In this document: positions 1-64,000 of the stretch, one piece after another | Layout: every line of letters begins with the position of its first letter | Position numbering within the stretch: position 1 is the first letter of the stretch | Source: Psammoneis japonica | Taxonomy: Eukaryota | Direction: 5' to 3' | Assembly: GCA_008632985.1 (NCBI GenBank) | Contig: QPGO01000034.1 | Location: 387,311-451,310, forward strand | DNA length: 64,000 nt | Program-made: the position numbers and the translations under genes | Notes under the pieces: model-generated | Database searches by the model: none | Told to the model about the DNA's origin: nothing | The model's input: the letters and a program-made list of their open reading frames with translations, nothing else

Positions 1-3000
1 CAAATTTGTGCTCTCAACTCTCCATGATGGGCTGCAAAAAGGTTGACTCCAACTCTCTGGCAATTCCGAAAAATTCCCCAGAGAGATTTGCAGATGGCTT
101 GCTGACAGCCTGTCTCATTGACATGCCAAGCCAAGCCCAGAGCTCTGTTTCACTCTTGTCAGAGGAGTGTGCACTGCTGCTCTTTTGTGAAAAAAAAGAG
201 TGAAGTGTGACTTCATTTGGACAAGCACCAGAGTCATGGAGCAGGGCCAAGCTTGAGCACAAAACACTGTTGGCCTGCCAATCATCTTGGCAGATCTCAG
301 CTTGACAAGTGACAAACATGTCAGACCATGTGGGCTGGGAGTTCCAAGCACACAACTGCTGTGCCAAAGTGAGAGAACTTGGGGTGCCAGAGAGTGACCA
401 ACACTCTGGCTGCTGGGCTCACTTTCAGGTTTTGACATCTTCTTTTGATGCCGAGGTCCCCCAAAGAATGTGAGAGCTGCAAAACTGAAACAAATGTTGT
501 CCCACCCAGCCAGTGTGGGCAGCAAGCTGATGGCAGCCATTGCTGCAGCTCAGTGCAACAGGCATGAGGGTGGAAAAGCACTGTGATCAAAGTTGACAAT
601 GTGCCAGTTTCCTCAGCTGCAGCAAGCTCTTGAGTGTGCCTTCTTTGACAAACTGCAATCTCAAGAGAAAAAATTGCAGTCTTTCTGCCTCACATGACAA
701 AAAGCAGGAGAGACAGCACCCCAAAGTCAATGACAATGTGGCAGGCAACAGACTGTGTCACAAAGAGATCTGTGTGGCTGGACAGCTGCCAGGTGTGATG
801 CAGCTGCATGATTCCCTGCCCCTTGTGCTTCTCTCTCAATGACCAGTTTGCATGTTCTCTTGGGTGGTGTGCACAGCAAGGCACAAAGCAGAGCATGTTG
901 ATGTCTTTTGTTTGTGCCCATGTTGTCATTCACAGAAGTGCTCCCAAGCAAGCCATGAAGTGCAGAGTTTGCTGCAAAGATTTGCACACCAAGCCCCTCC
1001 CTTTTTGTCACACACAAAAAAATGGTTTTGACCCATTCAACTGCTTTTTGACTCACTCAGTTGACATCCTCCTTTTTTGTTTACAAGCACTCATGAACAA
1101 GAAAATTGAAACACCTTTTTTGTGGAAAAGAAAACCTCACAAAAACACATTCATTCTTCTTGCTGTGTGCAAAACACACATGTGATGACCATTGTCACTT
1201 GCGATGATGCACTGGCACAAAAAGTGTTTGTCATCATCTCACAATGAACACACATGGAAATGCACAAACTCTGCCTCACAGTTGTCAAGTGACTGTGCAG
1301 CAACAAAGCAGAAGAGCCTTGTGACCCACCAAAAAGTGAGAAGCAGTGAAAGCCAAAAGAGGTGGGTGCTTGTGTGGGCCACAATGGCACCTGCCACCAC
1401 TGGCATCTCAAGATGATGACATGGTGCAACATGGGTCATGTTGAGCCTCCAAATGTTCTTGGCTGCTGTGCAGAGCTCCAGAAAAAGTTTGCAAGAGGCC
1501 CAGGTTGTCACAGGCACAATTTGTTGAGCTTGCCAAAATGTGTGAGGACTCTGATTGTTTTCACAGATGAAAAGAGGGTGGTGCACAGGATGCTTGCAGG
1601 GTGGAAGACACTCCACTGAGATTGTTGCCACTTCCTGTGCCTCAACACCTTGGATGTGGGTGGGCATCAATCAACCTGTTAGAAGCCACAGCTGTTGCTG
1701 AAGGAGCTGTGAGAGAGTGTTCTTTCATTTTTTCACAGAGTTTGGCTCAACCACACGATGTGAAAAATTTCTTTTGATGCCCACTGACTCTGACAATGCC
1801 TGCAAACACACAAAAAAAACTGAGGTCAATGGATTTCCTGTTGTGCTGTGGGTTCAACCAATGTGAAGGAGAGTCCTTGTCAGCACTTTCAGGCAGCCTG
1901 CTAGGTTGAATGACAAGAGTCTCTTGTGCTCTTTGGTGAGTTCTGGATGACATCATCTTTGAGCTGTGCAGCTGTGGTGAGTGTGGAAATGTTGCAAAAC
2001 AAAAAGTGTTGTGGTGCCAAACTGTTTTGGTTGATGGGTGCCTGGAATGGGCCAATGCTGTCTGCCTCCAATTGAGTCAACAACAAACTGGGCTGAGATT
2101 CAGTTTTCTGCTTGGCTGCTGGAGCATCAACATGAAAAGATGCGGAGCACACTTTTGGCATTTTGAAGGGGCACCTGTGCATCTTGAAACAGGGGCATGT
2201 CTTCAAGAAAGAGTCAGCAGTGCAGACTAAATCTGGTTGACCTGCTGTGCACTTCACAGCTGGCTGCTTGAGGCCACACATTGACTTGTCAAGGAATGCT
2301 GGGAGAAGGGAGTTTGAATTGGCCAGGAGGGTCCTCCAGGAGATCATGACAAGAAGATGGTGAGCAGGTTTGTGCCCAACCCAATTTCATGCCTCTGCTG
2401 TGCTGCCACCAGATGACAATTTGGGGTTCTTGTTGGAAGTGGTTTTGAGAAGGAGGGTGGAAGCAAGGGCAGTGAAGAAGCTGGGGTTGGTGGCAGCTTC
2501 AACAGGGTGTTGGCATCAGGACAAGAGGTGCAGGGGGGGGGGGGGTTGAATGACACCCAGCTTGTCCACAACTTGTTTTTAGATCATTTTAGGTCCAAGC
2601 TGCTGGCCAGGTGTTTTGACACTTCATTCATGGTTCACAGAGTGTGAGGTCCAGTGGCCATCTTGCACGGGGATGTCCCAACCAGCAGCGCGCAATGCCA
2701 AAACAACATGCAGCACACAATGTCTGAAACAGTTGACTTGATGGGTCAAATGGTGAATTAACACATTGCCAGCAACAAACTTGACAAGTTGTCTTGACAA
2801 GTCATGTGGTGTTGAAGCATTGCATTCTTGCTGGCAGTTGACTTGACAAGTCATGTGGTGAAATGCTGCACTGTTGGCAACCCACTTGACCAGTCATCTC
2901 CACACAAGTCATGTGGCAAAATGCTGAGTTGCTGGCAGCAACATCAAAAAGTCATTTGGCAAAATGCCACATTTCTGGCAGTGTTGACTTGACAAGTCAT

Positions 3001-6000
3001 GTGGTGAAATGCTGTGTGGCAAAATGCCACACCACCAGCAATTGACTCCACAAGCTGTTTGGTGAAATTTTGCATTGCTGGCAAGTCAACTCAGCAAGTC
3101 ATGTGGTGAGGTGCAGCATTTCTGGCAGTCAAATCAACAAGTTGTGTGGTGAAATGCTGCACTGGCTGCTGGCAGTCATCTTGACACATCATTTTGGTGA
3201 AATGCCACATTGCCAGCTGTCAACTCCAGAGTGTGCTGCAGCTCATCAAATTGCCAACTCTCATTTTGACCCCACAAGCAGGGGATGAAATGCCTGGCAT
3301 TTTCCTTCTGATGCAGCAGCTGCAGCAGCTGATGGCAAATCTCCTTGGTGGCCGCATTGTTGGCATCACTGGCCTCTGTGCCACCCCCAGTGGGGTGCTG
3401 CATCATTGTGCTTTTTTTGTGCCTCTTCATCAGAGATGCATGGCTGGACAAAGTCAGGTTGTCAGCACTGCTTGATGGCACTGCCTTGGCACAATCAATG
3501 GCTTCCCTTTGCTTGCTTTCAAGTTTGGCCTCAGTTTTTTCTAGCTCTGCTTCTGACCAAGAAAGTTGCACCATGCAGGCACATTCTAACAAAGTTGTGT
3601 TGTTGCACTTCTCAATCCTTTTTACATTGCAACTGAATTTTCTGTTCAGGTTTTTCAAAGTTGTGCACCAGTGGTGCAAAAAGCTGATCATTGACCCTGG
3701 CTTCATGGGCTTTAGAATGGGTGCCATCATTGACTTCATTTGGACCAGGGTTGCCAGCCAAAGGCACTGCTTGAAATTCAAGTCAGGCACACCCATTGTG
3801 CCCTTTTCACACTCTGCTGAATCTTCCTTTCATTTTTCATTCTCAACAGCTTTCCTGCATTTTTTCTCTTTTCAGCAGGCCTGTCTTTTGGGCCCTCCAT
3901 CACAGCAAGACTCCACCTGAGCTGCTTCATGACAGCCTGCACTGTTGGATCAGATGACAGAGATGCAACAAATGCTGTTCCCAAAAGATGTGTGTCCATG
4001 GTTTCAGAATCCACACATCATTGACAGTGCTGGCAGTTGCTCCAGAGCTGTTGGACTCTGTTTTCTCCTCATTGCATTCACTGGAAGCACCTTGCCCAAC
4101 TTTCAACTTGCTTTCCTGGCATGTGGGCTGCCTTTGTGGACAAAGTTGAGAGGCAGTCATCACACTCATCAGGCTCAGCCAGAGGGAAGCATGCATTTGT
4201 TGATGCAAGGTTTGTGCAGACTGTCTGCATGGGTCACTGTTGCAAAAACTTTCTTGCAGCTCTTCCTCAACATGTCCTCACCATCCACAAGAATGGCACA
4301 TTCTGAAAGCTTCACCATCAAGCCTGCAGCAATTCTTTGTGCAAATCATTCCTTTTTGGTTGTTTTGGTGGTGGTGGTGGGGGTGTCACCTTCTGGTGGC
4401 ACCCACTGTGGCTGATCCCATGCAAGCTCCTGCTGCACTGAAGCAGTGCACTGGGAGTTGGCTGGCACCAGCCCAGCTGGCAGTGGAGTGACAGCACATA
4501 AAATTTGGATTTGTTTTTTTTGGGGTGCACCAAGATTTGCACATGGAGCAAAGCACATGGGCTGGATGTGACTCTGAGGACATTGAGAGGGAAAGCAGGT
4601 GCAATGACCATGACTGCAGTGTCTGCAGACATGCAAGTTGGCAGCATGACTGAAGAGCTGAGTGGGAACTTAAGAAAGGAAGAGGCAATGGTCATGCTCC
4701 TGGCAAAGGTGACTGTGCATGTCAAAAATCAGATGTGCATGGGGTCCAGGAGCAAAAGGGGCAACTCAGCTGGGTGCAGGTGCCAGTGGGTTCCACCACA
4801 AGGTGATGAGAGCATGGAGGGAGTCAAAGTTGGGGGCGGTGGCACGGATGGCATCATTGCAACAGGAGGGCATCCAGTCAGAGAGCAAGGTGCACAGTGA
4901 GCAGGAATGAGGTTGTTGAGAAGCTCAAGCGTCTCAATGGTGTGCTGAGAAGTCTCAAACTCATCTAACTCAGATTGCATGGGATGATCAGATGGGTCAT
5001 CAGAAATGTCAAAAGAAGGATGAGGATGCTTGGGTGGAGGGGGGTCAGTCAGCAGAGAGCAGCCAGAAGTGCATGGAGGGGAAACAACTGGCAGCAAGAG
5101 TGGGTCCTTGGACTTCTGGAGGCTGCCACTCTTTGGGAAGGAGCTCAAGAGAATGACAGGAGAGGGTGCTGTGAGAAGGAGCAGTGGGCTGAGGGGCAGC
5201 AATGACACAGGGAGAAGGGAGAGAGCAACAGCATCAAGAGAAGAGGAGTTGGGGATGGCTGAAAGCAGGTCAGAAGGACAGCCATCACAGAGCTTTGAAG
5301 GTCAAGGTTAGAGTCACAGAGTGCAATCATGTGCAGCAAAGGGAAAAGCAAGAATTGAAACTTGATCAGGGGGCTCACATGAGCACAAAAGACCGGTGCA
5401 AGGAGTTGAGGTTGGGAGTGTGCAGGAGGAGTTGGACACTGGGTTCAGGAAGAGGACAGGGGGGGTGATCTGTGGTGTTGACATCAGTCACATTTTGTTG
5501 ACAAACAGAGATGTTGTTCAGGGCACCAATGCAAGTGCTTGCAGAGGATGCCACTGGAATGGGAAATGGGAGAGCAGCCACAGAAGAGCCAGCCAAGAGC
5601 TTAGAAAGATTTAGCAGAAGCAGAGAGTGGGGTTGGCAATGTGAAGGAGGGCACTCCAAATGTCATCAGAGGATGCAAAGATGCAGAAGACACAGAGCAG
5701 TGAAACACAGCAATGGGCTTGCATTGGGCCCAATGAACACTGGGAAGGCTGGATGCCAACAAGGTTGAGAAGAAAGGCAGAGCAGTCCTGGAAGGGCCAA
5801 AGAGTGGGACCAGCACGAAGCAGATGGTCACATGCATGGTGGGAGGATTCACATGTCAAAGAAGCAACACTGGTGAGGAGATGCCACAGTCTTTTTTGTG
5901 TTGTGCAGGCAGGGATCAAAAAAGTGTGGTGTCGGGTCCATGGGTTGTCAACAATGGGGGCTGGTGAGGAGGAGGGGTTGAGAAAGTTGGGAAGGCGCGC

Positions 6001-7130
6001 TGGTGGCCCAGAACTTGGTGAAATGGGAGGCAGGGTGCATGTGGCATTTCTGGTGGAGGAGGGAAAGGGCTTGACTGTGGAGGATGGTTGCAAAGTCAAA
6101 AGAGATTCCCTCAGGTGCAGTGTGGGGCAGTGCACAGCTTGGCTTTGCTGGGCCCACTGGCTCCAACAGGGCCCAGAGCAGCTCTTCTTGGTTTCAAAAA
6201 GAATGGCACACTTGAGCACAAAGAGAAGACAAAGAATGCACTGCTGATGACACTGGAGCCTGCAGATGACAATGTCCTCAAAAGTCTCTGCAGACAACAA
6301 GTTGACAGGGAGCTTTTGTCAGAGGGGTCGGCAGGGTGCAGGACTTGAGAACTGGGAGCTCAGCAGCAGCAGGCAAAGCAGAGGCAGCAGAGGAGGCAGA
6401 GGCAGACGTGGCAGGTGGCAACAGAAGAAAAGGCAATGAGCTTGACATTTGTGGGCAACTCACCAAAATCAGCACAGAGCCATGGTGGGAGGTGCTGGGC
6501 ACAGAGCCGCTGCATCAGCGGAGCGAGCTTGGGGGCGCAGGAGGAGGACAATGGGGAAGAGGAGGCGCAGGCAGTCATGTGAAGAGAGGCCACACAGATT
6601 GGCAGGAAAGGCACAGGAGGGGCAGTTGCACTGAAAAGCATGGGTGGAGTCATGTGGTTGGAAAGGGGCAACAGAAAAGCTCTCACAAGAGATTGAGGGA
6701 GCTGCGGTGTGGGGTGGTGTTGAACGAACACAGCTGAGGACGAGGAGGGAGAGCAGGAGTTGAGACAGAGAAAGGTGAACAGCAAGAAGAGGACTTTTGG
6801 CAAAAGGGATTCAAAAGGTGCAGAAGAAGGAGGGGAAAGAAGGCAGATGGGAAAGGGAGGCGGCGGCAATGGCAGCAGCAACAGACAAGAAAAGGAGCGA
6901 GCGACAAAACGCAAAAAGAAAGAGAACAAGAAGGCCATGCATGGCGGAGGGGCGGAGAGTCAGGAGGCCACTTTGGGAGGAGGTGCAGCAAAGTGCTGGT
7001 GCACCCGAGAAGGGATGCTGTCACTGTGGTCATTGCATGCTTCACAGGCGTTTCGATGTTGGTCCGACCAAGGGAGGGGCCCTTTGAAATTTGAAAGTGG
7101 TCCAGACTGTGTCAAACTTTCTCGTGACTG
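1..7130. other. TpA/CpG-depleted block of degenerate, probably repeat-derived DNA (element family not identified)
   Basis: TA and CG dinucleotides are nearly absent and TG/CA is in excess. The many overlapping ORFs are Tyr-less and Cys/His/Trp/Gln-rich. Normal composition resumes at about 7135. Confidence 0.75.
2730..3228. repeat. Degenerate ~40-bp tandem repeat, about 10-12 copies
   Basis: Recurrent unit approximating gcagttgacttgacaagtcatgtggtgaaatgctgcatttctg (e.g. near 2834, 2979, 3125, 3172). Confidence 0.85.
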
Positions 7131-7667
7131 AAAATAACTCATGATTGAAGATGACGTGTACACAGTGTTGCTTCGGTGTGTTGCTTCTGCCTGCTGGTTT
7201 CTGCAGCTGACAACTGGCCTGTAGAAAGTCTACGAGTTGAACCAGTGACTCAGATGTGCGGCAGATGACTGGATATTGCCCTCATGAAGTAGCGAAATAA
7301 TTACTTATGACACGGTTTGTCCGATAAGTGATGCCATATGCTTTTTACGTGTCATCTCTGTGACGGGAAGCCCTCCTCGTACAAAATCGTCGTGCAATCT
7401 ACGCGGGAATTGATGATGGTCGTCAACCCACCAACGATCCTGCTGTTTTTTGCCATCACACAAAAGAAAAACGAACTTGAACTCGATGATCTTATCAACA
7501 CGTCGATTGCCTCAACTGCACAGGACGAACCAGAGATAGCTAGAAGAGACACGATAGTAGTGAAAGGAACAAACTGAGTGTCTTGGAAGGAACAGAATAA
7601 CAACTTTTATCGAAAAAGAGCGCGCAAAGGCTCTAGAATAGGTGCTGCTTCTTTTGCGAGATTAAAG

Positions 7668-10347
7668 ATGCAAACCTTTCCTCCTCCAGCTGCTTCTGCG
7701 CAGAGCACAAATTCAGGACAGGCGGCGGCTCCAGCAACAAGCAATGTTGCTCCTTCTCAGCCTGGAACTGCTGTTCACACTCCTACGGGAGCCCCCGGTG
7801 TGTTGTTTCCTGTCGACCCAGCTACCGCATCTTTGATGATGAATCCGCACGCTGCTGCTGCCATGGTCGCCGCTGCTGTGCAGCACGGAGCATCGCAACA
7901 GGTTGCTCAGGCTCAGGCTGCAACGATTGCTTCTTCGCAGAACGTAGTTACCAGTCAGCCACAGACGGTGGCGAGCGCTCCAGCGCATTCTATGGGAACA
8001 GTGATGGCGGCCCTCCTAAATGGTATGGGTGGCCATGCTAACGCGGGTAGTCATCATCCATCAATACCGACACAACCTGCGGTGCAGTATCATGTGGCAG
8101 CAGCACAGCCACAAACGAGTACGCCATCGATGGTTGCACCGCCTTCGCAATCCTTACCCAACAACCCCGCCGCAGTAGCCGCTGCAGCTGCCCAAGTCGT
8201 AGCGGCGCACAATCCAGCCCAAACAGGACCCATGACAAGCGCGTTCATGTCCAACATCAAGACCTGGAAGCTTGGTCAGTTGGGTAAGTGGTAATGCGGA
8301 AGCATTGCGTGCTCCCCGACTCTTTCGATTGCCAACAAATGTTTCTTGTCTCTTTGTTTTCCTACAGAATCTCAAGTGCAGTTGCTTCGAGAAGCAAATC
8401 AACCAATTCCGCAACCACTCGCCATGTATTTGGCTGAAGCTCGTCGCAAGGAGGAGAAGAAAACAGCTAAGCGGGTCGCCAACCGAAAGTCTGCATGTAC
8501 ATCTCGTGCTCGAAAGAAAGCCCTAGTCGAGGAGATGACAAGAACGAACGCAAGACTGCGAAGACAAGCGATGATTTTGGCTCTACTTCCAGACCTGGTC
8601 ATCGCTATAACGGTGGACGGACAAATTACTTTCTGCAGCGCTCAAGTGGAAAGAGTGCTACGACATAAAGAACAAGATCTAGTGGGCGCCAATATTTTAG
8701 ACATCTTGGTACCTGCGTCGAAGGAAGCTCTGCAGCATCTAGTCGAAGAGCTTGTTGCTGCGGAACGTGCAGCGGCATCCGCCGACAACGTTGTCGCAGC
8801 ACGGGGTAGAACGGGGGCCGAGGCTATTGAAGCGAATACAAAGATGGTTAGAGCGATCAGCGCGAGCGGGAATGCTTCAGGACAGTCGTCTTCTGCCTCA
8901 GGAGGCGACGTTTCTTCTGCCGGTGCCGCTGTTGTTTCTGACCAGTCATTTCCCATGTCTGTGGTCAAGGTTCAGAATCAACAGCAAGATGCATCATCAG
9001 GCGGCGACTCAGACCTGTCAACGAGGAGCAATGGAGGCAAACCGGTTGCCCCTGTTTCTTCGATAACGAACAATTCGATAAGTCGCTCGACGACGAACTC
9101 ATCTTTTGGTATCCAAAGTGATGAAGCCGTTGTTCCACTCACCGCTTCAGGGGCTGCCAGTGCGGGAGAAACACATATAGAAAAGAGCCACGCTCCTGTT
9201 GCTGGTAAGAATACCCCCCATCAAGCACAGACAAGCAGCGACGACTCTTTGTCGTCTTCCTCCGACAGCAAGAACTTGCGGAAAGCGAATGAGGCGTTGA
9301 GCCAGAACGTGAGGTGGCACAACGAAAAGCTATTGGGGAAATCCAAAACTGGGTCGTCCAAATGCGCTCATAAGGACGACGTTACTGGAGCTTCAGTGAC
9401 TGCGAACAACGCCGACGCAAGATTATCCTCGCTTCAACATCACCCTCACGGAAGATCGTCTCCCAAGAAAAGTGTGCGATACGAGAGCCTTGAAGAGCAA
9501 TCTTCTGCTTGTTCTTCAGATTCTTTGCTCGCAGGTGTCGAGGAAAAGAAGAAGCGCAGCAACAAGGATTCGATCGAAAACGCGTCAGAAGATTCTGGAT
9601 ATAGGGAATCCAACGATAGCCAGTCGTCTCCGGAAAGTACGAGTGACAGCTCTAACGGTGAGTTTGGCATATGCTCAAAACTTGTACCTAATAGTCGAAG
9701 CGCGCCGCTCACCTGTTTTGTTGCCGTTTCTATTCCGTACCGTAGACAAGGCAAGACCAAAGCCCCTTGCACCCACTTGCAATGTCTGTCTGATTCGAGA
9801 CAACCTTACCACCGTGTGGTGCGAAGTAACGTCGTCCATTCGCACAAGATCCATTAAAGAATCTGTTGATAGTCAGGCGTTTAGCGGACAATCACCACCT
9901 AGTGCAGCAATGGCCGCATCCTCTGCTGAGAACTCCAAAGAATCGAAGACATTTCAGCAGTCTTCAGCCGACCCGGGTTCGTCTGGTGATGTCGTCAAGG
10001 AATTGCTTCTCTGTCTACGCCCGATTCGCGACGGCGAAGAAATGGTGGACGAGTCACTACGTTTCGTTCCTGCCTCAAGGCAAGAAGCTTCCACGATGAT
10101 GGACGTTGACCAATCGAATCAGAATTCGTCTTCTGGCGGGAACAGCACGTCCAATGGAAGTGATCAGAACACTCCCGCAAAATCAAGACCACCAAAGAAG
10201 AGGCGGATAGTCGATCAGCGGGAGTGTACTAAAGTTTCAAGCGATAGCAGTGCGAACGGTGCGAAGAAAAGTCGGTTGTCCGATGATACGGAAAAGAGCG
10301 TCGTTGAATCCCTTATTCTCATGTCCAACAACTCTACCAATGCATAG
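7668..10347 (+). CDS. bZIP-PAS transcription factor (3 exons: 7668-8283, 8368-9657, 9746-10347)
   Basis: Basic region KRVANRKSACTSRARKK plus a short zipper, followed by a PAS N-terminal part (LALLPDLVIAITVDGQITFCSAQVERVL). The PAS C-terminal strands (CLIRDNLTTVWCEVTSSIR, ELLLCLRP) are in exon 3. GT-AG introns 8284-8367 and 9658-9745 join the ORFs in frame. Confidence 0.88.
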
Positions 10348-10689
10348 AATATCCTGTGTGTAGTTTTAATAGCAATAATAATGATAGACCACGTAATAGT
10401 TGGCGAAATCCCTTGTTTGTTTTGGCTCTTCTGGTTTGGGGTTTGCCCTTCGCGCAACGCTGCCACTCTTTTTTCGCGCGCAAAAGCTCGTTGTATTCGC
10501 CCCTCAGCACGCACGCCGAAACAACGCACCTCAATCTTTCACAGCGTACACAACTCTTCGATCTTGCTGGTCATTGCAGTGCCCTCTGGGACCCTCTGTG
10601 TGCATCTATTCCTTACCCTGCCTGCCCCTGTATTGCTTTCTCTTGCTTTTGTTGCTGTCGCTGCATGCAATCAGCTCCATAGCGGTATC

Positions 10690-13600
10690 ATGAAGTACTC
10701 GGAGGCCTGCGAGTGGCTGCAACTGAACCCCGACGACGAACTTGACGAAGCGCAGCTCAGGCGCGCTTTTCGAGCAGCGGCGATCCGGGAACACCCAGAT
10801 AAGTCTACCAAGGACGACGCCACACATCGGTTCCAGCAAGTTACACACGCCCATCGACTGCTACTGCAATGTGTTGCGCGTGGATTGACCGGAAGCGATG
10901 CCCACGACGTCGATGATGCTGTGTTTGAAGATGAGAATTTTGCATTCGATGACGGCGAAGAAGAAGCGGATCTTTTCGATGACGGAATCTTCTTCACCGT
11001 TCACGTAAGTCCCTTTGGCGAGATGTTTATTCGGGTGCATTTTGGTAGAGAACCTGAGGACGAAAGGGTCCCGGATCCGTTCCCGCAGAGATCTCCTTCC
11101 TATTCACGACCCTCGCATCCCTATACAAGCTCAAGGCCTCCCACAAAAAGCTCTTCAAACGCTCAATCGCAACAGACGAAGCAGCAGGTGGAGTACCTTC
11201 GAAAGAAGCAGGAAGAAGAAGATAAAGAATATGAAGAGTACATGGCACGCATGTACGAATACGCCAAGGAACGAGAGGAAGAGCGAAAGAAGAAGGTCCA
11301 GAGAGAAAAGGAGAGAGCCGAGTACATGGCGGAGCGTCGCGAACAAGCGGCTAGCGAGGGCAGACAATTGTTTGAAACATGGAATATTCAGCAATGCCTT
11401 GGAGAAGCGAGGCGACGGGGACTGGGCGTCAAGGGACTACAGCACGACGCTCTTGTGGAGCTCCTCATTCAAGATGAAGCTAAGAAAAGGACTCGGCGTG
11501 AGCTCAAGCAGCATGCCCCTCTCATCGATGAGTGGGCAGAAGTTCACGATACCAAACGGTCGGATATAAACACAAAGAAGGTCCGAGTCATTGACTTCTA
11601 TGATGGTGAGTTGGCTTTTGTTTTTACGGGCACTTATATCCGAACATCGTACTCAGTGATCACTTTTTCTATAGGAATGTATGTTGTCGAATGGGATGCT
11701 TCGGGTGGTGGGAAAAAGGTAAACAACAAAGTGAGGCATTCAAAGAAGGCCAGGATCAAGCCGGAACACCTCAAGCTCTGGGGAGGAGCAGCGGCACCGC
11801 CAAGTCCGCCAACGGAGGTCAAGTCAAACGATACCTCATCAGCAGGGGCTGATTGGATGCTTGGAAATCATGTCAAGTCTGAACTTCCCAAGGGTAGCAC
11901 TACTGGTATCGACTGGATTCTCGGTAATGAAACCAAGACTGCGCCACCAAGTCGACAAGCGCCCAAAATGGTCAAAATCAAAGTCAAATGTCCAAAAGAC
12001 AAAAAACCTGGCGATGTTTTGGAAGTCAAAAATCCGCACGCGATAGGCGAGAAACTGAAAGTGAGAGTGCCACCGAAAACTGTGCCGGGCAAGAGCTTCA
12101 CTTGGCTTGTCCGTGCAGCGGAAGCAAGCCAGGAACCGGTGAAGATCATCACATGCGCTGTCTGCTCGCGAGACTTGAAAGACGACAAGACTGCCGTTGC
12201 CCTCCGCTCCTGCACGCATTCCGTGTGCAAGGCTTGCCTTCCTCAAGTCCAAAACAAATCTTGCCTACAATGTGGCAAGCCGCACCCTACCATCGAGTCG
12301 CTACAGCACCTACCGTATCTTCAAGAGTTACAGGCGCCTGAGAACGTCCTCGAGAAGCTTCTAGAGGAATTCTTCTGCTGCCGAGAGGAAGAGGCTGCCG
12401 ATGGCAGAGATAATGCCGGCAAGGCAAAGGAAGCTTTGGACCATTCGTCAGAAAAGGCAACAAAGGCTGTCAATCGCCACTATCGACAAACGTCCTTGAA
12501 GGTAACCTTATGAAAACTATGTTCTTTTACATGCAGGGCTGGTTTCTTTTTGCAATCTCACCCCACTTGTCTGCGCACGTCCTTGCAGGTCCACCCCGAC
12601 AAACACGGCGAGGAGTTTCGTGCACAGTTTGACATCTTGAGCAAGGCCCGCGATGTGATGATCGACCCAAAACTTCGCAGGCTGTACATTGGCGAAATGG
12701 TTGGGATTGCTTGCAAAGTCGACCTCAGCTATATTCCGCGGAGCCATGATGTCTGGATTGAAAAGAATGATCCAGAAGCTGTGGAGCAGGCACGTCGTAA
12801 GAAGACAGAACCTGGTAAGCAAGAGCAAACGCTCCAGCTTGACGGCGGTGTCATGTACAGTCGGCCACGCAAGGCTCGCGTTTCAATAATCAAGAACGAC
12901 GAGAAGCTCGTCGAGGTCTTCTTGCCCGTGCTTCATGAGCACCAGTTCCTTTCGTATTGTAAGGAAGCAATCATTGTTGGATCATGCGGTAAGTCTGAAA
13001 CAAATGAAAATGGTGTCGAAGGGCTTCGTACAAGAGCCACTGTCTATCCTAGCCTGTTTGCTTAATCATGTTCCCTCTCTTTCTATATTCACAGGCGATA
13101 TGGATGATGATGAGATCCGCCTCGGCCACATATCCGGAAGTCATATTCGTGTTGTTGACGGAGAGATTCCAGTGAAGCTGTATCTGCCCAAACACTCAGT
13201 GTGGGACATTTGTTGGTACTCGAGAGTCGACCAGGGCGACGGGCAGCTTCGTGACACTCCGCGTTCGGCTGAAGCGCGGCTTGATCTGAGATCCGAGAAG
13301 CAATATGCCCGGATGGAGAAAGCTCAGTCGTTTGACGAGCTTGCCCGAAGGCGCACTAGCGAAATTCGATCGTATCTTGGGAGCCACAAGAGGGCGTCCA
13401 GTCGAGAAGAGATCGAAAGCCGATATTGGGCTCTCCACAGGGAAATTAGCCGAGGCCGCTCTACGGAGATAAAATTGCGTGATATTTTGAAGTCCATGGG
13501 AGAGTCGTCGTCCCAAGCTTTATTGTCGCTTCACGAGGTCCTCGAGGAAGCGTCGTCTGAAAAGGCCAAATTGAACGAGAAATGCAAGGGCTACCTAAAG

Positions 13601-15217
13601 AAAGACGCAAGGAAGAACTTCAAAGCAAAGGTTGCTTTGATTCTAGAGGCAGGCGAAGCGGCGCAGTGGATTGGTTCCGTTTCGATTGATGAGCTTAGCA
13701 AAATGGGCGGTGACGCAAACCGCCTATATCAGCTACTTGTCGAAGGGAAGAAGGCAAACTCGTTGATGCTTGATGGCACAACTCTCATCGCCACGTCCAA
13801 ACGCAGTGATCTGTTTTCATCAAAGCAATGTGAACTTCTCAAGAAAAGAGGCGACGAGTTGGAAAACCAGAGCATTGTTGAAGCAAATCGTGTGTTGGAA
13901 GAGGCGAAGAAGCGCGAGAAAGAAGAGGAGAAACGGCGTGAAATGGAAGCTATGGCGAGCTTGATGCCGCGAGGAACTATGGTCAAAATCCACGGACTAG
14001 TAACGGAGAAATCACTCAACGACGCACTCGCAACGTTCATGGGCATAGGACAGAACAAGCGTTATATCTTGCGGCTATATAGAGACGGTAGAGAGGTCGC
14101 ATTGAAAGAAAGTAACTTCACCAAATGGGATCAGTCGAGTTATGGATTCCCTACGGAATTCGAAGGTAGAAGTTCTGCCAAGGTAGATCCGAAGCCACGC
14201 AGTAAAGGTTCTCATGCTGCTCATGTAGCACGTGAAGACGTTACTGAAACGAAAGGTCTCGATATTCCACGCACCGGTAAACGAGTTGCTTCGCCGGCAT
14301 TGCATATCAAGAAATCTGCAGGTCAAGGACCGAAGCTACGTGAGCAGGAGCACTGCTTGTCTGAAACGAAAGGCCTCCATGTTCCATATACGGGTAAACC
14401 GGTTGCTTCACCGGCATTGCCTGTCAAGAAATCAGCAGGTCAAATCCACCCGAAAGGACCGACGAAGCCACGCGAACAGCAGCACGGCTTGTCGGCAGCT
14501 CAGGTTTCACCAGCGAGGAAAGCTCGTACGGCGCATGATCACCACATCCCACGCAAGAAGACCCCAAAACGTTGCAACATGCGAGCGAGGTGTCGATTTC
14601 TTCGTATGGGCCCGAATGTATGCAATTACTTTCACCCACCTGAAGAAATTGCTCTCGTTCATCCACCTCACCAATCTCCTGAGGCGACCATGCCGACCGC
14701 ACACACTTCTGACAGCTTTGCCAACCCTCCCCCAATCGATATGACTAAATTCGCTGAGATGGAAGACAAGTGCGCAGCAACGATCGCCGAAGAAATGGCA
14801 AAGGATTACTTGCTATCAAGTCAAGGAGTATCTTCCGAAAGCTCACTGCTCTCATCGGTGGCATCTACGTCACCGGGAATCATTGGTTCGGGACTAGGAA
14901 TTACTGATCTAGCTTCTTCATTGGACAAAATGTCTGCGGCACCCTCAGCTCGTGTTACTCCGGTATCATTGTCTCCAACTGTACCGCCCGCAGATGAGCT
15001 CTTGGCCTTTCTTTCGTCGCAGGAAGCTTGTTTCAAGTGTTTGCCACAGGTATTCCATAGCTGGCTTGAGTCGGAGGATATTTCATCTCTGACAGATTTG
15101 GCTGAAGCAGTCTCCGATTATGACTATGTGGACTCGGAGATGGTGAAGAACGGTCTAAAAAAATTCAAACGCGGAGCCTTCCGGAAGTGTGTTGTGGATG
15201 CAGTTGCTAACATCTAG
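10690..15217 (+). CDS. Large multidomain DnaJ-family protein: two J domains, C3HC4 RING, CCCH finger
   Basis: J domain 1 FRAAAIREHPDK; RING CAVC...CTHSVCKAC...CLQC; J domain 2 YRQTSLK|VHPDK formed across intron 12502-12588; CCCH CNMRARCRFLRMGPNVCNYFH. Further introns at 11606-11674 (in-frame, probable) and 12989-13094. Confidence 0.8.
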
Positions 15218-15480
15218 TAGAAGTAGTACGGTAGAGATCTGGTCTCTCTCGCTAGAGAGAGAGAGAGAACATTTAGGAGAGCGCAAAATGCTCATGAGGG
15301 GTGGGGTTACTACGGTAGCAGCAGTGTGTAGTAAGCAAGCCATAGCATTGATTTTTTTCAATGCCTTACTGTACCGTATTAGTCTCTACTAGAAGTAGCT
15401 AGCTAGAGAGTAGAAGTAGAAGTACTCTCTAAAAGAGAGTAGTAGAGAGTAGAGATAGAATGAAGTACTTCTACCTACTC
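15218..15480. repeat. TAG/AGAG-rich low-complexity intergenic tract
   Basis: Runs such as ctagagagagagag and agtagctagctagagagtagaagtagaagta. Confidence 0.7.
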
Positions 15481-17207
15481 GGCGGTGACAGCCAGCGGCT
15501 GATCATTTTTTGTTGCGGACGACGGGCGGGCGGGCGACCAGAATTGGAGAGTCTGTCCGTCTGACAAAAACGTATGACGATTCCCGTAACGTTTACAGCG
15601 GTAATCTCGACGTAGGATTATACGAACATTGATCTTTAGTACGTTTTTACATGGGTGAACATTGGTACACTTTTTAGTTGATGCTGAGCGGCACTTTTGC
15701 TTCGTTTTTTGCTCGCCATCATCTCTCTCAGAAGCTCGCTCTCAGGAGACACACCAAGACAGGTGAGTCAGTGACCGGCGGAAGCATGGGTGTTTTCTAT
15801 TGGTGTCGAGAATCCGCGTCGTTCTCGTGGTCTCTGTTGATTTCTGTTTGCATGTGTCGAATCATTTTGATTGCTGCGATGGCTTTCACTGTTCTCTTGA
15901 CTGTCAATTCGGTGTCATTTTGTTGTCACGACTTGAGCCGTCATCGCATCTGCGATTCCGTCACGCTACACGGGGACACGTAGGAAATGTACGAGTACGT
16001 GTTTCGTGTATGGCAGGAGGCGGTTTTGGTCGATCTTTTCTCGTCGGATAATTTGTTCTGTTTCTGCTTGCGTGGCGAAAACGATGGTAGGAATAGCACT
16101 CTTTGTTTTCGCATTCTCTGTGTTACTGATATCTCGACAACTTTCTGTACTGCGGTGATGTATTGCGTGTATTCGATCATACCAGGGTAACAGCTTCTTC
16201 CAGCCAATCTCAGTCTTGGCTGAGGATCTTTTTCCCGCGTCCGTTGGTCATGTCGAATCTTTACTTCGTTGGTGGTTGTTGGACTTTCTTCCCTCTCTCC
16301 TATCTCCTGAAACGTTAAAACTAACCGCGTTCATACCACATCCCGTTTGAACCAGGAAGTAAGAAGTTCTTAGAGTATTAAATTGTGTTGGCATTGGGGA
16401 TACAGTTCTTTCTCTTACAGACTTGCTCGTACCGAGTAGAAGAAACAGGTCACTTCCTGGGCAGATTTACTTGCTGTGATTCTAGAGAGCGCAACTTCTC
16501 TCGCCGTGCTCAAGTGACAGGCAGAGGTGCGTATCTTGAGTTCCTTTGCAATCAGATCGTGGATGTGCCGCGAAGTTGGATCCGTCATTTCGCTTCTCTC
16601 TTGTTCAGAATATTCTCGTTGATCAATGCATCATTCATGCCTGTATGTTATGAATTTAATGCCAGCTCGCTTAACGGAATTCTCACATTTTTTTCTCTGT
16701 GGCTTTTGATTGGCTCTTGTTGACACCTCACTGACGCCACTCCAATCGCTGTACTGTGTTCCTACGGGCTCGCTTACGTACGATTGTTTTGTACGACAGG
16801 GGCAGTACAATAGCTTCTAGTATTGTTTCTACCATTCTGACTGACAGTTTTTTGACAGTCACGCAAGGCGTTTTTTCGTCAAATCACACCACGAAAAGTC
16901 TTGAAGCGACCGTTCCCGTCGCTGCAGTTGCATCAAGACGTTGGGTGTTCGCTTTCTGAGCATTGCATTTTTCAAAACGGTGTCTCTTCTCTTCAACAAG
17001 TTCACCTCAAGCCGGAGCTGATCCGCGATTGCTCCCATTCCTACGGTGCCTTCTAGCCTCTCTCTCTCTCTGAAGTCTACTTGCGCGTATCCACCGTGGC
17101 GTTTTCCAACCAGAAGAACGTTGTTCCCCGTCTCCGCCCGTTCGAGGGCGGCCCCCCATTCGTGCGTAGTGCACCCCTCTCCTTTCATCCTACTTTGACC
17201 GTGTACA

Positions 17208-19596
17208 ATGTTCAACAGCAGCAACAAGGCGCTGGATCTGCGGGATTCATATAGAGGTCCAGGTCTGAAGATCTTTGTTAGAGACGTGCGGGACAAGCAA
17301 GGACGCAAGAGAGCTATCACCGTTCGGTCATGGTCTACAGTGAAGGATGTCAAGGACGTGCTCCGTACGATTCTCAATGTACCATCGAGTGCTCTTCGTC
17401 TTTATTACGGTCCGCTAATGACATCCGGTGGTGAGCTTCCGAACCACCGCACTCTGCATGATGCTGGAATAGATCGCGACAATGAGACTTTGCTTCTTGA
17501 AATCAGAGGAGCTGCATATGCGGGCATTTCTTCCAATGTAGCTTCTATTTCTTCCCTCCGACCATCGGCGGTGAGCGATGTGTGCCTCTCCTCGTCGATG
17601 ATTAATTCGACCCCGAAGGCGCTCAAGGGACTCGTACAGCAGGCACGACGTGGATTCAATATGGGTTTGAAGCCTGAACTGGTACTTGATGGATCAGGAG
17701 GTACTTATTTCCTTCACGACGTACGGAAGGTAAAGGTCGCAGTATTCAAACCAGCAGACGAAGAACCGTACGCCGAGAACAACCCGCGGGGATATGTGAA
17801 CCACGGAGACACGTCTGAGGGACTTCGAGCTGGCATTTTGCCGGGAGAAGCGTGTCTCCGAGAAGTTGCTGCCTTTCACCTTGACCACGATCGTTTCAGT
17901 GGTGTGCCCATGACAACACTTGCCGAAGCTCGGCATCCCGCTTTCAACACAAACGGGGCGATGTTGAAGGTTTCAGAAGGGGGTGCGTCAATCGGTTCTC
18001 ACTCCTTGGGAAACACCGGCCGCGTTACAGACGAAAAAGCAAAGAAGGTTGGATCGTTCCAGGAGTTTGTAAGAACAGAATGTACGATGGATGATATGAG
18101 CCCAAGCATGATCAGTGTCGATGAAGTTCACAAGATTGCGATACTGGACATTCGTCTCATGAATGCCGACCGCAATACAGCCAATTTGTTATGTAGACGG
18201 AGACACGATGACTCTCTCGAACTCGTACCGATTGACCATGGGTACTGTCTGCGATCAGTGTGCGATGTTTCATGGATGGACTGGTGCTGGCTAGAATGGC
18301 CTCAACTCAAACAGGTGAGTTTCGTTCCAACCGGTGTTGCGCACTGACTTTTTTCGTCAAGATTTTTTTCTCAATTCATCGTTGTACGTGTTTCTTTCAC
18401 TAAAGCCCTTGAGCGACAAGAGTAGGAGCTACATTTTAAAGCTTGACATCGAGAAGGATGCTGAGTTTTTGAAGGAACAGTTGAATATATCAACTACGGC
18501 CCTCGACTACTTCCGAGCTTCGACAAAACTACTTCAAGCGGGGGTGAAGGCCGGCTTGTCTCTCTACGATATTGCGATAATGTGCTGTCGTAATGACGAT
18601 GCTGGTGAAGTGCCTTCAAAGCTTGAAATTCTTACGTCAATGGCGTCCGAGCTTGCGTTGTCAGTGGTGGAGAACGGGAGGTGGAATCATGCGACCGCTT
18701 CTAAAGCTCTGGCCGAGCAACTCTCACCCAACAGTGGAAGCTTGCTTGGTTACAAGAAGGATCTCGATTCACCCCGAATCGCGAAGTCAGCGTCAAGCCT
18801 AAACTTCTCGTCCTTCATGGAAGAAGCCTTCGTGGGGTTGACCTCTGAGGAAGTCGCCCGGGGCGATGCTCCAGCTATGACGCAGTCATCATTGTCAGAC
18901 AGTAGCTCGGATGTTGGTGATGCGACGATGGAGCGAGAAGAATGGGCTGCATCGGTCATTGCGGATATGGGCATGTCAGGTCTGGACCTCGCCCTCGGCG
19001 CTGCAGGTATCTCGAATGAACTTTCTGATACAAGAGACGATTGTTCCGAAGATTCTTCTACGAATGACTCCAACAACCATTCACAATTCTGGGTGCGTCG
19101 CCCAGGCAGTGATCACGAGGATTGTTCAGATGATGACACAACGTCATGGTCGCCGCGCCTGTCGCCTCAGAACTCTGTGACGTTGTCAAGAGCTATCTCA
19201 GCAGCGGAATCCGGCGGCGACAACGAAGCGTTCACGTCGCCAGCGGTTAGGTTTGTAGATGCATTGCCTACGGCGCTCCTCCCACTGCCTGCAACAGTTG
19301 ATGTGACCTCTTTTAAGAGCAGCAGTGTCTCATTCAAGGAAGAAACCGAGAAAGCAGCTGGGTCTACTGGTTTCTCCAGGCTTCGCAACACTTTAAGAAT
19401 GAAGAGAAGTCAGAGCTATTCTGCAATATCTGGGTTGCGATCGTCCGGCATTGATGATGAAAGCGATCGGGGTGTGGCGTCATATCCTACAAATGACGAT
19501 GAGCATTTTCGCGACTATGTAAAGAAATTTGTAGATCTTGTTATCGATAGAGAGATGACGGTAGCGACGACACACAAGGAAGCTCTTGCAGCGTGA
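17208..19596 (+). CDS. Type II phosphatidylinositol 4-kinase gamma-like protein with N-terminal ubiquitin-like domain (intron 18315-18405)
   Basis: UBL (TVKDVK...LRLYYG...[13 protein letters not shown]); kinase motifs [51 protein letters not shown]. Confidence 0.92.
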
Positions 19597-19646
19597 TTTA
19601 CCAGCGCAGAAGTTATAATGAATGGTAATTTTAAGGATTTCATTTT

Positions 19647-20560
19647 TTAGATTCCGACTTCCAGATGTAGGAGAGCCAATGCTACTGTATTTGACCATTG
19701 CACTTCCACGAAAGCCCCCTTTCTTGCCGCTTCTCGCAGTTCAGAAAGGCTTAGCTTGGTTTCATCCTGCGGCTCCATGTCCTTTGCCCCAACTTCGTCG
19801 GCTTCTTCCGCACCCGCTACTACTAGATCTCCCCGAGGAGGATGGGAAATGGCAACAGGGTGACACTTCGTTGCAAGAAAACTATGCACAAGTACGTAAA
19901 AATCATAAGAGCTTGAGATGGCATTCCATTTGGATTGCGCTCTTGCAAGCTCACCAATAATACTCACGGAAACACCCAACCCGCACCTCTATTGACATCT
20001 GTACGAAATCTTCCAAGAGAATGAAATTTCTCGCAAAATTTTCCTGTCTCTTCCTCCACTTCTCGCCTAGCAGCTGTCTCGGCTTCCTCGCCAGGCTCAA
20101 TGATTCCGCCAACAATCGCCAAGGACGTTCGACCTTCCAGCGCATATTTCGATTGCTTAAATATAAGAAAGCTTCTTTCCTTACCAGGCTCATTCTCATC
20201 TTCTACTAAAACATTGATGCGGTTGTGGTAGTCGATCCACAGCCAGTCATCGATTAATGCGTCGCTTCCAGGTGCTCGTATTGTGTGCTGCTGTACTTTG
20301 AGGAACTTGGACTCTACGAGGCATTCAACCTTGATGGTATCCTCAGTTCTGTAGACCTCTCCACGATATTCTCCAAGTGATATTCCACATTGACCATTAC
20401 CGTTCCGTCTGGGAAATACAAACTCGTTCAGTGCCAGGATACCCAAAAGAGCTAGTGTTGCGATGGCAAGCTTTATGCCACTCGACATTTCGGGGAATCT
20501 ATTAATAATAGTCTGAACCTTCTTTCGTCTAGATTCCTTGAACGGGTTCTTTCTATTCAT
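19647..20560 (-). CDS. Nudix hydrolase with N-terminal hydrophobic segment (intron 19882-19967; start uncertain)
   Basis: Nudix box GGIIEPGEEAETAARREVEEETG. A GTGAGT...CATAG intron joins GWVFP to FLATKC in frame. Confidence 0.85.
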
Positions 20561-20739
20561 TGAGAAACCCAGGGCTGCGAGCCACAAGAAATGAATTCAT
20601 ACACTCACCGTTCACCGTCTTCTGCACAACAAACAAACCGCAACAAACAACAAGACGCGACGCGTTTCAAAAAGTGAAAACAAAAAACATGAACTGTGTG
20701 AAGCAGCGTGTCGCGTGTCGACGTACGTACTGTACGCTC

Positions 20740-21430
20740 GTTGCGTTACTCTATCTCAATCAAACCTACTGTACCTACCTCTCTCTCTCTCTCTCTCTAC
20801 TACATAGAGTAGAGTAGTAGCTACTCTAGAGAGCAAGTTAGTAGCTAGAGTAGCTAGCTAGAGAGTAGAGAGAGAGAGAGTATTCGAATATTCCAGCTAC
20901 GGTAGAGCTAGGCCCTACTGTACTCTCTCTCTCTCTCTCTCTCTCTCAAGAGAGAGAGAGAGAGAGAGAGAGAGTAGGGTACCGGTAGATAGAATAGTAG
21001 GACTTTTATTAAATAGGATGAGCTTTGTACAATGGAGGCAACTCTATTAATACTTCTAGGATTACTGTTACGCTACGGGCTGTTTGCACATTAGATAACC
21101 CCGAAGTAAAAACAGATTCAAACTCGTACCGTAGGTGTGGCCGAAGCGACCGCCATCACACTAGGGCCCTCTAGGACCCTACAGTATCATAGCTTATGTA
21201 TGATGACTCCATCTGCCCTCTATTCTCTAGTAGAGCTACTGTAGAGTCTACTAGATCTAGTAGGCAGTAGGGAACGAGAACAGTCTACCGTAGCTACCAA
21301 AAGGTAGAGCGTTATTTGGCCTCGAGTGTCTAGCTAGAGTGTCAAGTTTCTCATTCTATATAGTCTACCTCTAGCTAGAGTAGTAGTTTATCTATCTACC
21401 GTATCTGTCGATAGTGTACCGGTAGTGGTC
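20740..21430. repeat. (CT)n/(GA)n microsatellites and TAG/CTAG-rich spacer, including a perfect 27-bp inverted repeat at 20921-20976
   Basis: Read directly from the sequence. Confidence 0.85.
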
Positions 21431-22034
21431 TGTCACCGCACGGTAGAGACTGGATCGACAAATAATAGACTAATGTCATGATTGCACTGGCCTGAAGAGA
21501 ATAGAGGCATTTCGGCTAGACTACACGCACCTACATTCCGTAGGTGGATAAGTCGCCAAGCAGTCAGTTTCCCAGCCAACTTTAAGGCGTGAGCGCTTTC
21601 CGAGCTTCCGCCCTTCGTTAGCGCTTCGCTCAAATATTCGTGCATATCTATATTGTTTCTGCCCCCCAAAAGTCCACATACGGCATGTGAACTTTTTGAG
21701 AGAGGATACGGAAAGATGAAACATGAAAGGGGCTAAAAACAAACTATGTAACCAAAAGCGACTCGTTTCATTCAATTTCAAATTCAAGAACAACACATGC
21801 ATCAATCGAATCAAAACATGGTAACACAGACTCTAGCATCAAAGCGCTCAATCGATGAAGATGAAATTAGCAAACACTTCGCGCCCCGAGATTCAACATA
21901 AAAGTACTTGAAACTCAAACATCAATTGTTCAATAGAACGCTTCAAGTCAATACAGCCACAATAACAAAACTTGCAGGAGCCGGCAAGGACACGACGAGA
22001 GGCAGACGCGACAAGCCGTCACCGCAAAACTTCC

Positions 22035-24315
22035 TTACAACATGCCCGCTGGTTTCTCCCACTGAGTTTCGCCTGTTCGCTCGTTGTAGTAGTACACTTG
22101 ACCATCAGCAGCGGTGGCAGACTTCCACGGAGAAGCCATTGGTGCCACCATCGACTGAGGCTGTTGCGCATAGGGATACTGCTGTGGAACCCCTCCGTAT
22201 GGCTGCTGCGGTGCCTGAGCTTGATACGGTTGTGGCGGCTGACCGTATTGGGGAGCTTGGTACTGCTGACCATATGGCTGATGGGCGACTGGCGCGTGTT
22301 GAGCAGCAGGCTGGTGTTGATACTGCGTTGGTGGCTGATCATAGCCGCCTTGTTGATAACCTCCCTGTTGATATCCTCCCTGTTGCCCACCGTATCCTCC
22401 ACCGGGAGCTTCACGATTGAGAAGCATAAGTTAGATGAAGCGTCCAGTAAGAAAGCACACACCAAACGCATCTTAAGGAACACTTACGACCTCCTCCTGC
22501 GTATGGGTGGTTCGGCCCAGTCTCGATTACCTCCCGCAGCATCTGCTTGGCACTCTCGATGCCTTGTCTCGAGCCCTTCAGCGTAATCTGCTCGGGAACA
22601 GTGACAAAACAACAGGGTAAGTTCAGTATCGGACAGATTTCGACCTCGTGAGAGCTAGTCGATAACAGCGTTCGTTTTCTCTTCTGCTTACTCTACAATC
22701 CTCGTGCGGAGCAACATTTTGGTCGATCTGAATGTCACATCCGGATCTCTTTTGTAGGTCGTTGATCGTGACACCCTTTTGGCCGATAATGCGGCCCATG
22801 TACATCTTGGCTGCAGGGAAAATTTCGACCTCTGTAGCACTGACACCACCATACTGCCCGCCACCATACTGCCCAAACCCACCAGAATGCTGTTGGTAGC
22901 CGCCGCCATAGCCCCCTCCAGCCCCGTAGCCCTGACGTTCTTGGTACCCTCCGAACCCCTGCGCCAACTGCATATTTTGTCCCTGGTTAGGAAGGTTTGG
23001 GTACGGAGGCCCCGATCCCCACGTCCCACCATTCTGAGTTTTATCGTCCACCAGCATGTTGATAGCTGTCATTGCATCCATCATCGGATTGGCCACTAAA
23101 AACATGATCATCTCTTCCGCTTTGACGACGGCTTCTTGTGTTCCGGTAATGGTAATTTGACGCGACGAAGGATCAATACCACTAGTGCCACTGTGGTCGA
23201 CCTGGATTTTGGCTTGACTGCGCGTTTGCAGATCTCGGATCATATCCCCGCGACGACCAATAACTTTTCCGATGGAACTGGATGGAACTACAAGGTGTTT
23301 CCTTGCAGCCGCACCAAGTGGAAGCTCGTTGCTGGCGTGGCTATTCTCGGAGCATAGCATCGCCACAAGATGCTTGCCAAAGTCCACAGTCTTGCGAGTA
23401 CCACGATAAGTGATGATTCTGGGTTGCCCTGGAGCCACGTTCTGATCCACGTCAATCCGACAGCCGGACCTCGCCTGCAAGTCGCGAATCATCTCACCAC
23501 CTTTGCCAATGACGCGACCTACGTACTGAGGTGCGAGTTCTCCGCGCTCTTCCACTATCGAGTTGGGGTTTACCACTGTCGCCTGCGCTGTGGGGTCAAC
23601 CGGACTAGCAGTCGTAATTCCTGGAGCAGCAACAGGGACAGGAGCCGCCGCTACGGGCGTCGCTGCTGGTGCTGCTGCCGGTGCCTGCACTGGCGTCGTC
23701 GTTTCGGTGGCTTCTGTATCAGGTACAGACGCCTCCTGAACTGGCTCCGGTGCTGCCGCCGCAGCCCCGCCGGCGGGAGTTCCGACTGGCTTTTCAGCCT
23801 CTACTTCTTTAGATTCCGTCGCAGAGGCAACCTTGGTATCACTCTCTTCGGACTTAGGAGCACCGTTGGTTTTCTCTGAAGTAGCTTCTGTCGCTCGGCT
23901 TCCCGTAGCTTCATCATCACCAAAGAGATCCTCTTCGCCGCCTGCTGCGCCTCCCTGTGGTGAAGGTTCTTCACTTGCGATATCCTTGGTGGGAGCATCC
24001 TCAGCATCCTCAACACCCTCTGTCTTGGCGGCCTTCACTGGTGGTTCTTCTCAATCACAATTATACAGTACAGAAAGTTGAAAAGAGAAGGACAAGTTGG
24101 GTAAGACGCTGCAAAAATCGCTTACGTATGCATTTCAGACGACATTCCAACCATGTCAGGCAACTCTTTAATGGGATGCAGCTCCGTTGTACGGTACGTG
24201 GAAGCTCGTAGAAATTGTACCGGCGAACCTGAAACATACCTGAAGTTTCCTCGCCTGTGTTTTCACCAGCCTCCTCATCAGAACGTGGGCGTTTCTTGCT
24301 TTCTTCTTCTGCCAT
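22035..24315 (-). CDS. KH-domain (x3) RNA-binding protein with C-terminal WW domain, FUBP-like (4 exons)
   Basis: KH motifs VGRVIGKGGEMIRDLQ, IGKVIGRRGDMIRDLQ and MGRIIGQKGVTINDLQ; Gly/Gln/Tyr-rich linker; WW domain PWKSATAADGQVYYYNERTGETQWEKP. Splice donors near 24239, 22691 and 22487. Confidence 0.9.
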
Positions 24316-25117
24316 AGCAAAAAAGGTTGTTCAGCGCGTTGAATGGAGAAAGGAAGGTACCTTAGGCTGCCTTAGGAGGTACTAAGTAGGGAATGACAGC
24401 ACCTGCTATCTGGTGTACAGTAAGTATGTGCCTTGATCGAGGGTGGAATGAATCGACGATCGGACGGTGGAGCGCGATGAGCGAGTCTCGCACGCGGCGT
24501 CCTTCCGCGCGAGGAAGAGATCTGGCTACGAAGTACAAACTGTACTCTACTCTAGAGAGTAGAGTAGCTCTTCTAGAGCAGAGAGGACCTACTCTAGCCC
24601 GCCCTAATGTTTCGTACACCTGTACAGGATGGTTCCAGATGTGGCCTTCCTGGAGACTGTAAATCAGGTCTTTGCTATGTGACCAGCGGCTACTTCAGGT
24701 GAGGTCGCAGAAAACTCGGAATGAGCATTTCGAAAGTTATCGTGTAACACGTCCTTACTTTTTTCCATGCGCCGTCGTCAACAGCAAAAAGCCACGTGGC
24801 TTTGGGTTTCTCCTTCCAAGCTAGTGCCTGATCAACTTCTCTCTCTCTTCTTTATTTGCCAGTAAATTTGGTGAACTTGTGTACTGTAGGGCTAGCTACG
24901 GCGATTTGGAGCTTTGGTCATGAAGTAGCTCGCTCTCTACTCTAGAAGCTACATACACTACTTAATACATCTTACCCTACAGCAGGAAGTTGCAGTAGAT
25001 AAAACTGAAGCAAGAATAAATCCACTAACTCATAAGCTCTATAGAAATATCATTTCTGCCGAAACAAACTACTTCGTATAGTACTGCGCAAAAAGACAAC
25101 ATCAAACGTTTTCTGCC

Positions 25118-27319
25118 TCACTCCCCAGCGTTGTGGGCTTCAAGAACCTGGAGGGCCTCGGTTATTTTAGAGTTCAAGGCTTCGGGACTCTCGAGCAAAT
25201 GTAGCAACTCGGAGTTGTCCATCTCAAGAAGCATTCCGGTAATCTTTCCGGCCAATTCTGGTTGCGACTGATGAATGAGCGGGTAGAGGCGTTCGCCAAT
25301 CATATTCTTTTGCATTTCAGGACTGGCAGATGCGAGCGCAGACGCCGTCAATGCACCTTCAGCTGCAACAGGTTGTGCTTGAGGGGCGGGTGCTCCTTGC
25401 ATAGGCGCTTGCGAACCGCCGGCGTTGCGGGCTTGTTGGTTGAACTTGATTGGCTGCTGTCCCCCGGAGCCTCGGCCTTGTTGCATTGGAGCACCACGTC
25501 CACCACCGCGCCCACTTCGGCCTGGACCCCCAGGCACACGGCCACTACGACCGCCTTGTTGGGGCATAACACCATATCCAGGCATCGGATAACCTCCGCG
25601 ACCTTGCTGGCCAGACATCATGGGGTACATACCGCGCGGCTGTTGCCCCGCGCCACGGCCTCCGGGACCTCCCATCATCTGCGGCATCATTGGATATGCA
25701 GGTTGCATTGAGCCACCGGGGCCGGGTCGCTGCATGTACATGGGCATTCCACCAGGGTATCCCATGGGCGCTCCCATCGGACCGCCACGCATCATTCCTG
25801 GCTGTCCAGGGCCACCAGCTGGGCCACCGCGGTTGGCGTGCTGGGCCTCGAGCTGGGCGCGGCGAACCTCTCTTCGTTGGGCGAGCGCCACAAAGATTGG
25901 CTTGTTGGCAATAAGCTTGCCATTCATCTCGTTGACAGCTCGTGTCGCTTCTTCAGGGGAAGAGAAGCACACGAAACCGAATCCTCGAGATCGGCCGTCC
26001 TTCATATCCTTCATAATACGGGCAGATGTGATCGTACCCATTGCGGAAAACTCATTGCGAAGAATGTCATCGGTGACAGAGTCGTCAAGATTCTTCACGT
26101 AAAGATTAACTCCTTGGAACTTGGAGATACGTTCCATCTTCTCGGCGTCAAACTTGGCTCGAAGTTCGCGTTCCCGATCAATCTTCTTCTGGGCGCGTCC
26201 TACAAAAAGCTCCTGTGTGATTTCCTCACCGTCCACGGTGGTTTTTACCTCTTTTCCGTTCAGCTGTTCAATTGCGGCAACGGCAGCATCGTGCTCAGCA
26301 AAGTTGACGAACCCAAAGCCAAGAGATTCAATCTTTTGTGGCTCTTCGTCTTCGTTCTTTTCCGTTTCGCCGTCTTCCTTTTTCTTCGTTGCTTCTTCCT
26401 TGTCTTCGTCTTCCGGCTTCCCTTCTTTCTTCTTGTCTTCTCCAGTGGCGTCTTCCTCCTTCTTTCCTTCCTCTTCTGCATCTTCTTTCTTCTCGTCCGC
26501 TTTTTCATCTTCTGGTTTCTTCCTGGGGAACTTCTTACGAACTCCCGTCGTGATAGTCGCGCTTAGGATCTCTCCGAACTGGGAGAACTCTTCCTTGAGC
26601 TTTTCATCATCCCACTCATATGGGATATTCTTGATGAATACGTTAGTCCACTCATTTACACCGGGACGTTCGTTGCGACGCATAAAGTGTCCGACCTGGA
26701 CTTCCTGCCCATCGATCAGCATACCGTCGAGCTTCTCAATAGCAGCCTTGGCGGAATCGGCAGTTTCATAGTGGACATAGCCGTATCCCTTCGACTTTCC
26801 GGTTTCCCTGTCAGTAACAACCTTGCAGGAAAGAATGTTTCCAAAGAGACTGAATGTGTCGTAGAGTTGCTTGTTGTCAATCGACTCGTGAAGGTTCTTG
26901 ACAAAGATGTTTCCGATTCCAGAACGACGAAGGGAGGGGTCGCGCTGACTCCACATGATCCTGCACGGCTTGCCTTTGATCATGGTGTAGTTCATGGTTT
27001 CGAGAGCGCGCTCGGCATCAGGAAGCTGATGGAAGTTCACGTACGCATAGCCGAGAGAGCGACGCGTGATGGAGTCACGACAAACGCGAATGGACGCAAC
27101 AGGTCCGACAGCGTTGAAGATCTCAAATAAGAGACCCTCATTCACATCCGGGGCAAGATCTCCCACATAGAGAGACGCGGAGTGGAAAGGCTGGGCCTCT
27201 CCTCCACCAGTGGGGGGACCTCCCTGGTAGGGAGCAGAGTTGGTCGTAGCTGGAGCTTCGGGTGCAGCGCCGGGTTCGGCAGCTGGAGCAGGTTCAGGAA
27301 CGGTGGCAGGGGCGGACAT
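25118..27319 (-). CDS. PABP: Cytoplasmic poly(A)-binding protein (4 RRM + MLLE)
   Basis: SLYVGDL, RSLGYAYVNF, NIFVKNL, GVNLYVKNL; MLLE domain KNMIGERLYPLI...AGKITGMLLEMD. Uninterrupted 733-aa ORF. Confidence 0.98.
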   Translation of the reverse strand: MSAPATVPEPAPAAEPGAAPEAPATTNSAPYQGGPPTGGGEAQPFHSASLYVGDLAPDVNEGLLFEIFNAVGPVASIRVCRDSITRRSLGYAYVNFHQLPDAERALETMNYTMIKGKPCRIMWSQRDPSLRRSGIGNIFVKNLHESIDNKQLYDTFSLFGNILSCKVVTDRETGKSKGYGYVHYETADSAKAAIEKLDGMLIDGQEVQVGHFMRRNERPGVNEWTNVFIKNIPYEWDDEKLKEEFSQFGEILSATITTGVRKKFPRKKPEDEKADEKKEDAEEEGKKEEDATGEDKKKEGKPEDEDKEEATKKKEDGETEKNEDEEPQKIESLGFGFVNFAEHDAAVAAIEQLNGKEVKTTVDGEEITQELFVGRAQKKIDRERELRAKFDAEKMERISKFQGVNLYVKNLDDSVTDDILRNEFSAMGTITSARIMKDMKDGRSRGFGFVCFSSPEEATRAVNEMNGKLIANKPIFVALAQRREVRRAQLEAQHANRGGPAGGPGQPGMMRGGPMGAPMGYPGGMPMYMQRPGPGGSMQPAYPMMPQMMGGPGGRGAGQQPRGMYPMMSGQQGRGGYPMPGYGVMPQQGGRSGRVPGGPGRSGRGGGRGAPMQQGRGSGGQQPIKFNQQARNAGGSQAPMQGAPAPQAQPVAAEGALTASALASASPEMQKNMIGERLYPLIHQSQPELAGKITGMLLEMDNSELLHLLESPEALNSKITEALQVLEAHNAGE

Positions 27320-28743
27320 GTTGATACTCTGATAGTTTGATTCTTTTTCTTTTCGTGTTGTTATGCTTTGTTTGTCTTGGTAGAAAGTGTTGATTGGCTT
27401 TTTCGACTTAAATTTCTGGTGGTCTGCAGTTGCTTTAGCTGAAAAAGTGAACTGGTCTTATAACAATGTAGAGCAGTAGAACGGTCTACTGAGAAGGCTT
27501 TCTGTGGCAAAAGCACAAAATGGGACAGGAATTGGATTAGAACCTCAAACGCAAGGGGGTTGAGAAGGTAAGATGGATGGAGGGGAGCAAAAGAGTTATT
27601 CGCAGTTTCACGCCGTGTTTGCGTCGCGGTGAATCCCGGCCGCACATTACTTCGTTTCGTTGAACTCCCGCCGACCAAACGTGTACACCATGATTCCACG
27701 AATGAAACTGAACCGGTACTTTAATTCGCGGAAAGTGGTCATGAAAAGGAATTTTGAAGAGGGCAAAATCATGTTGCATCCGCGCGTACGAGGAGCCCGT
27801 AGCGGAAATTAGTACTAAGGGTTACGTAGCTTCTACGTGAACGAGCGACAGAAAACAATCAACCAATGCGATAACGACTCGACTCCTCGTGCTCCATTTT
27901 TCAAACAATTTCCCGTCGACATCACATCGACTGAAACCAAGAATGGCGATCATTTGGGAACGTACATTTTTATGGTTTTTGGTGGTCGCAGGGGCGGCTC
28001 GTCTTTCTCGTCCTCTCCAACTAGCGTAAGCTGGTGAACAGGCTCTTTTTTCTTTTTTCTTTTTTGTGCGGAGTTTTGTGGTGGCAAAAGCTTGCGCCAG
28101 AGGGTGGTCGCGCGTCCATCCCGCGCCCTTGCTGGCCTCCCGCGGCCCCGGACAGACGGGTGAGACGACAGTCGGGCCGCCGGGCTGGGTGACCACTTTC
28201 AAAATGATGGAAGTCGCAAGCGGTCTTTGCACATGAAACATTTCTTTAGTGTGTGTGGGTGTTGTGCTGTTTTGGGATGTCTTTTTGACTTCTCTCTGCA
28301 TTGATCATTGGTGTGGTTGTTTTGGCTGGAGTGGTTGGCTGTCACCCACAGCTGATTTTCCTTTTTTCTCACTCCTTTGGGGGCACTGGGATTTGGAATC
28401 AGGATGTTGTGTTGTCATTTGTTTTTGCAGCAAATTCCTGGTGTTCTGAGAAAGAACATGCCAAAGGTTGCACACTGCCGTTGTCATTTTTTGGGATGGG
28501 GTGCCAGTGTCTCCTTTTCCTGGCTGGCTGGCCAGCATCAACCCCAGCCCCTTTTCTTTTTGGGGGGTCGTGTTCGTCGATGGTGCTGGGGAGCCAGCTT
28601 CAGCACCACACACTGTGCCCTCATGCACTTGCCCAGCTCTCAATGCAAATGTGGCACACAACAAAGTGAGAAGCTTGCAAAATGTTGTTCTCGTGCGATT
28701 TGCTGTTTTTTTTTTGGGGCATGGCAAAGCTTTTTTCTTTTCT

Positions 28744-28780
<37 letters not shown>

Positions 28781-29306
28781 CGAATGAACAAAATTGGTGA
28801 AGCCAGTTTTTCATCAAATGTGACTGACAAGAATGCAAGCAGCCAAGGTGGGAGCCACCAGCTCTCTCTCCTCTCTCCTCTCTGGCTTTGCGCAAAGCTT
28901 TCAGTTTTCAACAACCAGCAACTGACAGCACACAATTGGTGCAAAAATGACAGCCACAAAAATCAAATGATGCACAAAAAAACTCACCCCCCACCACAAA
29001 AAACTGTGACTGACACGCCTCATCACTCCCTGCTGAAAGAGCTGTTTTGTGCTTCTTTTCACAAGCAGAGCATGCTCCCAAATGTTTTTGTGGCTGCCAC
29101 CATTTGTCAAGCTGGAAATCTGAGTCCTCAGCTGAGGAGATGCAAGAGCTAGAGCAGGTGTGGGAAAGCCATGAAATGGGTGCAGCAACCTGCCTGCATG
29201 GTGCTGCAAGCCTGGGCACCTTCTCTCACACATGCTGGCACTGGCACGCCACTCAACTTTGTGTGCATGTTTGTGTGTGAGTGAGGAAATGTGCACACTG
29301 TCCTCT

Positions 29307-29545
29307 TGTTGGAACATTGGGGTGCAAGGCAATTTTTGCAGGACAGACAATGCTGCAGTGTGATCATTGATGATGTGGTGAATTTGCATTTGCAGCTCTT
29401 GTTGAGTTGTGGGTCTTGCACTCACATTTTAGCTTCAGCACCTGGCTGACATGGCAACAGTGGAGATGGCGCAACAGAAATGTGTTTGCAATCCACATGG
29501 CAAGTTGTTCAGGGATTGGGGAGACTGAGTGCACGCCAGTTGGCA
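29307..29545 (+). repeat. 5' LTR
   Basis: tgttggaacattggggtgc...gccagttggca aligns with 30813-31061. Confidence 0.8.
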
Positions 29546-30812
29546 AGCCATGAAATCCCAGTGCAGAAGCCAAAAATGCTGGCTGGGAAGTCATCAAAAG
29601 AATCCAAAGGTGCAACTCATGTCAGTGGATTGTGGTGGCAAACACGCCAGCTGGATCAAGACAAAAAGACAATCTCTGGAGGGCCTTGCTGTGAGGAAGC
29701 TGTCAAGGGTCTGCCAAAAAAGGGCATGACAGCAAGGTTGTGTCAGACTGGTGGAAACATGGACAAGAAACAAGCACAAAATGCAACTGAGCACAGAAGC
29801 ATGAAAGATTTGAAGGAGTGGGTGTGTGACACCATTGCAGAGTCAGGTCAACAAGCAGACAGTTGCACATGGAGACCATGAGAAAAACAGCTGAGAGTGT
29901 CAGAAGAATGTTTGGACTGGCAGAGATGCAGGTGCTGGTTTCTCCAAGGTGGGAGAACAAGCTGAAGGAGCTGGAATGTCCATTGGGTGATGCCACAATG
30001 GAGAAGGACAAGGCAGTCTGGGGGAAGCAACAATGTGGTCACTGTGTGAAGCAGGATGTGATCTACAAAATGCAGAAAGTGAGTGCATTTGGCATGATTT
30101 GTGGGACAGTGCATGAAAGCCATCCATCACAAGATTGAAGGACAGATGAAGTTTGAGAGGGTTGCAAAGGAGTGAGACATGGTGGTGCCATTGGAGCTCT
30201 CAAGTCAATCTTGTTTGATGCAAACAAAAGAGCCCCCACTGGCATGTCCAAGCAGCTGGGCTTAGAAGCAGTTGTTGCTCATTCACCAGGATGAAGGAGA
30301 GGTGCTCCACAAGATTGTTGCAATCCATTCATGATGAGCATTGCCAAGATGGCAGAAGGGTCCTGTGGCAGACTCGTCCAGGAAAAAGTTGCCAAAAAAA
30401 AGATGGGTTCTTCAGCAAGGATGCTGATGATGCCCGGAAGAAAGAAAGAAAGAAGCTGTTGGCAGCACTGCCAATGGAAGGTGCCAAGGAACATTGGCGT
30501 GTCTTGAAAGATCTGCACAGGTGTTGGACACATGCTGGTTCAACAAGAAACACGAGGGTGTGAACTTTGGGCAAAGCAAGAAGAAGCAGATCAAATGCTG
30601 GAAATGTGACAAGGTTGGGCATGTGAAACAGGATTGTTTGTTGCTCAATGACAATGATGATGATTGTTCATCAGTGGATTTGGGTGACACAGGCCACAGG
30701 AATTGGTGGAGTGCAGTTGAAGTGGCAAACTGGATGGCACAGTTTCCAAGTGTCATCCTCCTGTTGCCAGCATGCACAAGGTCAATCAATTGATTGCTTG
30801 TGCAAAGGAGTG

Positions 30813-31061
30813 TGTTGGAACATTGGGGTGCCATGCAGTTCTCACAGGACAGACAATGTTTCAGCAAAGGATGCACTGATGATTGTTGATGATGATGTGG
30901 TGAATTTGTGCACACAGCTCTTTTTGAGTTGTGGGTCTTGTGCTCACTTTTTGGCTCTGCACCCAGTTGACATGGCAACAGTGGCAATGGAAATGGAAAT
31001 GTGCTTGCAATCCATGGAGTGAATTTGGGGATCAGTGAGACCAAGCATGTGCCAGCCAACA
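30813..31061 (+). repeat. 3' LTR
   Basis: tgttggaacattggggtgc...gccagccaaca; has TGTTGG/CCAACA terminal inverted hexamers. Confidence 0.82.
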
Positions 31062-33179
31062 AACTGTGAACCCCCAACACCTCTTGAGTGGAGAATGGGT
31101 GCTGGCAGCCATTTTTTGATCATGATGTTGTTGTTGTCACTTGTTGCATTTTTAGAACATTGTCAAAAACTTTCCTTTCTCCCATGGATTGGCTTTTTTG
31201 ACATTGCCAGCTTGTTCCAGTGCCCCAGGTGAAACACACTCAACTCAGAGATGATTTTCTCATTTGCAGCACTCATGTTCAAGATCATTGTTGTCCACAA
31301 TGTTGCACCCCACAACACAGCCAAACAGCACAACACCAATGCTGGCACAAATCTTGAACTTTCACACCTTGTGTCAAAACAAAAACAGTGCCGTTGGAAC
31401 CACAGAATTTTGTTTCTTGATGCATGGGCACTGTCTCTCATTTTACATTCAGAAGTGCATGTGGGTGCCAGGCTTGTGGGTGGCTTCAACAACTTTCAAG
31501 TGCAAAGTTCTTTTGCACCCCAGTTGGTCAATCAACACATGGCACCATCACATCAGACACATCTGAAAAATGTTGCATGGATCCAATCAACTCAGCCATC
31601 CACATGATCGCCAACTTTGTGCAGGGTGCACAACAAGGCAGAAAAGTCCTTTGAGGGTGCAATGGCTCCATTGTTTTAACAAGAGCTGCACAGAGCTTTT
31701 CTGCTTCCTTTGGAACACACATGTCATGCTCACTTTGTGTTGTTGGCTGGCGCCACTTCTGCTGGTGTTGCAAAGTTGTGACAAGTTGTCAAAACAAAGC
31801 CACATGTGCAGCCACAGCAAGCCATGGTGACTTTTGTGTAAAAAATGCACACAGCTCTCCACACAAAGTTCTGAGCACTGACCAGCATGTGAAGCTCATT
31901 TTTACATGTTCAAAGGCACGAACAATTTCATCACTGGCTTCAACAAAGCACTCTGTGTGTTGGGAAAAATGCTGCTGACAAATTCATCGCATGATGTGCA
32001 AGCACCCACCAACAAAAACTTGTTCACTTGGCTGGAAGGTTTCATCAGCTTGTTGGATCATGAGGATGAACAAAACTTCACTTTCAAGATCAACAACTCT
32101 TTGTGTTGTGGTTGAAGTTCCTCTCCTCTGCTGGAACAAAAACAAGGCCCAAAGAAATTGAGTGCTTTCCAACACAGAGAAGAGGGCCTTGCCTGTGATG
32201 GAGCATGTGCTCATGTTCTTTGTGCAACAATCATTTTTGACGGAGGAGATCCAACCCCAACATGGAGAGTGTGCAAAACATCTGTCTTTGAGCACTTTTG
32301 TTTCATGTGGGTCTGGGGCAAGCCGTCTGCCAGCATTGTGCAACCCCCCGCCCCCTCCCAAGCTGTGTGTGTTGTGCCACAATCCAACAGCCAACACAGC
32401 TCTGGCAAAAGCTGGACAAGTCAAGTTTTTTCACTTTCAGAGTGTCCCAAGCCTGCAACCTCTGTTGTTGAGACACATCTGGCTGAACATGCAGCAGGAA
32501 GACAACGGTGGCAGCCTGTGTCATCTCATGAAGTTGAGCTCCAAAATCATTCTTCTGCAAATCCCAAAGAGTTGTCTTCTGTCTCTCAGAGCTTTTGGAG
32601 TGTCTCACTGGGATTGATGGCTAATCTCAGAACTGCTGGAGATGTCCACTTGGACAGCGATGCACTGTCCTTCTGGGAACGGAAGCGTGCAACCGTGGTG
32701 TCTGTCCGTCTTGCTTCCGCAATCGCGTTTTACGCCACGTGGCCCAACTGGATGAATTTGGGCAATGAGAGTTCAAGCTACAGCACCGGTACTTTCTCTA
32801 AGTAGATAGTTTTTAGAGTAACAAGTTTGAAAGCGACTAAAGCAGAGTACAGAGATCTCTTTTTACAGAGAGAATTAGCCGTATAGAATCGATAGATCTC
32901 TCTGGTTTGATGAAGATACGGACACAACAGCAGACGAGATCGATCGAGACTTAGAGAGCTGTAGAAACGAAAAGATGCTCCAAAACAGACTAGCCAACAT
33001 GGAAGTTCACGAGGATGGCGTGAGGAGCTAAGCTTGGCACGATAATCATTGATTTATCACGTGACAAACGTCCAACATCAGCCAGGACAAAAAATGCAAC
33101 TCTTCATCATCAACCCTGTCTAGAGTTTGCCATGATACTGTAAAGTCATGTAAAAACACAGTGCAATGACGGCAGCTCG

Positions 33180-34438
33180 TCATATACTCAATACCTTGAG
33201 CTTTCCATTCGCAAGGGTTTCCTCGACAGGGTGTTCAGTTTCCTCAGTTTCATCTATTCCGTTCTTTTCTTTCCACTTTCGAAGTCTTTCTTTTCTTTTC
33301 TCGGCAGGCAAGCAACACTTTTTATATCGCAGACCACTTCCACAGTTACAAAAATCATTTGGCTTCAAGCCACGATTCCGTGATTTCTTTCCTGGTTTAC
33401 CCGTATCAGGTGGAGTATCAACATCCATATCTTCACTCGCTGCTTTATCGCCGATACGCTGCTGATTTTCTTGCATTCCACTTTCTCTATTGCATCTACG
33501 AGTATCAGATCTAGTCGTTGGCGTTTCGCTGTTATCACGAACTGAGTTATAGTGATCATTGTCATGGTAAGATAGCAACATGTCAGGCCCGGACGATTCG
33601 TCTGACCCGTGCTCAATGGTGAATGCAGCAGCAGCAGAGAAAACTGTTATGTTTCGTCTTGGATGACAGAAACAAAAAGGATTACAACGCATGTGAGTGA
33701 CCGGACACTGCAACCAAAGAAATATGAAGTAGAACCACGAACTACTGGATGCTCACCGATAGAGGCGTGCCGCAGCAACGAGCTCGACATTGCCACCCCA
33801 TTCACCGTCTTCTCTCATCCCAGCACAATATTCCTCAAAGTTCGCCGCATCCTCGTCTTCTTCAGATTCATCTAGAACAAGAAACACTGCAAATTGATCT
33901 TCATTGTTCTCAATGAAATCACACACGTCACTTCGAACTGTTTCATAGTGCACTTTTCCATAGTCGTTGTATAATTGGTCCGACAAAGAGCGGAAAAGAC
34001 AGTTGCCGTCAGCAGGTATTTCAATGATGGTACGACACCCTCCTTCTGTAAAGGTTTGGCAAGAAGTCAGGCACAATGATAGTTAAAACAATACCGATTG
34101 TAAAGAATTCATCGAATCAATCAATATTAATGTTGAAAGTGAAATCGAGGAAACTTCGTCCGTCGATGGCTAAAACAATACCATATCGGTAGAAAAGCAT
34201 GAAGGGACACTCCATGGACTGTGCCAGCCTCCTCGACCACCCTTTGCGTACCTTCAACTGTCTGACGCAATTCATCGTCATCGGCCACAGTGTCAAAACT
34301 ACGGCTGCCCTTCTTTTGTCCATTCAGTCGCTTGGAACGTCGTTTCCCGCCCCCATTCGCAGCTGCTGCAGACGTGTTCCCATTCAGCTTCGAGCAACTA
34401 TTCTTGCTGCGCTTGTTCTTCTTAGATTTCTTCCCCAT
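33180..34438 (-). CDS. OTU-domain deubiquitinase with C-terminal SEC-C motif (3 exons)
   Basis: OTU motifs DGNCLFRSLSDQ, GEWGG and LSYHDNDHYNSV; SEC-C motif PNDFCNCGSGLRYKKCC. Donors near 34251 and 33756. Confidence 0.9.
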
Positions 34439-34818
34439 AGTTCCTCCAGGATGCACAGCGCACTCAACACATCAAAGGCTGTTTCCCTTAGCTGAAGAAC
34501 CCCCATTCATTAAAAGAAGGAAAAGGGAGGCGGGTTGTTATGACTTTCGTTGCGCCTGCTATATATCATCGGTTCTCGGTTCTCGTGCTTTCGCGAGCGC
34601 GATGTGACCGCGTGCGAACAGCGAATTATGCCTGTCAGGTCCAACCTCGATGTCCATGCCAAAAGACACTGTAGTCCCTACTAAAAATGGACGCTGGTGT
34701 TGCACAATCCAAAGCAGCCTTGACAAAAGAGAGTAGAGCTACCGTTTTGACCTTTAGGGTTCTTCTTTAGCTAAAGTACCAGACAGTATGGTACTACCGT
34801 GACGACTCAAGCGTTGAT

Positions 34819-35959
34819 TCAACATACGTAGTTTCTGAACAATTCTTGACCAGTCCAAAAATCAACTTTCAAATCATTAATGTCATTTCCGTCTCTCCTC
34901 TTCAGGACTGCACCTTTCATATGTTCCCATATGTCGTCATTCCCCCTGTCCTTTGGTATTTTTGTTGCATCTACTATACATTGACACGCGATAGATAGAG
35001 CTTCGTCGCATCGCATGTCCGACAAGCAGCCGCGGATACGTTCGTTCGTCAATACTTGCTTTTCTTCTCTATTGTCGTCTGCATCTCTCTCCAAAATCAA
35101 TCGAAGCAGAAGTGATTCAGCAAATACAGCACCTCGACCTATGGCTGCAGCGTCGCAATCCCAGAACTGCCCTGTCGGATCGACACGCCAAATGGAAAAC
35201 TTGTTGCTCTCCTTCGGACCAACAATAAACGCCGAGCTCTACTAGGTTGAGAAGCAATACATTATTTCGAACCGATTGAGGCATAAAAACAGACGAGAGC
35301 CACGAGATCATTAAAGCCATAGTTATGGCACGTACCTCAAGCATTTTTCCTCCAACGGTTTGGGTTGCCTCCTGCAAAGTGTCTGCCACTCGTCGAGCGA
35401 GAGAAGCACTGGATATCCAGGGTGTCAACAGTCCTTGTCCACCATCATTTGACGCATGCATCGATTCGGCTATTTTAAGAATCCGGTGTCTCAGGATAGA
35501 TGAATGGATAGAGTTTCCTCCGGTAGCGATACAAACCCCAGAAAAGCATGGGAATGGAGCAGAGTCGTCGTCGTCTCCCACCAACCAAAGTGATGCGCTT
35601 CCTTCATCCGTATTATTTCCTTCTTTCGCTTGCTCGTCTTTAGAAAATGCTAAGGTATGTAAATGAGGAGATACAGTAGACGTTGACACCATAGCCACCC
35701 CATCTCGACAACATATTGCGACCGCGAGATGTGACGATCTATCGCTTGCAGAACTGGCGGCCTTGACGGTTCGTTCGACGGAATACAAACGACCACCTGG
35801 AGCAAACTGTGTAGGAGGTCGATCTTCCCAATTCTTCTCGTCCAAAACATTCGATTGAGCTGACTGCCACGGAGCCGCACTCGAGCAAGCCACATGGCAT
35901 GTACGGCAGACAAGCAACAGGAATCCCGTCCCAACCAGAAACACAAATCGGCTTGTCAT
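34819..35959 (-). CDS. Divergent 20S proteasome alpha-type subunit with N-terminal signal peptide (intron about 35240-35335)
   Basis: TQFAPGGRLYSVE resembles the alpha-subunit TTFSPEGRLFQVE motif; also AVAICCRDGV, LARRVADTLQEATQ and, in exon 2, IWRVDPTGQFWDCDAAAIGRG. Hydrophobic N-terminus. Confidence 0.75.
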
Positions 35960-36533
35960 GTTGAAAAAGAAGTCTTACAAACCGTAATCTTGGCAACGGA
36001 AACAAAATGGTCCGGTCTTGATCACACCACAGCATACCATACCTTGGCTATGGTATGCGATGAGCAATTCAAAACAAGTCGTCTAAACAAGCCGCATTCA
36101 TTCAGCATGGCCGCCGATGGCCGATGGCCGATGGCCGCCGTCATCATCGCATTGATCCGATGAAACGTCTGGCGGACGGACGGACGGGCATCAACCGTAT
36201 GTCGTCGTACGTCGATAGCGCGAGTACCGTACAGTATGTACGTAGCGCAGGACCAACAAGCAACCCGGAAATCACCGATGACGACGACTCTCCTCTTCGA
36301 AGCATAAATCTCGGTAAGGTTATCTCTTTCACATCAATCTGAATGCTGGTAGAAGTACTTTTACAATGGACTCGTAGCGCCAGGCCCTGACGTTTCCCTC
36401 GGGGATGTCTCATCATCCAAATGTCATCGTAGCTTGGTGCGTGTAACATTTTTTAACGTCTAGTGCAAATTTTCAATCGCCAATGGATTTTTATGTTGGT
36501 TAATCGTTTACCTGGGTACTTTTTGTCGCATCC

Positions 36534-39500
36534 CTATTTTTTCGCTTTTGATAAAACGACGGATGGGACAATAGTTTCGGCAACATTATTTGGTTTTTGC
36601 GATGCCTCGGCTTTTGGCACATCGCTCGGATCTGCTCCCAGCGGCGGGAATTGTGTAGAGCTAGCGCCAAGTGATGCAGGATTAGGTGGCACGGGGACCT
36701 GTCGCGGCTGCGGCGGCATCATCACTGTAGTGTGCAGGGGCAGGCCATAATGAGGCGGAGGCACCATCGCTGCCTGGAATGGTGGTCCTGGCTGCCGCAC
36801 AATATCAGGAGCCTGCTGCATCGGAGCCACCGGGGCTTCCTTACCTTCCTCCACGTACGTGAAGTTGAAAGAAGAACGCGGGGCTCCTGGTCCTACCGCG
36901 GGTGATCCTTGTTGCTGTTTACTCATCATAAGTTGGCGTAACTTCTCTGCTGCGGTAGAAGGCTGTGGCTGTGACTCCGTCTGCGGACTTACAGTGAATG
37001 TCGAGCTATCTGGTTGGCCTGCTGTTGATACTCCAAGAAGCGACTTGAGCCCTTCCGACGCATCGCTACTAGCAATTCCCTGGGCAGGCGCAGCAGGGTT
37101 TTGGTCGAATGCTGAGGACGTGTCTGAACGTCTGGAAGAAACCAATTTCTTCCAAATTGATAGTCCGTTCTTCTTGCCTCGCCCGGTCTGCTTGAAACCG
37201 AAGCCTTGTTCTGGAGGCCCACGCGCTTCCTTCCAAGCACCTTGTCGTCGACCTCTACCAGTGGAACCAGTCCGCGGAGGCGTTCTCGAAGGAGTAGACC
37301 CCCTCGACGATCGGCCCGTCGATTTCGTACGAGCTGCTTCTGTTTCAGAATCACTAGCAGGTGCTCCAACCTCATCAACCTTTGCATCCCAGCTACTAAC
37401 CGAAGGATGCGGCGGGCTCCTGCCGCGCTGATCATCGTTCTCCAAAATATTAGAGATCGCAGCCTTACCGGAGCCTACTGGAATCATTTGATCTACCAGT
37501 CCCTTACTATCGGACGCGGAAATCTTGAGCAAATGCGCCCAGACACACAGTTTTCCTCGAAAATTGGAACATACCCCCTGCAATGTTGACCCTCCTGTAA
37601 GCAAAACATACCATTTAGAACGATCGAGAGGCATGAATAAGGTGGCGGACAAATTAAGATACGGTAGCAATCTTACCTATGAATTCTTCATCCATAACGA
37701 CCTCAACGCAGCCGGTGGATGGATCGTGAATCGAGACGACAGTGCCCCTAGCACCAAAAGGGATACCATTTGCGCAAAGATTTGCTATGCGATCTCCAAG
37801 TTCTGGTGCTTCACCTTGGTTGTGATCAGATGCCAGCACAACATCCGTGGCACTGGTCGAGCCTTCACGATAGAGCGCAGCAGCAGGCACCTTGATGAGC
37901 GATTCCTCTGGGGTGCCCTCCTTCTCTCGAGCCGCCACACGCACGTCTGCTGCGCGTTGTACCGCGTGCACTGCAGCCACAGGCATCGCTTCTGTTGTAG
38001 CTGGAGTACGGGGGAGCTTTGCCGTCTCAACACTGTTGAGCCACTCTCTTACTTTTGGAAGCATTTCGACGCCCTTTGGACCGAACAATTGCTTTGCATC
38101 ATAACTTCGTTCGTTCGGAAACTTAGCAACAGCTGCAAAGATCTGTGGAAACTTCTGTCGGTAAGCAGCAACAAGCTTAATGGCTTTGGGTGTAAACTCC
38201 CATTGGATTCTCTCTTCTTTGTTGTCGGTACTGCTATCCGTGGCAGTCGATCGTGTGCTGCCTACCACAAGAAGAGAATCACCGGTATCCCATGCATTTG
38301 CTTTACTCTTCTTGTGTGGTCCTTTTTTCCTGGTCGCAACAGGGTCCTTTCGTCTCCTCGTGTACCCCAACACGCACAGGTTACTCTTGTACTTGAGGTT
38401 AAGGCCGAGATCGTATCTCCCGGGATCAACATTCAAACTCCCGGTGATCTTGTTGAAGACAGTGGGATTTAACTGCAACACTTTCGCTGCGTCAATCGGG
38501 GCGACGTACGATTCTTGGACAGAGCGTGCAATTGCTAGCCCGAACGGTGGTTCAGGAGGCACCACCTGGACTTTCACACCAAGTTTCTGCCCTTCTACGA
38601 CACCCATTACAATGGCTCTGCATCCTCTATGCTTTCCTTTGGTCAAAATGGCATTGCTGTTCACAGGGAATCTGTCCTGTAGCGTTTTTGGTCCCCGTTC
38701 GACGAATCGTGGGTCTGGTGCAGGTGCATTCCACAGCGCTAGCTGCAAAGGAACATCAGCCTCGTCTTTTCCAAAAACCTTTTTGGTAGATCCGTCGACA
38801 GGCGATGTTTTCATTCCCTGAAGAGGGATGAGCTTCAATCTGATTTGTATGTCGCCAGTTTTAAGACCTCCACTTCCAGGATTCCCGATACCGCTTAAGT
38901 ATTGCTGGACCATCATCTCCGAGTCAACCCTGAAACGCTCTGCTTCTCCTGGGGTCCATTTCTTCACTTCCGGTTTATTCTTCTTCGTTTTTGCTAGTCG
39001 CACCTGGCAAGTAGCATCGCATACAGCGACTACTCGGGCTTCGTGCATCATGGGCCAGTTGATGTATAGCGATCTACCGAGGATATTTTGAGCGATCTGT
39101 TCTGCCGGCGGGACTTGTGGCATCTCGTGGAGGGTTAATATCGTGTTGAAATATTTGGATGGGGATCCAAAGCAATTCACACCCGCTTTAGCAAGCTCCA
39201 CTTCCTTAATTGGCAGAACGTTCAGAGAGGGAAATCCAGGATATGGTAGAGTTGTCCCTGGAACGAGACAAGGCTTGAATGGGATATCTAATCGGTCCGG
39301 CTTGTCGATCACCCTAACTCGCGAATGACAATGCGTAATATCAATAAGTCCAATTTCGCGATTCACAGAGGGCACCGTATCGGTCACGGTCAAGTCATGA
39401 GTGAAAAGAAGCACCTTCCCCAACGAGTTCCTGCGGCGTTCGTCAGGTGTCAACGCACTGTCCGGGCATTTCTCACGTATCGTCGTCTTCAATAACCCGA

Positions 39501-41553
39501 CGTCAATGAATGGGAGCAAGTTCACGCCTTCCCAGGGATTTCGTTTCCCGTTCATGTCAACTTCGAAGTCTTGAGGATAAAATTTAATAATTGGCGAATC
39601 AGGCGAGGTCATCAGTTTGCGATATGGGAGAGGAACCAAAGCGGAAGACGCCGGAGGTAAACATCCCATTAGCTGCTCGAAAGGCAATAGCGGCTCTCCG
39701 ACAACGAATTTGATATCATTGAAAACGGTCTTCAAATTCGTCAAATCGCTTAACATTGGACCTGCAACACACGAGTAGCCACAATCATCGACGCAAAGAA
39801 TGAGTTCTGGATGCACACGCACTGATGTGTGGCTTTAGACAGAATCCTTACCGTAATGGTAGGGGAAGAACCACCCCCAGGAAATACAACCCCGATAATA
39901 ATAAGCGAGACACCACATGAGGCCCTCAATGTATGATTTACGCAGCGCCAAGTGATCGTTGATATCGACCGGAGTAAGCTTGAGCTTTTCGAAATAGTAT
40001 CGTCCCTTGAAATCTTTCTGTCCGGCTGTAGTCACTGGTTTCCATCCATCTACAAATTTACCATCATCTATGGAATGATTTGCGAGCATCGATTCAATCA
40101 TGGAAAGGTAGCCATTCTGCTTCTCTGCCTCTTCAGCCTTTAATTGGTCGTCACTGGGTCCCTCCGGCTTCCCGTCTCGTTTATCCCACCTCCGTTTCTT
40201 CTTGGTGTAAGCTGCCTCATTTTCTTCACGCTGTTCAAAAATATCTGTCTCCGCAGCCCCAATGACGGCAAGGAAAGCTTCTAATCGGTCTGGGTCACAA
40301 ATCTCGCCAGCGCTCGTCAAGTACACCCCGTCACCCCATGTTGGTCTTTGCGCCTTGTAGGTATCAAATAGCAAATCAAATGCTCCGTCACCGATGTCCA
40401 ACGACGGCATGTGAGGCAAGAAATCGTTCCCCACCAAGAAAGTCAAGAACACAACTAAACAAACAAGGAGAGAAATGAGTTAGAAATTAATACAAGAGCA
40501 TCGCCGACACGCACATGAAAGCTACGATACTCACAATCATCAATGAGCTGCTCCAAATTGTACGTCCGTTCGTCCAATCCGTATGCAAATTCAACTTGTA
40601 GATATTCCCGCAAGACCGATAAGTGCAAGAGCTGGAAATCCGATTCTTTGGTAAACTTCATCACCGTCTTGAGCGTGTTCTTGCTGTTCTGATTAAACCC
40701 AAAGTCGACAATTTCTCTCAACAGCGTAAAGTGCGGTTCGTGCGAGACGAGCCCAAGCATTATGAGATCTGCATCCTGCCCGTACATGCAGTGACGAGAA
40801 TTCGGTTGATAGCCCGGCTGACTTCTCATCTCCCGAATGTGCTGCATAATCTTGTGCTCTCCTTCTCCTGGCAGCTCGTGTCCCGAGAAAATAATCTGGA
40901 GGTCCCGCCAGAGGGGATCTTCCTTGATTTTCTTTCTAATAAAGTATTTTATCACGTTCGACACACGCGCCATAAACTCAGTTCCTGGTGTGATGCAGTT
41001 TGAGTCGAAAACACCCGATGTTGAATCCTCGTCCTTCGAAAACACTTTGTCTTTGGTAGCCTCTGCCAAATCCTTGGCGCTCCGAAACCGCCGAGATCGT
41101 TGCTGATTAAGTTTGGCACGTGGCGCGACGCCGTCAATTGCCATGAATACAGAGACTTTTGGTTTGACAATCTGCGTAATGATTCTATCTAGATAGTGCA
41201 TGATACCAAACATCATGTCCCGTTCGCTCAACACATCAGACACGTCCATGTGACTAGGATGAGTACAGCCGTGAATAATGCCGTTCATGTCTAGGTACAG
41301 ATGATCAAACTCGGGAAGGAGCGCCGAATCAGTCACCACCTGGTTGATCTTGGGGTACCGCTCACTGATCCATCGGTAAAACTACGGTGGAACAGAAAAA
41401 AGGTGGCAGCAAATGTTAAGAAAAGAGTTTGGCGGCTTGAAGCACACAGAGTACAATTCTACGTCTCAACCACTACACTGTGCCGATCTGCGATCTGCGA
41501 TCTGCATCTTGCAGCAGCGCGTCATGTTCAAACCGCACCTTAGGGACGCCCAT
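36534..41553 (-). CDS. XRN1: 5'-3' exoribonuclease 1 (about 5 exons)
   Basis: Spliced start MGVPK|FYRWISERYP; HLYLDMNGIIH, AIDGVAPRAKLNQQRSRRF, FDSNCITPGTEFM, PGEGEHKIM, GQDADLIMLGL, VGNDFLPH, PFEQLMGCLP. The C-terminal D1-D4/SH3-like region (LGDRIANL...IPFGARGTVV) indicates XRN1 rather than XRN2. Confidence 0.95.
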
Positions 41554-43982
41554 CGTTCGTCAAAACAAACTTAGCAGGGAAGTTAGGGTAGAGCTCTGTC
41601 TGTGTTGTCGGTCTACTCTCTAGAGGGCCTATTTTACGCCCCTAGTCATCTTGCACGTTCTTGGGTTCGACAAGGCAAGCAGCCGCAAGCAGGCATGGTA
41701 CCTGGTATCGTAGGTACGGTACAGGCAGCAGGCACGCACGTCTTGCGTCTTGCGCCTTTTGAGCAGCAAGGGAGAAGGACAGACGCTCCAGCCAACAACA
41801 GCCGGCCTTGAACGGACCGAATGCCAATGGCATTCGTTGTTGCAACTCGTCGCCGCCTGCCGAGGCCGCAGTGGCAGTTGTAATTTTGACAACGAGCAGC
41901 GACATACGCCATCTGTCATCGCCTCCAAAAACCTGCCAAGACAAGTGGTGGGAAAAAAAGGAGACCATCTGGGTGGCAACTGTGGCGCCACTTTGTCGAA
42001 TCGATGCGCCACAGGTGGGGCCGCTCCGATCCCTTCGGCTGGCATGCTTGAGCACCTTGTGGCATCTAGTGACATGGTGCCCAAGGTGTTGCTTGCTCTG
42101 GTCTTGCAGGCCCGTTGCTGCCGAGTCACCTGCATTCACCGCCCATCCATCCACACATTCGTGGCCCGGTCACAACCTTGCCCCGGGATGGCGAGACGTT
42201 TTGTTTTCACGGCAACATGTGGCCAGGCAACTTCATCAACATTCTCTGGCTGCCAGCTGACCCATTCGAGATTCTGGGCCTCCAAGTTGCACCAACAGTT
42301 GCCAACATGGCCACTTTGGAAGGCGGCTTGGCTGATGACAAACTCACCCCGCCCCAGACCGACGGCGTGCCTGCAGATGCTGAGTTGATCCGAGTCCAAC
42401 GCATGATGCAAGTGCCTCACGCCTGCACCCACCTCACACTTGACTGGGACCTCACACCATTGCAAGCCTGGTGTAAATTGGCAGGTGCCACTCAAAACGA
42501 TGGGCGTGCAGGAGACACAGCCCCTCTCATCGACTGGTTGCGTGCTGCCATCATGACACATGCTGCAGCCAATCCAGACCCTGTGCACTGTCTGGGTGAC
42601 CAAGGGGCCGCATTTCCACCCCTGGCCATTGACACCGGGCCACAGGAGCATCACTGGAAGATCCTCCTGCAAGACCCACCAGCTCCAGACACCACACCAG
42701 CGGTGGACAACACAGATCGGGTGCTTGCTTTTTTGCCAACATTGTTTGCACGGATGTGGCCCACACCAAAGCCACACACACCGCTGCTGCAGCCACCACC
42801 ACAGCACCCAAGACTCCTGCAGAAACATTCCCTCAGACCACACCAACCTGGCTGCTTCTGTCCAGTGCACCAGCCGACCCTGCTCTTCCCAAGCTCTGCC
42901 AGCTGTGGCCCAACAGCACAGACGCACGAGCCCAGGAGCCAGATGCAGTGCCAAGCATGGTGCCAATCATGTCCAAGGAGCTGTTCAAAATGGTGCTCCA
43001 AGGCAAGGTCGCACCTCACGCACATCAGAGGAATGACCTCAGCACCAGCGTCTCCCCACTCTCTTGTGGGTTCTTCATGGGAGGCAAAAGCTCAGCCGCC
43101 CAGGCTCGGGCTGAGAGGCATGACTTGTCATTGGCAGGCCAAGAGCAATTCTGGACAAAGGACACACCCTTGCCCACCACCACGTGTTGCTGTGGTGGCA
43201 TGTCACAAGGCATTGCCAGCCAGCCTGGTGCTTGATGTGATCCAAGGAGTCAATCACCTGCACACCGCAGCATGCCATGACTTCTGCATCAACAACTGGT
43301 GTGACATGGTGGACCTGTTGGAGCAGTCAGGGGCCTTGGTCATGGAAGGAAATGTTTTGCCGCAGATCTGTCATGAAGTTCAGATTGTGATGGGTGTGTG
43401 CTTGTGCCGCCTCACACAAGGAGCACTCCCATGTGTCCCTGGCCATGCAGCAGTCACCTGCAAGGTGCTGCATGGCCAGTTTGCCTTGTTGGCTGGTCCT
43501 CCCACGGCACCTGTTGGACACGAGTCCCAAACCAACCAGCAACCCGCAAGCTGGAAGCACTGCCAAAGATGGAGCAGCTGGAGCACCGCACCTTGACCCG
43601 GGAGCAGCCGTCACTGACCCTGCACCAGTGAAGGCCTGGCTGTGCACCTTCACCCAGGCCAAGGTCTGACTTGCTTCCATCCAGCGATTTGTGCCAAAAA
43701 CCATGGACCCGACCAGAGCCCAGTGCAAGTTGTGCCTTTCACACCACTTGAAAGGCACCTGCTTTGAAAATTGCAAGCAGTGCAACACCCACCACAACCT
43801 GACACCATGGGAACACACCAACATGAGCGCCTTTGTGCGCACACATCTCCCAAACCCACAGGATGGAGGAGCCCCAATGCCAGCACCAGCCCCGGTCCAG
43901 CCTCCACCTGAGGTGTCTGGCCAGTGAGTCCTTGGACCCACCTGCAGCCCTCACCTGCTGATGCACCTGATCTGCACCAGCA

Positions 43983-45200
43983 GTGTCCGCAGAGCAACAA
44001 AAACTGGGTGAGTCAGCAGCTGAGAGCATTTGTCTCTTACAACAGTCAGGCTGGTCCCAGTGCATTCAACACTTGCACAGAGAGTCTTGCCTGGCAGAAT
44101 CAGTTGGCAACCTGCCACACCCAGCTGCCGGGCTGTTGAAAAGCCTCCGTGACAATGAAGCACCGGTCCAGTTCAACATCAATGACTGGCCCGACACCAA
44201 GGTGCAAGAAGCTGTCAATCATGGCAGCCACCCATCCACTCGAGACCACTTGGGGTTCCTCAAAGACAACATGGCAGACATGATGCGGTGCCACCATTGG
44301 GTTGTGCTGCTGCCACACTCCATTGCCAAGGACCTCCCACATCTTCACATGTGGCCCATGGGCATTGTCCCACAACGGGACCAACGTCCATGCACAATTG
44401 TCGACTGCAGCTGTTGTGGTCTCAATGATGACACTGTCAAGCTCACACCTCCTGATGCCATGCAATTTGGACATGCGCTGGACAGGGTCCTGCGCACCAC
44501 ATTCCAGGCTGATCCTTCATTTGGTCCAGTCTGCATGATGAAACTGGACCTGTCCAATGGTTTCTGTTGGGCTGGCCTCCAACCTGAGGACACACCAAAG
44601 CTTGGCATCGCCTTCCCGGTGGGACCCGGGGAAACACCACTTGTGGCCTTGCCGCTGGTCCTTCCAATGGGCTGGAATGAGAGTCACTGTTCTTTTGCAC
44701 CAGCACAGAAACCATCATTGACCTTGCAAATGCATGTGTCAACATGCCTTGGGACCCACCCATTCACCATCTTGAGGCGGTGGCATCAGTGCCGGCACCG
44801 CCATTGGACACACTCCACATTGACGCACCTCCTCTCAATCTGCAGGCCGCTGCACACCGGGTTTTCAACAACTCCCGAGTCCTTGATCAATGTGTTGGAA
44901 CAGGCGTTGCCATTCTTGTCCCACTTGCCATTTCAATGTCTACATTGATGATGAAATTGGCATCACCCAAGGCAGCAAGGCAGAACTCAATTGCCCCTGC
45001 ACTGCCACCTGCTGCACATCAATGACCAAGTCTTTCAGCTGAACACCATCTCAGACAAACACTGGCACCGTGAAACGGTCTCCCTGAAAAACCTTTTCAA
45101 AGGTGATGCCTCTTGGTCCACCATCAAGGTCATTTTGGGTTGGATCGTTGACCCCTTGGCAGGAACCATCAAATTGCCCCCACACTGGCAGCAGCACCAA
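43983..45200 (+). pseudogene. Reverse transcriptase remnant of the Ngaro-type element
   Basis: PPDAMQFGHALDRVL, GPVCMMKLDLSNGF, LPMGW, frameshifted NVYIDD, KGDASWSTIKVILGWIVD. Confidence 0.88.
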
Positions 45201-45349
45201 CTGCAGCATGTTCCCCGCCTGCATTGCACACCAGGACCAGCCAACCTGCTTGCCAACACATGCTCTTGCAAATTCAGCACCAAGAGTCTAACCTCCTTGC
45301 CACCTTGTCTTCCCTTGCACCTCAGACAAAATCTTGGAGAATGCAAAGC

Positions 45350-46516
45350 CCCTCTAATGCCATCATTTCTGCACTGACCTCCACCTTGCAACAGCAAAAG
45401 CAAGGCAACCAAGCTGTCACTGAAGAGCAAGCCTGTGCCACGGACTCCGTCTGGTCAAAATGCTGGCTCCCATTCTCATCTGACATGGACATTGCAGACC
45501 CTCTCCTCCATGGCACTGATGACAAAATCCTGATGCTCCATGTCTTTGCCCATTGCCTCAGGGATGGATGCCTCAGCCGCAGTGGCAACCCATCTCAGCT
45601 CCACATGTTTGTGACAAAATCCTTCACATCATGAAGACTTGCGCTGAACTGGGAGGGGGCCTGGACCCTCAACTCCCCTCCAGTGGTTCCACATGGATCC
45701 ACGGCCAACACGACTCCACAGCGCATGTGGCAAAGACGACCCACCACCAAACCATGTCAAGCCACTGCCAATGCAAATTGTGCACCATGCACAGGCCATG
45801 GTGGAAGCCAACCCTTCGAAGTTCAATGAAGCAATCATTGACTTGTGTTGGATTGGTCTTTTCTACCTCCTTTGCCCAGGCAAGCATTGCAAAAGCACTG
45901 ACAATGCACCACTGGTGCTTGCCAATGTCAAGCTGCTGGTTGGTCAGCAGCCATTAGACCACATGTCCTGTGACCTCAATCAACTGCTCATGGCCACCCA
46001 CAGCAGCATCACATTTGACACACAAAAGAGCTGCAAGCACGGCAAAGTCATTGGCCATGACTGCAGCTTGCACTCCAAAGCTTGCCCAGTGCTTGCACTT
46101 GCACGATGCATCCGGCACCTGCACTTGCAGGGTGCCAGTCCTTGAACTCTGCTCTGTGCCATCTGCATCTGCAACCACTGGACTCATGTTCAAAGCAAAT
46201 CCATCACCATGACCTTGCAAGTTTCCACAGCCGTTCTCCCCCACTTGGGGTTTTTGCCAAAAGGCGTCACTGCCTGCAGCCTGCGGGCCGGCAGTGCAGT
46301 GGCCTTGCTTTGTGTCAAAGTCGACACAAACATCATCCGACTGGTTGGGCAATGAAAATCCGATGCTGTGTTTTGTCACTTGCGTGCACAAGCTCTCCCG
46401 CTTGTCACTGGTTTGTCTGCAAAGATCTTGAGTCATGGCAATTTCACCCTCTTGCCTGGTGCCAAAGTGCCTGCTGGTGCCCAACGCCCAATCGACCAAG
46501 CCAATCTTGCTGCCTG
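45350..46516 (+). pseudogene. Tyrosine recombinase remnant of the Ngaro-type element
   Basis: Box I IIDLCWIGLFYLLCPGKH; box II SLRAG...GQ*KSD with an in-frame TGA. The catalytic Tyr position reads CAC (46377-46379). Confidence 0.88.
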
Positions 46517-46989
46517 ATCCAGCCCACCCTCGGCTCTGCCTCTTGTCCAACCCTTTCCTTGTCTGCCCTCCAAGTTTGGCAGTGGAGGCGGTTCTGGGCT
46601 GAGGAGCTGTCAACCCCAGCAAAGCATGAAGCCACCAAAACTGCCACCAACCAAGTGGGACGAACTCCCAAGCAGCGCAGGTGGCATCAGCCATTTGAGC
46701 AGCAAGGGAGAAGGACAGATGCTCCAGCCAACAACAGCCATGAATGGACCAAATGCCAATGGCATTCGTTGTTGCAACTCATTGCCGCCTGCCGAGGCCA
46801 CAACAGCAGTTGCAATTTTGACCCACCTCTCCCACCCTGGGCTGCCTGAGGAGGCAGTTCTGAGCCAGGGAGCTGTCAACCCCAGCAATGCCTGAAGCCA
46901 CCAAAACCACCACCAACTGGGCAGGATGAACTCCCAAGCAGTGCATGTGGCATTGGTCACACGCGCCTTGTGCACGCCTCTTTCCAGTG

Positions 46990-47342
46990 GCAGCTCCCAA
47001 AAGTCTGCCCACTTTAGAAGTCTGCCCAACTGAGCAGAATCACATGGAAGTTCCCAGCATGTTTGTTTGTCTAATCTACACCTTGTGTCAGTCTGCACAC
47101 AAGAATCTGGTGCGTTTTGCACACAACAAATCCCCAAAAAGTCAAAAAAATTGTTGCAATTCCATCGCATGAGTTGCACACACAAAATCACGTAGAAAAG
47201 TCCTTGGTTCATGAGATGTGCTCAGCACAAGAATTGTGTAGAATCTGCATCCCAAAAAGGCAGACTTTTGGGGCAGGAATCAGTGCATCTCTGCAGGAGG
47301 GCATCTGTGTGACTTTGGAGTGGGCAGACTTTTGGGAGCGGC
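46990..47342. mobile_element. MITE-like element with 24-bp terminal inverted repeats
   Basis: gcagctcccaaaagtctgcccact (46990-47013) is the reverse complement of 47319-47342 with one mismatch. Partial subterminal copies near 47018 and 47259. Confidence 0.65.
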
Positions 47343-49490
47343 TTCCTGCATGTGCAACCTGTGCAGCACGTGCCACTCATGGCCCCACACTGCTTGTGCA
47401 TCATTGACCACATGGCTGAAGCCTTCATTTGGTTGGATTGCATGTCACCTGCATTTGTTGTGCACACGGGCTGGGTGGGCAGGTCGGGTGCCGGTGCAGT
47501 GCGGCGGCGCTGCACGGCAGCAGCTGTGCTGGATGGAGACAGCCAAGTGGAGTGACATGGTGGAAATGGGAATGTGGGGAAAGTTGTGGAGGTGCAGGGA
47601 GAGAGGCAGACAAGAAGACAGAATGGGCAGATTGCTGCATGCCATGTGGAGTCCGAACCCAGAATGGGAAATCTGGAACTCTGATGATGTGTTTAGTTGG
47701 CTGTTGTGTCTGCATCTGATGTGCTGCAGGGATTGCACCTGCAGGTCTGGAGTTGTGGGGCAGCTCTTGTGTCCATCACCGGGTGCATTGCCACAGATGT
47801 TGTCCCAAGCTTTGCACCTTGAACAAGGCTGCAAAACAACTCTGACTTCCGCAACATGTGACAGACCAGCCACTGCACAGATGCTGTCTGCCATGTGCAC
47901 ACATGTGCATGCCTGTCTTTGTGAGACCATCTGCACATTTTCTGGAGATGGACAGGACAGATGGATGATGGACGGGACATGATGATGCACACATGCATGT
48001 GGTGCATGTGTCTTCAGGTGACGGTCTGCACATGTTTTCAGGGGATGGACAGGATGGGTGGGATGGATGATGGATGGGATGGATGAGATGGATGGGACAA
48101 ATCAAACTTCCATCTGAGCAAACCACCAAGCAGTCAATGAAACTTCCATCTGACTGGACCACCAAGTGGTCAATGAAACCTGTGACTCCTCCTCCAGCCC
48201 TCAACTCATGGGTGATGCAAGGGAAGATGCACAGACTCTCAGTGCATTTTCTGCACAGGAAAACTTTCATGGTTCTTTCCTGTGGTGTCACACTGTTGTG
48301 GGAAATTCTGAGTCATGATTGGAGATTCATGGGACAAATGGTCTGAAATCTGTCTTTTTGATGACGAAACAACACAGTGAAGCATGGGGAACCAGGGCAC
48401 TCTTTGGACTTCATGGTCTCAAAATGTGGCAAGGCACGTGAAAGTGTCTTGACCACAACTGAGCTCAACAGAACAATTTGTGCCTGCATGGCCATGAGAG
48501 ATGCTTTCACCTGCCCTGCCAGATTTTAAGATTGTGGCATCTAAAGAGTGCCACAGTGTGGGTGATTTTTGATGTTTTCTGGCTTGGCCTTCTCCACAGA
48601 AACACAGCACAGCTTCTACACAAATTTTGAATTTTGATCTTTGTTTCAACTTGGATCACCACTTTGGAAAACAGCCACCAACTTGACATTGTGGGCAAGC
48701 AAAAAAGCAGCTGCACCCTTTTCAAAATTGTTCACCTCCTCTGAAGCTTTTCTTTTGTGTGTGCAACATTGCCACCATGCAGCACTGCAGTGTGGTGGAA
48801 GCCAACTTTGCAACCCACAAAGTGCAAAAAGGAGAAAATGCTGCATCAAGGAAAAAATGTTGCTGGGCTGACAACCACAAAATGTTTTTTCTGTCTGGCA
48901 AGCCCCGTGGCTCAACATCAGGATGTGAGAAACAGGTTGCCTGTTTTTGACATTGGATTTCTTGTCTTGTGCATGGCTGCTGGTGTTGCACAAAAAAAGC
49001 ATGGGCTTTGAGGACTTCAAATGTCTCAAGAACATGCTCATGATCAACAAGGAGATTTGTCGTGTTGCATCGTCACAAAGATGAGGCAACTCTGCAGCTG
49101 TGGCTCACACACCTCGAGCTTTGCTGCATCACATGTCAAAAATGGGTGTGAAAAGGAACTCTCACAAGGAGGACAACAACAAGCAAGTGCAGGACTGAGT
49201 GAGGAGGTGATGACAATGATGTGAAATGTGACACCACAAAGCATTTGCTGCCAACTGTGCTGGATCCTTTGTGGGCTGCCAACACACCATTGTGGTCAAG
49301 TTGATCAAAGAGAGGCCTGTGACGCAGAGATGAAAATTCTTTGAGAACTGTGCCGAGCTGGCCCACCACCAGTCTTGGTTTGCACCATGGATGAATGTCC
49401 AATGGAAATGCCAGACTGCTGCACATGTCTCTCCGTCCATCAATTTTGTTTGACAACAACTGTTTTTCTTGTGTTCCGACAGTCATGGTG
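47343..49490. other. Remainder of the TpA/CpG-depleted block, with GGATG-rich repeats (about 47945-48100) and a 36-bp tandem duplication (about 48104-48179)
   Basis: Composition; aaacttccatctga...accaccaag...tcaatg is present twice. Confidence 0.7.
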
Positions 49491-49749
49491 ACCTTTTACA
49501 ATGCCTTGTGTTCATGAAGATAGACACAGCCGGCGAAGCGTGCAATGGATGTTTCACCACAGGAAGCTGGCCAAAGACACTTATTCTAAGTGTTACGCAG
49601 CATTTGTCAAAAGGCATGAGGAGTCGTCGCTTCTCATGTTCAGTTGTATGAACATAGATTCTAATAAAGGAGAGGCGATTCGGCAGGCATCGGGTGAAAG
49701 TTCGACTAATCGCACTTGTCCAAAACATCTCTCCTAAACGTTATGTCAG

Positions 49750-51927
49750 TCAGTGCATTTTGCGATTCATTCTACCTGGTATCACGTCTAGCGGCTTCTC
49801 AGGTAGCTGAAATGAGCGATCTTTGGTTGAGGCACAATCTTGAATGCATATCTGAACCGTCTCTTCACCTCTTTTCATCCTTCCGTTGGGACCTCCACTT
49901 ACATGGAAACTTTGACGGAAACTTGCTCGAATCCATCTAGCAGAATCAAAGCAGCAGGAGCAGAGATAAGAAATGCACTAGACAATTTTCACAACAAATT
50001 CTCTGACCATGGAGCACTCACGCCCAAGTGTCTTCATCTTCGTTACCCTGCGGATCGACCGTACAAATCTTGTACTCAGTTGAAGCCTTTACCGAAATCT
50101 TGACAGCGGCCTTGGCTTTCCCACTTTTGGCGCGCAAAAAAGCAACACGTTGACGAAGCCCTCATTATCAACCCCCTGTCTTGAGGCATATTTATTCAGT
50201 GAAAGAGGACCAATGTCTGCCTCGAGTTCGCCGTTTCCAACGGAACCTTCAGCTTCGTCCCGCAAGCTACGTCGTATCTTGCTCACAACTGTTTTTGTCA
50301 AAGAAGGTGATCTCGGTGGATTTCGCTCAGTGGCATCCTGGAATGATTGGCCCCATAAGAATAACTTGTCGTCATCGTCAAAACCTATTTGCCGATCTTT
50401 GGTGCCGTCGTTCATCAAGATACTCAGCACAACGCGCACAGATTGCTTTTTATGCTCTCCATCCAATGGCTTGGCAACAAATATTTGAAGACTTGCGTGT
50501 TCTAAAGCCATTTGTCCGCGCAACCCATGTGGACGTGGTTGCGCTTTTTCATAATAACTCAACGTCCCCTCCGACAAAACAAAGTACCTTTTCTTCCACG
50601 GTTTCTGAGCTCTACTACGTGTTTTCATCCACCCACATAGATCATTTGCGTTGTCGTTCCTGTCGTCGACCATTGGTTCCACTTTTATGGACAACGGCTC
50701 TGCTTCTGTCGTGCTGGGACACAACACCGCAAGCACTTGGTTCTTACACAACGTGTCAACACAAAAGTATGAATCCCCCCCGCTTCTTGTGCGGTTTCCA
50801 GCCAACAAGACATCGCGAGCATAGGAAAGAGCTTGAGATTCCGTCACGGTGTTCTTGCCAGTAGGATAGGCATTGTTCTGGTCAGCAAAAGACCGGTCCA
50901 ACATCATGATTGATCGCGCTAAGGCCCCGATGATCTTTTCCGGGCCGTGCCCGCCAGCACCCCGAAAGAGTTCGTCGTTGATACAAACAGAATCACGCTG
51001 TAAGTCTTTGAAAAGCTGGTCGACCCCAAGTGACGTGTTTTCTTCGAGAAAGGAGCGCTCCTTATGTTCCGTAGACAATCGTTCTGTCCTTTCTCTGATC
51101 CATTGTACTGGAACTTCAATTGACTGCCCTACAATGATTCCAAGGGCAGCGACGTACTCGTCCTTCGTGGTTGATTCTCGGACGTTCGTTTGCACCATAA
51201 GGTAATACTCCAAGTCCTTCTTGTATGGCGACTTTGGAGAAATCACGCTATTTGTACGTCTTCCCAAATGGTGAGTCGTGTCCGATTCCCCGCGAATCAC
51301 TGAACCACCCACCATGGCGTCCCTTATTGCATTAAGCCATGCCTGACGTTCGTCGCGAGAATTAGCCAAAAACAGTTTTTTCGGGCGTCCTTCCACAGCA
51401 ACTTCAAAGACGGCGCCAACTCCACCAGGTGACTTTTTTCTTACCCCTTGCACCTTGACTTTCCGCAGTGTACAAGTGTTGGCGTGCAGTGCCACATTTT
51501 TCCTGATCAGCCGCTGTTCCATGTCTCTGTTGGATATATCATTCTCATAGTAGCTCAAGAGTCCCTTACGAACTTCGACATACTTGATTTTCCAAGTTCC
51601 CCGTAAATGAGATGCTTTCTTCAGGGGACCGGCCTTGATGGTGTTGGGATCGTTCATGTCAACCTCGATGCCACTGTACGTGTCTCGTTGCGACAATAGT
51701 TCCAGGATGGCTTTGAGAAAGATGCGGTGTTCAGCTACATAATTGAGGGCTGTGACACGGGATGAAGCATCCAGCATCGTCGATTCCATAAGATCCTCTC
51801 TCACCGACTCTGCACGTTCCAACTTTTCTATTTGATCGTGCAATTTACCAATCGATTCTTCTTCTCCCGACGAGTCATCTTCGTAAGCTGCTGGTGGCCG
51901 GTAATCGTCTTCTTCTGAAACATCCAT
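49750..51927 (-). CDS. Double PH-domain protein (apparent 1-nt frameshift near 50160; intron 49937-50021)
   Basis: PH1 KAGPLKK...WKIKYVEVRKGLLSYY...ERQAWLNAI; PH2 CGWMKTR...WKKRYFVLSEGTLSYY. A protein-like continuation (VKASTEYKICTVDPQGNEDEDTWA|WIRASFRQSF...) is in a shifted frame with a canonical intron. Confidence 0.82.
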
Positions 51928-52029
51928 TGTCGATTGAGCAATTGAAATAGCTTCTTGACAAAAGGCATTTAGATTTTTTTCTTACTGTAGAGTACAACCG
52001 TCAGTGCCATCGCCGGTTTGTATTATTCA

Positions 52030-52180
52030 CCTCTCCTCTCTAGCTCTCTCTTTTCTCTACTCTAGCTCTAACGAGAGTAGGCTACTCTCTAGCCTCTCTA
52101 CTACTAGCTCTAGACTACTCTCTCTCTACTCTATCATAGAGCTTTATTACCGTAGAGAGAGAGAGGTAGGCTCTCATCTC
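52030..52180. repeat. CTCTA/CTAG-rich low-complexity tract between divergent genes
   Basis: ctctagctctctt...ctactagctctagactactctctctctact. Confidence 0.7.
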
Positions 52181-52562
52181 TCATTGCTCATAATAGCATG
52201 TTCTGGGTTCCGCCTTTGACCAGGCGTCTACCGGTACAGTACTGGAGGTGTTTAAGAATAAAACCTTTAAGTACTGCATATGTACATTACACGCATGTCA
52301 ACAATGCTACAGTGACAGTATGTACTACATTTATGTATTCTCTGATATACAAATCGACAGATCAGGGGTGGCTCGTGATGAAGAATAATCTGAAAATCCA
52401 TCATCCTCACACATTCCGGCCGATGACGCCGCTGTTGATCGATTGGGCGCGAGGTGCGAGGGTTGTGGTATCAGGTATCAGTCAGCAGTCAGGATGGTGC
52501 AGCTCCTTGTTGGGCTTTTGCATGTGTCATTAGAAAATATTCGGAGATAAGACAAATCAAAA

Positions 52563-54323
52563 ATGGTTGTGTGGACGTTCTTGTTCATGTTTCTTCCGGG
52601 GAGCATCAGGAACGTCCATCGTTCTCACACTACTTGGCTCACGGCAAAAGGTGATTCAAAACTCGAAACAGCCATGCAGTCCATGGGATACTCACGATCA
52701 ACCCGAGATAATGTCCAGAAAGATCTCGAATCTGTTGGACTTTCTAGCTGTCTCGATTTGGAAAATCTGGCACGGGACTTCGTCGATCGTCCAGAGATCT
52801 TTTCCTCCTTGCTTCAATCAGACTTTGGCATATCACCTTTGGTAGCTCATCAAACAAGGGCAGCTGTGATGATGATATTGGAAAAAGACAAAAGCTCCAC
52901 GTCACCTGATAACAACAAGCCTAAGAAACCTGCGACCGACGTTGCAAATGTCACCAATGAAGCAGAGCTAAAATCAGCTCAGAAACATACCGTGACGGCG
53001 GTCAAAGAACAATCAAAGCGACCTCTTTACAAATCAGTTATTGTTAATGAGAAAGCTCAAAAGCGAAGACGTGTATCGTCGCAAGAAGACCAAAAGCACG
53101 ATTATGGACTTCCACATAGCTATCGCTTGACCTATCCCTCACTGGCCACCGAATTAGACGACTTCAACGACTTCATGACAAAACCTTCCACGAACTCGCA
53201 GGAACAACCGATACGTCCAGCAACGGCCAGTGTGTACATGAGACACGCTAAACTCTTTTTGGGTTGGTTTGTTAACCAGCAAAATGAATCTCTTGATACC
53301 GACTCGGGCCTATCGTTAGAATCGATTGTTCCTAACAAAGAAAAGGAATCGGCCTCAGTCATTTTCGATTTTGTCATGTGGCTCCGTTCTAACAGGAGCA
53401 TTTCTCACTCCTATGAAGCGAACTTGCTACGCGGTTTGATCAAGCTCTTAAAGTTTCGCTTTCGCAACGAAAGCAAGTCAGATCCATCCTATGGGGGAAA
53501 ATCCTTCGAGGACATACCCATGATTCGAGAACTCCGAAAGCTTCATCGTGACGCAAACAAACGACAAGCAAAGTCGTCACGATCCAGTGACGAAGGACAA
53601 AAGTGGCTTTCATGGTCTGAATACCTTCAAGTCATCAAAGCCATCAAGTCAGACTTGTTGAAATTGTTAGATGATTTTGAAAACAGCCAGAAGAACAAAA
53701 AGTCAGCGAAAGTCACGCAGAAGGAGATACGGGCCAAGAAAAAGATTGCTATTACCTATCAGCAATATCTGGTGCTGGCGTTTTTCGCGTCCATCCCAGA
53801 TCGCCAGCGTACTGTGAGAGAACTGGAAATTGGTAAATCGTTCATAAAGGATGAAAAGAATGGAGTCTACGTTGTAAAGCACGGATCTGAAGACTATAAA
53901 ACCGGAAAGACATACGGGGATCGCCCACCGCTTCCTCTTTCAAAGGATTTGGTTCCTGCAATCGATGACTTTCTTACTCGATGGCGACCCTGCCTTTTAC
54001 CAAATACAGATTTCCTTTTTGTGCAGCCACGAACTGGCAACCCAGTGTCACAAGACTCGGTTTACCAGACTGTGGGAAGGTCTTGCTACAAGTACACCGG
54101 GAAGAAGACAAATCCACACTTGCTGCGAGATATGATTGTGACTTATGTCAGGGACTCAAACGCGTCAGAGAAAGAGCTTGAAGCGTTAGCATTGTACATG
54201 GGTCACTCGATACAAATGCAGAGGACTTCGTATGATCGACGAACGTTCCATGCCAAAGTTAAACCAGCAGTGGAGTTGCTGCAATCGGTCAACAAACAGA
54301 ATATGGCAGCAAGGAGTGATTAA
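52563..54323 (+). CDS. Intact tyrosine recombinase (phage integrase family), 586 aa, intronless
   Basis: Catalytic residues in order: R (IPDRQRTVREL), K (DYKTGKTYG), HxxR (NPHLLRD), H (LALYMGHS), Y (QRTSYD). An upstream helical core-binding-like region (RPATASVYMRHAKLFLGW) is also present. Confidence 0.88.
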   Translation: MVVWTFLFMFLPGSIRNVHRSHTTWLTAKGDSKLETAMQSMGYSRSTRDNVQKDLESVGLSSCLDLENLARDFVDRPEIFSSLLQSDFGISPLVAHQTRAAVMMILEKDKSSTSPDNNKPKKPATDVANVTNEAELKSAQKHTVTAVKEQSKRPLYKSVIVNEKAQKRRRVSSQEDQKHDYGLPHSYRLTYPSLATELDDFNDFMTKPSTNSQEQPIRPATASVYMRHAKLFLGWFVNQQNESLDTDSGLSLESIVPNKEKESASVIFDFVMWLRSNRSISHSYEANLLRGLIKLLKFRFRNESKSDPSYGGKSFEDIPMIRELRKLHRDANKRQAKSSRSSDEGQKWLSWSEYLQVIKAIKSDLLKLLDDFENSQKNKKSAKVTQKEIRAKKKIAITYQQYLVLAFFASIPDRQRTVRELEIGKSFIKDEKNGVYVVKHGSEDYKTGKTYGDRPPLPLSKDLVPAIDDFLTRWRPCLLPNTDFLFVQPRTGNPVSQDSVYQTVGRSCYKYTGKKTNPHLLRDMIVTYVRDSNASEKELEALALYMGHSIQMQRTSYDRRTFHAKVKPAVELLQSVNKQNMAARSD

Positions 54324-54390
54324 TAGTTAGTAGACTACAAATACGTATTCTATAGATGTGCACTCGTGCCACCGCATAACTTTGTTTTGT

Positions 54391-57300
54391 TCATCTACGA
54401 GGACCTCCAAATGGATTTGGCGCACTGAATGGTGTGTTCCCTCCCGAGCTTCCGCCCCCAAACGGATTATTGCCTCCGCCTGTCTCATGAGAAAAACGAC
54501 AGTTAGCTCCGTTCCGGCATCTTCCTTCTGCAAAAAATTTACAAGGTCTGGTGTTTGCCTTGCCTCTACCAAAGCTGTTGTTTCCGCCGAACGGTTGGCT
54601 ATTCTGGGAGCCGCTCCCAAAGTGAGTAGAAGCTGTGGTTCCACCCCCTCCAAAATTTGGAGTAGATTGCGCATTCCCACCAAATGGATTGGATTGCGCA
54701 CTGGTACCGAATGGTTGAGATTGGGTTGCGGTACCGCCGAAAGGTGACGACTGCATTGTGGTACTGGCCGTCCCAAAGCCTTGTCCCGCCGTTCCCCCGA
54801 AGGTACTATTCTGAGACGAACCAGGACCTCCGAATGGAGTGCTGTTAGTCACAGTGTTGGAAGTTCCGAATACTGAGTTTCCACCGCCGGTCGCAAAAGC
54901 ATTGGCAGTATTGGTTCCACCAAAGGGAGATGCGTTGTTGTTCATTGTACCGAACGGGCTGGATGTGGCTGTGCCACTTGTAGTTTGCATGTTCCCTCCC
55001 CCAAAAGGGGATGCCTGAATAACACCACCACCACCACTACCACCGATTGAGCCATTTGTGTTGGAGAGAGCCACGCCGCCAAAAGGAGTAGTTCCGGTAC
55101 CGGACATCTGCTTTGACCCAAAAGTAGTTGCGTTCGAGGCCGATCCAAACGGAGTTGAGTTCATCGTATTATTTGAATTGGCTTGAGAGAAGGCAGGCTG
55201 AACCGCGTTCTGAGAAGATGCACCAAAAGGGCTCGAAGCTGCGATTGGGGATTAGACTCGGTGCTCATGTCTTGCCCAAAGGATTCAGACAGAGCCCCCT
55301 TGCGATTTGTGCTCCCGAATGGGTCGGTCGCCGCAGCAGCAGGCGTTGCTGTACCTCCAAACGGAATGCTATTGGGAGCAGTTGATGGAACACTGGAGGA
55401 ACCCGTTCCAAAGGAACTGGAGCCAGTTTGATTGGAGGTAAACGGACTGGTGCTGGACACTGTAGAACTTTGTGCGACTGCATTACTGGTTGCGGCAGTA
55501 GAGCTTGAAAACGTCGATTCAGTGGTGGAAGTACTGCTGCTGTCATACAGCTCTGGGACTGCGCCAGGCGGTAGACTGCATGCGAAACTGTCAAACCCAC
55601 CTGACACAAGCTTCTTAAGGCGAATGGCGCTGGGTTGGCCAATTGTTCCTACATCTAAGCGATTGACGGTATCGCTCATGATAACGTCCAAATGCCTCTT
55701 GAATTCCTCAGGATATTTGTTAGCAAGCATATTCCCTGCTCCTGTAAGGAATGCATCCAGGACTGGAGCCGTGAGGAGTGGTAAAGGTGAATCTGGGGGT
55801 GGTGGAAGAAGATTAAGGAATCTTTCTAGCCAGTCAAGAGCTCCTTTATGCCCACCAAGCAACATGTGATTGGATGGACGAGACGCCATGATTTCCGCCA
55901 CCATTGAAATAGTATTCTGCATTTCGCGAAGTTCAACAAAGAGTGAGAATATGCACGGACGAAACAAAGACAATCGATGAAATGCGACTGCAGCCTAAAT
56001 GAATAACACTGTACCTCAGTTCTTCCTAGAAACTTTTCAAAAGTTTCGTTCTCTGTCATACCTAAAGACGCCATTAACTCTTCTTCACTTGAGTTAGCGG
56101 ACGGCCGTGGGAGTGTCGGGATTGCCATTGGACATACAGCGTAAATGTGCGCAGCAAGCATTGGTGCCAGCTCCTTCGCCTCAATTGAGACTGCAGCAAG
56201 CATTGCCGCGAGAGGAAAACCATCGCCTTGAAGTCTGCACACGAATTAAGGAACAGGCATCTAATGAGTAACATTGTTTGTTGCAGAAAATGCTCACTGC
56301 AAAATGTGATACTCACCCGCGAAAACTTTCAGCCTGGACTCGAACAATTACATTGCTCGATAAGAGGTCTACGAAGTACCGTTTTCCCCTTGACATGTCA
56401 CTTGTGAATTCGGATGCCCCAGAAAGAATCTGCTGCTTTATTTGTTCGTCTTGAGCTCTCGCTTCACTGATTTGTGCAGAAACATCTGCAGCGATTGCCT
56501 TCACCTTTCCGGCGTCATGGCTAAGGGTATTGAGTTTGCCTCTCACCGTTTTCTTCATGTTAAGACGTCGCTTGGACACTTGAGGCACCTTCAGTTTCTC
56601 AAACGGCTCGACCGACTTCCGCACATCAGCTAGTTTAGCCACCAGCCGATTCGCGCGAGCCACATACTCTGTCTTCTGCGCCTCAGCCTCTTGCTTTTTC
56701 TTTTCTTTTGCTCGCGCAGCTGCTCTGGCGGCTTCCTCGGTTTCTTTCGCTTTCTCTTCCTTGGCTTTCTTTTCCTTTTCTTTCTTTTCATTCCTTTCTT
56801 TCTCAGCGGCCGCCTCTTTGGCAATTTGCTCTCGCCGCTTCTTTTCCGCTTCTTCTCGGGCTTCCTTCTCCTTTTGTTCACGAAGGATAACCTGGCGAGC
56901 GTCCGCCTCGTCTCGCTCCAACAGGTTTCGGAGGGTGCTCGCCGAATTTTGTTGAACTTCTTTTGCTCGTGCGCGTTCAAGTTGTGCTTGCTTTTGAATT
57001 TCCCCCAGTTCATGATTTGCTGCGTTGGCAAGAAGCCACATTCTTTTACCGACATCTTGGTGTTCGTCTGTTTTTGAGTTTAACCAGACGCTCTCCCCAT
57101 CACGATCTGCAACAGTCGACGCCTCTAGAAGCGATGCCAGCTTATCCATACGTTCTCGGTCACCGTCATCGTGCCGGCTACTCGAGTAACACAATAGCGA
57201 CTTTGTTGGTGCTGTGTATGGACTTATGTAGGAAGATATGAGAGGAAAGGATTGCTGGGAATCCTCTTTCCTCAATTCCGGTGGCCTCGCTAGCATTTCC

Positions 57301-57560
57301 ATCTCGTCGTCCGAATCCTCAAACACAAAGCGATTGAAAGAAATCGGTTCTTTCGGAGGTGGCGACAAAGAGAATCGTGTAACTCCAAATCCCAACGGAT
57401 GTGGCTCTTCCTCATCGGAATCGGAAGAATAGCTTGTGCTCGACAGCGAATCATCGTCGCTTGATTCGAAGTCTTGATCTCGGCATGGTAAACCACGGGA
57501 AGATGTTGACGATCGGTGCTCGCTTACGCTCGATGGTGGTGACAAGGAGAACCGCCCCAT
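54391..57560 (-). CDS. GLE1: mRNA export factor Gle1-like protein with C-terminal PFG/FG repeats and CCCH finger (introns about 56235-56316 and 55917-56014; apparent frameshift near 55248)
   Basis: Ser-rich N-terminus, long charged coiled coil, and Gle1-like segments (NVIVRVQAE, PLAAM, CPMAIP, FEKFLGRTE, ALDWLERFLN, LDAFLTGAG). Downstream are many PFG repeats and CKFFAEGRCRNGANCRFSH. Confidence 0.78.
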
Positions 57561-57989
57561 TGCAATGAATTAAATTTTATACCCACTGCGACCTAAGACG
57601 CTTCTCTAAGACGTTCAATGAGAGAATTGAGTCGTACCGACGCCTGAATGACAACACTATTGCTCTGAGCTCCTTCGCGTTGGGTGTTGTTCATTGTGTC
57701 GCCCGATCGGCGGAAGTAGTACCGGTAGTCGTTGCTGTCGAAAACTGCAGTACTGTATGACATGAAACGCAAAAACCAAAACGCTCTCGCGTGCACTCAT
57801 CGCGCTCGCTCATCTCGCTCGCTCGCTCGCGCGCTCACTACTGGGGCGAACGTTAGCTATCGTCTGTCAGTAGTGCGTCAATCCAGTGCCATGTGCCGCG
57901 GCAGACAGCAGCACACCAACTCGGGATTATTTTTCTGACGGAAGAGACAAGATGTGTGCACCCATGATTAATCCGCATACATCCGACCT

Positions 57990-60900
57990 TGACACGAAAC
58001 GCAAAGCCGTCATGCCATGCCTTGTGCTCGCATTGTTGGTGGGGACAACCAGTGCAGAGTGCCATGTGTGCCACCAAGTGCACCAGCAAGAAGACACCTT
58101 TGTTTCTTTGGCACATCACCCAATGTTTGGTTTGCAGCCTCAATTGTTCAACCAAAACCAGCTGTGCATGCTTGCCGTTGGGCTTGTGGATGAAGCTCTC
58201 CATTCAGACCAGGTGTGGCTGTTCTTTCAGCACCCTTTGTAACACTTGGTTTCAGCCAAAATTTTCTTTTGCAAGAATTGTGACAAGAAGAGAAGGTTGG
58301 CTGTTTTCTTAAAGAAAAGGGAGCTCATTTTTGTGGCACACATGCACAGCCACAAGGGCACAACAGATTGAGTTGGCAGCATTGTGAGTGGCGGTCTGGG
58401 GATTGTGCTGTCCAAAGTTGAAAGCAGTTGTTGTTTCATGCGTCCTTTGTGCTGCAGCCAGCTTTGGCTGGGGGCTTGTTGGCGCAATGCCTGCACACTT
58501 GTCATCACCAGCTGGGGATGAGCTGGCTCTGTTTTTCCCATGTGGGGTTGTGCTGGCTCATCTGACTGGATGAAACTTGCAGTCAACAAAGGGAGAGGTT
58601 GGCTGTTCTTCATTTTGCTGCAGGCACCTCGGCTCACATTTGTTTCATGGGGGACGAGGCAAGACCAGCAGAGTTTGCTCACTTTGTCAGTGCCAAGTTG
58701 CCAACACAGCACATGACACAGACAGAAAAAGCAGCTTTTGCCTCTGATCTGACCAATTGTTCAGTGTGGAAAAAAGAGTGTGGGCATGAGGCCATGAAAA
58801 CAGAATTTTCTGGAGCAAAGATGAACTTTGATGGCCCCACACTTCTTGCATGTCATTGTGTTCAGGTGCAGAGAGGGAGCAGCACTTGCCACATCCAAAC
58901 CATGTGACATTTCAGACAAAATGGTGTGGAATTTTGCTGCACTTTTTTGCATGGAATGAGTGGCATGTGGCTGGGGCACATGCCTTCTTGCACAGAAAAA
59001 GATGCAAATTTTTTCTTTCCTCAAATCCATTGAAATGCCTCCCACCCCCTGCTCCCTCATGAGCAGGCTGCCATGGGTGGCAACAAGAGCTCCTGTGCCA
59101 CATGATGTGAACTCCTTTTTGTGCTGACTGCCTGCAGCATGAGTTTGTCAACTCCACATGCCCCCACTGTTGGTGGCAAGGGCTTGAACACTCTGAGTGA
59201 CAATTGGCTTGTGGTGGAAGCCATGATGCACTGATGTTTGCAGCAATCTTGTGATTTTGCATGACTTCATTGGCTCAAAATTTCTCATGCTCACCAAGAC
59301 AACATCAACAAGCCAGAGACAAAGAGCTGGGGGACAGCAACCTCACAGGCATTTTGAAAGATTGTGGCTGCTGAATGGTTGGCTGGGAAATGAAGTGTCG
59401 CGTTGGCAGTGGCACAAGTGCAAAAGCAGTGGTGCTGTGACTGTGTTCACAAGACAGTTGGTGGCATGCTCTGACATCCAAAACCACTCCCCAGCATGCA
59501 TGACAGGTTCTCTGTGAGACACATCTTCCTGTTTCAACACAAAGGCTTGCAAGGAGCTGTTTCCAAAAGGCAAAAACTTCTTGCAAAGGAAGACCTGTTG
59601 AGCAGTGGAGGAAAGGTGATGTGGCTGGTGGTGAGTGCACCAGCAGGATCAGTTGGCATGCTCTCCAAGCAAAGCTGATGATCAAGCAGGAAGACTGGGT
59701 GACAAAGTGCACTGTGAACACCACCAGTGAAAAAAAAAAAACCGTCAGCTCACACACACAAAGACAATGACAAAGAGTGTGCACGATGCATGGCAAGCCA
59801 CTGTTGATTGTCGCACGCACTGCAGCTGGAGTGTTGGCTGAGACTGATGCTGCAGCTCTGGTGCTCAAAAGTTGTTGTGGCAAGGCCAAAACAGCCAAGG
59901 AGATGGGGGATGATGGTGGGTGCCCAACATGCCACAAGTGGTGGTTTGACACCCACTTGTGTGGGTCAGCTGGTGCCAGTGTTGCTGGGCAAAGGTGCAA
60001 CATCACTGGAAGTTGGGTTTGTTTGTTTTTCTTTCTCTTTTTCCTTGTCTCTTTCTTTGGGCTGTTGGAAAGATGCGCCAAACAAACAGGGAGATGTGTG
60101 GGTGGTTTTGCACAACAATGTGCTCAAGTTCTCCAAGAGTGTTGTGGCCTGCTGGAAGAAAGCGGGGTTGAGTCTGGAAGCAACAAGGCAACTGAGCTGG
60201 CAATGGCAACAGGTGACAAAGCTCCAGGAGACTTGTCAACAGCAGAGAGCTGCTGGAAAACATGGGCATGAAAAAAAAACAAGGCATCAAATGATCAAAA
60301 GGGAGATGAGACGAAAGATGGTGATGATGAAAAGCCAGAGCCTTTCTCTGCACCCAGCCAATGAGGCAGTGTGACTCTTGGGGAGAAGCACAGCTTTTGG
60401 CAAAATGGAGGCAGGAACAGACAGACTGAACACTGTGCCACAAAAGGCTGCAGCATGCAGGAGTGAAAGCACAAAGAGTGTTGAGTGTGACACACCTGGT
60501 GCAGCAAAGGCAAGAAAAATGGTTCAACAGAAAGGGACAGGCACAGCACAAAGAAGAAGCCACCAGTGCTGGGGTGTCACAAAAAAGAGCCACAACAAAG
60601 CTGTTGAACAACAGCAAGGAAAAGGGACAAGACTGTGACTTGGCAATGGAACATTCTTCTTCAGATGACAATGAAAAAGAAGAGACCAGGTTTTTGAAGT
60701 GATCAAGCCAAGGTGACTCTTGGAACAGAGAGTGGGGTTGCACCACACCACCAGCACAGCTGCCTCCCAGCCAGGAGTTGGCAAACAATGATCCACGGAA
60801 CTTGGGAGTGCTGGCCAGCTGTGGAGCATGCAGCATGCAATGCTTGGCATTGGCTGCAAAAGTTGAGTGAAAATGTTGCACCATTTGGTTGGAAATGTGG

Positions 60901-61975
60901 CTGGAAAAAAGCAAAAGTCTTGATGTGCCAGCCAAAAGGTGCTGTGTCATCCAAATTGACAGATGTTGTTGTTCAGACTGCCATCGGTGAAAAAAGGGAT
61001 TTTAATGACCAGATTTTGCAGCAGCAGGAGGGCATCACACAGCTGGTCATCCAAAACAGCCAACTTGGAATCAGATTTGCTTAAGAGTGTTTCATGTGAA
61101 ATGGCTGCACCGCACACTCAGACAAGATGAAGACTGCAAGTCCACGGGAGACCCCAAGACAAAAAAAGCACCAAAGCTTCTGTGGAATTTTGGACTTGTT
61201 GTCGGCAAGCAAGAGGCAGAGTGGCTTGCAGCAAAAACAGGTGGGCTGGACGTGAGGACATTGCTGGTCAAATGTCAACATTGGTGAGTGCCTGGATTTT
61301 GAGTTTCATGATCTTGCCTGGCAGTGAGATGAACCTGGCAAGCCAAAAGTGCAACAGATGACCCAAGGAGACTGGCGCACTTGACTTGGGACATTGCACA
61401 AGCCAAGGCAGGTTTGCTTTGGCATGTGTTGCTCATGGAACATTGAAAGTTGTCATTTTATTTCAAAGACTTTTGTGAATCATGTGGCTCTTGGTGAGGA
61501 TTGTTCAAGCAAAGATTCAAAGAACAAACAACCAATGTTTTCCATGAAAACTGCAATCTCAGGTTGATTTTTGAAACTTTCAACCAGACCCAGAAGAAGA
61601 GATTTTTGTGTCTTTCATGTTGGACAACATCATTGTCTTGTGAGGACAACCCTGGTGTGGTTTGCAAAAGTGGTGCTGACACTCCCACTGACAAGTGTGT
61701 GATGACATGCCACTGGGTGAGCAGCCAGAAGATGGTGATTTGGGTGTGGAACTTGCTGCACTTGACATGGGAACAAATGTGAAGCAAGAAAGAATGGTGA
61801 CAAAATGCTCATGGGGACTTGATGGCCAACCTGTTTCCAACAGAGGAGACGCCAATGGTTCAGTCAACAAGCACACTGCTGCCACAATGTGATGCTGAGA
61901 ACATTTTTGAGCAGGTTGGCAGTGCTGGACATCACCACTTGTTTCTGGGAGTGACACTGGCAAGAAGCAATGACT
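57990..61975. other. TpA/CpG-depleted block of degenerate, probably repeat-derived DNA (family not identified)
   Basis: Near-absence of TA and CG; Tyr-less overlapping ORFs; abrupt return to normal composition at about 61978. Confidence 0.75.
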
Positions 61976-62235
61976 GACTATGTCGGTGATGAATTACCCT
62001 CTTGCAGCATACACATGGAAGCGAACAAGCATCAGCTCGCTCTGTGCAGTACCTTGCCTTGAACGCCATCGTTTGTGAAGGTATCTGCTACCAGTCCATC
62101 AGCTTTCCGATGCGGGAACAAGGAAAACGAGCAAATGTCATAGGCCAGGCGGGGTAAGAAAAAAAAGCGGGTTAAGTAGTAACAGTAGAAAAGATGATGA
62201 TGATGTCCAGCTTGCTCCTCCATCTCGAAACTAGA

Positions 62236-64000
62236 CTATCGTTTTTTTCGAAACTTCGGCATTTTCTTTGTTCGAGAATCCTCGACATCGCTCTCTTGGT
62301 AAAAGTGAGGAGCTATTTCGACTAGCCAGCCCGGTTTAATTGGGGCTACTTGTCGCATGTACTCCTTGGTCGTGAATGCAAGTTCAAAATAAAGTAGCCA
62401 TGGAGGCGGATCCTCTTCTTTAGCGAGGACACTCGATGGGTGGATGTACACTGTTCGGTGCTGTTTCACCGTCTGATAATCACCAGACCGACCAAGTTTG
62501 GCTGTATTGTAGAAGAATCCAGCAGTGACTGCCTTCAACGTTGCATCTATGTCATCGGGGCTAGACATCGTTTGGTCGACTTCAACACGTTCGCATAGTC
62601 CTTCCAACTGTTCTCGAATATCTCGCGCTTTTCGCATGCTACGGAGCTGCACGTAATTTTCAAAACACCACTGAGAGCTGTAGTCTGAGGCAACCCATTC
62701 ACTGTAACACCTCAAAAGCGAAATGTGGTCACCGCCACCACCACGTGCAAAGTTCAGTCTAGCAGTATCTGCGTGCACAGCCTTCTCTTTGGGACGATAG
62801 AAAACCGAAGCACCCAGTGACAACATCGACACCGTTGACAGCACCTCCGTTACGCACTTGTACTTCTCGGATGCGAGAACGCTCTTGCTTAGCATTGGAT
62901 CTAACGGGAATTCAGCCATTCTCCGACCAAGTTTCGTCAATTCACCTCTATCATTCAATGCTCCAAGAGCATAGAGCTGCTCCAATGCACGAATCAAGGC
63001 ATCGGCAGGCGGGCTATCCATAAAGTCGAAGTGCAGCAAATCATTGATCCCAAGACTCTTAAGCATCAGGACAACGTTTCCCATGTTGGTCCTCATGATT
63101 TCGGGAACAGTGTTGGGCTCCAGCTCATGTTGAACGACCACGCCGTAAAAAGCCGAAAGCATTTTCCCGGTTGGGTTCGACCTGCACGCCCAGCTCGCTG
63201 ATTTGCAGCAGCTTGCGAAATCGGCGTCACGACCAGAGATTCCATCCCGGAACGAGCGTTGTAAGATTTTTGCTTGTTAAAGCCCGTGTCAATTACGTAG
63301 CAGATGCCATTGATGGTGAGACTTGTCTCTGCAATCTACGAAGTGAAAAGTTTGACAAGAAACAGGGTGAGAAGAAACTTTTTGCTGTAGAATGAAGAAT
63401 GAATTTCGGTTCTCCCGGTAACTGAAAACTTACATTGGTGCGAGGACGACCTTTCTGGCTCCTTTCGGAGTATCCTCGAAGATTTTTGCCTGCTGTTCCG
63501 ATGGAAGATTAGCGTAGATGGGGCAAACAATTAGCTCCTTGATTCTTGAACCCAGATTTTGAGTGCGCTTGGTCAATATCTCTGCCGCGGTCTCGATTTC
63601 TTCCTGCCCAGTCAAAAAGACAAGAATGTCGCCGTTCAAAGGCTGTGACACATGAATCTGCAGTACTGTCACGACCGACGCGTCGACATAGTCCGCCTCC
63701 GGAGACTTGGTGTAGTAAATATCGACCGGAAACATTCTGCCCGGGATCATGAAAATGCTTGCATCATCGAAATACTTGGAGAACTTTTCTGCATCCAGAG
63801 TTGCACTACTAATGATCACTTTCAGATCATCACGAAATCGGGATATGTCTTTCACTAGTCCGAAAAGAATGTCAGTATGAAGAGTGCGCTCGTGAGCCTC
63901 ATCGATGATAAGCGAGGAGTACGAGGCAAGATCTGGCTCATTGAGGATCTCACGCAGCAACATTCCATCGGTCATGTATTGAATGATGGTCTTTGGGCTT
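62236..64000 (-). CDS. DHX16: DEAH-box splicing helicase, Prp2/DHX16-like; 5' part lies beyond the window
   Basis: [84 protein letters not shown]. Intron about 63336-63433; two apparent 1-nt deletions. Confidence 0.88.

Follow-up and report, generated by a model that had tools for sequence, protein, structure and literature searches.

Why would a stretch of DNA at the edge of a degraded block keep a good part of its CG dinucleotides and lose every TA? Positions 6501-7134 of a 64-kb window of the genome of the diatom Psammoneis japonica (the window being the whole stretch of DNA that we analysed) raise this question, which we addressed by comparing the composition, the edges and the coding remnants of the degraded DNA in the window.

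Degraded blocks and the first fringe

The window contains four blocks in which both CG and TA are replaced by TG and CA (Table 1). The observed/expected (o/e) ratio of CG is 0.05-0.28 in the blocks and 0.99, that is, about 1.0, outside; that of TA is 0.02-0.05 in the blocks and 0.61 outside, the latter being the background value. TG and CA reach o/e ratios of 1.7-2.0 in the blocks, or 1.4-2.0 over all block segments. Depletion in the blocks amounts to at least 95% and is accompanied by frameshifts, in-frame stops and loss of ORFs, while the GC content is unaltered (0.45-0.58). The share of pyrimidine-purine steps is equal inside and outside the blocks (0.234-0.257; F1 = 0.197), as predicted by transitions limited to such steps.

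Three of the four blocks gave no transposon classification in Pfam and ORF-length tests. Pfam detected no transposon domain in any block among 23 long ORFs and 108 of the 211 block ORFs of at least 70 aa, these 108 coming from blocks 3 and 4, and only four long ORFs from blocks 1 and 2 being scanned. The core of block 1 harbours no ORF exceeding chance length, and we thus consider it old, unclassified degraded sequence. In the block adjoining the Ngaro-like element described below, a 246-aa ORF (47242-47979, +) exceeds chance length (P = 0.003) and has no assigned family. Block 2 contains a direct repeat (29307-29495 / 30813-31014) whose copies differ by 20 transitions and 10 transversions, with six TG/CA double differences. 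Self-BLAST, k-mer comparison in a purine/pyrimidine alphabet and all-against-all BLASTP of block ORFs revealed no similarity between blocks.

Table 1. Coordinates of blocks, fringes, elements and neighbouring genes in the window
Feature	Position	Strand	Characteristics
Block 1 core	1..6500		CG 19 (o/e 0.05), TA 17 (o/e 0.04), TG o/e 1.71, CA o/e 1.99
PAS-domain gene	7668..9857	+	In-frame ATG at 7668
Poly(A)-binding protein gene	25118..27320	-	Start codon 27318-27320, ~700 bp from block 2 left edge
Block 2 left-edge fringe	28028..28246		0 TA vs 6.0 expected (P = 0.0026); 17 CG vs 17.4 (o/e 0.98)
Block 2 core	28247..32650		26 CG, 12 TA
Xrn1-type exonuclease gene, N-terminal exon	40455..41381	-	XRN_N E = 9e-91; gene 5' end ~370 bp from left end of Ngaro-like element
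Dead Ngaro-like (DIRS-order) retroelement	41752..46953	+	Order: repeat A1, ORFs, repeat B1, repeat A2, repeat B2
Repeat A1 (terminal)	41752..41890	+	11 CG, 1 TA
Second fringe, element 5' part	41752..42473	+	40 CG / 60.0 expected (o/e 0.67); 3 TA / 19.5 expected (o/e 0.09)
ORF1, 507 aa	42073..43593	+	Length exceeded by 0.3% of first-order Markov simulations
Reverse-transcriptase region	43863..45652	+	Broken across frames
Tyrosine-recombinase remnant	45648..46520	+	2 in-frame TGA; 48 relatives (search with X read-through)
Repeat B1	46584..46687	+	3 CG
Repeat A2 (internal twin of A1)	46688-46822	+	3 CG, 0 TA
Repeat B2 (twin of B1)	46850-46953	+	0 CG
Degraded block adjoining Ngaro-like element	46954..49496		30 CG, 9 TA
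Block 4	57979..61978		28 CG, 5 TA; coding remnants not above chance

The preliminary description of this locus placed a fringe with CG and without TA at about 6500-7130, and its limits proved accurate. The segment 6501-7134 contains 20 CG for 40.0 expected (o/e 0.50) and no TA for 16.9 expected (Poisson P = 4e-8), the latter expectation taking account of the local frequencies of A (0.312) and T (0.140) and of the background TA level (o/e 0.61). Its + strand is rich in purines and poor in T; TG and CA are enriched, and part of the CG is also gone. The CG level is distinct both from that outside (P = 4.5e-4) and from that of the core (0.08; P = 2.5e-10). The TA-free zone is flanked by TA at 5612 and 7135, and CG is scarce until 6407 and back from 6508.

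At this right edge of block 1, the composition-corrected change points are 6507 for CG (6472-6860) and 7134 for TA (7073-7221), with ranges of 2-log-likelihood support that do not overlap; that of CG is 627 bp further into the block than that of TA. The single best CG change point is rather abrupt, from 0.08 to 0.82, and could be a junction of sequences differing in age. In 211-bp bins from 5711, the CG o/e ratio reads 0.08, 0.25, 0.07, 0.30, 0.32, 0.60 and 0.56, with 0.86 outside. The segment 6501-7134 is thus the outer portion of a CG ramp of ~1 kb. The edge faces a gene 5' end, since the in-frame ATG of the PAS-domain gene is 534 bp from the TA edge.

Pfam, matches of relatives, alignments, BLASTP and an ORF-length test identified no transposon homology and no coding remnant in 6501-7134. 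When 6450-7200 was aligned locally to the whole window with tolerance for transitions, no similarity to blocks emerged, the best scores being 85, 66 and 60.5 versus 41-56 for ten shuffled queries (+ strand only). These top scores fall in gene-rich, non-block intervals; they were provisionally taken as low-complexity matches. By analogy with the end of the Ngaro-like element, we assume that 6501-7134 is element sequence.

The Ngaro-like element and the direction of change

Split direct repeats in the arrangement A1 ... B1-A2-B2 define the Ngaro group, and the element at 41752-46953 presents this arrangement. We take its reverse transcriptase to belong to the DIRS-like clade, based on motifs recognised by eye. 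The 325-aa ORF at 43971-44945 has 1666 relatives at E <= 0.001 (best E = 8e-61) and is the sole site of the window matched by 150 of them. RVT_1 was found weakly, below the Pfam cut-off, in 14 of the 24 reverse-transcriptase relatives scanned, and the window copy gave no Pfam match. ORF1 has no Tyr codons and no family match.

The element carries the remnant of a tyrosine recombinase in place of an integrase. The AlphaFold model of one relative of the recombinase (pLDDT 82.6) has its best PDB match at E = 7.7e-4 and TM 0.44, and its top fold matches are Cre/Tre, XerH, XerA, the lambda and Tn1549 integrases and Flp. A fold search was required for this identification, since the PDB sequence-profile search with an alignment returned no hits. 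The 165-aa piece 45648-46142 gave no hit in a word-based search of longer proteins, and the only Pfam match of the read-through sequence was below threshold and to an unrelated family.

The Ngaro-like element is the youngest-looking element of the window. It still has ORFs exceeding chance length, and it retains ~28% of its CG (o/e 0.28), compared with 0.05-0.11 in the blocks without coding remnants.

Conserved columns in the alignments of reverse-transcriptase and recombinase relatives revealed the direction of change. None of the five conserved Tyr is kept; three read Cys and two His, so that all five correspond to TAY having become TGY or CAY. Eight of the 29 conserved Arg remain, 18 are replaced by His, Gln, Cys or Trp, and three by other residues. 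One conserved Ile reads Thr (ACA). The two longest ORFs contain no Tyr in 832 aa, versus a median of 2.1% in the relatives. As conserved Tyr and Arg codons have been replaced, both losses are mutations that postdate functional genes. The sense strand displays A-to-G as well as T-to-C changes. A transcription-coupled strand signal, an excess of CA over TG in the element, was considered and dropped, since the replacements of Arg (11 CAN vs 7 TGN) and Tyr (2 CAY vs 3 TGY) have no clear strand bias.

The twin repeats of the element provide a second record. Together the two pairs differ by 24 transitions and 7 transversions, including five TG-against-CA double differences and nine CG-against-TG/CA differences, and differences of TA against CA are also found. 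Between A1 and A2 there are 10 transitions, six of which are CG in A1 and TG or CA in A2; for B1 and B2, 14 transitions and 3 transversions were counted, with four TG/CA double differences. We read these differences as hits that arose independently, either in place or on a single molecule. A1 and A2, presumably identical at insertion, now keep 11 and 3 CG (1 and 0 TA), which indicates that position matters for CG retention. Thus, the element bears the signature of methylation-type CpG decay, with CG to TG/CA transitions in 18 of the 29 Arg columns and in nine twin-repeat differences, and a TpA-directed signature, with TpA changed to TpG and CpA on both strands in the Tyr and Ile codons and in the twin repeats.

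The TA that survive in the blocks have a biased context. YTAR accounts for 34 of the 53 survivors, versus 287 of 1597 TA outside (Fisher P = 5e-13), and the inside/outside ratios are 0.004 for RTAY, 0.027 for RTAR, 0.048 for YTAY and 0.204 for YTAR. A two-strand product model fits these values with per-strand survivals of 0.065 for TAY and 0.45 for TAR, presupposing that the TA contexts of the blocks were originally those of the genic DNA outside. The possibility that surviving TA are new, arising from CAG/CTG, was discarded: RTAG should then be frequent, but ATAG and GTAG together number 2 inside versus 255 outside. No flanking-base bias was found among surviving CG in the blocks.

Position of the two losses at block edges

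A second fringe had been described at about 41760-42400, at the left end of the Ngaro-like element. It holds as 41752-42473, being poor in TA rather than TA-free, and the accompanying remark that CG persists in dozens of places in an element body almost without TA is borne out by 91 CG and 7 TA in 42474-46953. From the left end, the CG o/e ratio in 250-bp bins is 0.88, 0.64, 0.50, 0.38 and 0.20, then ~0.25. The TA step lies at most about 35 bp from the start of repeat A1 (41752-41758), and five TA are found within the 22 bp of 41699-41720, directly outside. As the TA step falls on the element boundary, the fringe lies inside the element, with CG decay halting short of its end. Confinement to mobile DNA is seen at this end; the other three blocks and 6501-7134 gave no mobile-DNA match.

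We then compared the seven block edges of the window, taking the orientation of the neighbouring genes from ORFs and Pfam matches. The closest relatives of the poly(A)-binding protein next to block 2 are diatom proteins (73-77% identity), and the ORF at 56313-57569 (-), another edge neighbour, matches no Pfam family. The TA and CG change points are clearly apart at one edge of seven and coincide within 75 bp at four. At the remaining two, 28028-28246 (194 bp) and the Ngaro left end (305 bp), they are offset in the same direction with overlapping support. The CG-retained fringe is therefore not general to block edges. The TA o/e ratio recovers to 0.44-1.16 in the first 200 bp outside all seven edges. 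Over the 200 bp immediately inside the TA edge, the CG o/e ratio is 0.49, 0.99, 0.92 and 0.46 at the four edges facing gene 5' ends, versus 0.09, 0.37 and 0.09 at the three facing gene 3' ends (45 CG in 800 bp vs 6 in 600 bp; complete rank separation, one-sided P = 1/35). At 57979, an edge of the former type, the fringe extends over just ~50 bp. In this window, TA is lost in a step at the block edge and CG along a ramp of ~1 kb inside it, and CG decay halts short of the edge at the four edges of seven that face gene 5' ends.

TA loss and CG loss are two separable processes, given the TA step versus the CG ramp and the twin repeats with 11 versus 3 CG. The view of the preliminary description that TA loss does not simply follow from CpG decay is upheld on three grounds. 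The chemical changes differ, A:T to G:C at TpA versus C:G to T:A at CpG, as the conserved Tyr codons show; the losses are uncoupled in space, with a TA o/e ratio of 0.00-0.09 and a CG o/e ratio of 0.05-0.68 over all block segments; and A1 and A2 have diverged in CG. Its suggestion that TA erosion is faster may hold, TA being at the floor even in the youngest-looking element. That TA loss spreads further is not supported: at the sole edge with a known element boundary, the TA step sits on that boundary with normal TA just outside. After composition correction, the boundaries of the two depletions are distinct at 7134, as it had proposed, but not at the four edges where they lie within 75 bp.

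Explanations and known systems

Our explanation is that the fringe is transposon-derived, with one mutation process complete and a second one partial; taken as a whole, we regard it as moderately likely. The first process would change TpA to TpG or CpA, a transition from A:T to G:C that can affect either strand, with 5'-TAY-3' as the most affected strand motif. It would be limited to the inserted element with a step-like edge and be saturated in all blocks irrespective of their age. Its agent is likely a DNA adenine deaminase, and its target may be either the integrated copy or a DNA intermediate before integration. Pfam scanning of ORFs in the window revealed no deaminase gene. The second process would be ordinary CpG decay, in which methylated sites become TpG or CpA. 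It appears position-dependent, being weaker over about the last kb of a block that faces the 5' end of a neighbouring gene, where promoter-side chromatin probably excludes CpG methylation; this link with methylation and promoters is drawn from the seven edges of one window. Younger elements would retain CG because the second process is slower.

In the literature searched, the sole account to date of TpA-targeted A:T to G:C hypermutation is a 2026 preprint on Bigelowiella natans (Mettrop et al., bioRxiv 10.64898/2026.01.13.699255). In mutation-accumulation lines of this alga, 230 of the 231 mutations in two integrated viral regions are A-to-G or T-to-C, all at TpA, and the de novo mutation rate is locally raised ~1000-fold; an ADAT2/TadA-like DNA adenine deaminase is proposed there as the agent, as a hypothesis only. 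The two systems share the change of TpA to TpG/CpA on both strands, its apparent limitation to foreign DNA (seen here at the left end of the Ngaro-like element), and a long-term clustered TpA depletion with CpA and TpG enrichment, the depleted genes of B. natans being enriched in reverse-transcriptase and DDE domains. They differ in that B. natans is a chlorarachniophyte (Rhizaria) and P. japonica a diatom (Stramenopila), that the rate was measured directly there whereas the end state alone is seen here, and that depletion is partial there (TpA Rho 0.45 in a giant-virus insert) and at least 95% here. The main text of the preprint, as far as it was available, is silent on CpG and on context beyond the dinucleotide, whereas here CpG is co-depleted and a 3' pyrimidine preferred.

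Like fungal RIP, the process would be a genome-defence hypermutation in which transitions at one favoured dinucleotide inactivate copies of transposons and leave behind blocks of altered composition. RIP, however, turns CpA into TpA, raises TpA and lowers GC, and requires duplicated sequence, whereas here TpA is destroyed, CpA and TpG rise, GC is unchanged, and the blocks have no mutual similarity within the window. The signature of RIP itself is thus absent, with TpA depleted, CpA enriched, GC at 0.45-0.58 and no duplication among blocks. The CG component resembles the CpG decay of methylated transposons in its change of CG to TG/CA, the keeping of CG near gene 5' ends and a loss that grows with apparent age; in this case, however, the ramp lies inside the transposon edge rather than in a host CpG island. 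With ADAR/ADAT A-to-I and APOBEC editing, the shared feature is deamination as a defence against retroelements and viruses, but editing of a sense transcript yields A-to-G on one strand, whereas both A-to-G and T-to-C are found on the sense strand here. ADAR-type RNA hyperediting fixed by retrotransposition was accordingly discarded, as two of the five Tyr became His and one Ile became Thr, both sense T-to-C changes, and RTA and TAY are both destroyed. TadA/ADAT acts in the U-A-C context of the tRNA anticodon loop. The 3' pyrimidine favoured here is closer to that context than to the preference of ADAR, for which a 5' U/T neighbour is cited in the B. natans preprint.

Other readings of the fringe have to be weighed. 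It might be a fragment of a younger insertion abutting an older one, TA being saturated in both and CG reflecting age alone, with no effect of position or promoter. The abruptness of the CG change point at 6507 fits this idea, as does the higher CG retention of the Ngaro-like element with its long ORFs compared with the blocks without coding remnants. We nevertheless find it unlikely, given that the CG o/e ratio declines steadily from 0.88 to 0.20 along 1 kb of one element of a single age, that A1 and A2 differ in CG, and that the bins of 5711-7187 form a ramp with no plateau. Fungal RIP leaks into flanking DNA, and a TA-directed process might likewise overshoot the transposon by several hundred bases into unique host DNA while CpG decay stays behind. 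The lack of transposon homology and of coding remnants in 6501-7134 would agree with such leakage, but TA is normal directly outside the defined end of the Ngaro-like element and in the first 200 bp outside all seven edges, and the fringe has itself gained TG and CA and lost part of its CG, which makes leakage quite improbable.

An effect of composition, chance, or sequencing or assembly errors at modified bases hardly seems credible. The fringe is indeed T-poor and purine-rich, and systematic base-calling errors occur at methylated motifs; however, the absence of TA persists after composition correction, and the near-complete depletion goes with frameshifts, in-frame stops and lost ORFs. The same TpA spectrum is moreover found in Illumina mutation-accumulation data from another alga, B. 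natans. Alternatively, a single deaminase recruited to the blocks could act on A at TpA efficiently and on C at CpG less so. Both dinucleotides are indeed depleted in the same blocks, and ADAT2-type enzymes able to edit A as well as C in DNA are cited in the B. natans preprint. We judge this very unlikely, since the ratio of the two losses varies (log-survival ratio of ~2 for the body of the element, ~5 for its first 720 bp and >4 for 6501-7134), the repeats A1 and A2 differ in CG and not in TA, flanking-base bias is strong in TA survivors and absent from CG survivors, and all but one of the 231 B. natans hypermutations are at A:T.

In another diatom, Phaeodactylum tricornutum, CG methylation depends on DNMT5 and is directed at transposons, and public bisulfite data are available (GSE186855, named in PMC9998398). 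According to a mutation-accumulation paper on this species, CG is the most mutable dinucleotide, and the part of that paper available to us reports no TpA hotspot. We found no earlier report of TpA loss in diatom transposons in the literature searched, which largely omits subscription journals. We tentatively propose that diatoms may possess an 'inverse RIP', a genome defence by which an inserted element is recognised as a whole and its adenines at 5'-TAY-3' are deaminated on both strands until TA is almost absent. Such a defence would not depend on DNMT5-type CpG methylation and would far outpace CpG decay. The sharp edges would then be the true limits of ancient, unrecognisable insertions, and the CG ramps a record of promoter chromatin.

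The fringe matters because it separates the TA process from CpG decay without an experiment, the same element or repeat having lost TA throughout and CG only away from the edge. With a saturated TpA footprint in a diatom, the range of the process would come to include a second major lineage of algae, as well as retrotransposons. The preference for a 3' pyrimidine is a concrete biochemical test for candidate deaminases. Dinucleotide steps are a possible tool to map old insertions in diatom genomes, and CG ramps a possible long-term record of methylation boundaries. If the 'inverse RIP' proposal is true, sharp TA edges would mark the limits of ancient insertions beyond the reach of homology search, and CG ramps would show how far promoter chromatin has held against methylation over evolutionary time.

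Depleted blocks and the remnants they contain

Sliding counts and dinucleotide tables over the window (64 kb, 49% GC, long unbroken ORFs) delimited four blocks poor in CG and TA, which are probably dead transposons (Table). The observed/expected ratio (o/e) of CG is 0.05-0.28 in the blocks versus 0.99 outside, and that of TA is 0.02-0.05 versus 0.61, whereas TG and CA reach 1.7-2.0 versus about 1.1. The share of pyrimidine-purine steps is the same inside (0.234-0.257) and outside (0.234-0.241), as expected from transitions restricted to such steps. GC content does not shift between blocks and surroundings.

Features of the window (window-relative positions); for edges, CG o/e of the first 200 bp inside
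Feature	Positions	Description
Block 1	1-7134	CG/TA-depleted
Block 2	about 28028-32650	CG/TA-depleted
Block 3	41752-49496	CG/TA-depleted; holds Ngaro-like element
Block 4	57979-61978	CG/TA-depleted
Repeat pair A	A1 41752-41890; A2 46688-46822	direct; self-comparison
Repeat pair B	B1 46584-46687; B2 46850-46953	direct; self-comparison
Reverse-transcriptase region	43863-45652	
Recombinase remnant	45648-46520	two in-frame TGA codons
Edges facing a gene 5' end (n=4)	7134, 28028, 41752, 57979	CG o/e 0.49, 0.99, 0.92, 0.46; 45 CG/800 bp
Edges facing a gene 3' end (n=3)	32650, 49496, 61978	CG o/e 0.09, 0.37, 0.09; 6 CG/600 bp

The long unbroken ORFs of the window code for an Xrn1-type exonuclease, a poly(A)-binding protein, a KH-domain protein, a PI4-kinase, a PH-domain protein and a DEAH-helicase C-terminus. 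The poly(A)-binding protein is 65-79% identical to the at least 120 relatives listed (73-77% for the best-scoring among these), and all organism-named matches listed are diatoms (Seminavis, Cylindrotheca, Nitzschia, Entomoneis, Pseudo-nitzschia, Odontella and others). The window thus originates from a diatom, and its composition may be similar to that of Phaeodactylum. The ORF for the Xrn1 N-terminus (40455-41381, - strand) begins at Pfam profile position 6, immediately past a stop codon; the start codon is probably in a short upstream exon. Intergenic positions 20500-22000 have a composition opposite to that of the blocks (GC 0.44, TA o/e 1.07-1.30), with TAG-rich repeats and (CT)n/(AG)n tracts that form a near-perfect palindrome at 20916-20981.

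The preliminary description had spoken of a Ngaro element, located in block 3, and this label is supported jointly by a reverse transcriptase, a tyrosine recombinase and split direct repeats, which we take to be a Ngaro hallmark. The repeats are ordered A1 ... B1-A2-B2, with three coding remnants in between. Only 0.3% of first-order Markov simulations gave an ORF longer than the 507-aa ORF of the element. The 325-aa ORF of the reverse-transcriptase region has 1666 relatives at E <= 0.001 (best 8e-61, 46% identity); 14 of the 24 scanned relatives show a weak, sub-threshold RVT_1 match, and 150 relatives match the window solely in that region. With TGA read as X, the recombinase remnant has 48 relatives at up to 52% identity. 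Neither Pfam nor the PDB sequence profile named its family. One relative was modelled with AlphaFold (pLDDT 82.6), and the leading fold matches of the model are all tyrosine recombinases (Cre/Tre, XerH, XerA, lambda and Tn1549 integrases, Flp). In the degraded sequence adjoining the element, a 246-aa ORF (47242-47979, + strand) exceeds chance length (P = 0.003) and has no Pfam match; short tandem repeats follow at 47943-48179.

None of the ORFs of blocks 1, 2 and 4 that were put to Pfam (in the case of blocks 1 and 2, four long ones) matched a family. These three blocks contain no ORF beyond chance length and show no detected mutual similarity. Their AT o/e is lowered (0.68-0.76 versus 0.90 outside) and their GC o/e raised (1.20-1.28 versus 1.05), which may point to some weaker pressure from A:T toward G:C beyond the TpA context. 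The + strand at 4500-7134 is strongly purine-rich (A+G about 0.66-0.69); because transitions cannot create a purine excess, it is ancestral to the degraded sequence. Block 1 also has degenerate tandem-like repeats at 2798-3164 (period about 145 bp, 73-78% identity). In block 2, a direct repeat (29307-29495 and 30813-31014, 1.5 kb apart, about 76% identity) may derive from a further dead element as its terminal repeats; the two copies differ by 20 transitions, 10 transversions and 6 TG/CA double differences.

Nature and sequence context of the losses

CG loss and TA loss are both mutations of once-functional sequence. We scored codon fates at columns conserved among relatives. In the reverse transcriptase, 3 of 11 conserved Arg are kept (two CGN, one AGG) and the other 8 became His, Gln, Cys or Trp; both conserved Tyr became Cys. 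In the recombinase, 5 of 18 Arg are kept, 10 became His, Gln, Cys or Trp and 3 something else, and the three Tyr turned into Cys (one) or His (two). The Tyr lost include the invariant C-terminal Tyr of the recombinase, presumably the catalytic residue. One conserved Ile codon is now ACA. The two longest element ORFs have no Tyr among 832 residues, versus a median of 2.1% in relatives, with Arg halved and Cys and His increased. Changes of TAY to both TGY (sense A-to-G) and CAY (sense T-to-C) imply hits on both DNA strands and so exclude editing confined to the sense RNA. Taken together, the twin pairs A1/A2 and B1/B2 differ by 24 transitions versus 7 transversions, including 9 CG versus TG/CA, 1 TA versus CA and 5 TG-versus-CA double differences; the latter are the signature of independent hits on a single ancestral CG or TA.

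Among TA surviving in the four blocks, YTAR accounts for 34/53, versus 287/1597 outside (P = 5e-13), and RTAY is nearly extinct (1 inside versus 466 outside). The inside/outside ratios per base are 0.004 for RTAY, 0.027 for RTAR, 0.048 for YTAY and 0.204 for YTAR. A model of independent hits on each strand fits them, with survival of 0.065 for 5'-TAY-3' and 0.45 for 5'-TAR-3', and predicts 0.029 for both mixed classes. The YTAR excess and RTAY near-extinction thus imply that the per-strand target is 5'-TAY-3'. Surviving CG in the blocks show no comparable flanking-base bias, a further contrast between the two processes. ADAR favours a different 3' neighbour. TadA/ADAT enzymes act in a U-A-C anticodon-loop context, of which the 3' pyrimidine found here is, to our mind, reminiscent.

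Block margins

The TA-free, CG-retaining fringe noted earlier is confirmed at the right-hand edge of block 1, exactly where it had been placed: CG is back at 6508, and after the TA at 5612 the next is at 7135. Positions 6501-7134, which may be element or host DNA, have 0 TA versus 16.9 expected (P = 4e-8; A 0.312, T 0.140, background TA o/e 0.61) and 20 CG versus 40.0 expected, significantly fewer than the outside level would give and significantly more than that of the core. Base composition might have displaced one boundary from the other. Nevertheless, in a Poisson fit with local base composition as exposure, the change points at this edge remain distinct, at 6507 for CG (support 6472-6860) and 7134 for TA (support 7073-7221). 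Toward this end, CG o/e per bin is 0.08, 0.25, 0.07, 0.30, 0.32, 0.60 and 0.56, then 0.86 outside, and TA o/e is 0 throughout, then 0.74.

The second fringe (41752-42473) also holds, with 40 CG versus 60.0 expected and 3 TA versus 19.5; the remaining element body (42474-46953) has 91 CG and 7 TA. From the left end of the element, CG o/e in 250-bp bins is 0.88, 0.64, 0.50, 0.38 and 0.20, thereafter near 0.25, and TA o/e falls from 1.07 to 0.17 within one bin. Both ends thus show a TA step and, inside it, a CG ramp of about 1 kb. At the element, no more than about 35 bp separate the step from the A1 start, with five TA immediately outside (41699-41720). TA loss does not overshoot there; it is CG loss that halts short of the edge. 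A1, at the element edge, has kept 11 CG and A2, 4.9 kb deeper, 3 (TA, 1 and 0). As they were presumably identical at insertion, the CG difference is due to position rather than sequence or age.

Aligning the seven edges on the TA step fully separated the CG o/e ranks of those facing gene 5' and 3' ends (one-sided P = 1/35), at similar edge-to-ORF distances (about 260-710 bp). At one 5'-facing edge the fringe is just about 50 bp. With seven edges and ORF-inferred gene models, the association of CG fringes with gene 5' ends is a lead, not a result.

Two proposed modes of decay

A full-text literature search found a single relevant report. The abstract, Results and Discussion of Mettrop et al. 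(bioRxiv 2026) describe two viral regions integrated in Bigelowiella natans: of 231 mutations there in mutation-accumulation lines, 230 were A-to-G or T-to-C, each of the 230 at TpA, at a rate about 1000x background. Genome-wide, 124 clusters were TpA-poor and CpA+TpG-rich, and an ADAT2-like deaminase was proposed; these sections mention neither CpG, diatoms nor trinucleotide context. Such mutation goes unmentioned in the available text of Maumus et al. (2009) on diatom retrotransposons. In that of Krasovec et al. (2019), CG is the most mutable dinucleotide in P. tricornutum mutation accumulation, and no TpA hotspot is reported. CG methylation in P. tricornutum is DNMT5-dependent and occurs on transposons carrying H3K27me3 and H3K9me2/3, according to the parts of Hoguin et al. 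(2023) available.

The preliminary claim of TA loss as a separate process is supported, with an experimental precedent in another alga. That it is faster fits the saturation of TA loss, but not of CG loss, across all segments. That it spreads further finds no support where this can be judged, at the left end of the element. The best reading combines TpA-directed hypermutation with putative methylation-dependent CpG decay. The former, acting either in place or before integration, would be bounded by the element and aimed at TpA, TAY most; the latter would be slower and taper at block edges beside gene 5' ends.

Follow-up and report, generated by a model that had tools for sequence, protein, structure and literature searches.

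What process has stripped the dinucleotide TA from parts of this diatom locus, and which DNA does it strike? In the 64,000-nucleotide stretch of Psammoneis japonica contig QPGO01000034.1 analysed here (hereafter the window), four blocks at 1-7134, ~28226-32621, 41721-49496 and 57979-61978, ~23.5 kb in sum, have observed/expected (o/e) ratios of 0.02-0.04 for TA and 0.06-0.28 for CG, with TG and CA about doubled (o/e 1.7-2.0), while the intervening diatom genes and unique DNA are normal (TA o/e 0.55-0.63; CG o/e 0.94-1.02, that is, about 1.0). TA occurs 0-5 times per kb within the blocks versus 20-60 times outside them, and the longest TA-free gap in unique DNA is at most 290 bp. Block edges are sharp, with normal host genes between them, and about 95-98% of TA has been removed within these sharply bounded domains, whose GC content (0.45-0.58) stays close to that of the surroundings. 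The share of pyrimidine-purine steps is constant (0.2406 in the blocks, 0.2366 in unique DNA and a median of 0.239 in 80 related elements), which matches transitions interconverting CG, TA, TG and CA, and therefore conversion instead of loss. The blocks also have less AT and more of the GC dinucleotide, with AC and GT the same as elsewhere, as predicted for changes of RTA to RCA and of TAY to TGY (R, purine; Y, pyrimidine), and the two strands are symmetric (TG and CA make up 0.1137 and 0.1130 of dinucleotides in the blocks).

The blocks differ in what they contain. No protein family was recognised in block 1 (1-7134), which retains 17 TA, 14 of them in YTAR context, and whose 635-bp tail (6500-7134) has zero TA and a CG o/e of 0.5. 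The 198 bp at 28028-28225 are TA-free yet normal in CG, TG and CA, which is within chance, so that block 2 begins near 28226; it extends to 32621, includes an internal pair of direct repeats, C1 at 29307-29564 and C2 at 30813-31080, together with a forward-strand frame (30431-30790) with a weak match to a CCHC zinc knuckle, and is probably the remnant of an LTR-type retroelement. Block 3 encompasses a verified Ngaro element and the DNA directly to its right (46961-49496; TA o/e 0.05, CG o/e 0.20). Block 4 (57979-61978) has 5 TA in 4 kb and includes a segment, 59677-60343, present at high copy number in the read set (word depth 759); like block 1, it has no recognisable family. At least two blocks are retroelements, and within this window foreign or mobile DNA is affected and the rest is normal. 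The first-pass annotation had described a repeat-targeted hypermutation best seen in the Ngaro element: the depletion is indeed there, but it is not special to Ngaro, since four blocks show it, and the targeting holds for transposon-derived DNA, with targeting of repeats and targeting of silenced or foreign DNA not separated here.

Ngaro elements, part of the DIRS-like group, encode a reverse transcriptase (RT) followed by a tyrosine recombinase and are defined by split direct repeats ordered A1 ... B1 A2 B2. Judged by its sequence organisation, the forward-strand element at 41758-46960 (A1, open reading frames, then B1 A2 B2) is a decayed retrotransposon of this type. Its 5,203 bp hold 10 TA, 130 CG, 516 TG and 657 CA, which bears out the initial remark that TA is scarce across about 5 kb next to genes with normal levels; CG loss is the less complete of the two (CG o/e 0.27-0.65 versus TA o/e 0.03-0.11). 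The position expected of a gag-like ORF1 is taken by a stop-free frame of 507 codons without a single Tyr (42073-43593, forward), for which no family was recognised. It is followed, also on the forward strand, by an RT remnant (43971-45206) that corresponds to about residues 2-418 of relatives of ~800 amino acids and has 133 homologues at E≤1e-3, and by a tyrosine-recombinase remnant (45648-46517) with two in-frame TGA stops. Among 80 related loci, the recombinase was matched by tblastn in 52, downstream of RT in most. The present copy departs from a typical Ngaro in being dead, with in-frame stops and the catalytic Tyr turned to His, and in that the C-terminal half of the relatives' pol protein had no match in the window by tblastn mapping.

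The coding damage follows the dinucleotide pattern. Over 333 conserved columns of RT and recombinase (the latter aligned from 48 of the 52 matching related loci), Tyr is kept at 0 of 6, four having become Cys or His; Arg is kept at 11 of 33, and 16 of the 22 changed columns now have His, Gln, Cys or Trp; and Ile is kept at 5 of 12, with changes that include ACA three times and ATG once. In the recombinase remnant alone, conserved Arg now reads Cys four times, His four times and Gln twice. The individual Tyr replacements proposed at the outset hold up against alignments: the Cys codons of IVDC (TGC, 44406) and NGFC (TGT, 44565) stand in columns that are 97% and 100% Tyr in 60 homologues, that of GPVC (TGC, 44532-34) in a majority-Tyr column of a 30-sequence alignment, and both the His of CPGKH (CAT, 45885) and the recombinase site that had been named catalytic (CAC, 46377) in columns with Tyr in 100% of 48 homologues. 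On the sense strand we thus see both Tyr to Cys (TA to TG) and Tyr to His (TA to CA). That intact relatives might already be TA-poor and encode Cys or His at these sites is not what we find: all 80 metagenome Ngaro-like loci have ordinary ratios (TA o/e 0.45-0.84, CG o/e 0.60-1.10), and Tyr is present in 120/120 of the longer homologues among the matches listed and in 148/148 representatives. Hypermutation was found in 0/80 related loci and in 0/268 related proteins from other organisms, which is weak evidence because such searches favour intact copies.

The split repeats date the changes, as repeats of this kind are made identical at retrotransposition. A1 (41758-41890) keeps most of its CG and one TA (41881), whereas in A2 (46694-46822) CG has decayed to TG/CA and the TA of A1 reads CA; the difference pointed out earlier at this site, GTTGTAATTTTG in A1 and GTTGCAATTTTG in A2, is real. 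The two are 97% identical in a self-BLAST of purine/pyrimidine (R/Y)-recoded sequence and 88% identical by nucleotide alignment, and B1 (46584-46694) and B2 (46850-46960, the right end of the element), likewise forward, are 97% identical in R/Y and 79% in nucleotides, with several TG-versus-CA swaps. Across 114 aligned pyrimidine-purine steps, 76 are concordant, 22 are TG-versus-CA, 11 are CG-versus-TG/CA, 3 are CG/CG and 2 are TA-versus-TG/CA. Transitions fall at 57 of 228 pyrimidine-purine positions and at 23 of the 239 remaining ones (odds ratio 3.1, p 1.3e-5), the latter a sizeable background of 9.6%. The repeats differ almost only by pyrimidine-purine transitions, so the changes were made in place, on both strands and after insertion. 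For most of the TG/CA-discordant sites the ancestor could be CG and not TA; direct evidence of TA ancestry comes from 4 columns each of Tyr and Ile, the 2 repeat sites and the overall depletion.

The loss of TA depends in its own way on the flanking bases. Among the 52 surviving TA, 33 are YTAR, 18 mixed and 1 RTAY, and their densities in the blocks relative to unique DNA are 0.197, 0.037 and 0.004, respectively (chi-square p 6e-16); for CG loss, the flank class had no effect (p 0.18). A TA followed by a pyrimidine, equivalent to a purine before TA on the other strand, is lost about 3 times as fast per strand, and a model of independent strands fitted to the YTAR and mixed classes predicts ~2 RTAY survivors, where 1 is seen. 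The products agree with this: YTGY plus RCAR number 1596 and YCAY plus RTGR 1187, against 1611/1202 predicted with a strand bias of 0.75 and 1493/1320 without bias, and the product ratio of the Ngaro element against its relatives is 1.23, that of the ancestral proxy being 0.91; unique DNA and distant relatives serve in this model as mere proxies for ancestral composition. The first-pass claim of a second process, beyond deamination of 5-methylcytosine (5mC), that turns TA into TG/CA is supported by this signature, which CG loss lacks, and the context preference that it called for appears as transitions at TA, on both strands and post-insertion.

Several readings would do without such a process. 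One is that modified CG and TA were called as TG/CA in the assembly, and the affected steps are indeed the two self-complementary pyrimidine-purine dinucleotides, with CG against TG/CA in 16 of the 40 listed mismatches of the window to contigs of X1, a public read set that may share the assembly's sample and whose library type is not on record. These differences run 8 each way instead of in one direction, however, and a TA to TG difference is seen just once. X1 contigs (word depth ~50-60) reproduce the TA-poor sequence of the Ngaro element at ~99% identity and host genes near-perfectly (0-3 differences per 1.4-2.3 kb), and such depth, with such precision at 31-letter words, speaks for accurate reads. 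Errors caused by base modification, moreover, do not take the form of indel-free, clean transitions at ~97% of sites, so that an artefact is very improbable. We give even less credence to the view that the elements themselves were selected for avoiding TA and CG, for example as a means of evading a host nuclease or sensor. CpG and UpA are under-used by many viruses and some elements, but native avoidance is already contradicted by the destroyed catalytic residues, the ordinary composition of 80/80 relatives and the divergence of the repeats of one element at these very sites, and four unrelated blocks are alike with sharp edges. Only slightly less remote than an artefact is A-to-I editing of the retrotransposon RNA by an ADAR- or ADAT-like enzyme, fixed through reverse transcription and integration. 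At least two blocks being retroelements would suit it, as would the U favoured by A-to-I editors before the edited A (10.64898/2026.01.13.699255). It predicts A to G on the sense strand, present at insertion, and is contradicted by strand-symmetric products, with both kinds of Tyr change on the sense strand and TG and CA rising about equally, and by the post-insertion divergence of the repeats in TG-versus-CA swaps and a TA-versus-CA site.

Known decay pathways account for part of the pattern at most. Ascomycete repeat-induced point mutation (RIP) likewise consists of context-specific transitions made in place on both strands, riddling transposons and destroying genes, but it converts C:G to T:A mostly at CpA, creating TpA and lowering GC, whereas here TpA is destroyed and CpA/TpG created; with TpA near-absent, CpA/TpG raised and GC like that of the surroundings, the direction is opposite to that of RIP, a process that depends on duplicated sequence and operates in a premeiotic phase. 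Decay of methylated CpG, by contrast, explains the CG to TG/CA half and the replacements of Arg by Cys, His and Gln, and its signature is present to judge from the CG o/e of 0.06-0.28, the Arg changes and the 11 CG-versus-TG/CA repeat sites. It fails as the whole cause, because C to T changes cannot remove TA and CG loss, less complete in Ngaro, is without the flank dependence of TA. Relevant passages of Hoguin et al. (2023; PMC9998398) describe DNMT5-dependent methylation of diatom transposons, and DNMT4, related to RID, in many but not all diatoms. In animals, APOBEC (C to U in DNA) and ADAR (A to I in RNA) are also deaminases that hypermutate mobile elements and favour certain neighbouring bases, ADAR, like TadA-type enzymes, preferring U/T before the edited A, but they work before integration, on RNA or the minus strand of the cDNA, and are strand-asymmetric, unlike the strand-symmetric, post-insertion signature of the diatom.

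The closest parallel comes from the chlorarachniophyte Bigelowiella natans, and renders outdated the first-pass statement that no mechanism with this signature had been described. In a 2026 preprint (Mettrop et al., bioRxiv 10.64898/2026.01.13.699255), whose main text we draw on here, 230 of 231 mutations in two inserts of integrated giant-virus and virophage DNA are A to G or T to C, all at TpA, giving TpG or CpA by strand; only foreign or silent DNA is hit, the genome being otherwise normal, and TpA-poor, CpA+TpG-rich clusters are enriched for reverse-transcriptase and DDE domains. Besides the host, a diatom in our case, the differences are that the rate was measured there in mutation-accumulation lines, whereas we see the end state alone; that depletion there is mild (Rho TpA of 0.45 in a viral insert, TA still 3.3% of dinucleotides), whereas ours is near saturation; and that CpG decay accompanies TA loss and a 3'-pyrimidine preference is found here, whereas the main text of the preprint does not state such a preference and contains 'CpG' zero times.

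The account we favour has two separate context-specific transition processes that would act in place and on both strands of transposon-derived diatom DNA: ordinary decay, by which methylated CpG becomes TpG/CpA, and a faster, TpA-specific A:T to G:C hypermutation that would turn TpA into TpG, or CpA read from the other strand. That a TpA-directed process acts in place is the proposition we hold with most assurance; the two-process account as a whole also appears likely. TA loss is real, set against normal relatives, and consists of transitions on both strands, post-insertion and with their own flank dependence, seen in one window of one organism. The TA process would be enzymatic, aimed at silenced or foreign DNA and of the same kind as that in the B. 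natans lines. As its most likely chemistry we tentatively propose that a TadA/ADAT2-like deaminase would turn adenine in DNA into inosine; enzymes of this family naturally act on the U-A-C of the tRNA anticodon loop. Passages of PMC12265680 give UACG as the site edited by wild-type TadA and TA/UA as the preference of evolved TadA editors. Rather unlikely, in comparison, is that the same in-place process attacks thymine or reflects biased repair: the T of R-T-A could be oxidised or otherwise modified to 5hmU/5fU by a TET/JBP-like enzyme and mispair with G, or a heterochromatin-specific repair could settle TpA lesions towards G:C. 5-Formyluracil does mispair with G, and the 5hmU of dinoflagellates is enriched at TpA. 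On the opposite strand the favoured site reads R-T-A, and both strands are hit equally; sequence alone cannot distinguish A from T as the attacked base. Neither such a modification nor such an enzyme is evidenced in the window, however, and both the documented TA/UAC preference of TadA-type enzymes (PMC12265680, same passages) and the sole experimental precedent, which in its main text proposes adenine deamination (10.64898/2026.01.13.699255), speak for adenine.

The consequences are also practical. TA-free DNA has TGA as its sole stop, which gives decayed transposons long but spurious open frames on either strand (130 stop-free frames of at least 90 codons in these blocks); base composition masks both processes, as one raises GC and the other lowers it; and copies drift apart so quickly that they escape ordinary repeat finders and tandem-repeat tools, though not a search of purine/pyrimidine-recoded sequence.

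To our knowledge, A:T to G:C hypermutation at the DNA level was unknown as a defence before that one preprint, and what is new here is a saturated diatom case of this very recently described kind of hypermutation. The signature points to a DNA-editing genome defence, reported once before, in an unrelated alga. A second case would mean that it is not one alga's quirk, and would offer a route to the enzyme by comparing the gene complements of species that have the signature with those that lack it, the preference for TAY serving as its biochemical fingerprint, in a major phytoplankton group that is partly genetically tractable. With the same signature measured live in a chlorarachniophyte, such an immune system would span distant algal branches. 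In our judgement the chances are even that diatoms possess an enzymatic defence that edits A (or T) at 5'-TA-3', best at 5'-TAY-3', in silenced transposons, erasing TpA to saturation independently of CpG methylation, and that this DNA-editing immunity, a functional mirror of fungal RIP, is common to distant stramenopile-alveolate-rhizarian algae.

In a 1-kb sliding count, four blocks of the window (block 1, 1-7134; block 2, about 28226-32621; block 3, 41721-49496; block 4, 57979-61978) contain 0-5 TA and 0-25 CG per kb, with TG + CA at up to about twice expectation. Across blocks 1 to 4, the observed/expected (o/e) ratio is 0.04 (17 occurrences), 0.04 (11), 0.04 (18) and 0.02 (5) for TA, 0.06, 0.11, 0.28 and 0.12 for CG, 1.99, 1.94, 1.73 and 1.88 for CA, and 1.69, 1.80, 1.99 and 1.84 for TG, as against 0.63, 0.62 and 0.55 (TA), 0.94-1.02 (CG), 1.09-1.16 (CA) and 1.06-1.14 (TG) in the three stretches of unique, gene-bearing DNA. 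The edges are sharp: TA ends at 41720 and 57978, and returns at 7135, 32622, 49497 and 61979. As several blocks share the depletion, the decayed Ngaro retrotransposon at 41758-46960 in block 3 is only the best preserved of several affected elements. A TA-free zone at 28028-28225 was considered as a spread past block 2 and rejected as chance, CG, TG and CA being normal there; unique DNA holds seven TA-free gaps of 212-290 bp.

The structure of the Ngaro element emerges once the window is recoded into purines and pyrimidines, so that transitions become invisible and split direct repeats stand out: A1 (41758-41890) and A2 (46694-46822) are 97% identical when recoded and 88% in nucleotides, and B1 (46584-46694) and B2 (46850-46960) 97% and 79%. 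Homologues of the reverse transcriptase (RT) frame (43971-44945) number 133 at E<=1e-3 and are proteins of ∼800 residues on contigs of ∼5-6 kb, several of them from named diatoms. The frame is followed by a tyrosine recombinase (45648-46517) that is matched in 52 of 80 related metagenome loci. This position of the recombinase after the RT, together with the order A1 - ORFs - B1 A2 B2, is the Ngaro layout. The copy is dead, with in-frame TGA stops, a pol match that ends early (at about residue 418 of the ∼800 in the relatives' protein) and replaced catalytic residues, and roughly 0.7 kb, corresponding to the RNase H part, seems to have been deleted; just ∼440 bp (45206-45648) lie between the pol remnant and the recombinase. 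Recoding also reveals internal repeats at 2728-3225, with offsets of ∼45-50, 105, 147, 251 and 297 bp and 83-90% identity, which ordinary Tandem Repeats Finder (TRF) and exact-seed repeat finding on the window did not detect; TRF on the recoded window gave hundreds of meaningless arrays and was discarded, as its scoring does not work with an alphabet of two letters.

The TA- and CG-poor composition of the Ngaro element was acquired, not inherited, judging from its relatives. All 80 related loci have a TA o/e of 0.45-0.84 (median 0.645) and a CG o/e of 0.60-1.10, the lowest 1-kb TA o/e within any of them is 0.29, and Tyr is present in 120 of the 120 longer homologues listed and in 148 of 148 representatives, so that the relatives are neither natively Tyr-free nor TA-poor. 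The RT frame of the window has no Tyr and, compared with its homologues, about 4.6 times the share of Cys, about twice that of His and about half that of Arg. Of the 333 columns conserved at ≥70% in the RT and recombinase, 194 are unchanged; the six conserved Tyr have all been replaced (now TGC, TGT, CAT, CAC, one Leu and one Phe), 11 of 33 Arg are kept, with 16 of the 22 changes leading to His, Gln, Cys or Trp (CGN->CAN/TGN), and 5 of 12 Ile are kept, the changes including three ACA and one ATG (ATA->ACA/ATG). The Tyr losses that the first-pass annotation had read from the motifs IVDC, NGFC and GPVC are borne out by the homologue alignment, and at its two recombinase sites, 45885 and 46377, Tyr occurs in 100% of 48 homologues. 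Hypermutated relatives, either Tyr-free or TA-poor, number none among the 120 longer homologues listed, the 148 representatives and the 80 metagenome loci; with searches biased towards intact genes, and with 80 of the 263 confirmed loci retained, the prevalence of the process can hardly be judged from this.

Two processes, not one, lie behind the loss of TA and of CG. The 52 surviving TA in the blocks comprise 33 Y-TA-R, 18 mixed and one R-TA-Y, against 288, 847 and 465 in unique DNA, giving block/unique density ratios of 0.197, 0.037 and 0.004 (chi-square p 6e-16), while surviving CG show no effect of flank class (0.185, 0.183 and 0.241; p 0.18). Per strand, loss of the adenine of T-A-Y (or of its partner T in R-T-A) is about three times as fast as in T-A-R; from a fit to the Y-TA-R and mixed classes, about two R-TA-Y survivors are expected, and one is seen. 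The products lean the same way in all four blocks, with 1596 favoured-strand forms (YTGY + RCAR) against 1187 others, where a bias of 0.75 predicts 1611/1202 and no bias 1493/1320; in the Ngaro element the ratio is 1.23, compared with 0.91 in the 80 relatives that serve as ancestral proxy (range 0.62-1.23). The T-A-Y preference also accounts for the lowered AT, raised GC and unchanged AC + GT of the blocks. Where the two losses differ, that of TA is the more complete: the 5' end of the Ngaro element (41758-42540) has a CG o/e of 0.65 and a TA o/e of 0.11, against 0.27 and 0.03 in its remainder, and 6500-7134 has a CG o/e of 0.5 and no TA. Y-TA-R makes up 14 of the 17 surviving TA in block 1, the oldest-looking block, and 9 of 19 in the Ngaro-containing block, which fits a process that continues over time. 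The proposal of a second, TA-removing process besides deamination of 5-methylcytosine is thus supported by the flank effect seen for TA and absent for CG.

The changes arose in place, after insertion and on both strands. In elements of this type, every round of retrotransposition rebuilds the A and B repeats, which therefore begin as identical copies. Across the A and B pairs and the C pair of block 2, 114 pyrimidine-purine steps could be aligned, of which 76 are concordant (TG/TG or CA/CA), 22 have TG in one copy and CA in the other, 11 have CG against TG or CA, three are CG/CG and two have TA against CA or TG. A TG-versus-CA swap is expected where the two copies of an ancestral CG or TA have resolved independently, and swapped steps amount to 19%, with ∼21% expected if 43% had once been CG or TA (the unique-DNA share, used as proxy). 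Transitions affect 57 of 228 positions in pyrimidine-purine steps and 23 of 239 elsewhere (odds ratio 3.1, p 1.3e-5). The balance of products between the strands in the blocks (TG 0.1137 and CA 0.1130 of dinucleotides), with both Tyr->Cys and Tyr->His on the sense strand, rules out that the sense RNA was edited before integration. GC-biased gene conversion was rejected as the cause, since CG is lost and neither AA nor TT shows depletion. The share of pyrimidine-purine steps is 0.2406 in the blocks, 0.2366 in unique DNA and 0.239 (median) in the relatives, so bases were converted, not lost.

Miscalling in the assembly, with reads carrying TA where the window has TG or CA, was checked against the public sequencing run X1, in which 81% of the words sampled from 40500-50400 are present. 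Its contigs (word depth ∼50-60) differ from the host genes at 0-3 positions per 1.4-2.3 kb and span the Ngaro element at ∼99% identity (11 differences in 1,344 letters, 11 in 744 and 24 in 1,758), so that X1 holds the same TA-poor sequence. Words of 31 letters at this depth and accuracy point to accurate reads; the library type of X1 is not recorded, and X1 may stem from the assembly's own sample, which makes it less than fully independent. The 40 differences listed comprise 16 of CG against TG/CA, eight in each direction, four positions that form two TG/CA swaps, one TA->TG at 45865 and 19 elsewhere, which looks like allelic or copy variation produced by the same processes, unlike one-directional miscalling. 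The TA at 45864-45865, in a TAC where relatives have Phe, is one of the ten that remain in the Ngaro element; the X1 contig reads TG there, possibly a TA->TG change caught live as it segregates among alleles, copies or strains.

X1 word depth reaches 759 at 59677-60343, 187 at 41668-42334 and 102 at 46337-47003, and is ∼55-60 elsewhere. In the genome, many copies of these short parts of the depleted blocks remain near-identical; the remainder of each element shows single-copy depth, in line with rapid divergence of copies. The loss of TA leaves TGA as the sole stop codon that either strand can contain, and the blocks hold 130 stop-free frames of at least 90 codons (e.g., 507 codons at 42073-43593 and 332 at 60006-61001 on the minus strand), all rich in Cys and His and devoid of Tyr, which gene callers could take for genes. 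A Pfam search of these frames returned nothing beyond one chance-level match and a weak zinc knuckle (E 0.0013) that falls short of the cut-off, and recognised no family for blocks 1, 3b (46961-49496) and 4.

The window is nuclear DNA of the diatom: its poly(A)-binding protein (PABP) shares 73-77% identity with the PABPs of pennate diatoms (e.g., Seminavis, Cylindrotheca, Nitzschia), and the remaining long frames are ordinary eukaryotic genes (XRN1, PI3/4-kinase, KH, PH and helicase domains). Contigs of a second run, X2, omit 85, 98 and 82 letters at 49937-50021, 55917-56014 and 56235-56316, with ends CT..AC; these are short GT..AG introns of minus-strand genes, and X2 therefore behaves like a transcriptome. 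It does not cover the depleted blocks, and a third run, X3, gives no cover at all; neither is recorded as RNA. The host-gene stretches 26339-26489 and 56672-56804, one of them within the PABP gene, are 84-87% alike in purine/pyrimidine coding, probably through shared low-complexity coding sequence, and 56737-56804 was also flagged as a skipped repeat when reads were placed on the window. The AT-rich intergenic region 20500-22000 (GC 0.44) has the highest TA o/e of the window (1.07-1.30), the opposite extreme to the blocks.

Diatom transposons carry CpG methylation via DNMT5 (PMC9998398), and the CG half of the pattern would be the well-known mutational decay of methylated CpG. For the TA half, A->G or T->C is required, and deamination of cytosine yields neither; its specificity, sharp domains and near-completeness speak for an enzyme that targets silenced or foreign DNA. 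Deamination of adenine to inosine by a TadA/ADAT2-like enzyme would be the most likely route, since the target of wild-type TadA is U-A-C-G in a tRNA loop and TA/UA is favoured by the evolved editors (PMC12265680), matching the T-A-Y preference. Thymine modification or biased repair would leave the same trace.

A literature search found no diatom report of TpA-directed hypermutation, and the accessible text of a Phaeodactylum tricornutum mutation-accumulation study gives CG, CC and TG as mutagenic contexts and never mentions TpA (PMC6604790). The first-pass annotation knew of no described mechanism with this signature; one is, however, described in a 2026 preprint on Bigelowiella natans, according to whose main text two integrated viral regions accounted for 231 of 302 nuclear mutations in mutation-accumulation lines, 230 of these 231 being A->G/T->C, all at TpA, at a rate of ∼6e-7 per site per generation (10.64898/2026.01.13.699255). 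It further reports TpA-poor, CpA + TpG-rich clusters and coding sequences enriched in RT and DDE domains, proposes an ADAT2 homologue as candidate enzyme, and in its main text mentions neither CpG nor diatoms nor flanking bases (10.64898/2026.01.13.699255). The diatom case is the same kind of process, seen here as an end state in one window: depletion is mild in B. natans, going by that text, and at saturation in the diatom blocks. It adds a second, distant host, retrotransposons as verified targets, a 3'-pyrimidine preference, and a TA loss that coincides with CpG decay yet is separable from it. Fungal RIP is a functional analogue of opposite chemistry, as it creates TpA. Within one window, and with the ancestral state read through proxies, the hypermutation of repeats from TpA to TpG/CpA is confirmed as an observation and supported in its interpretation; it suggests a widespread DNA-editing defence and gives a handle on its enzyme.
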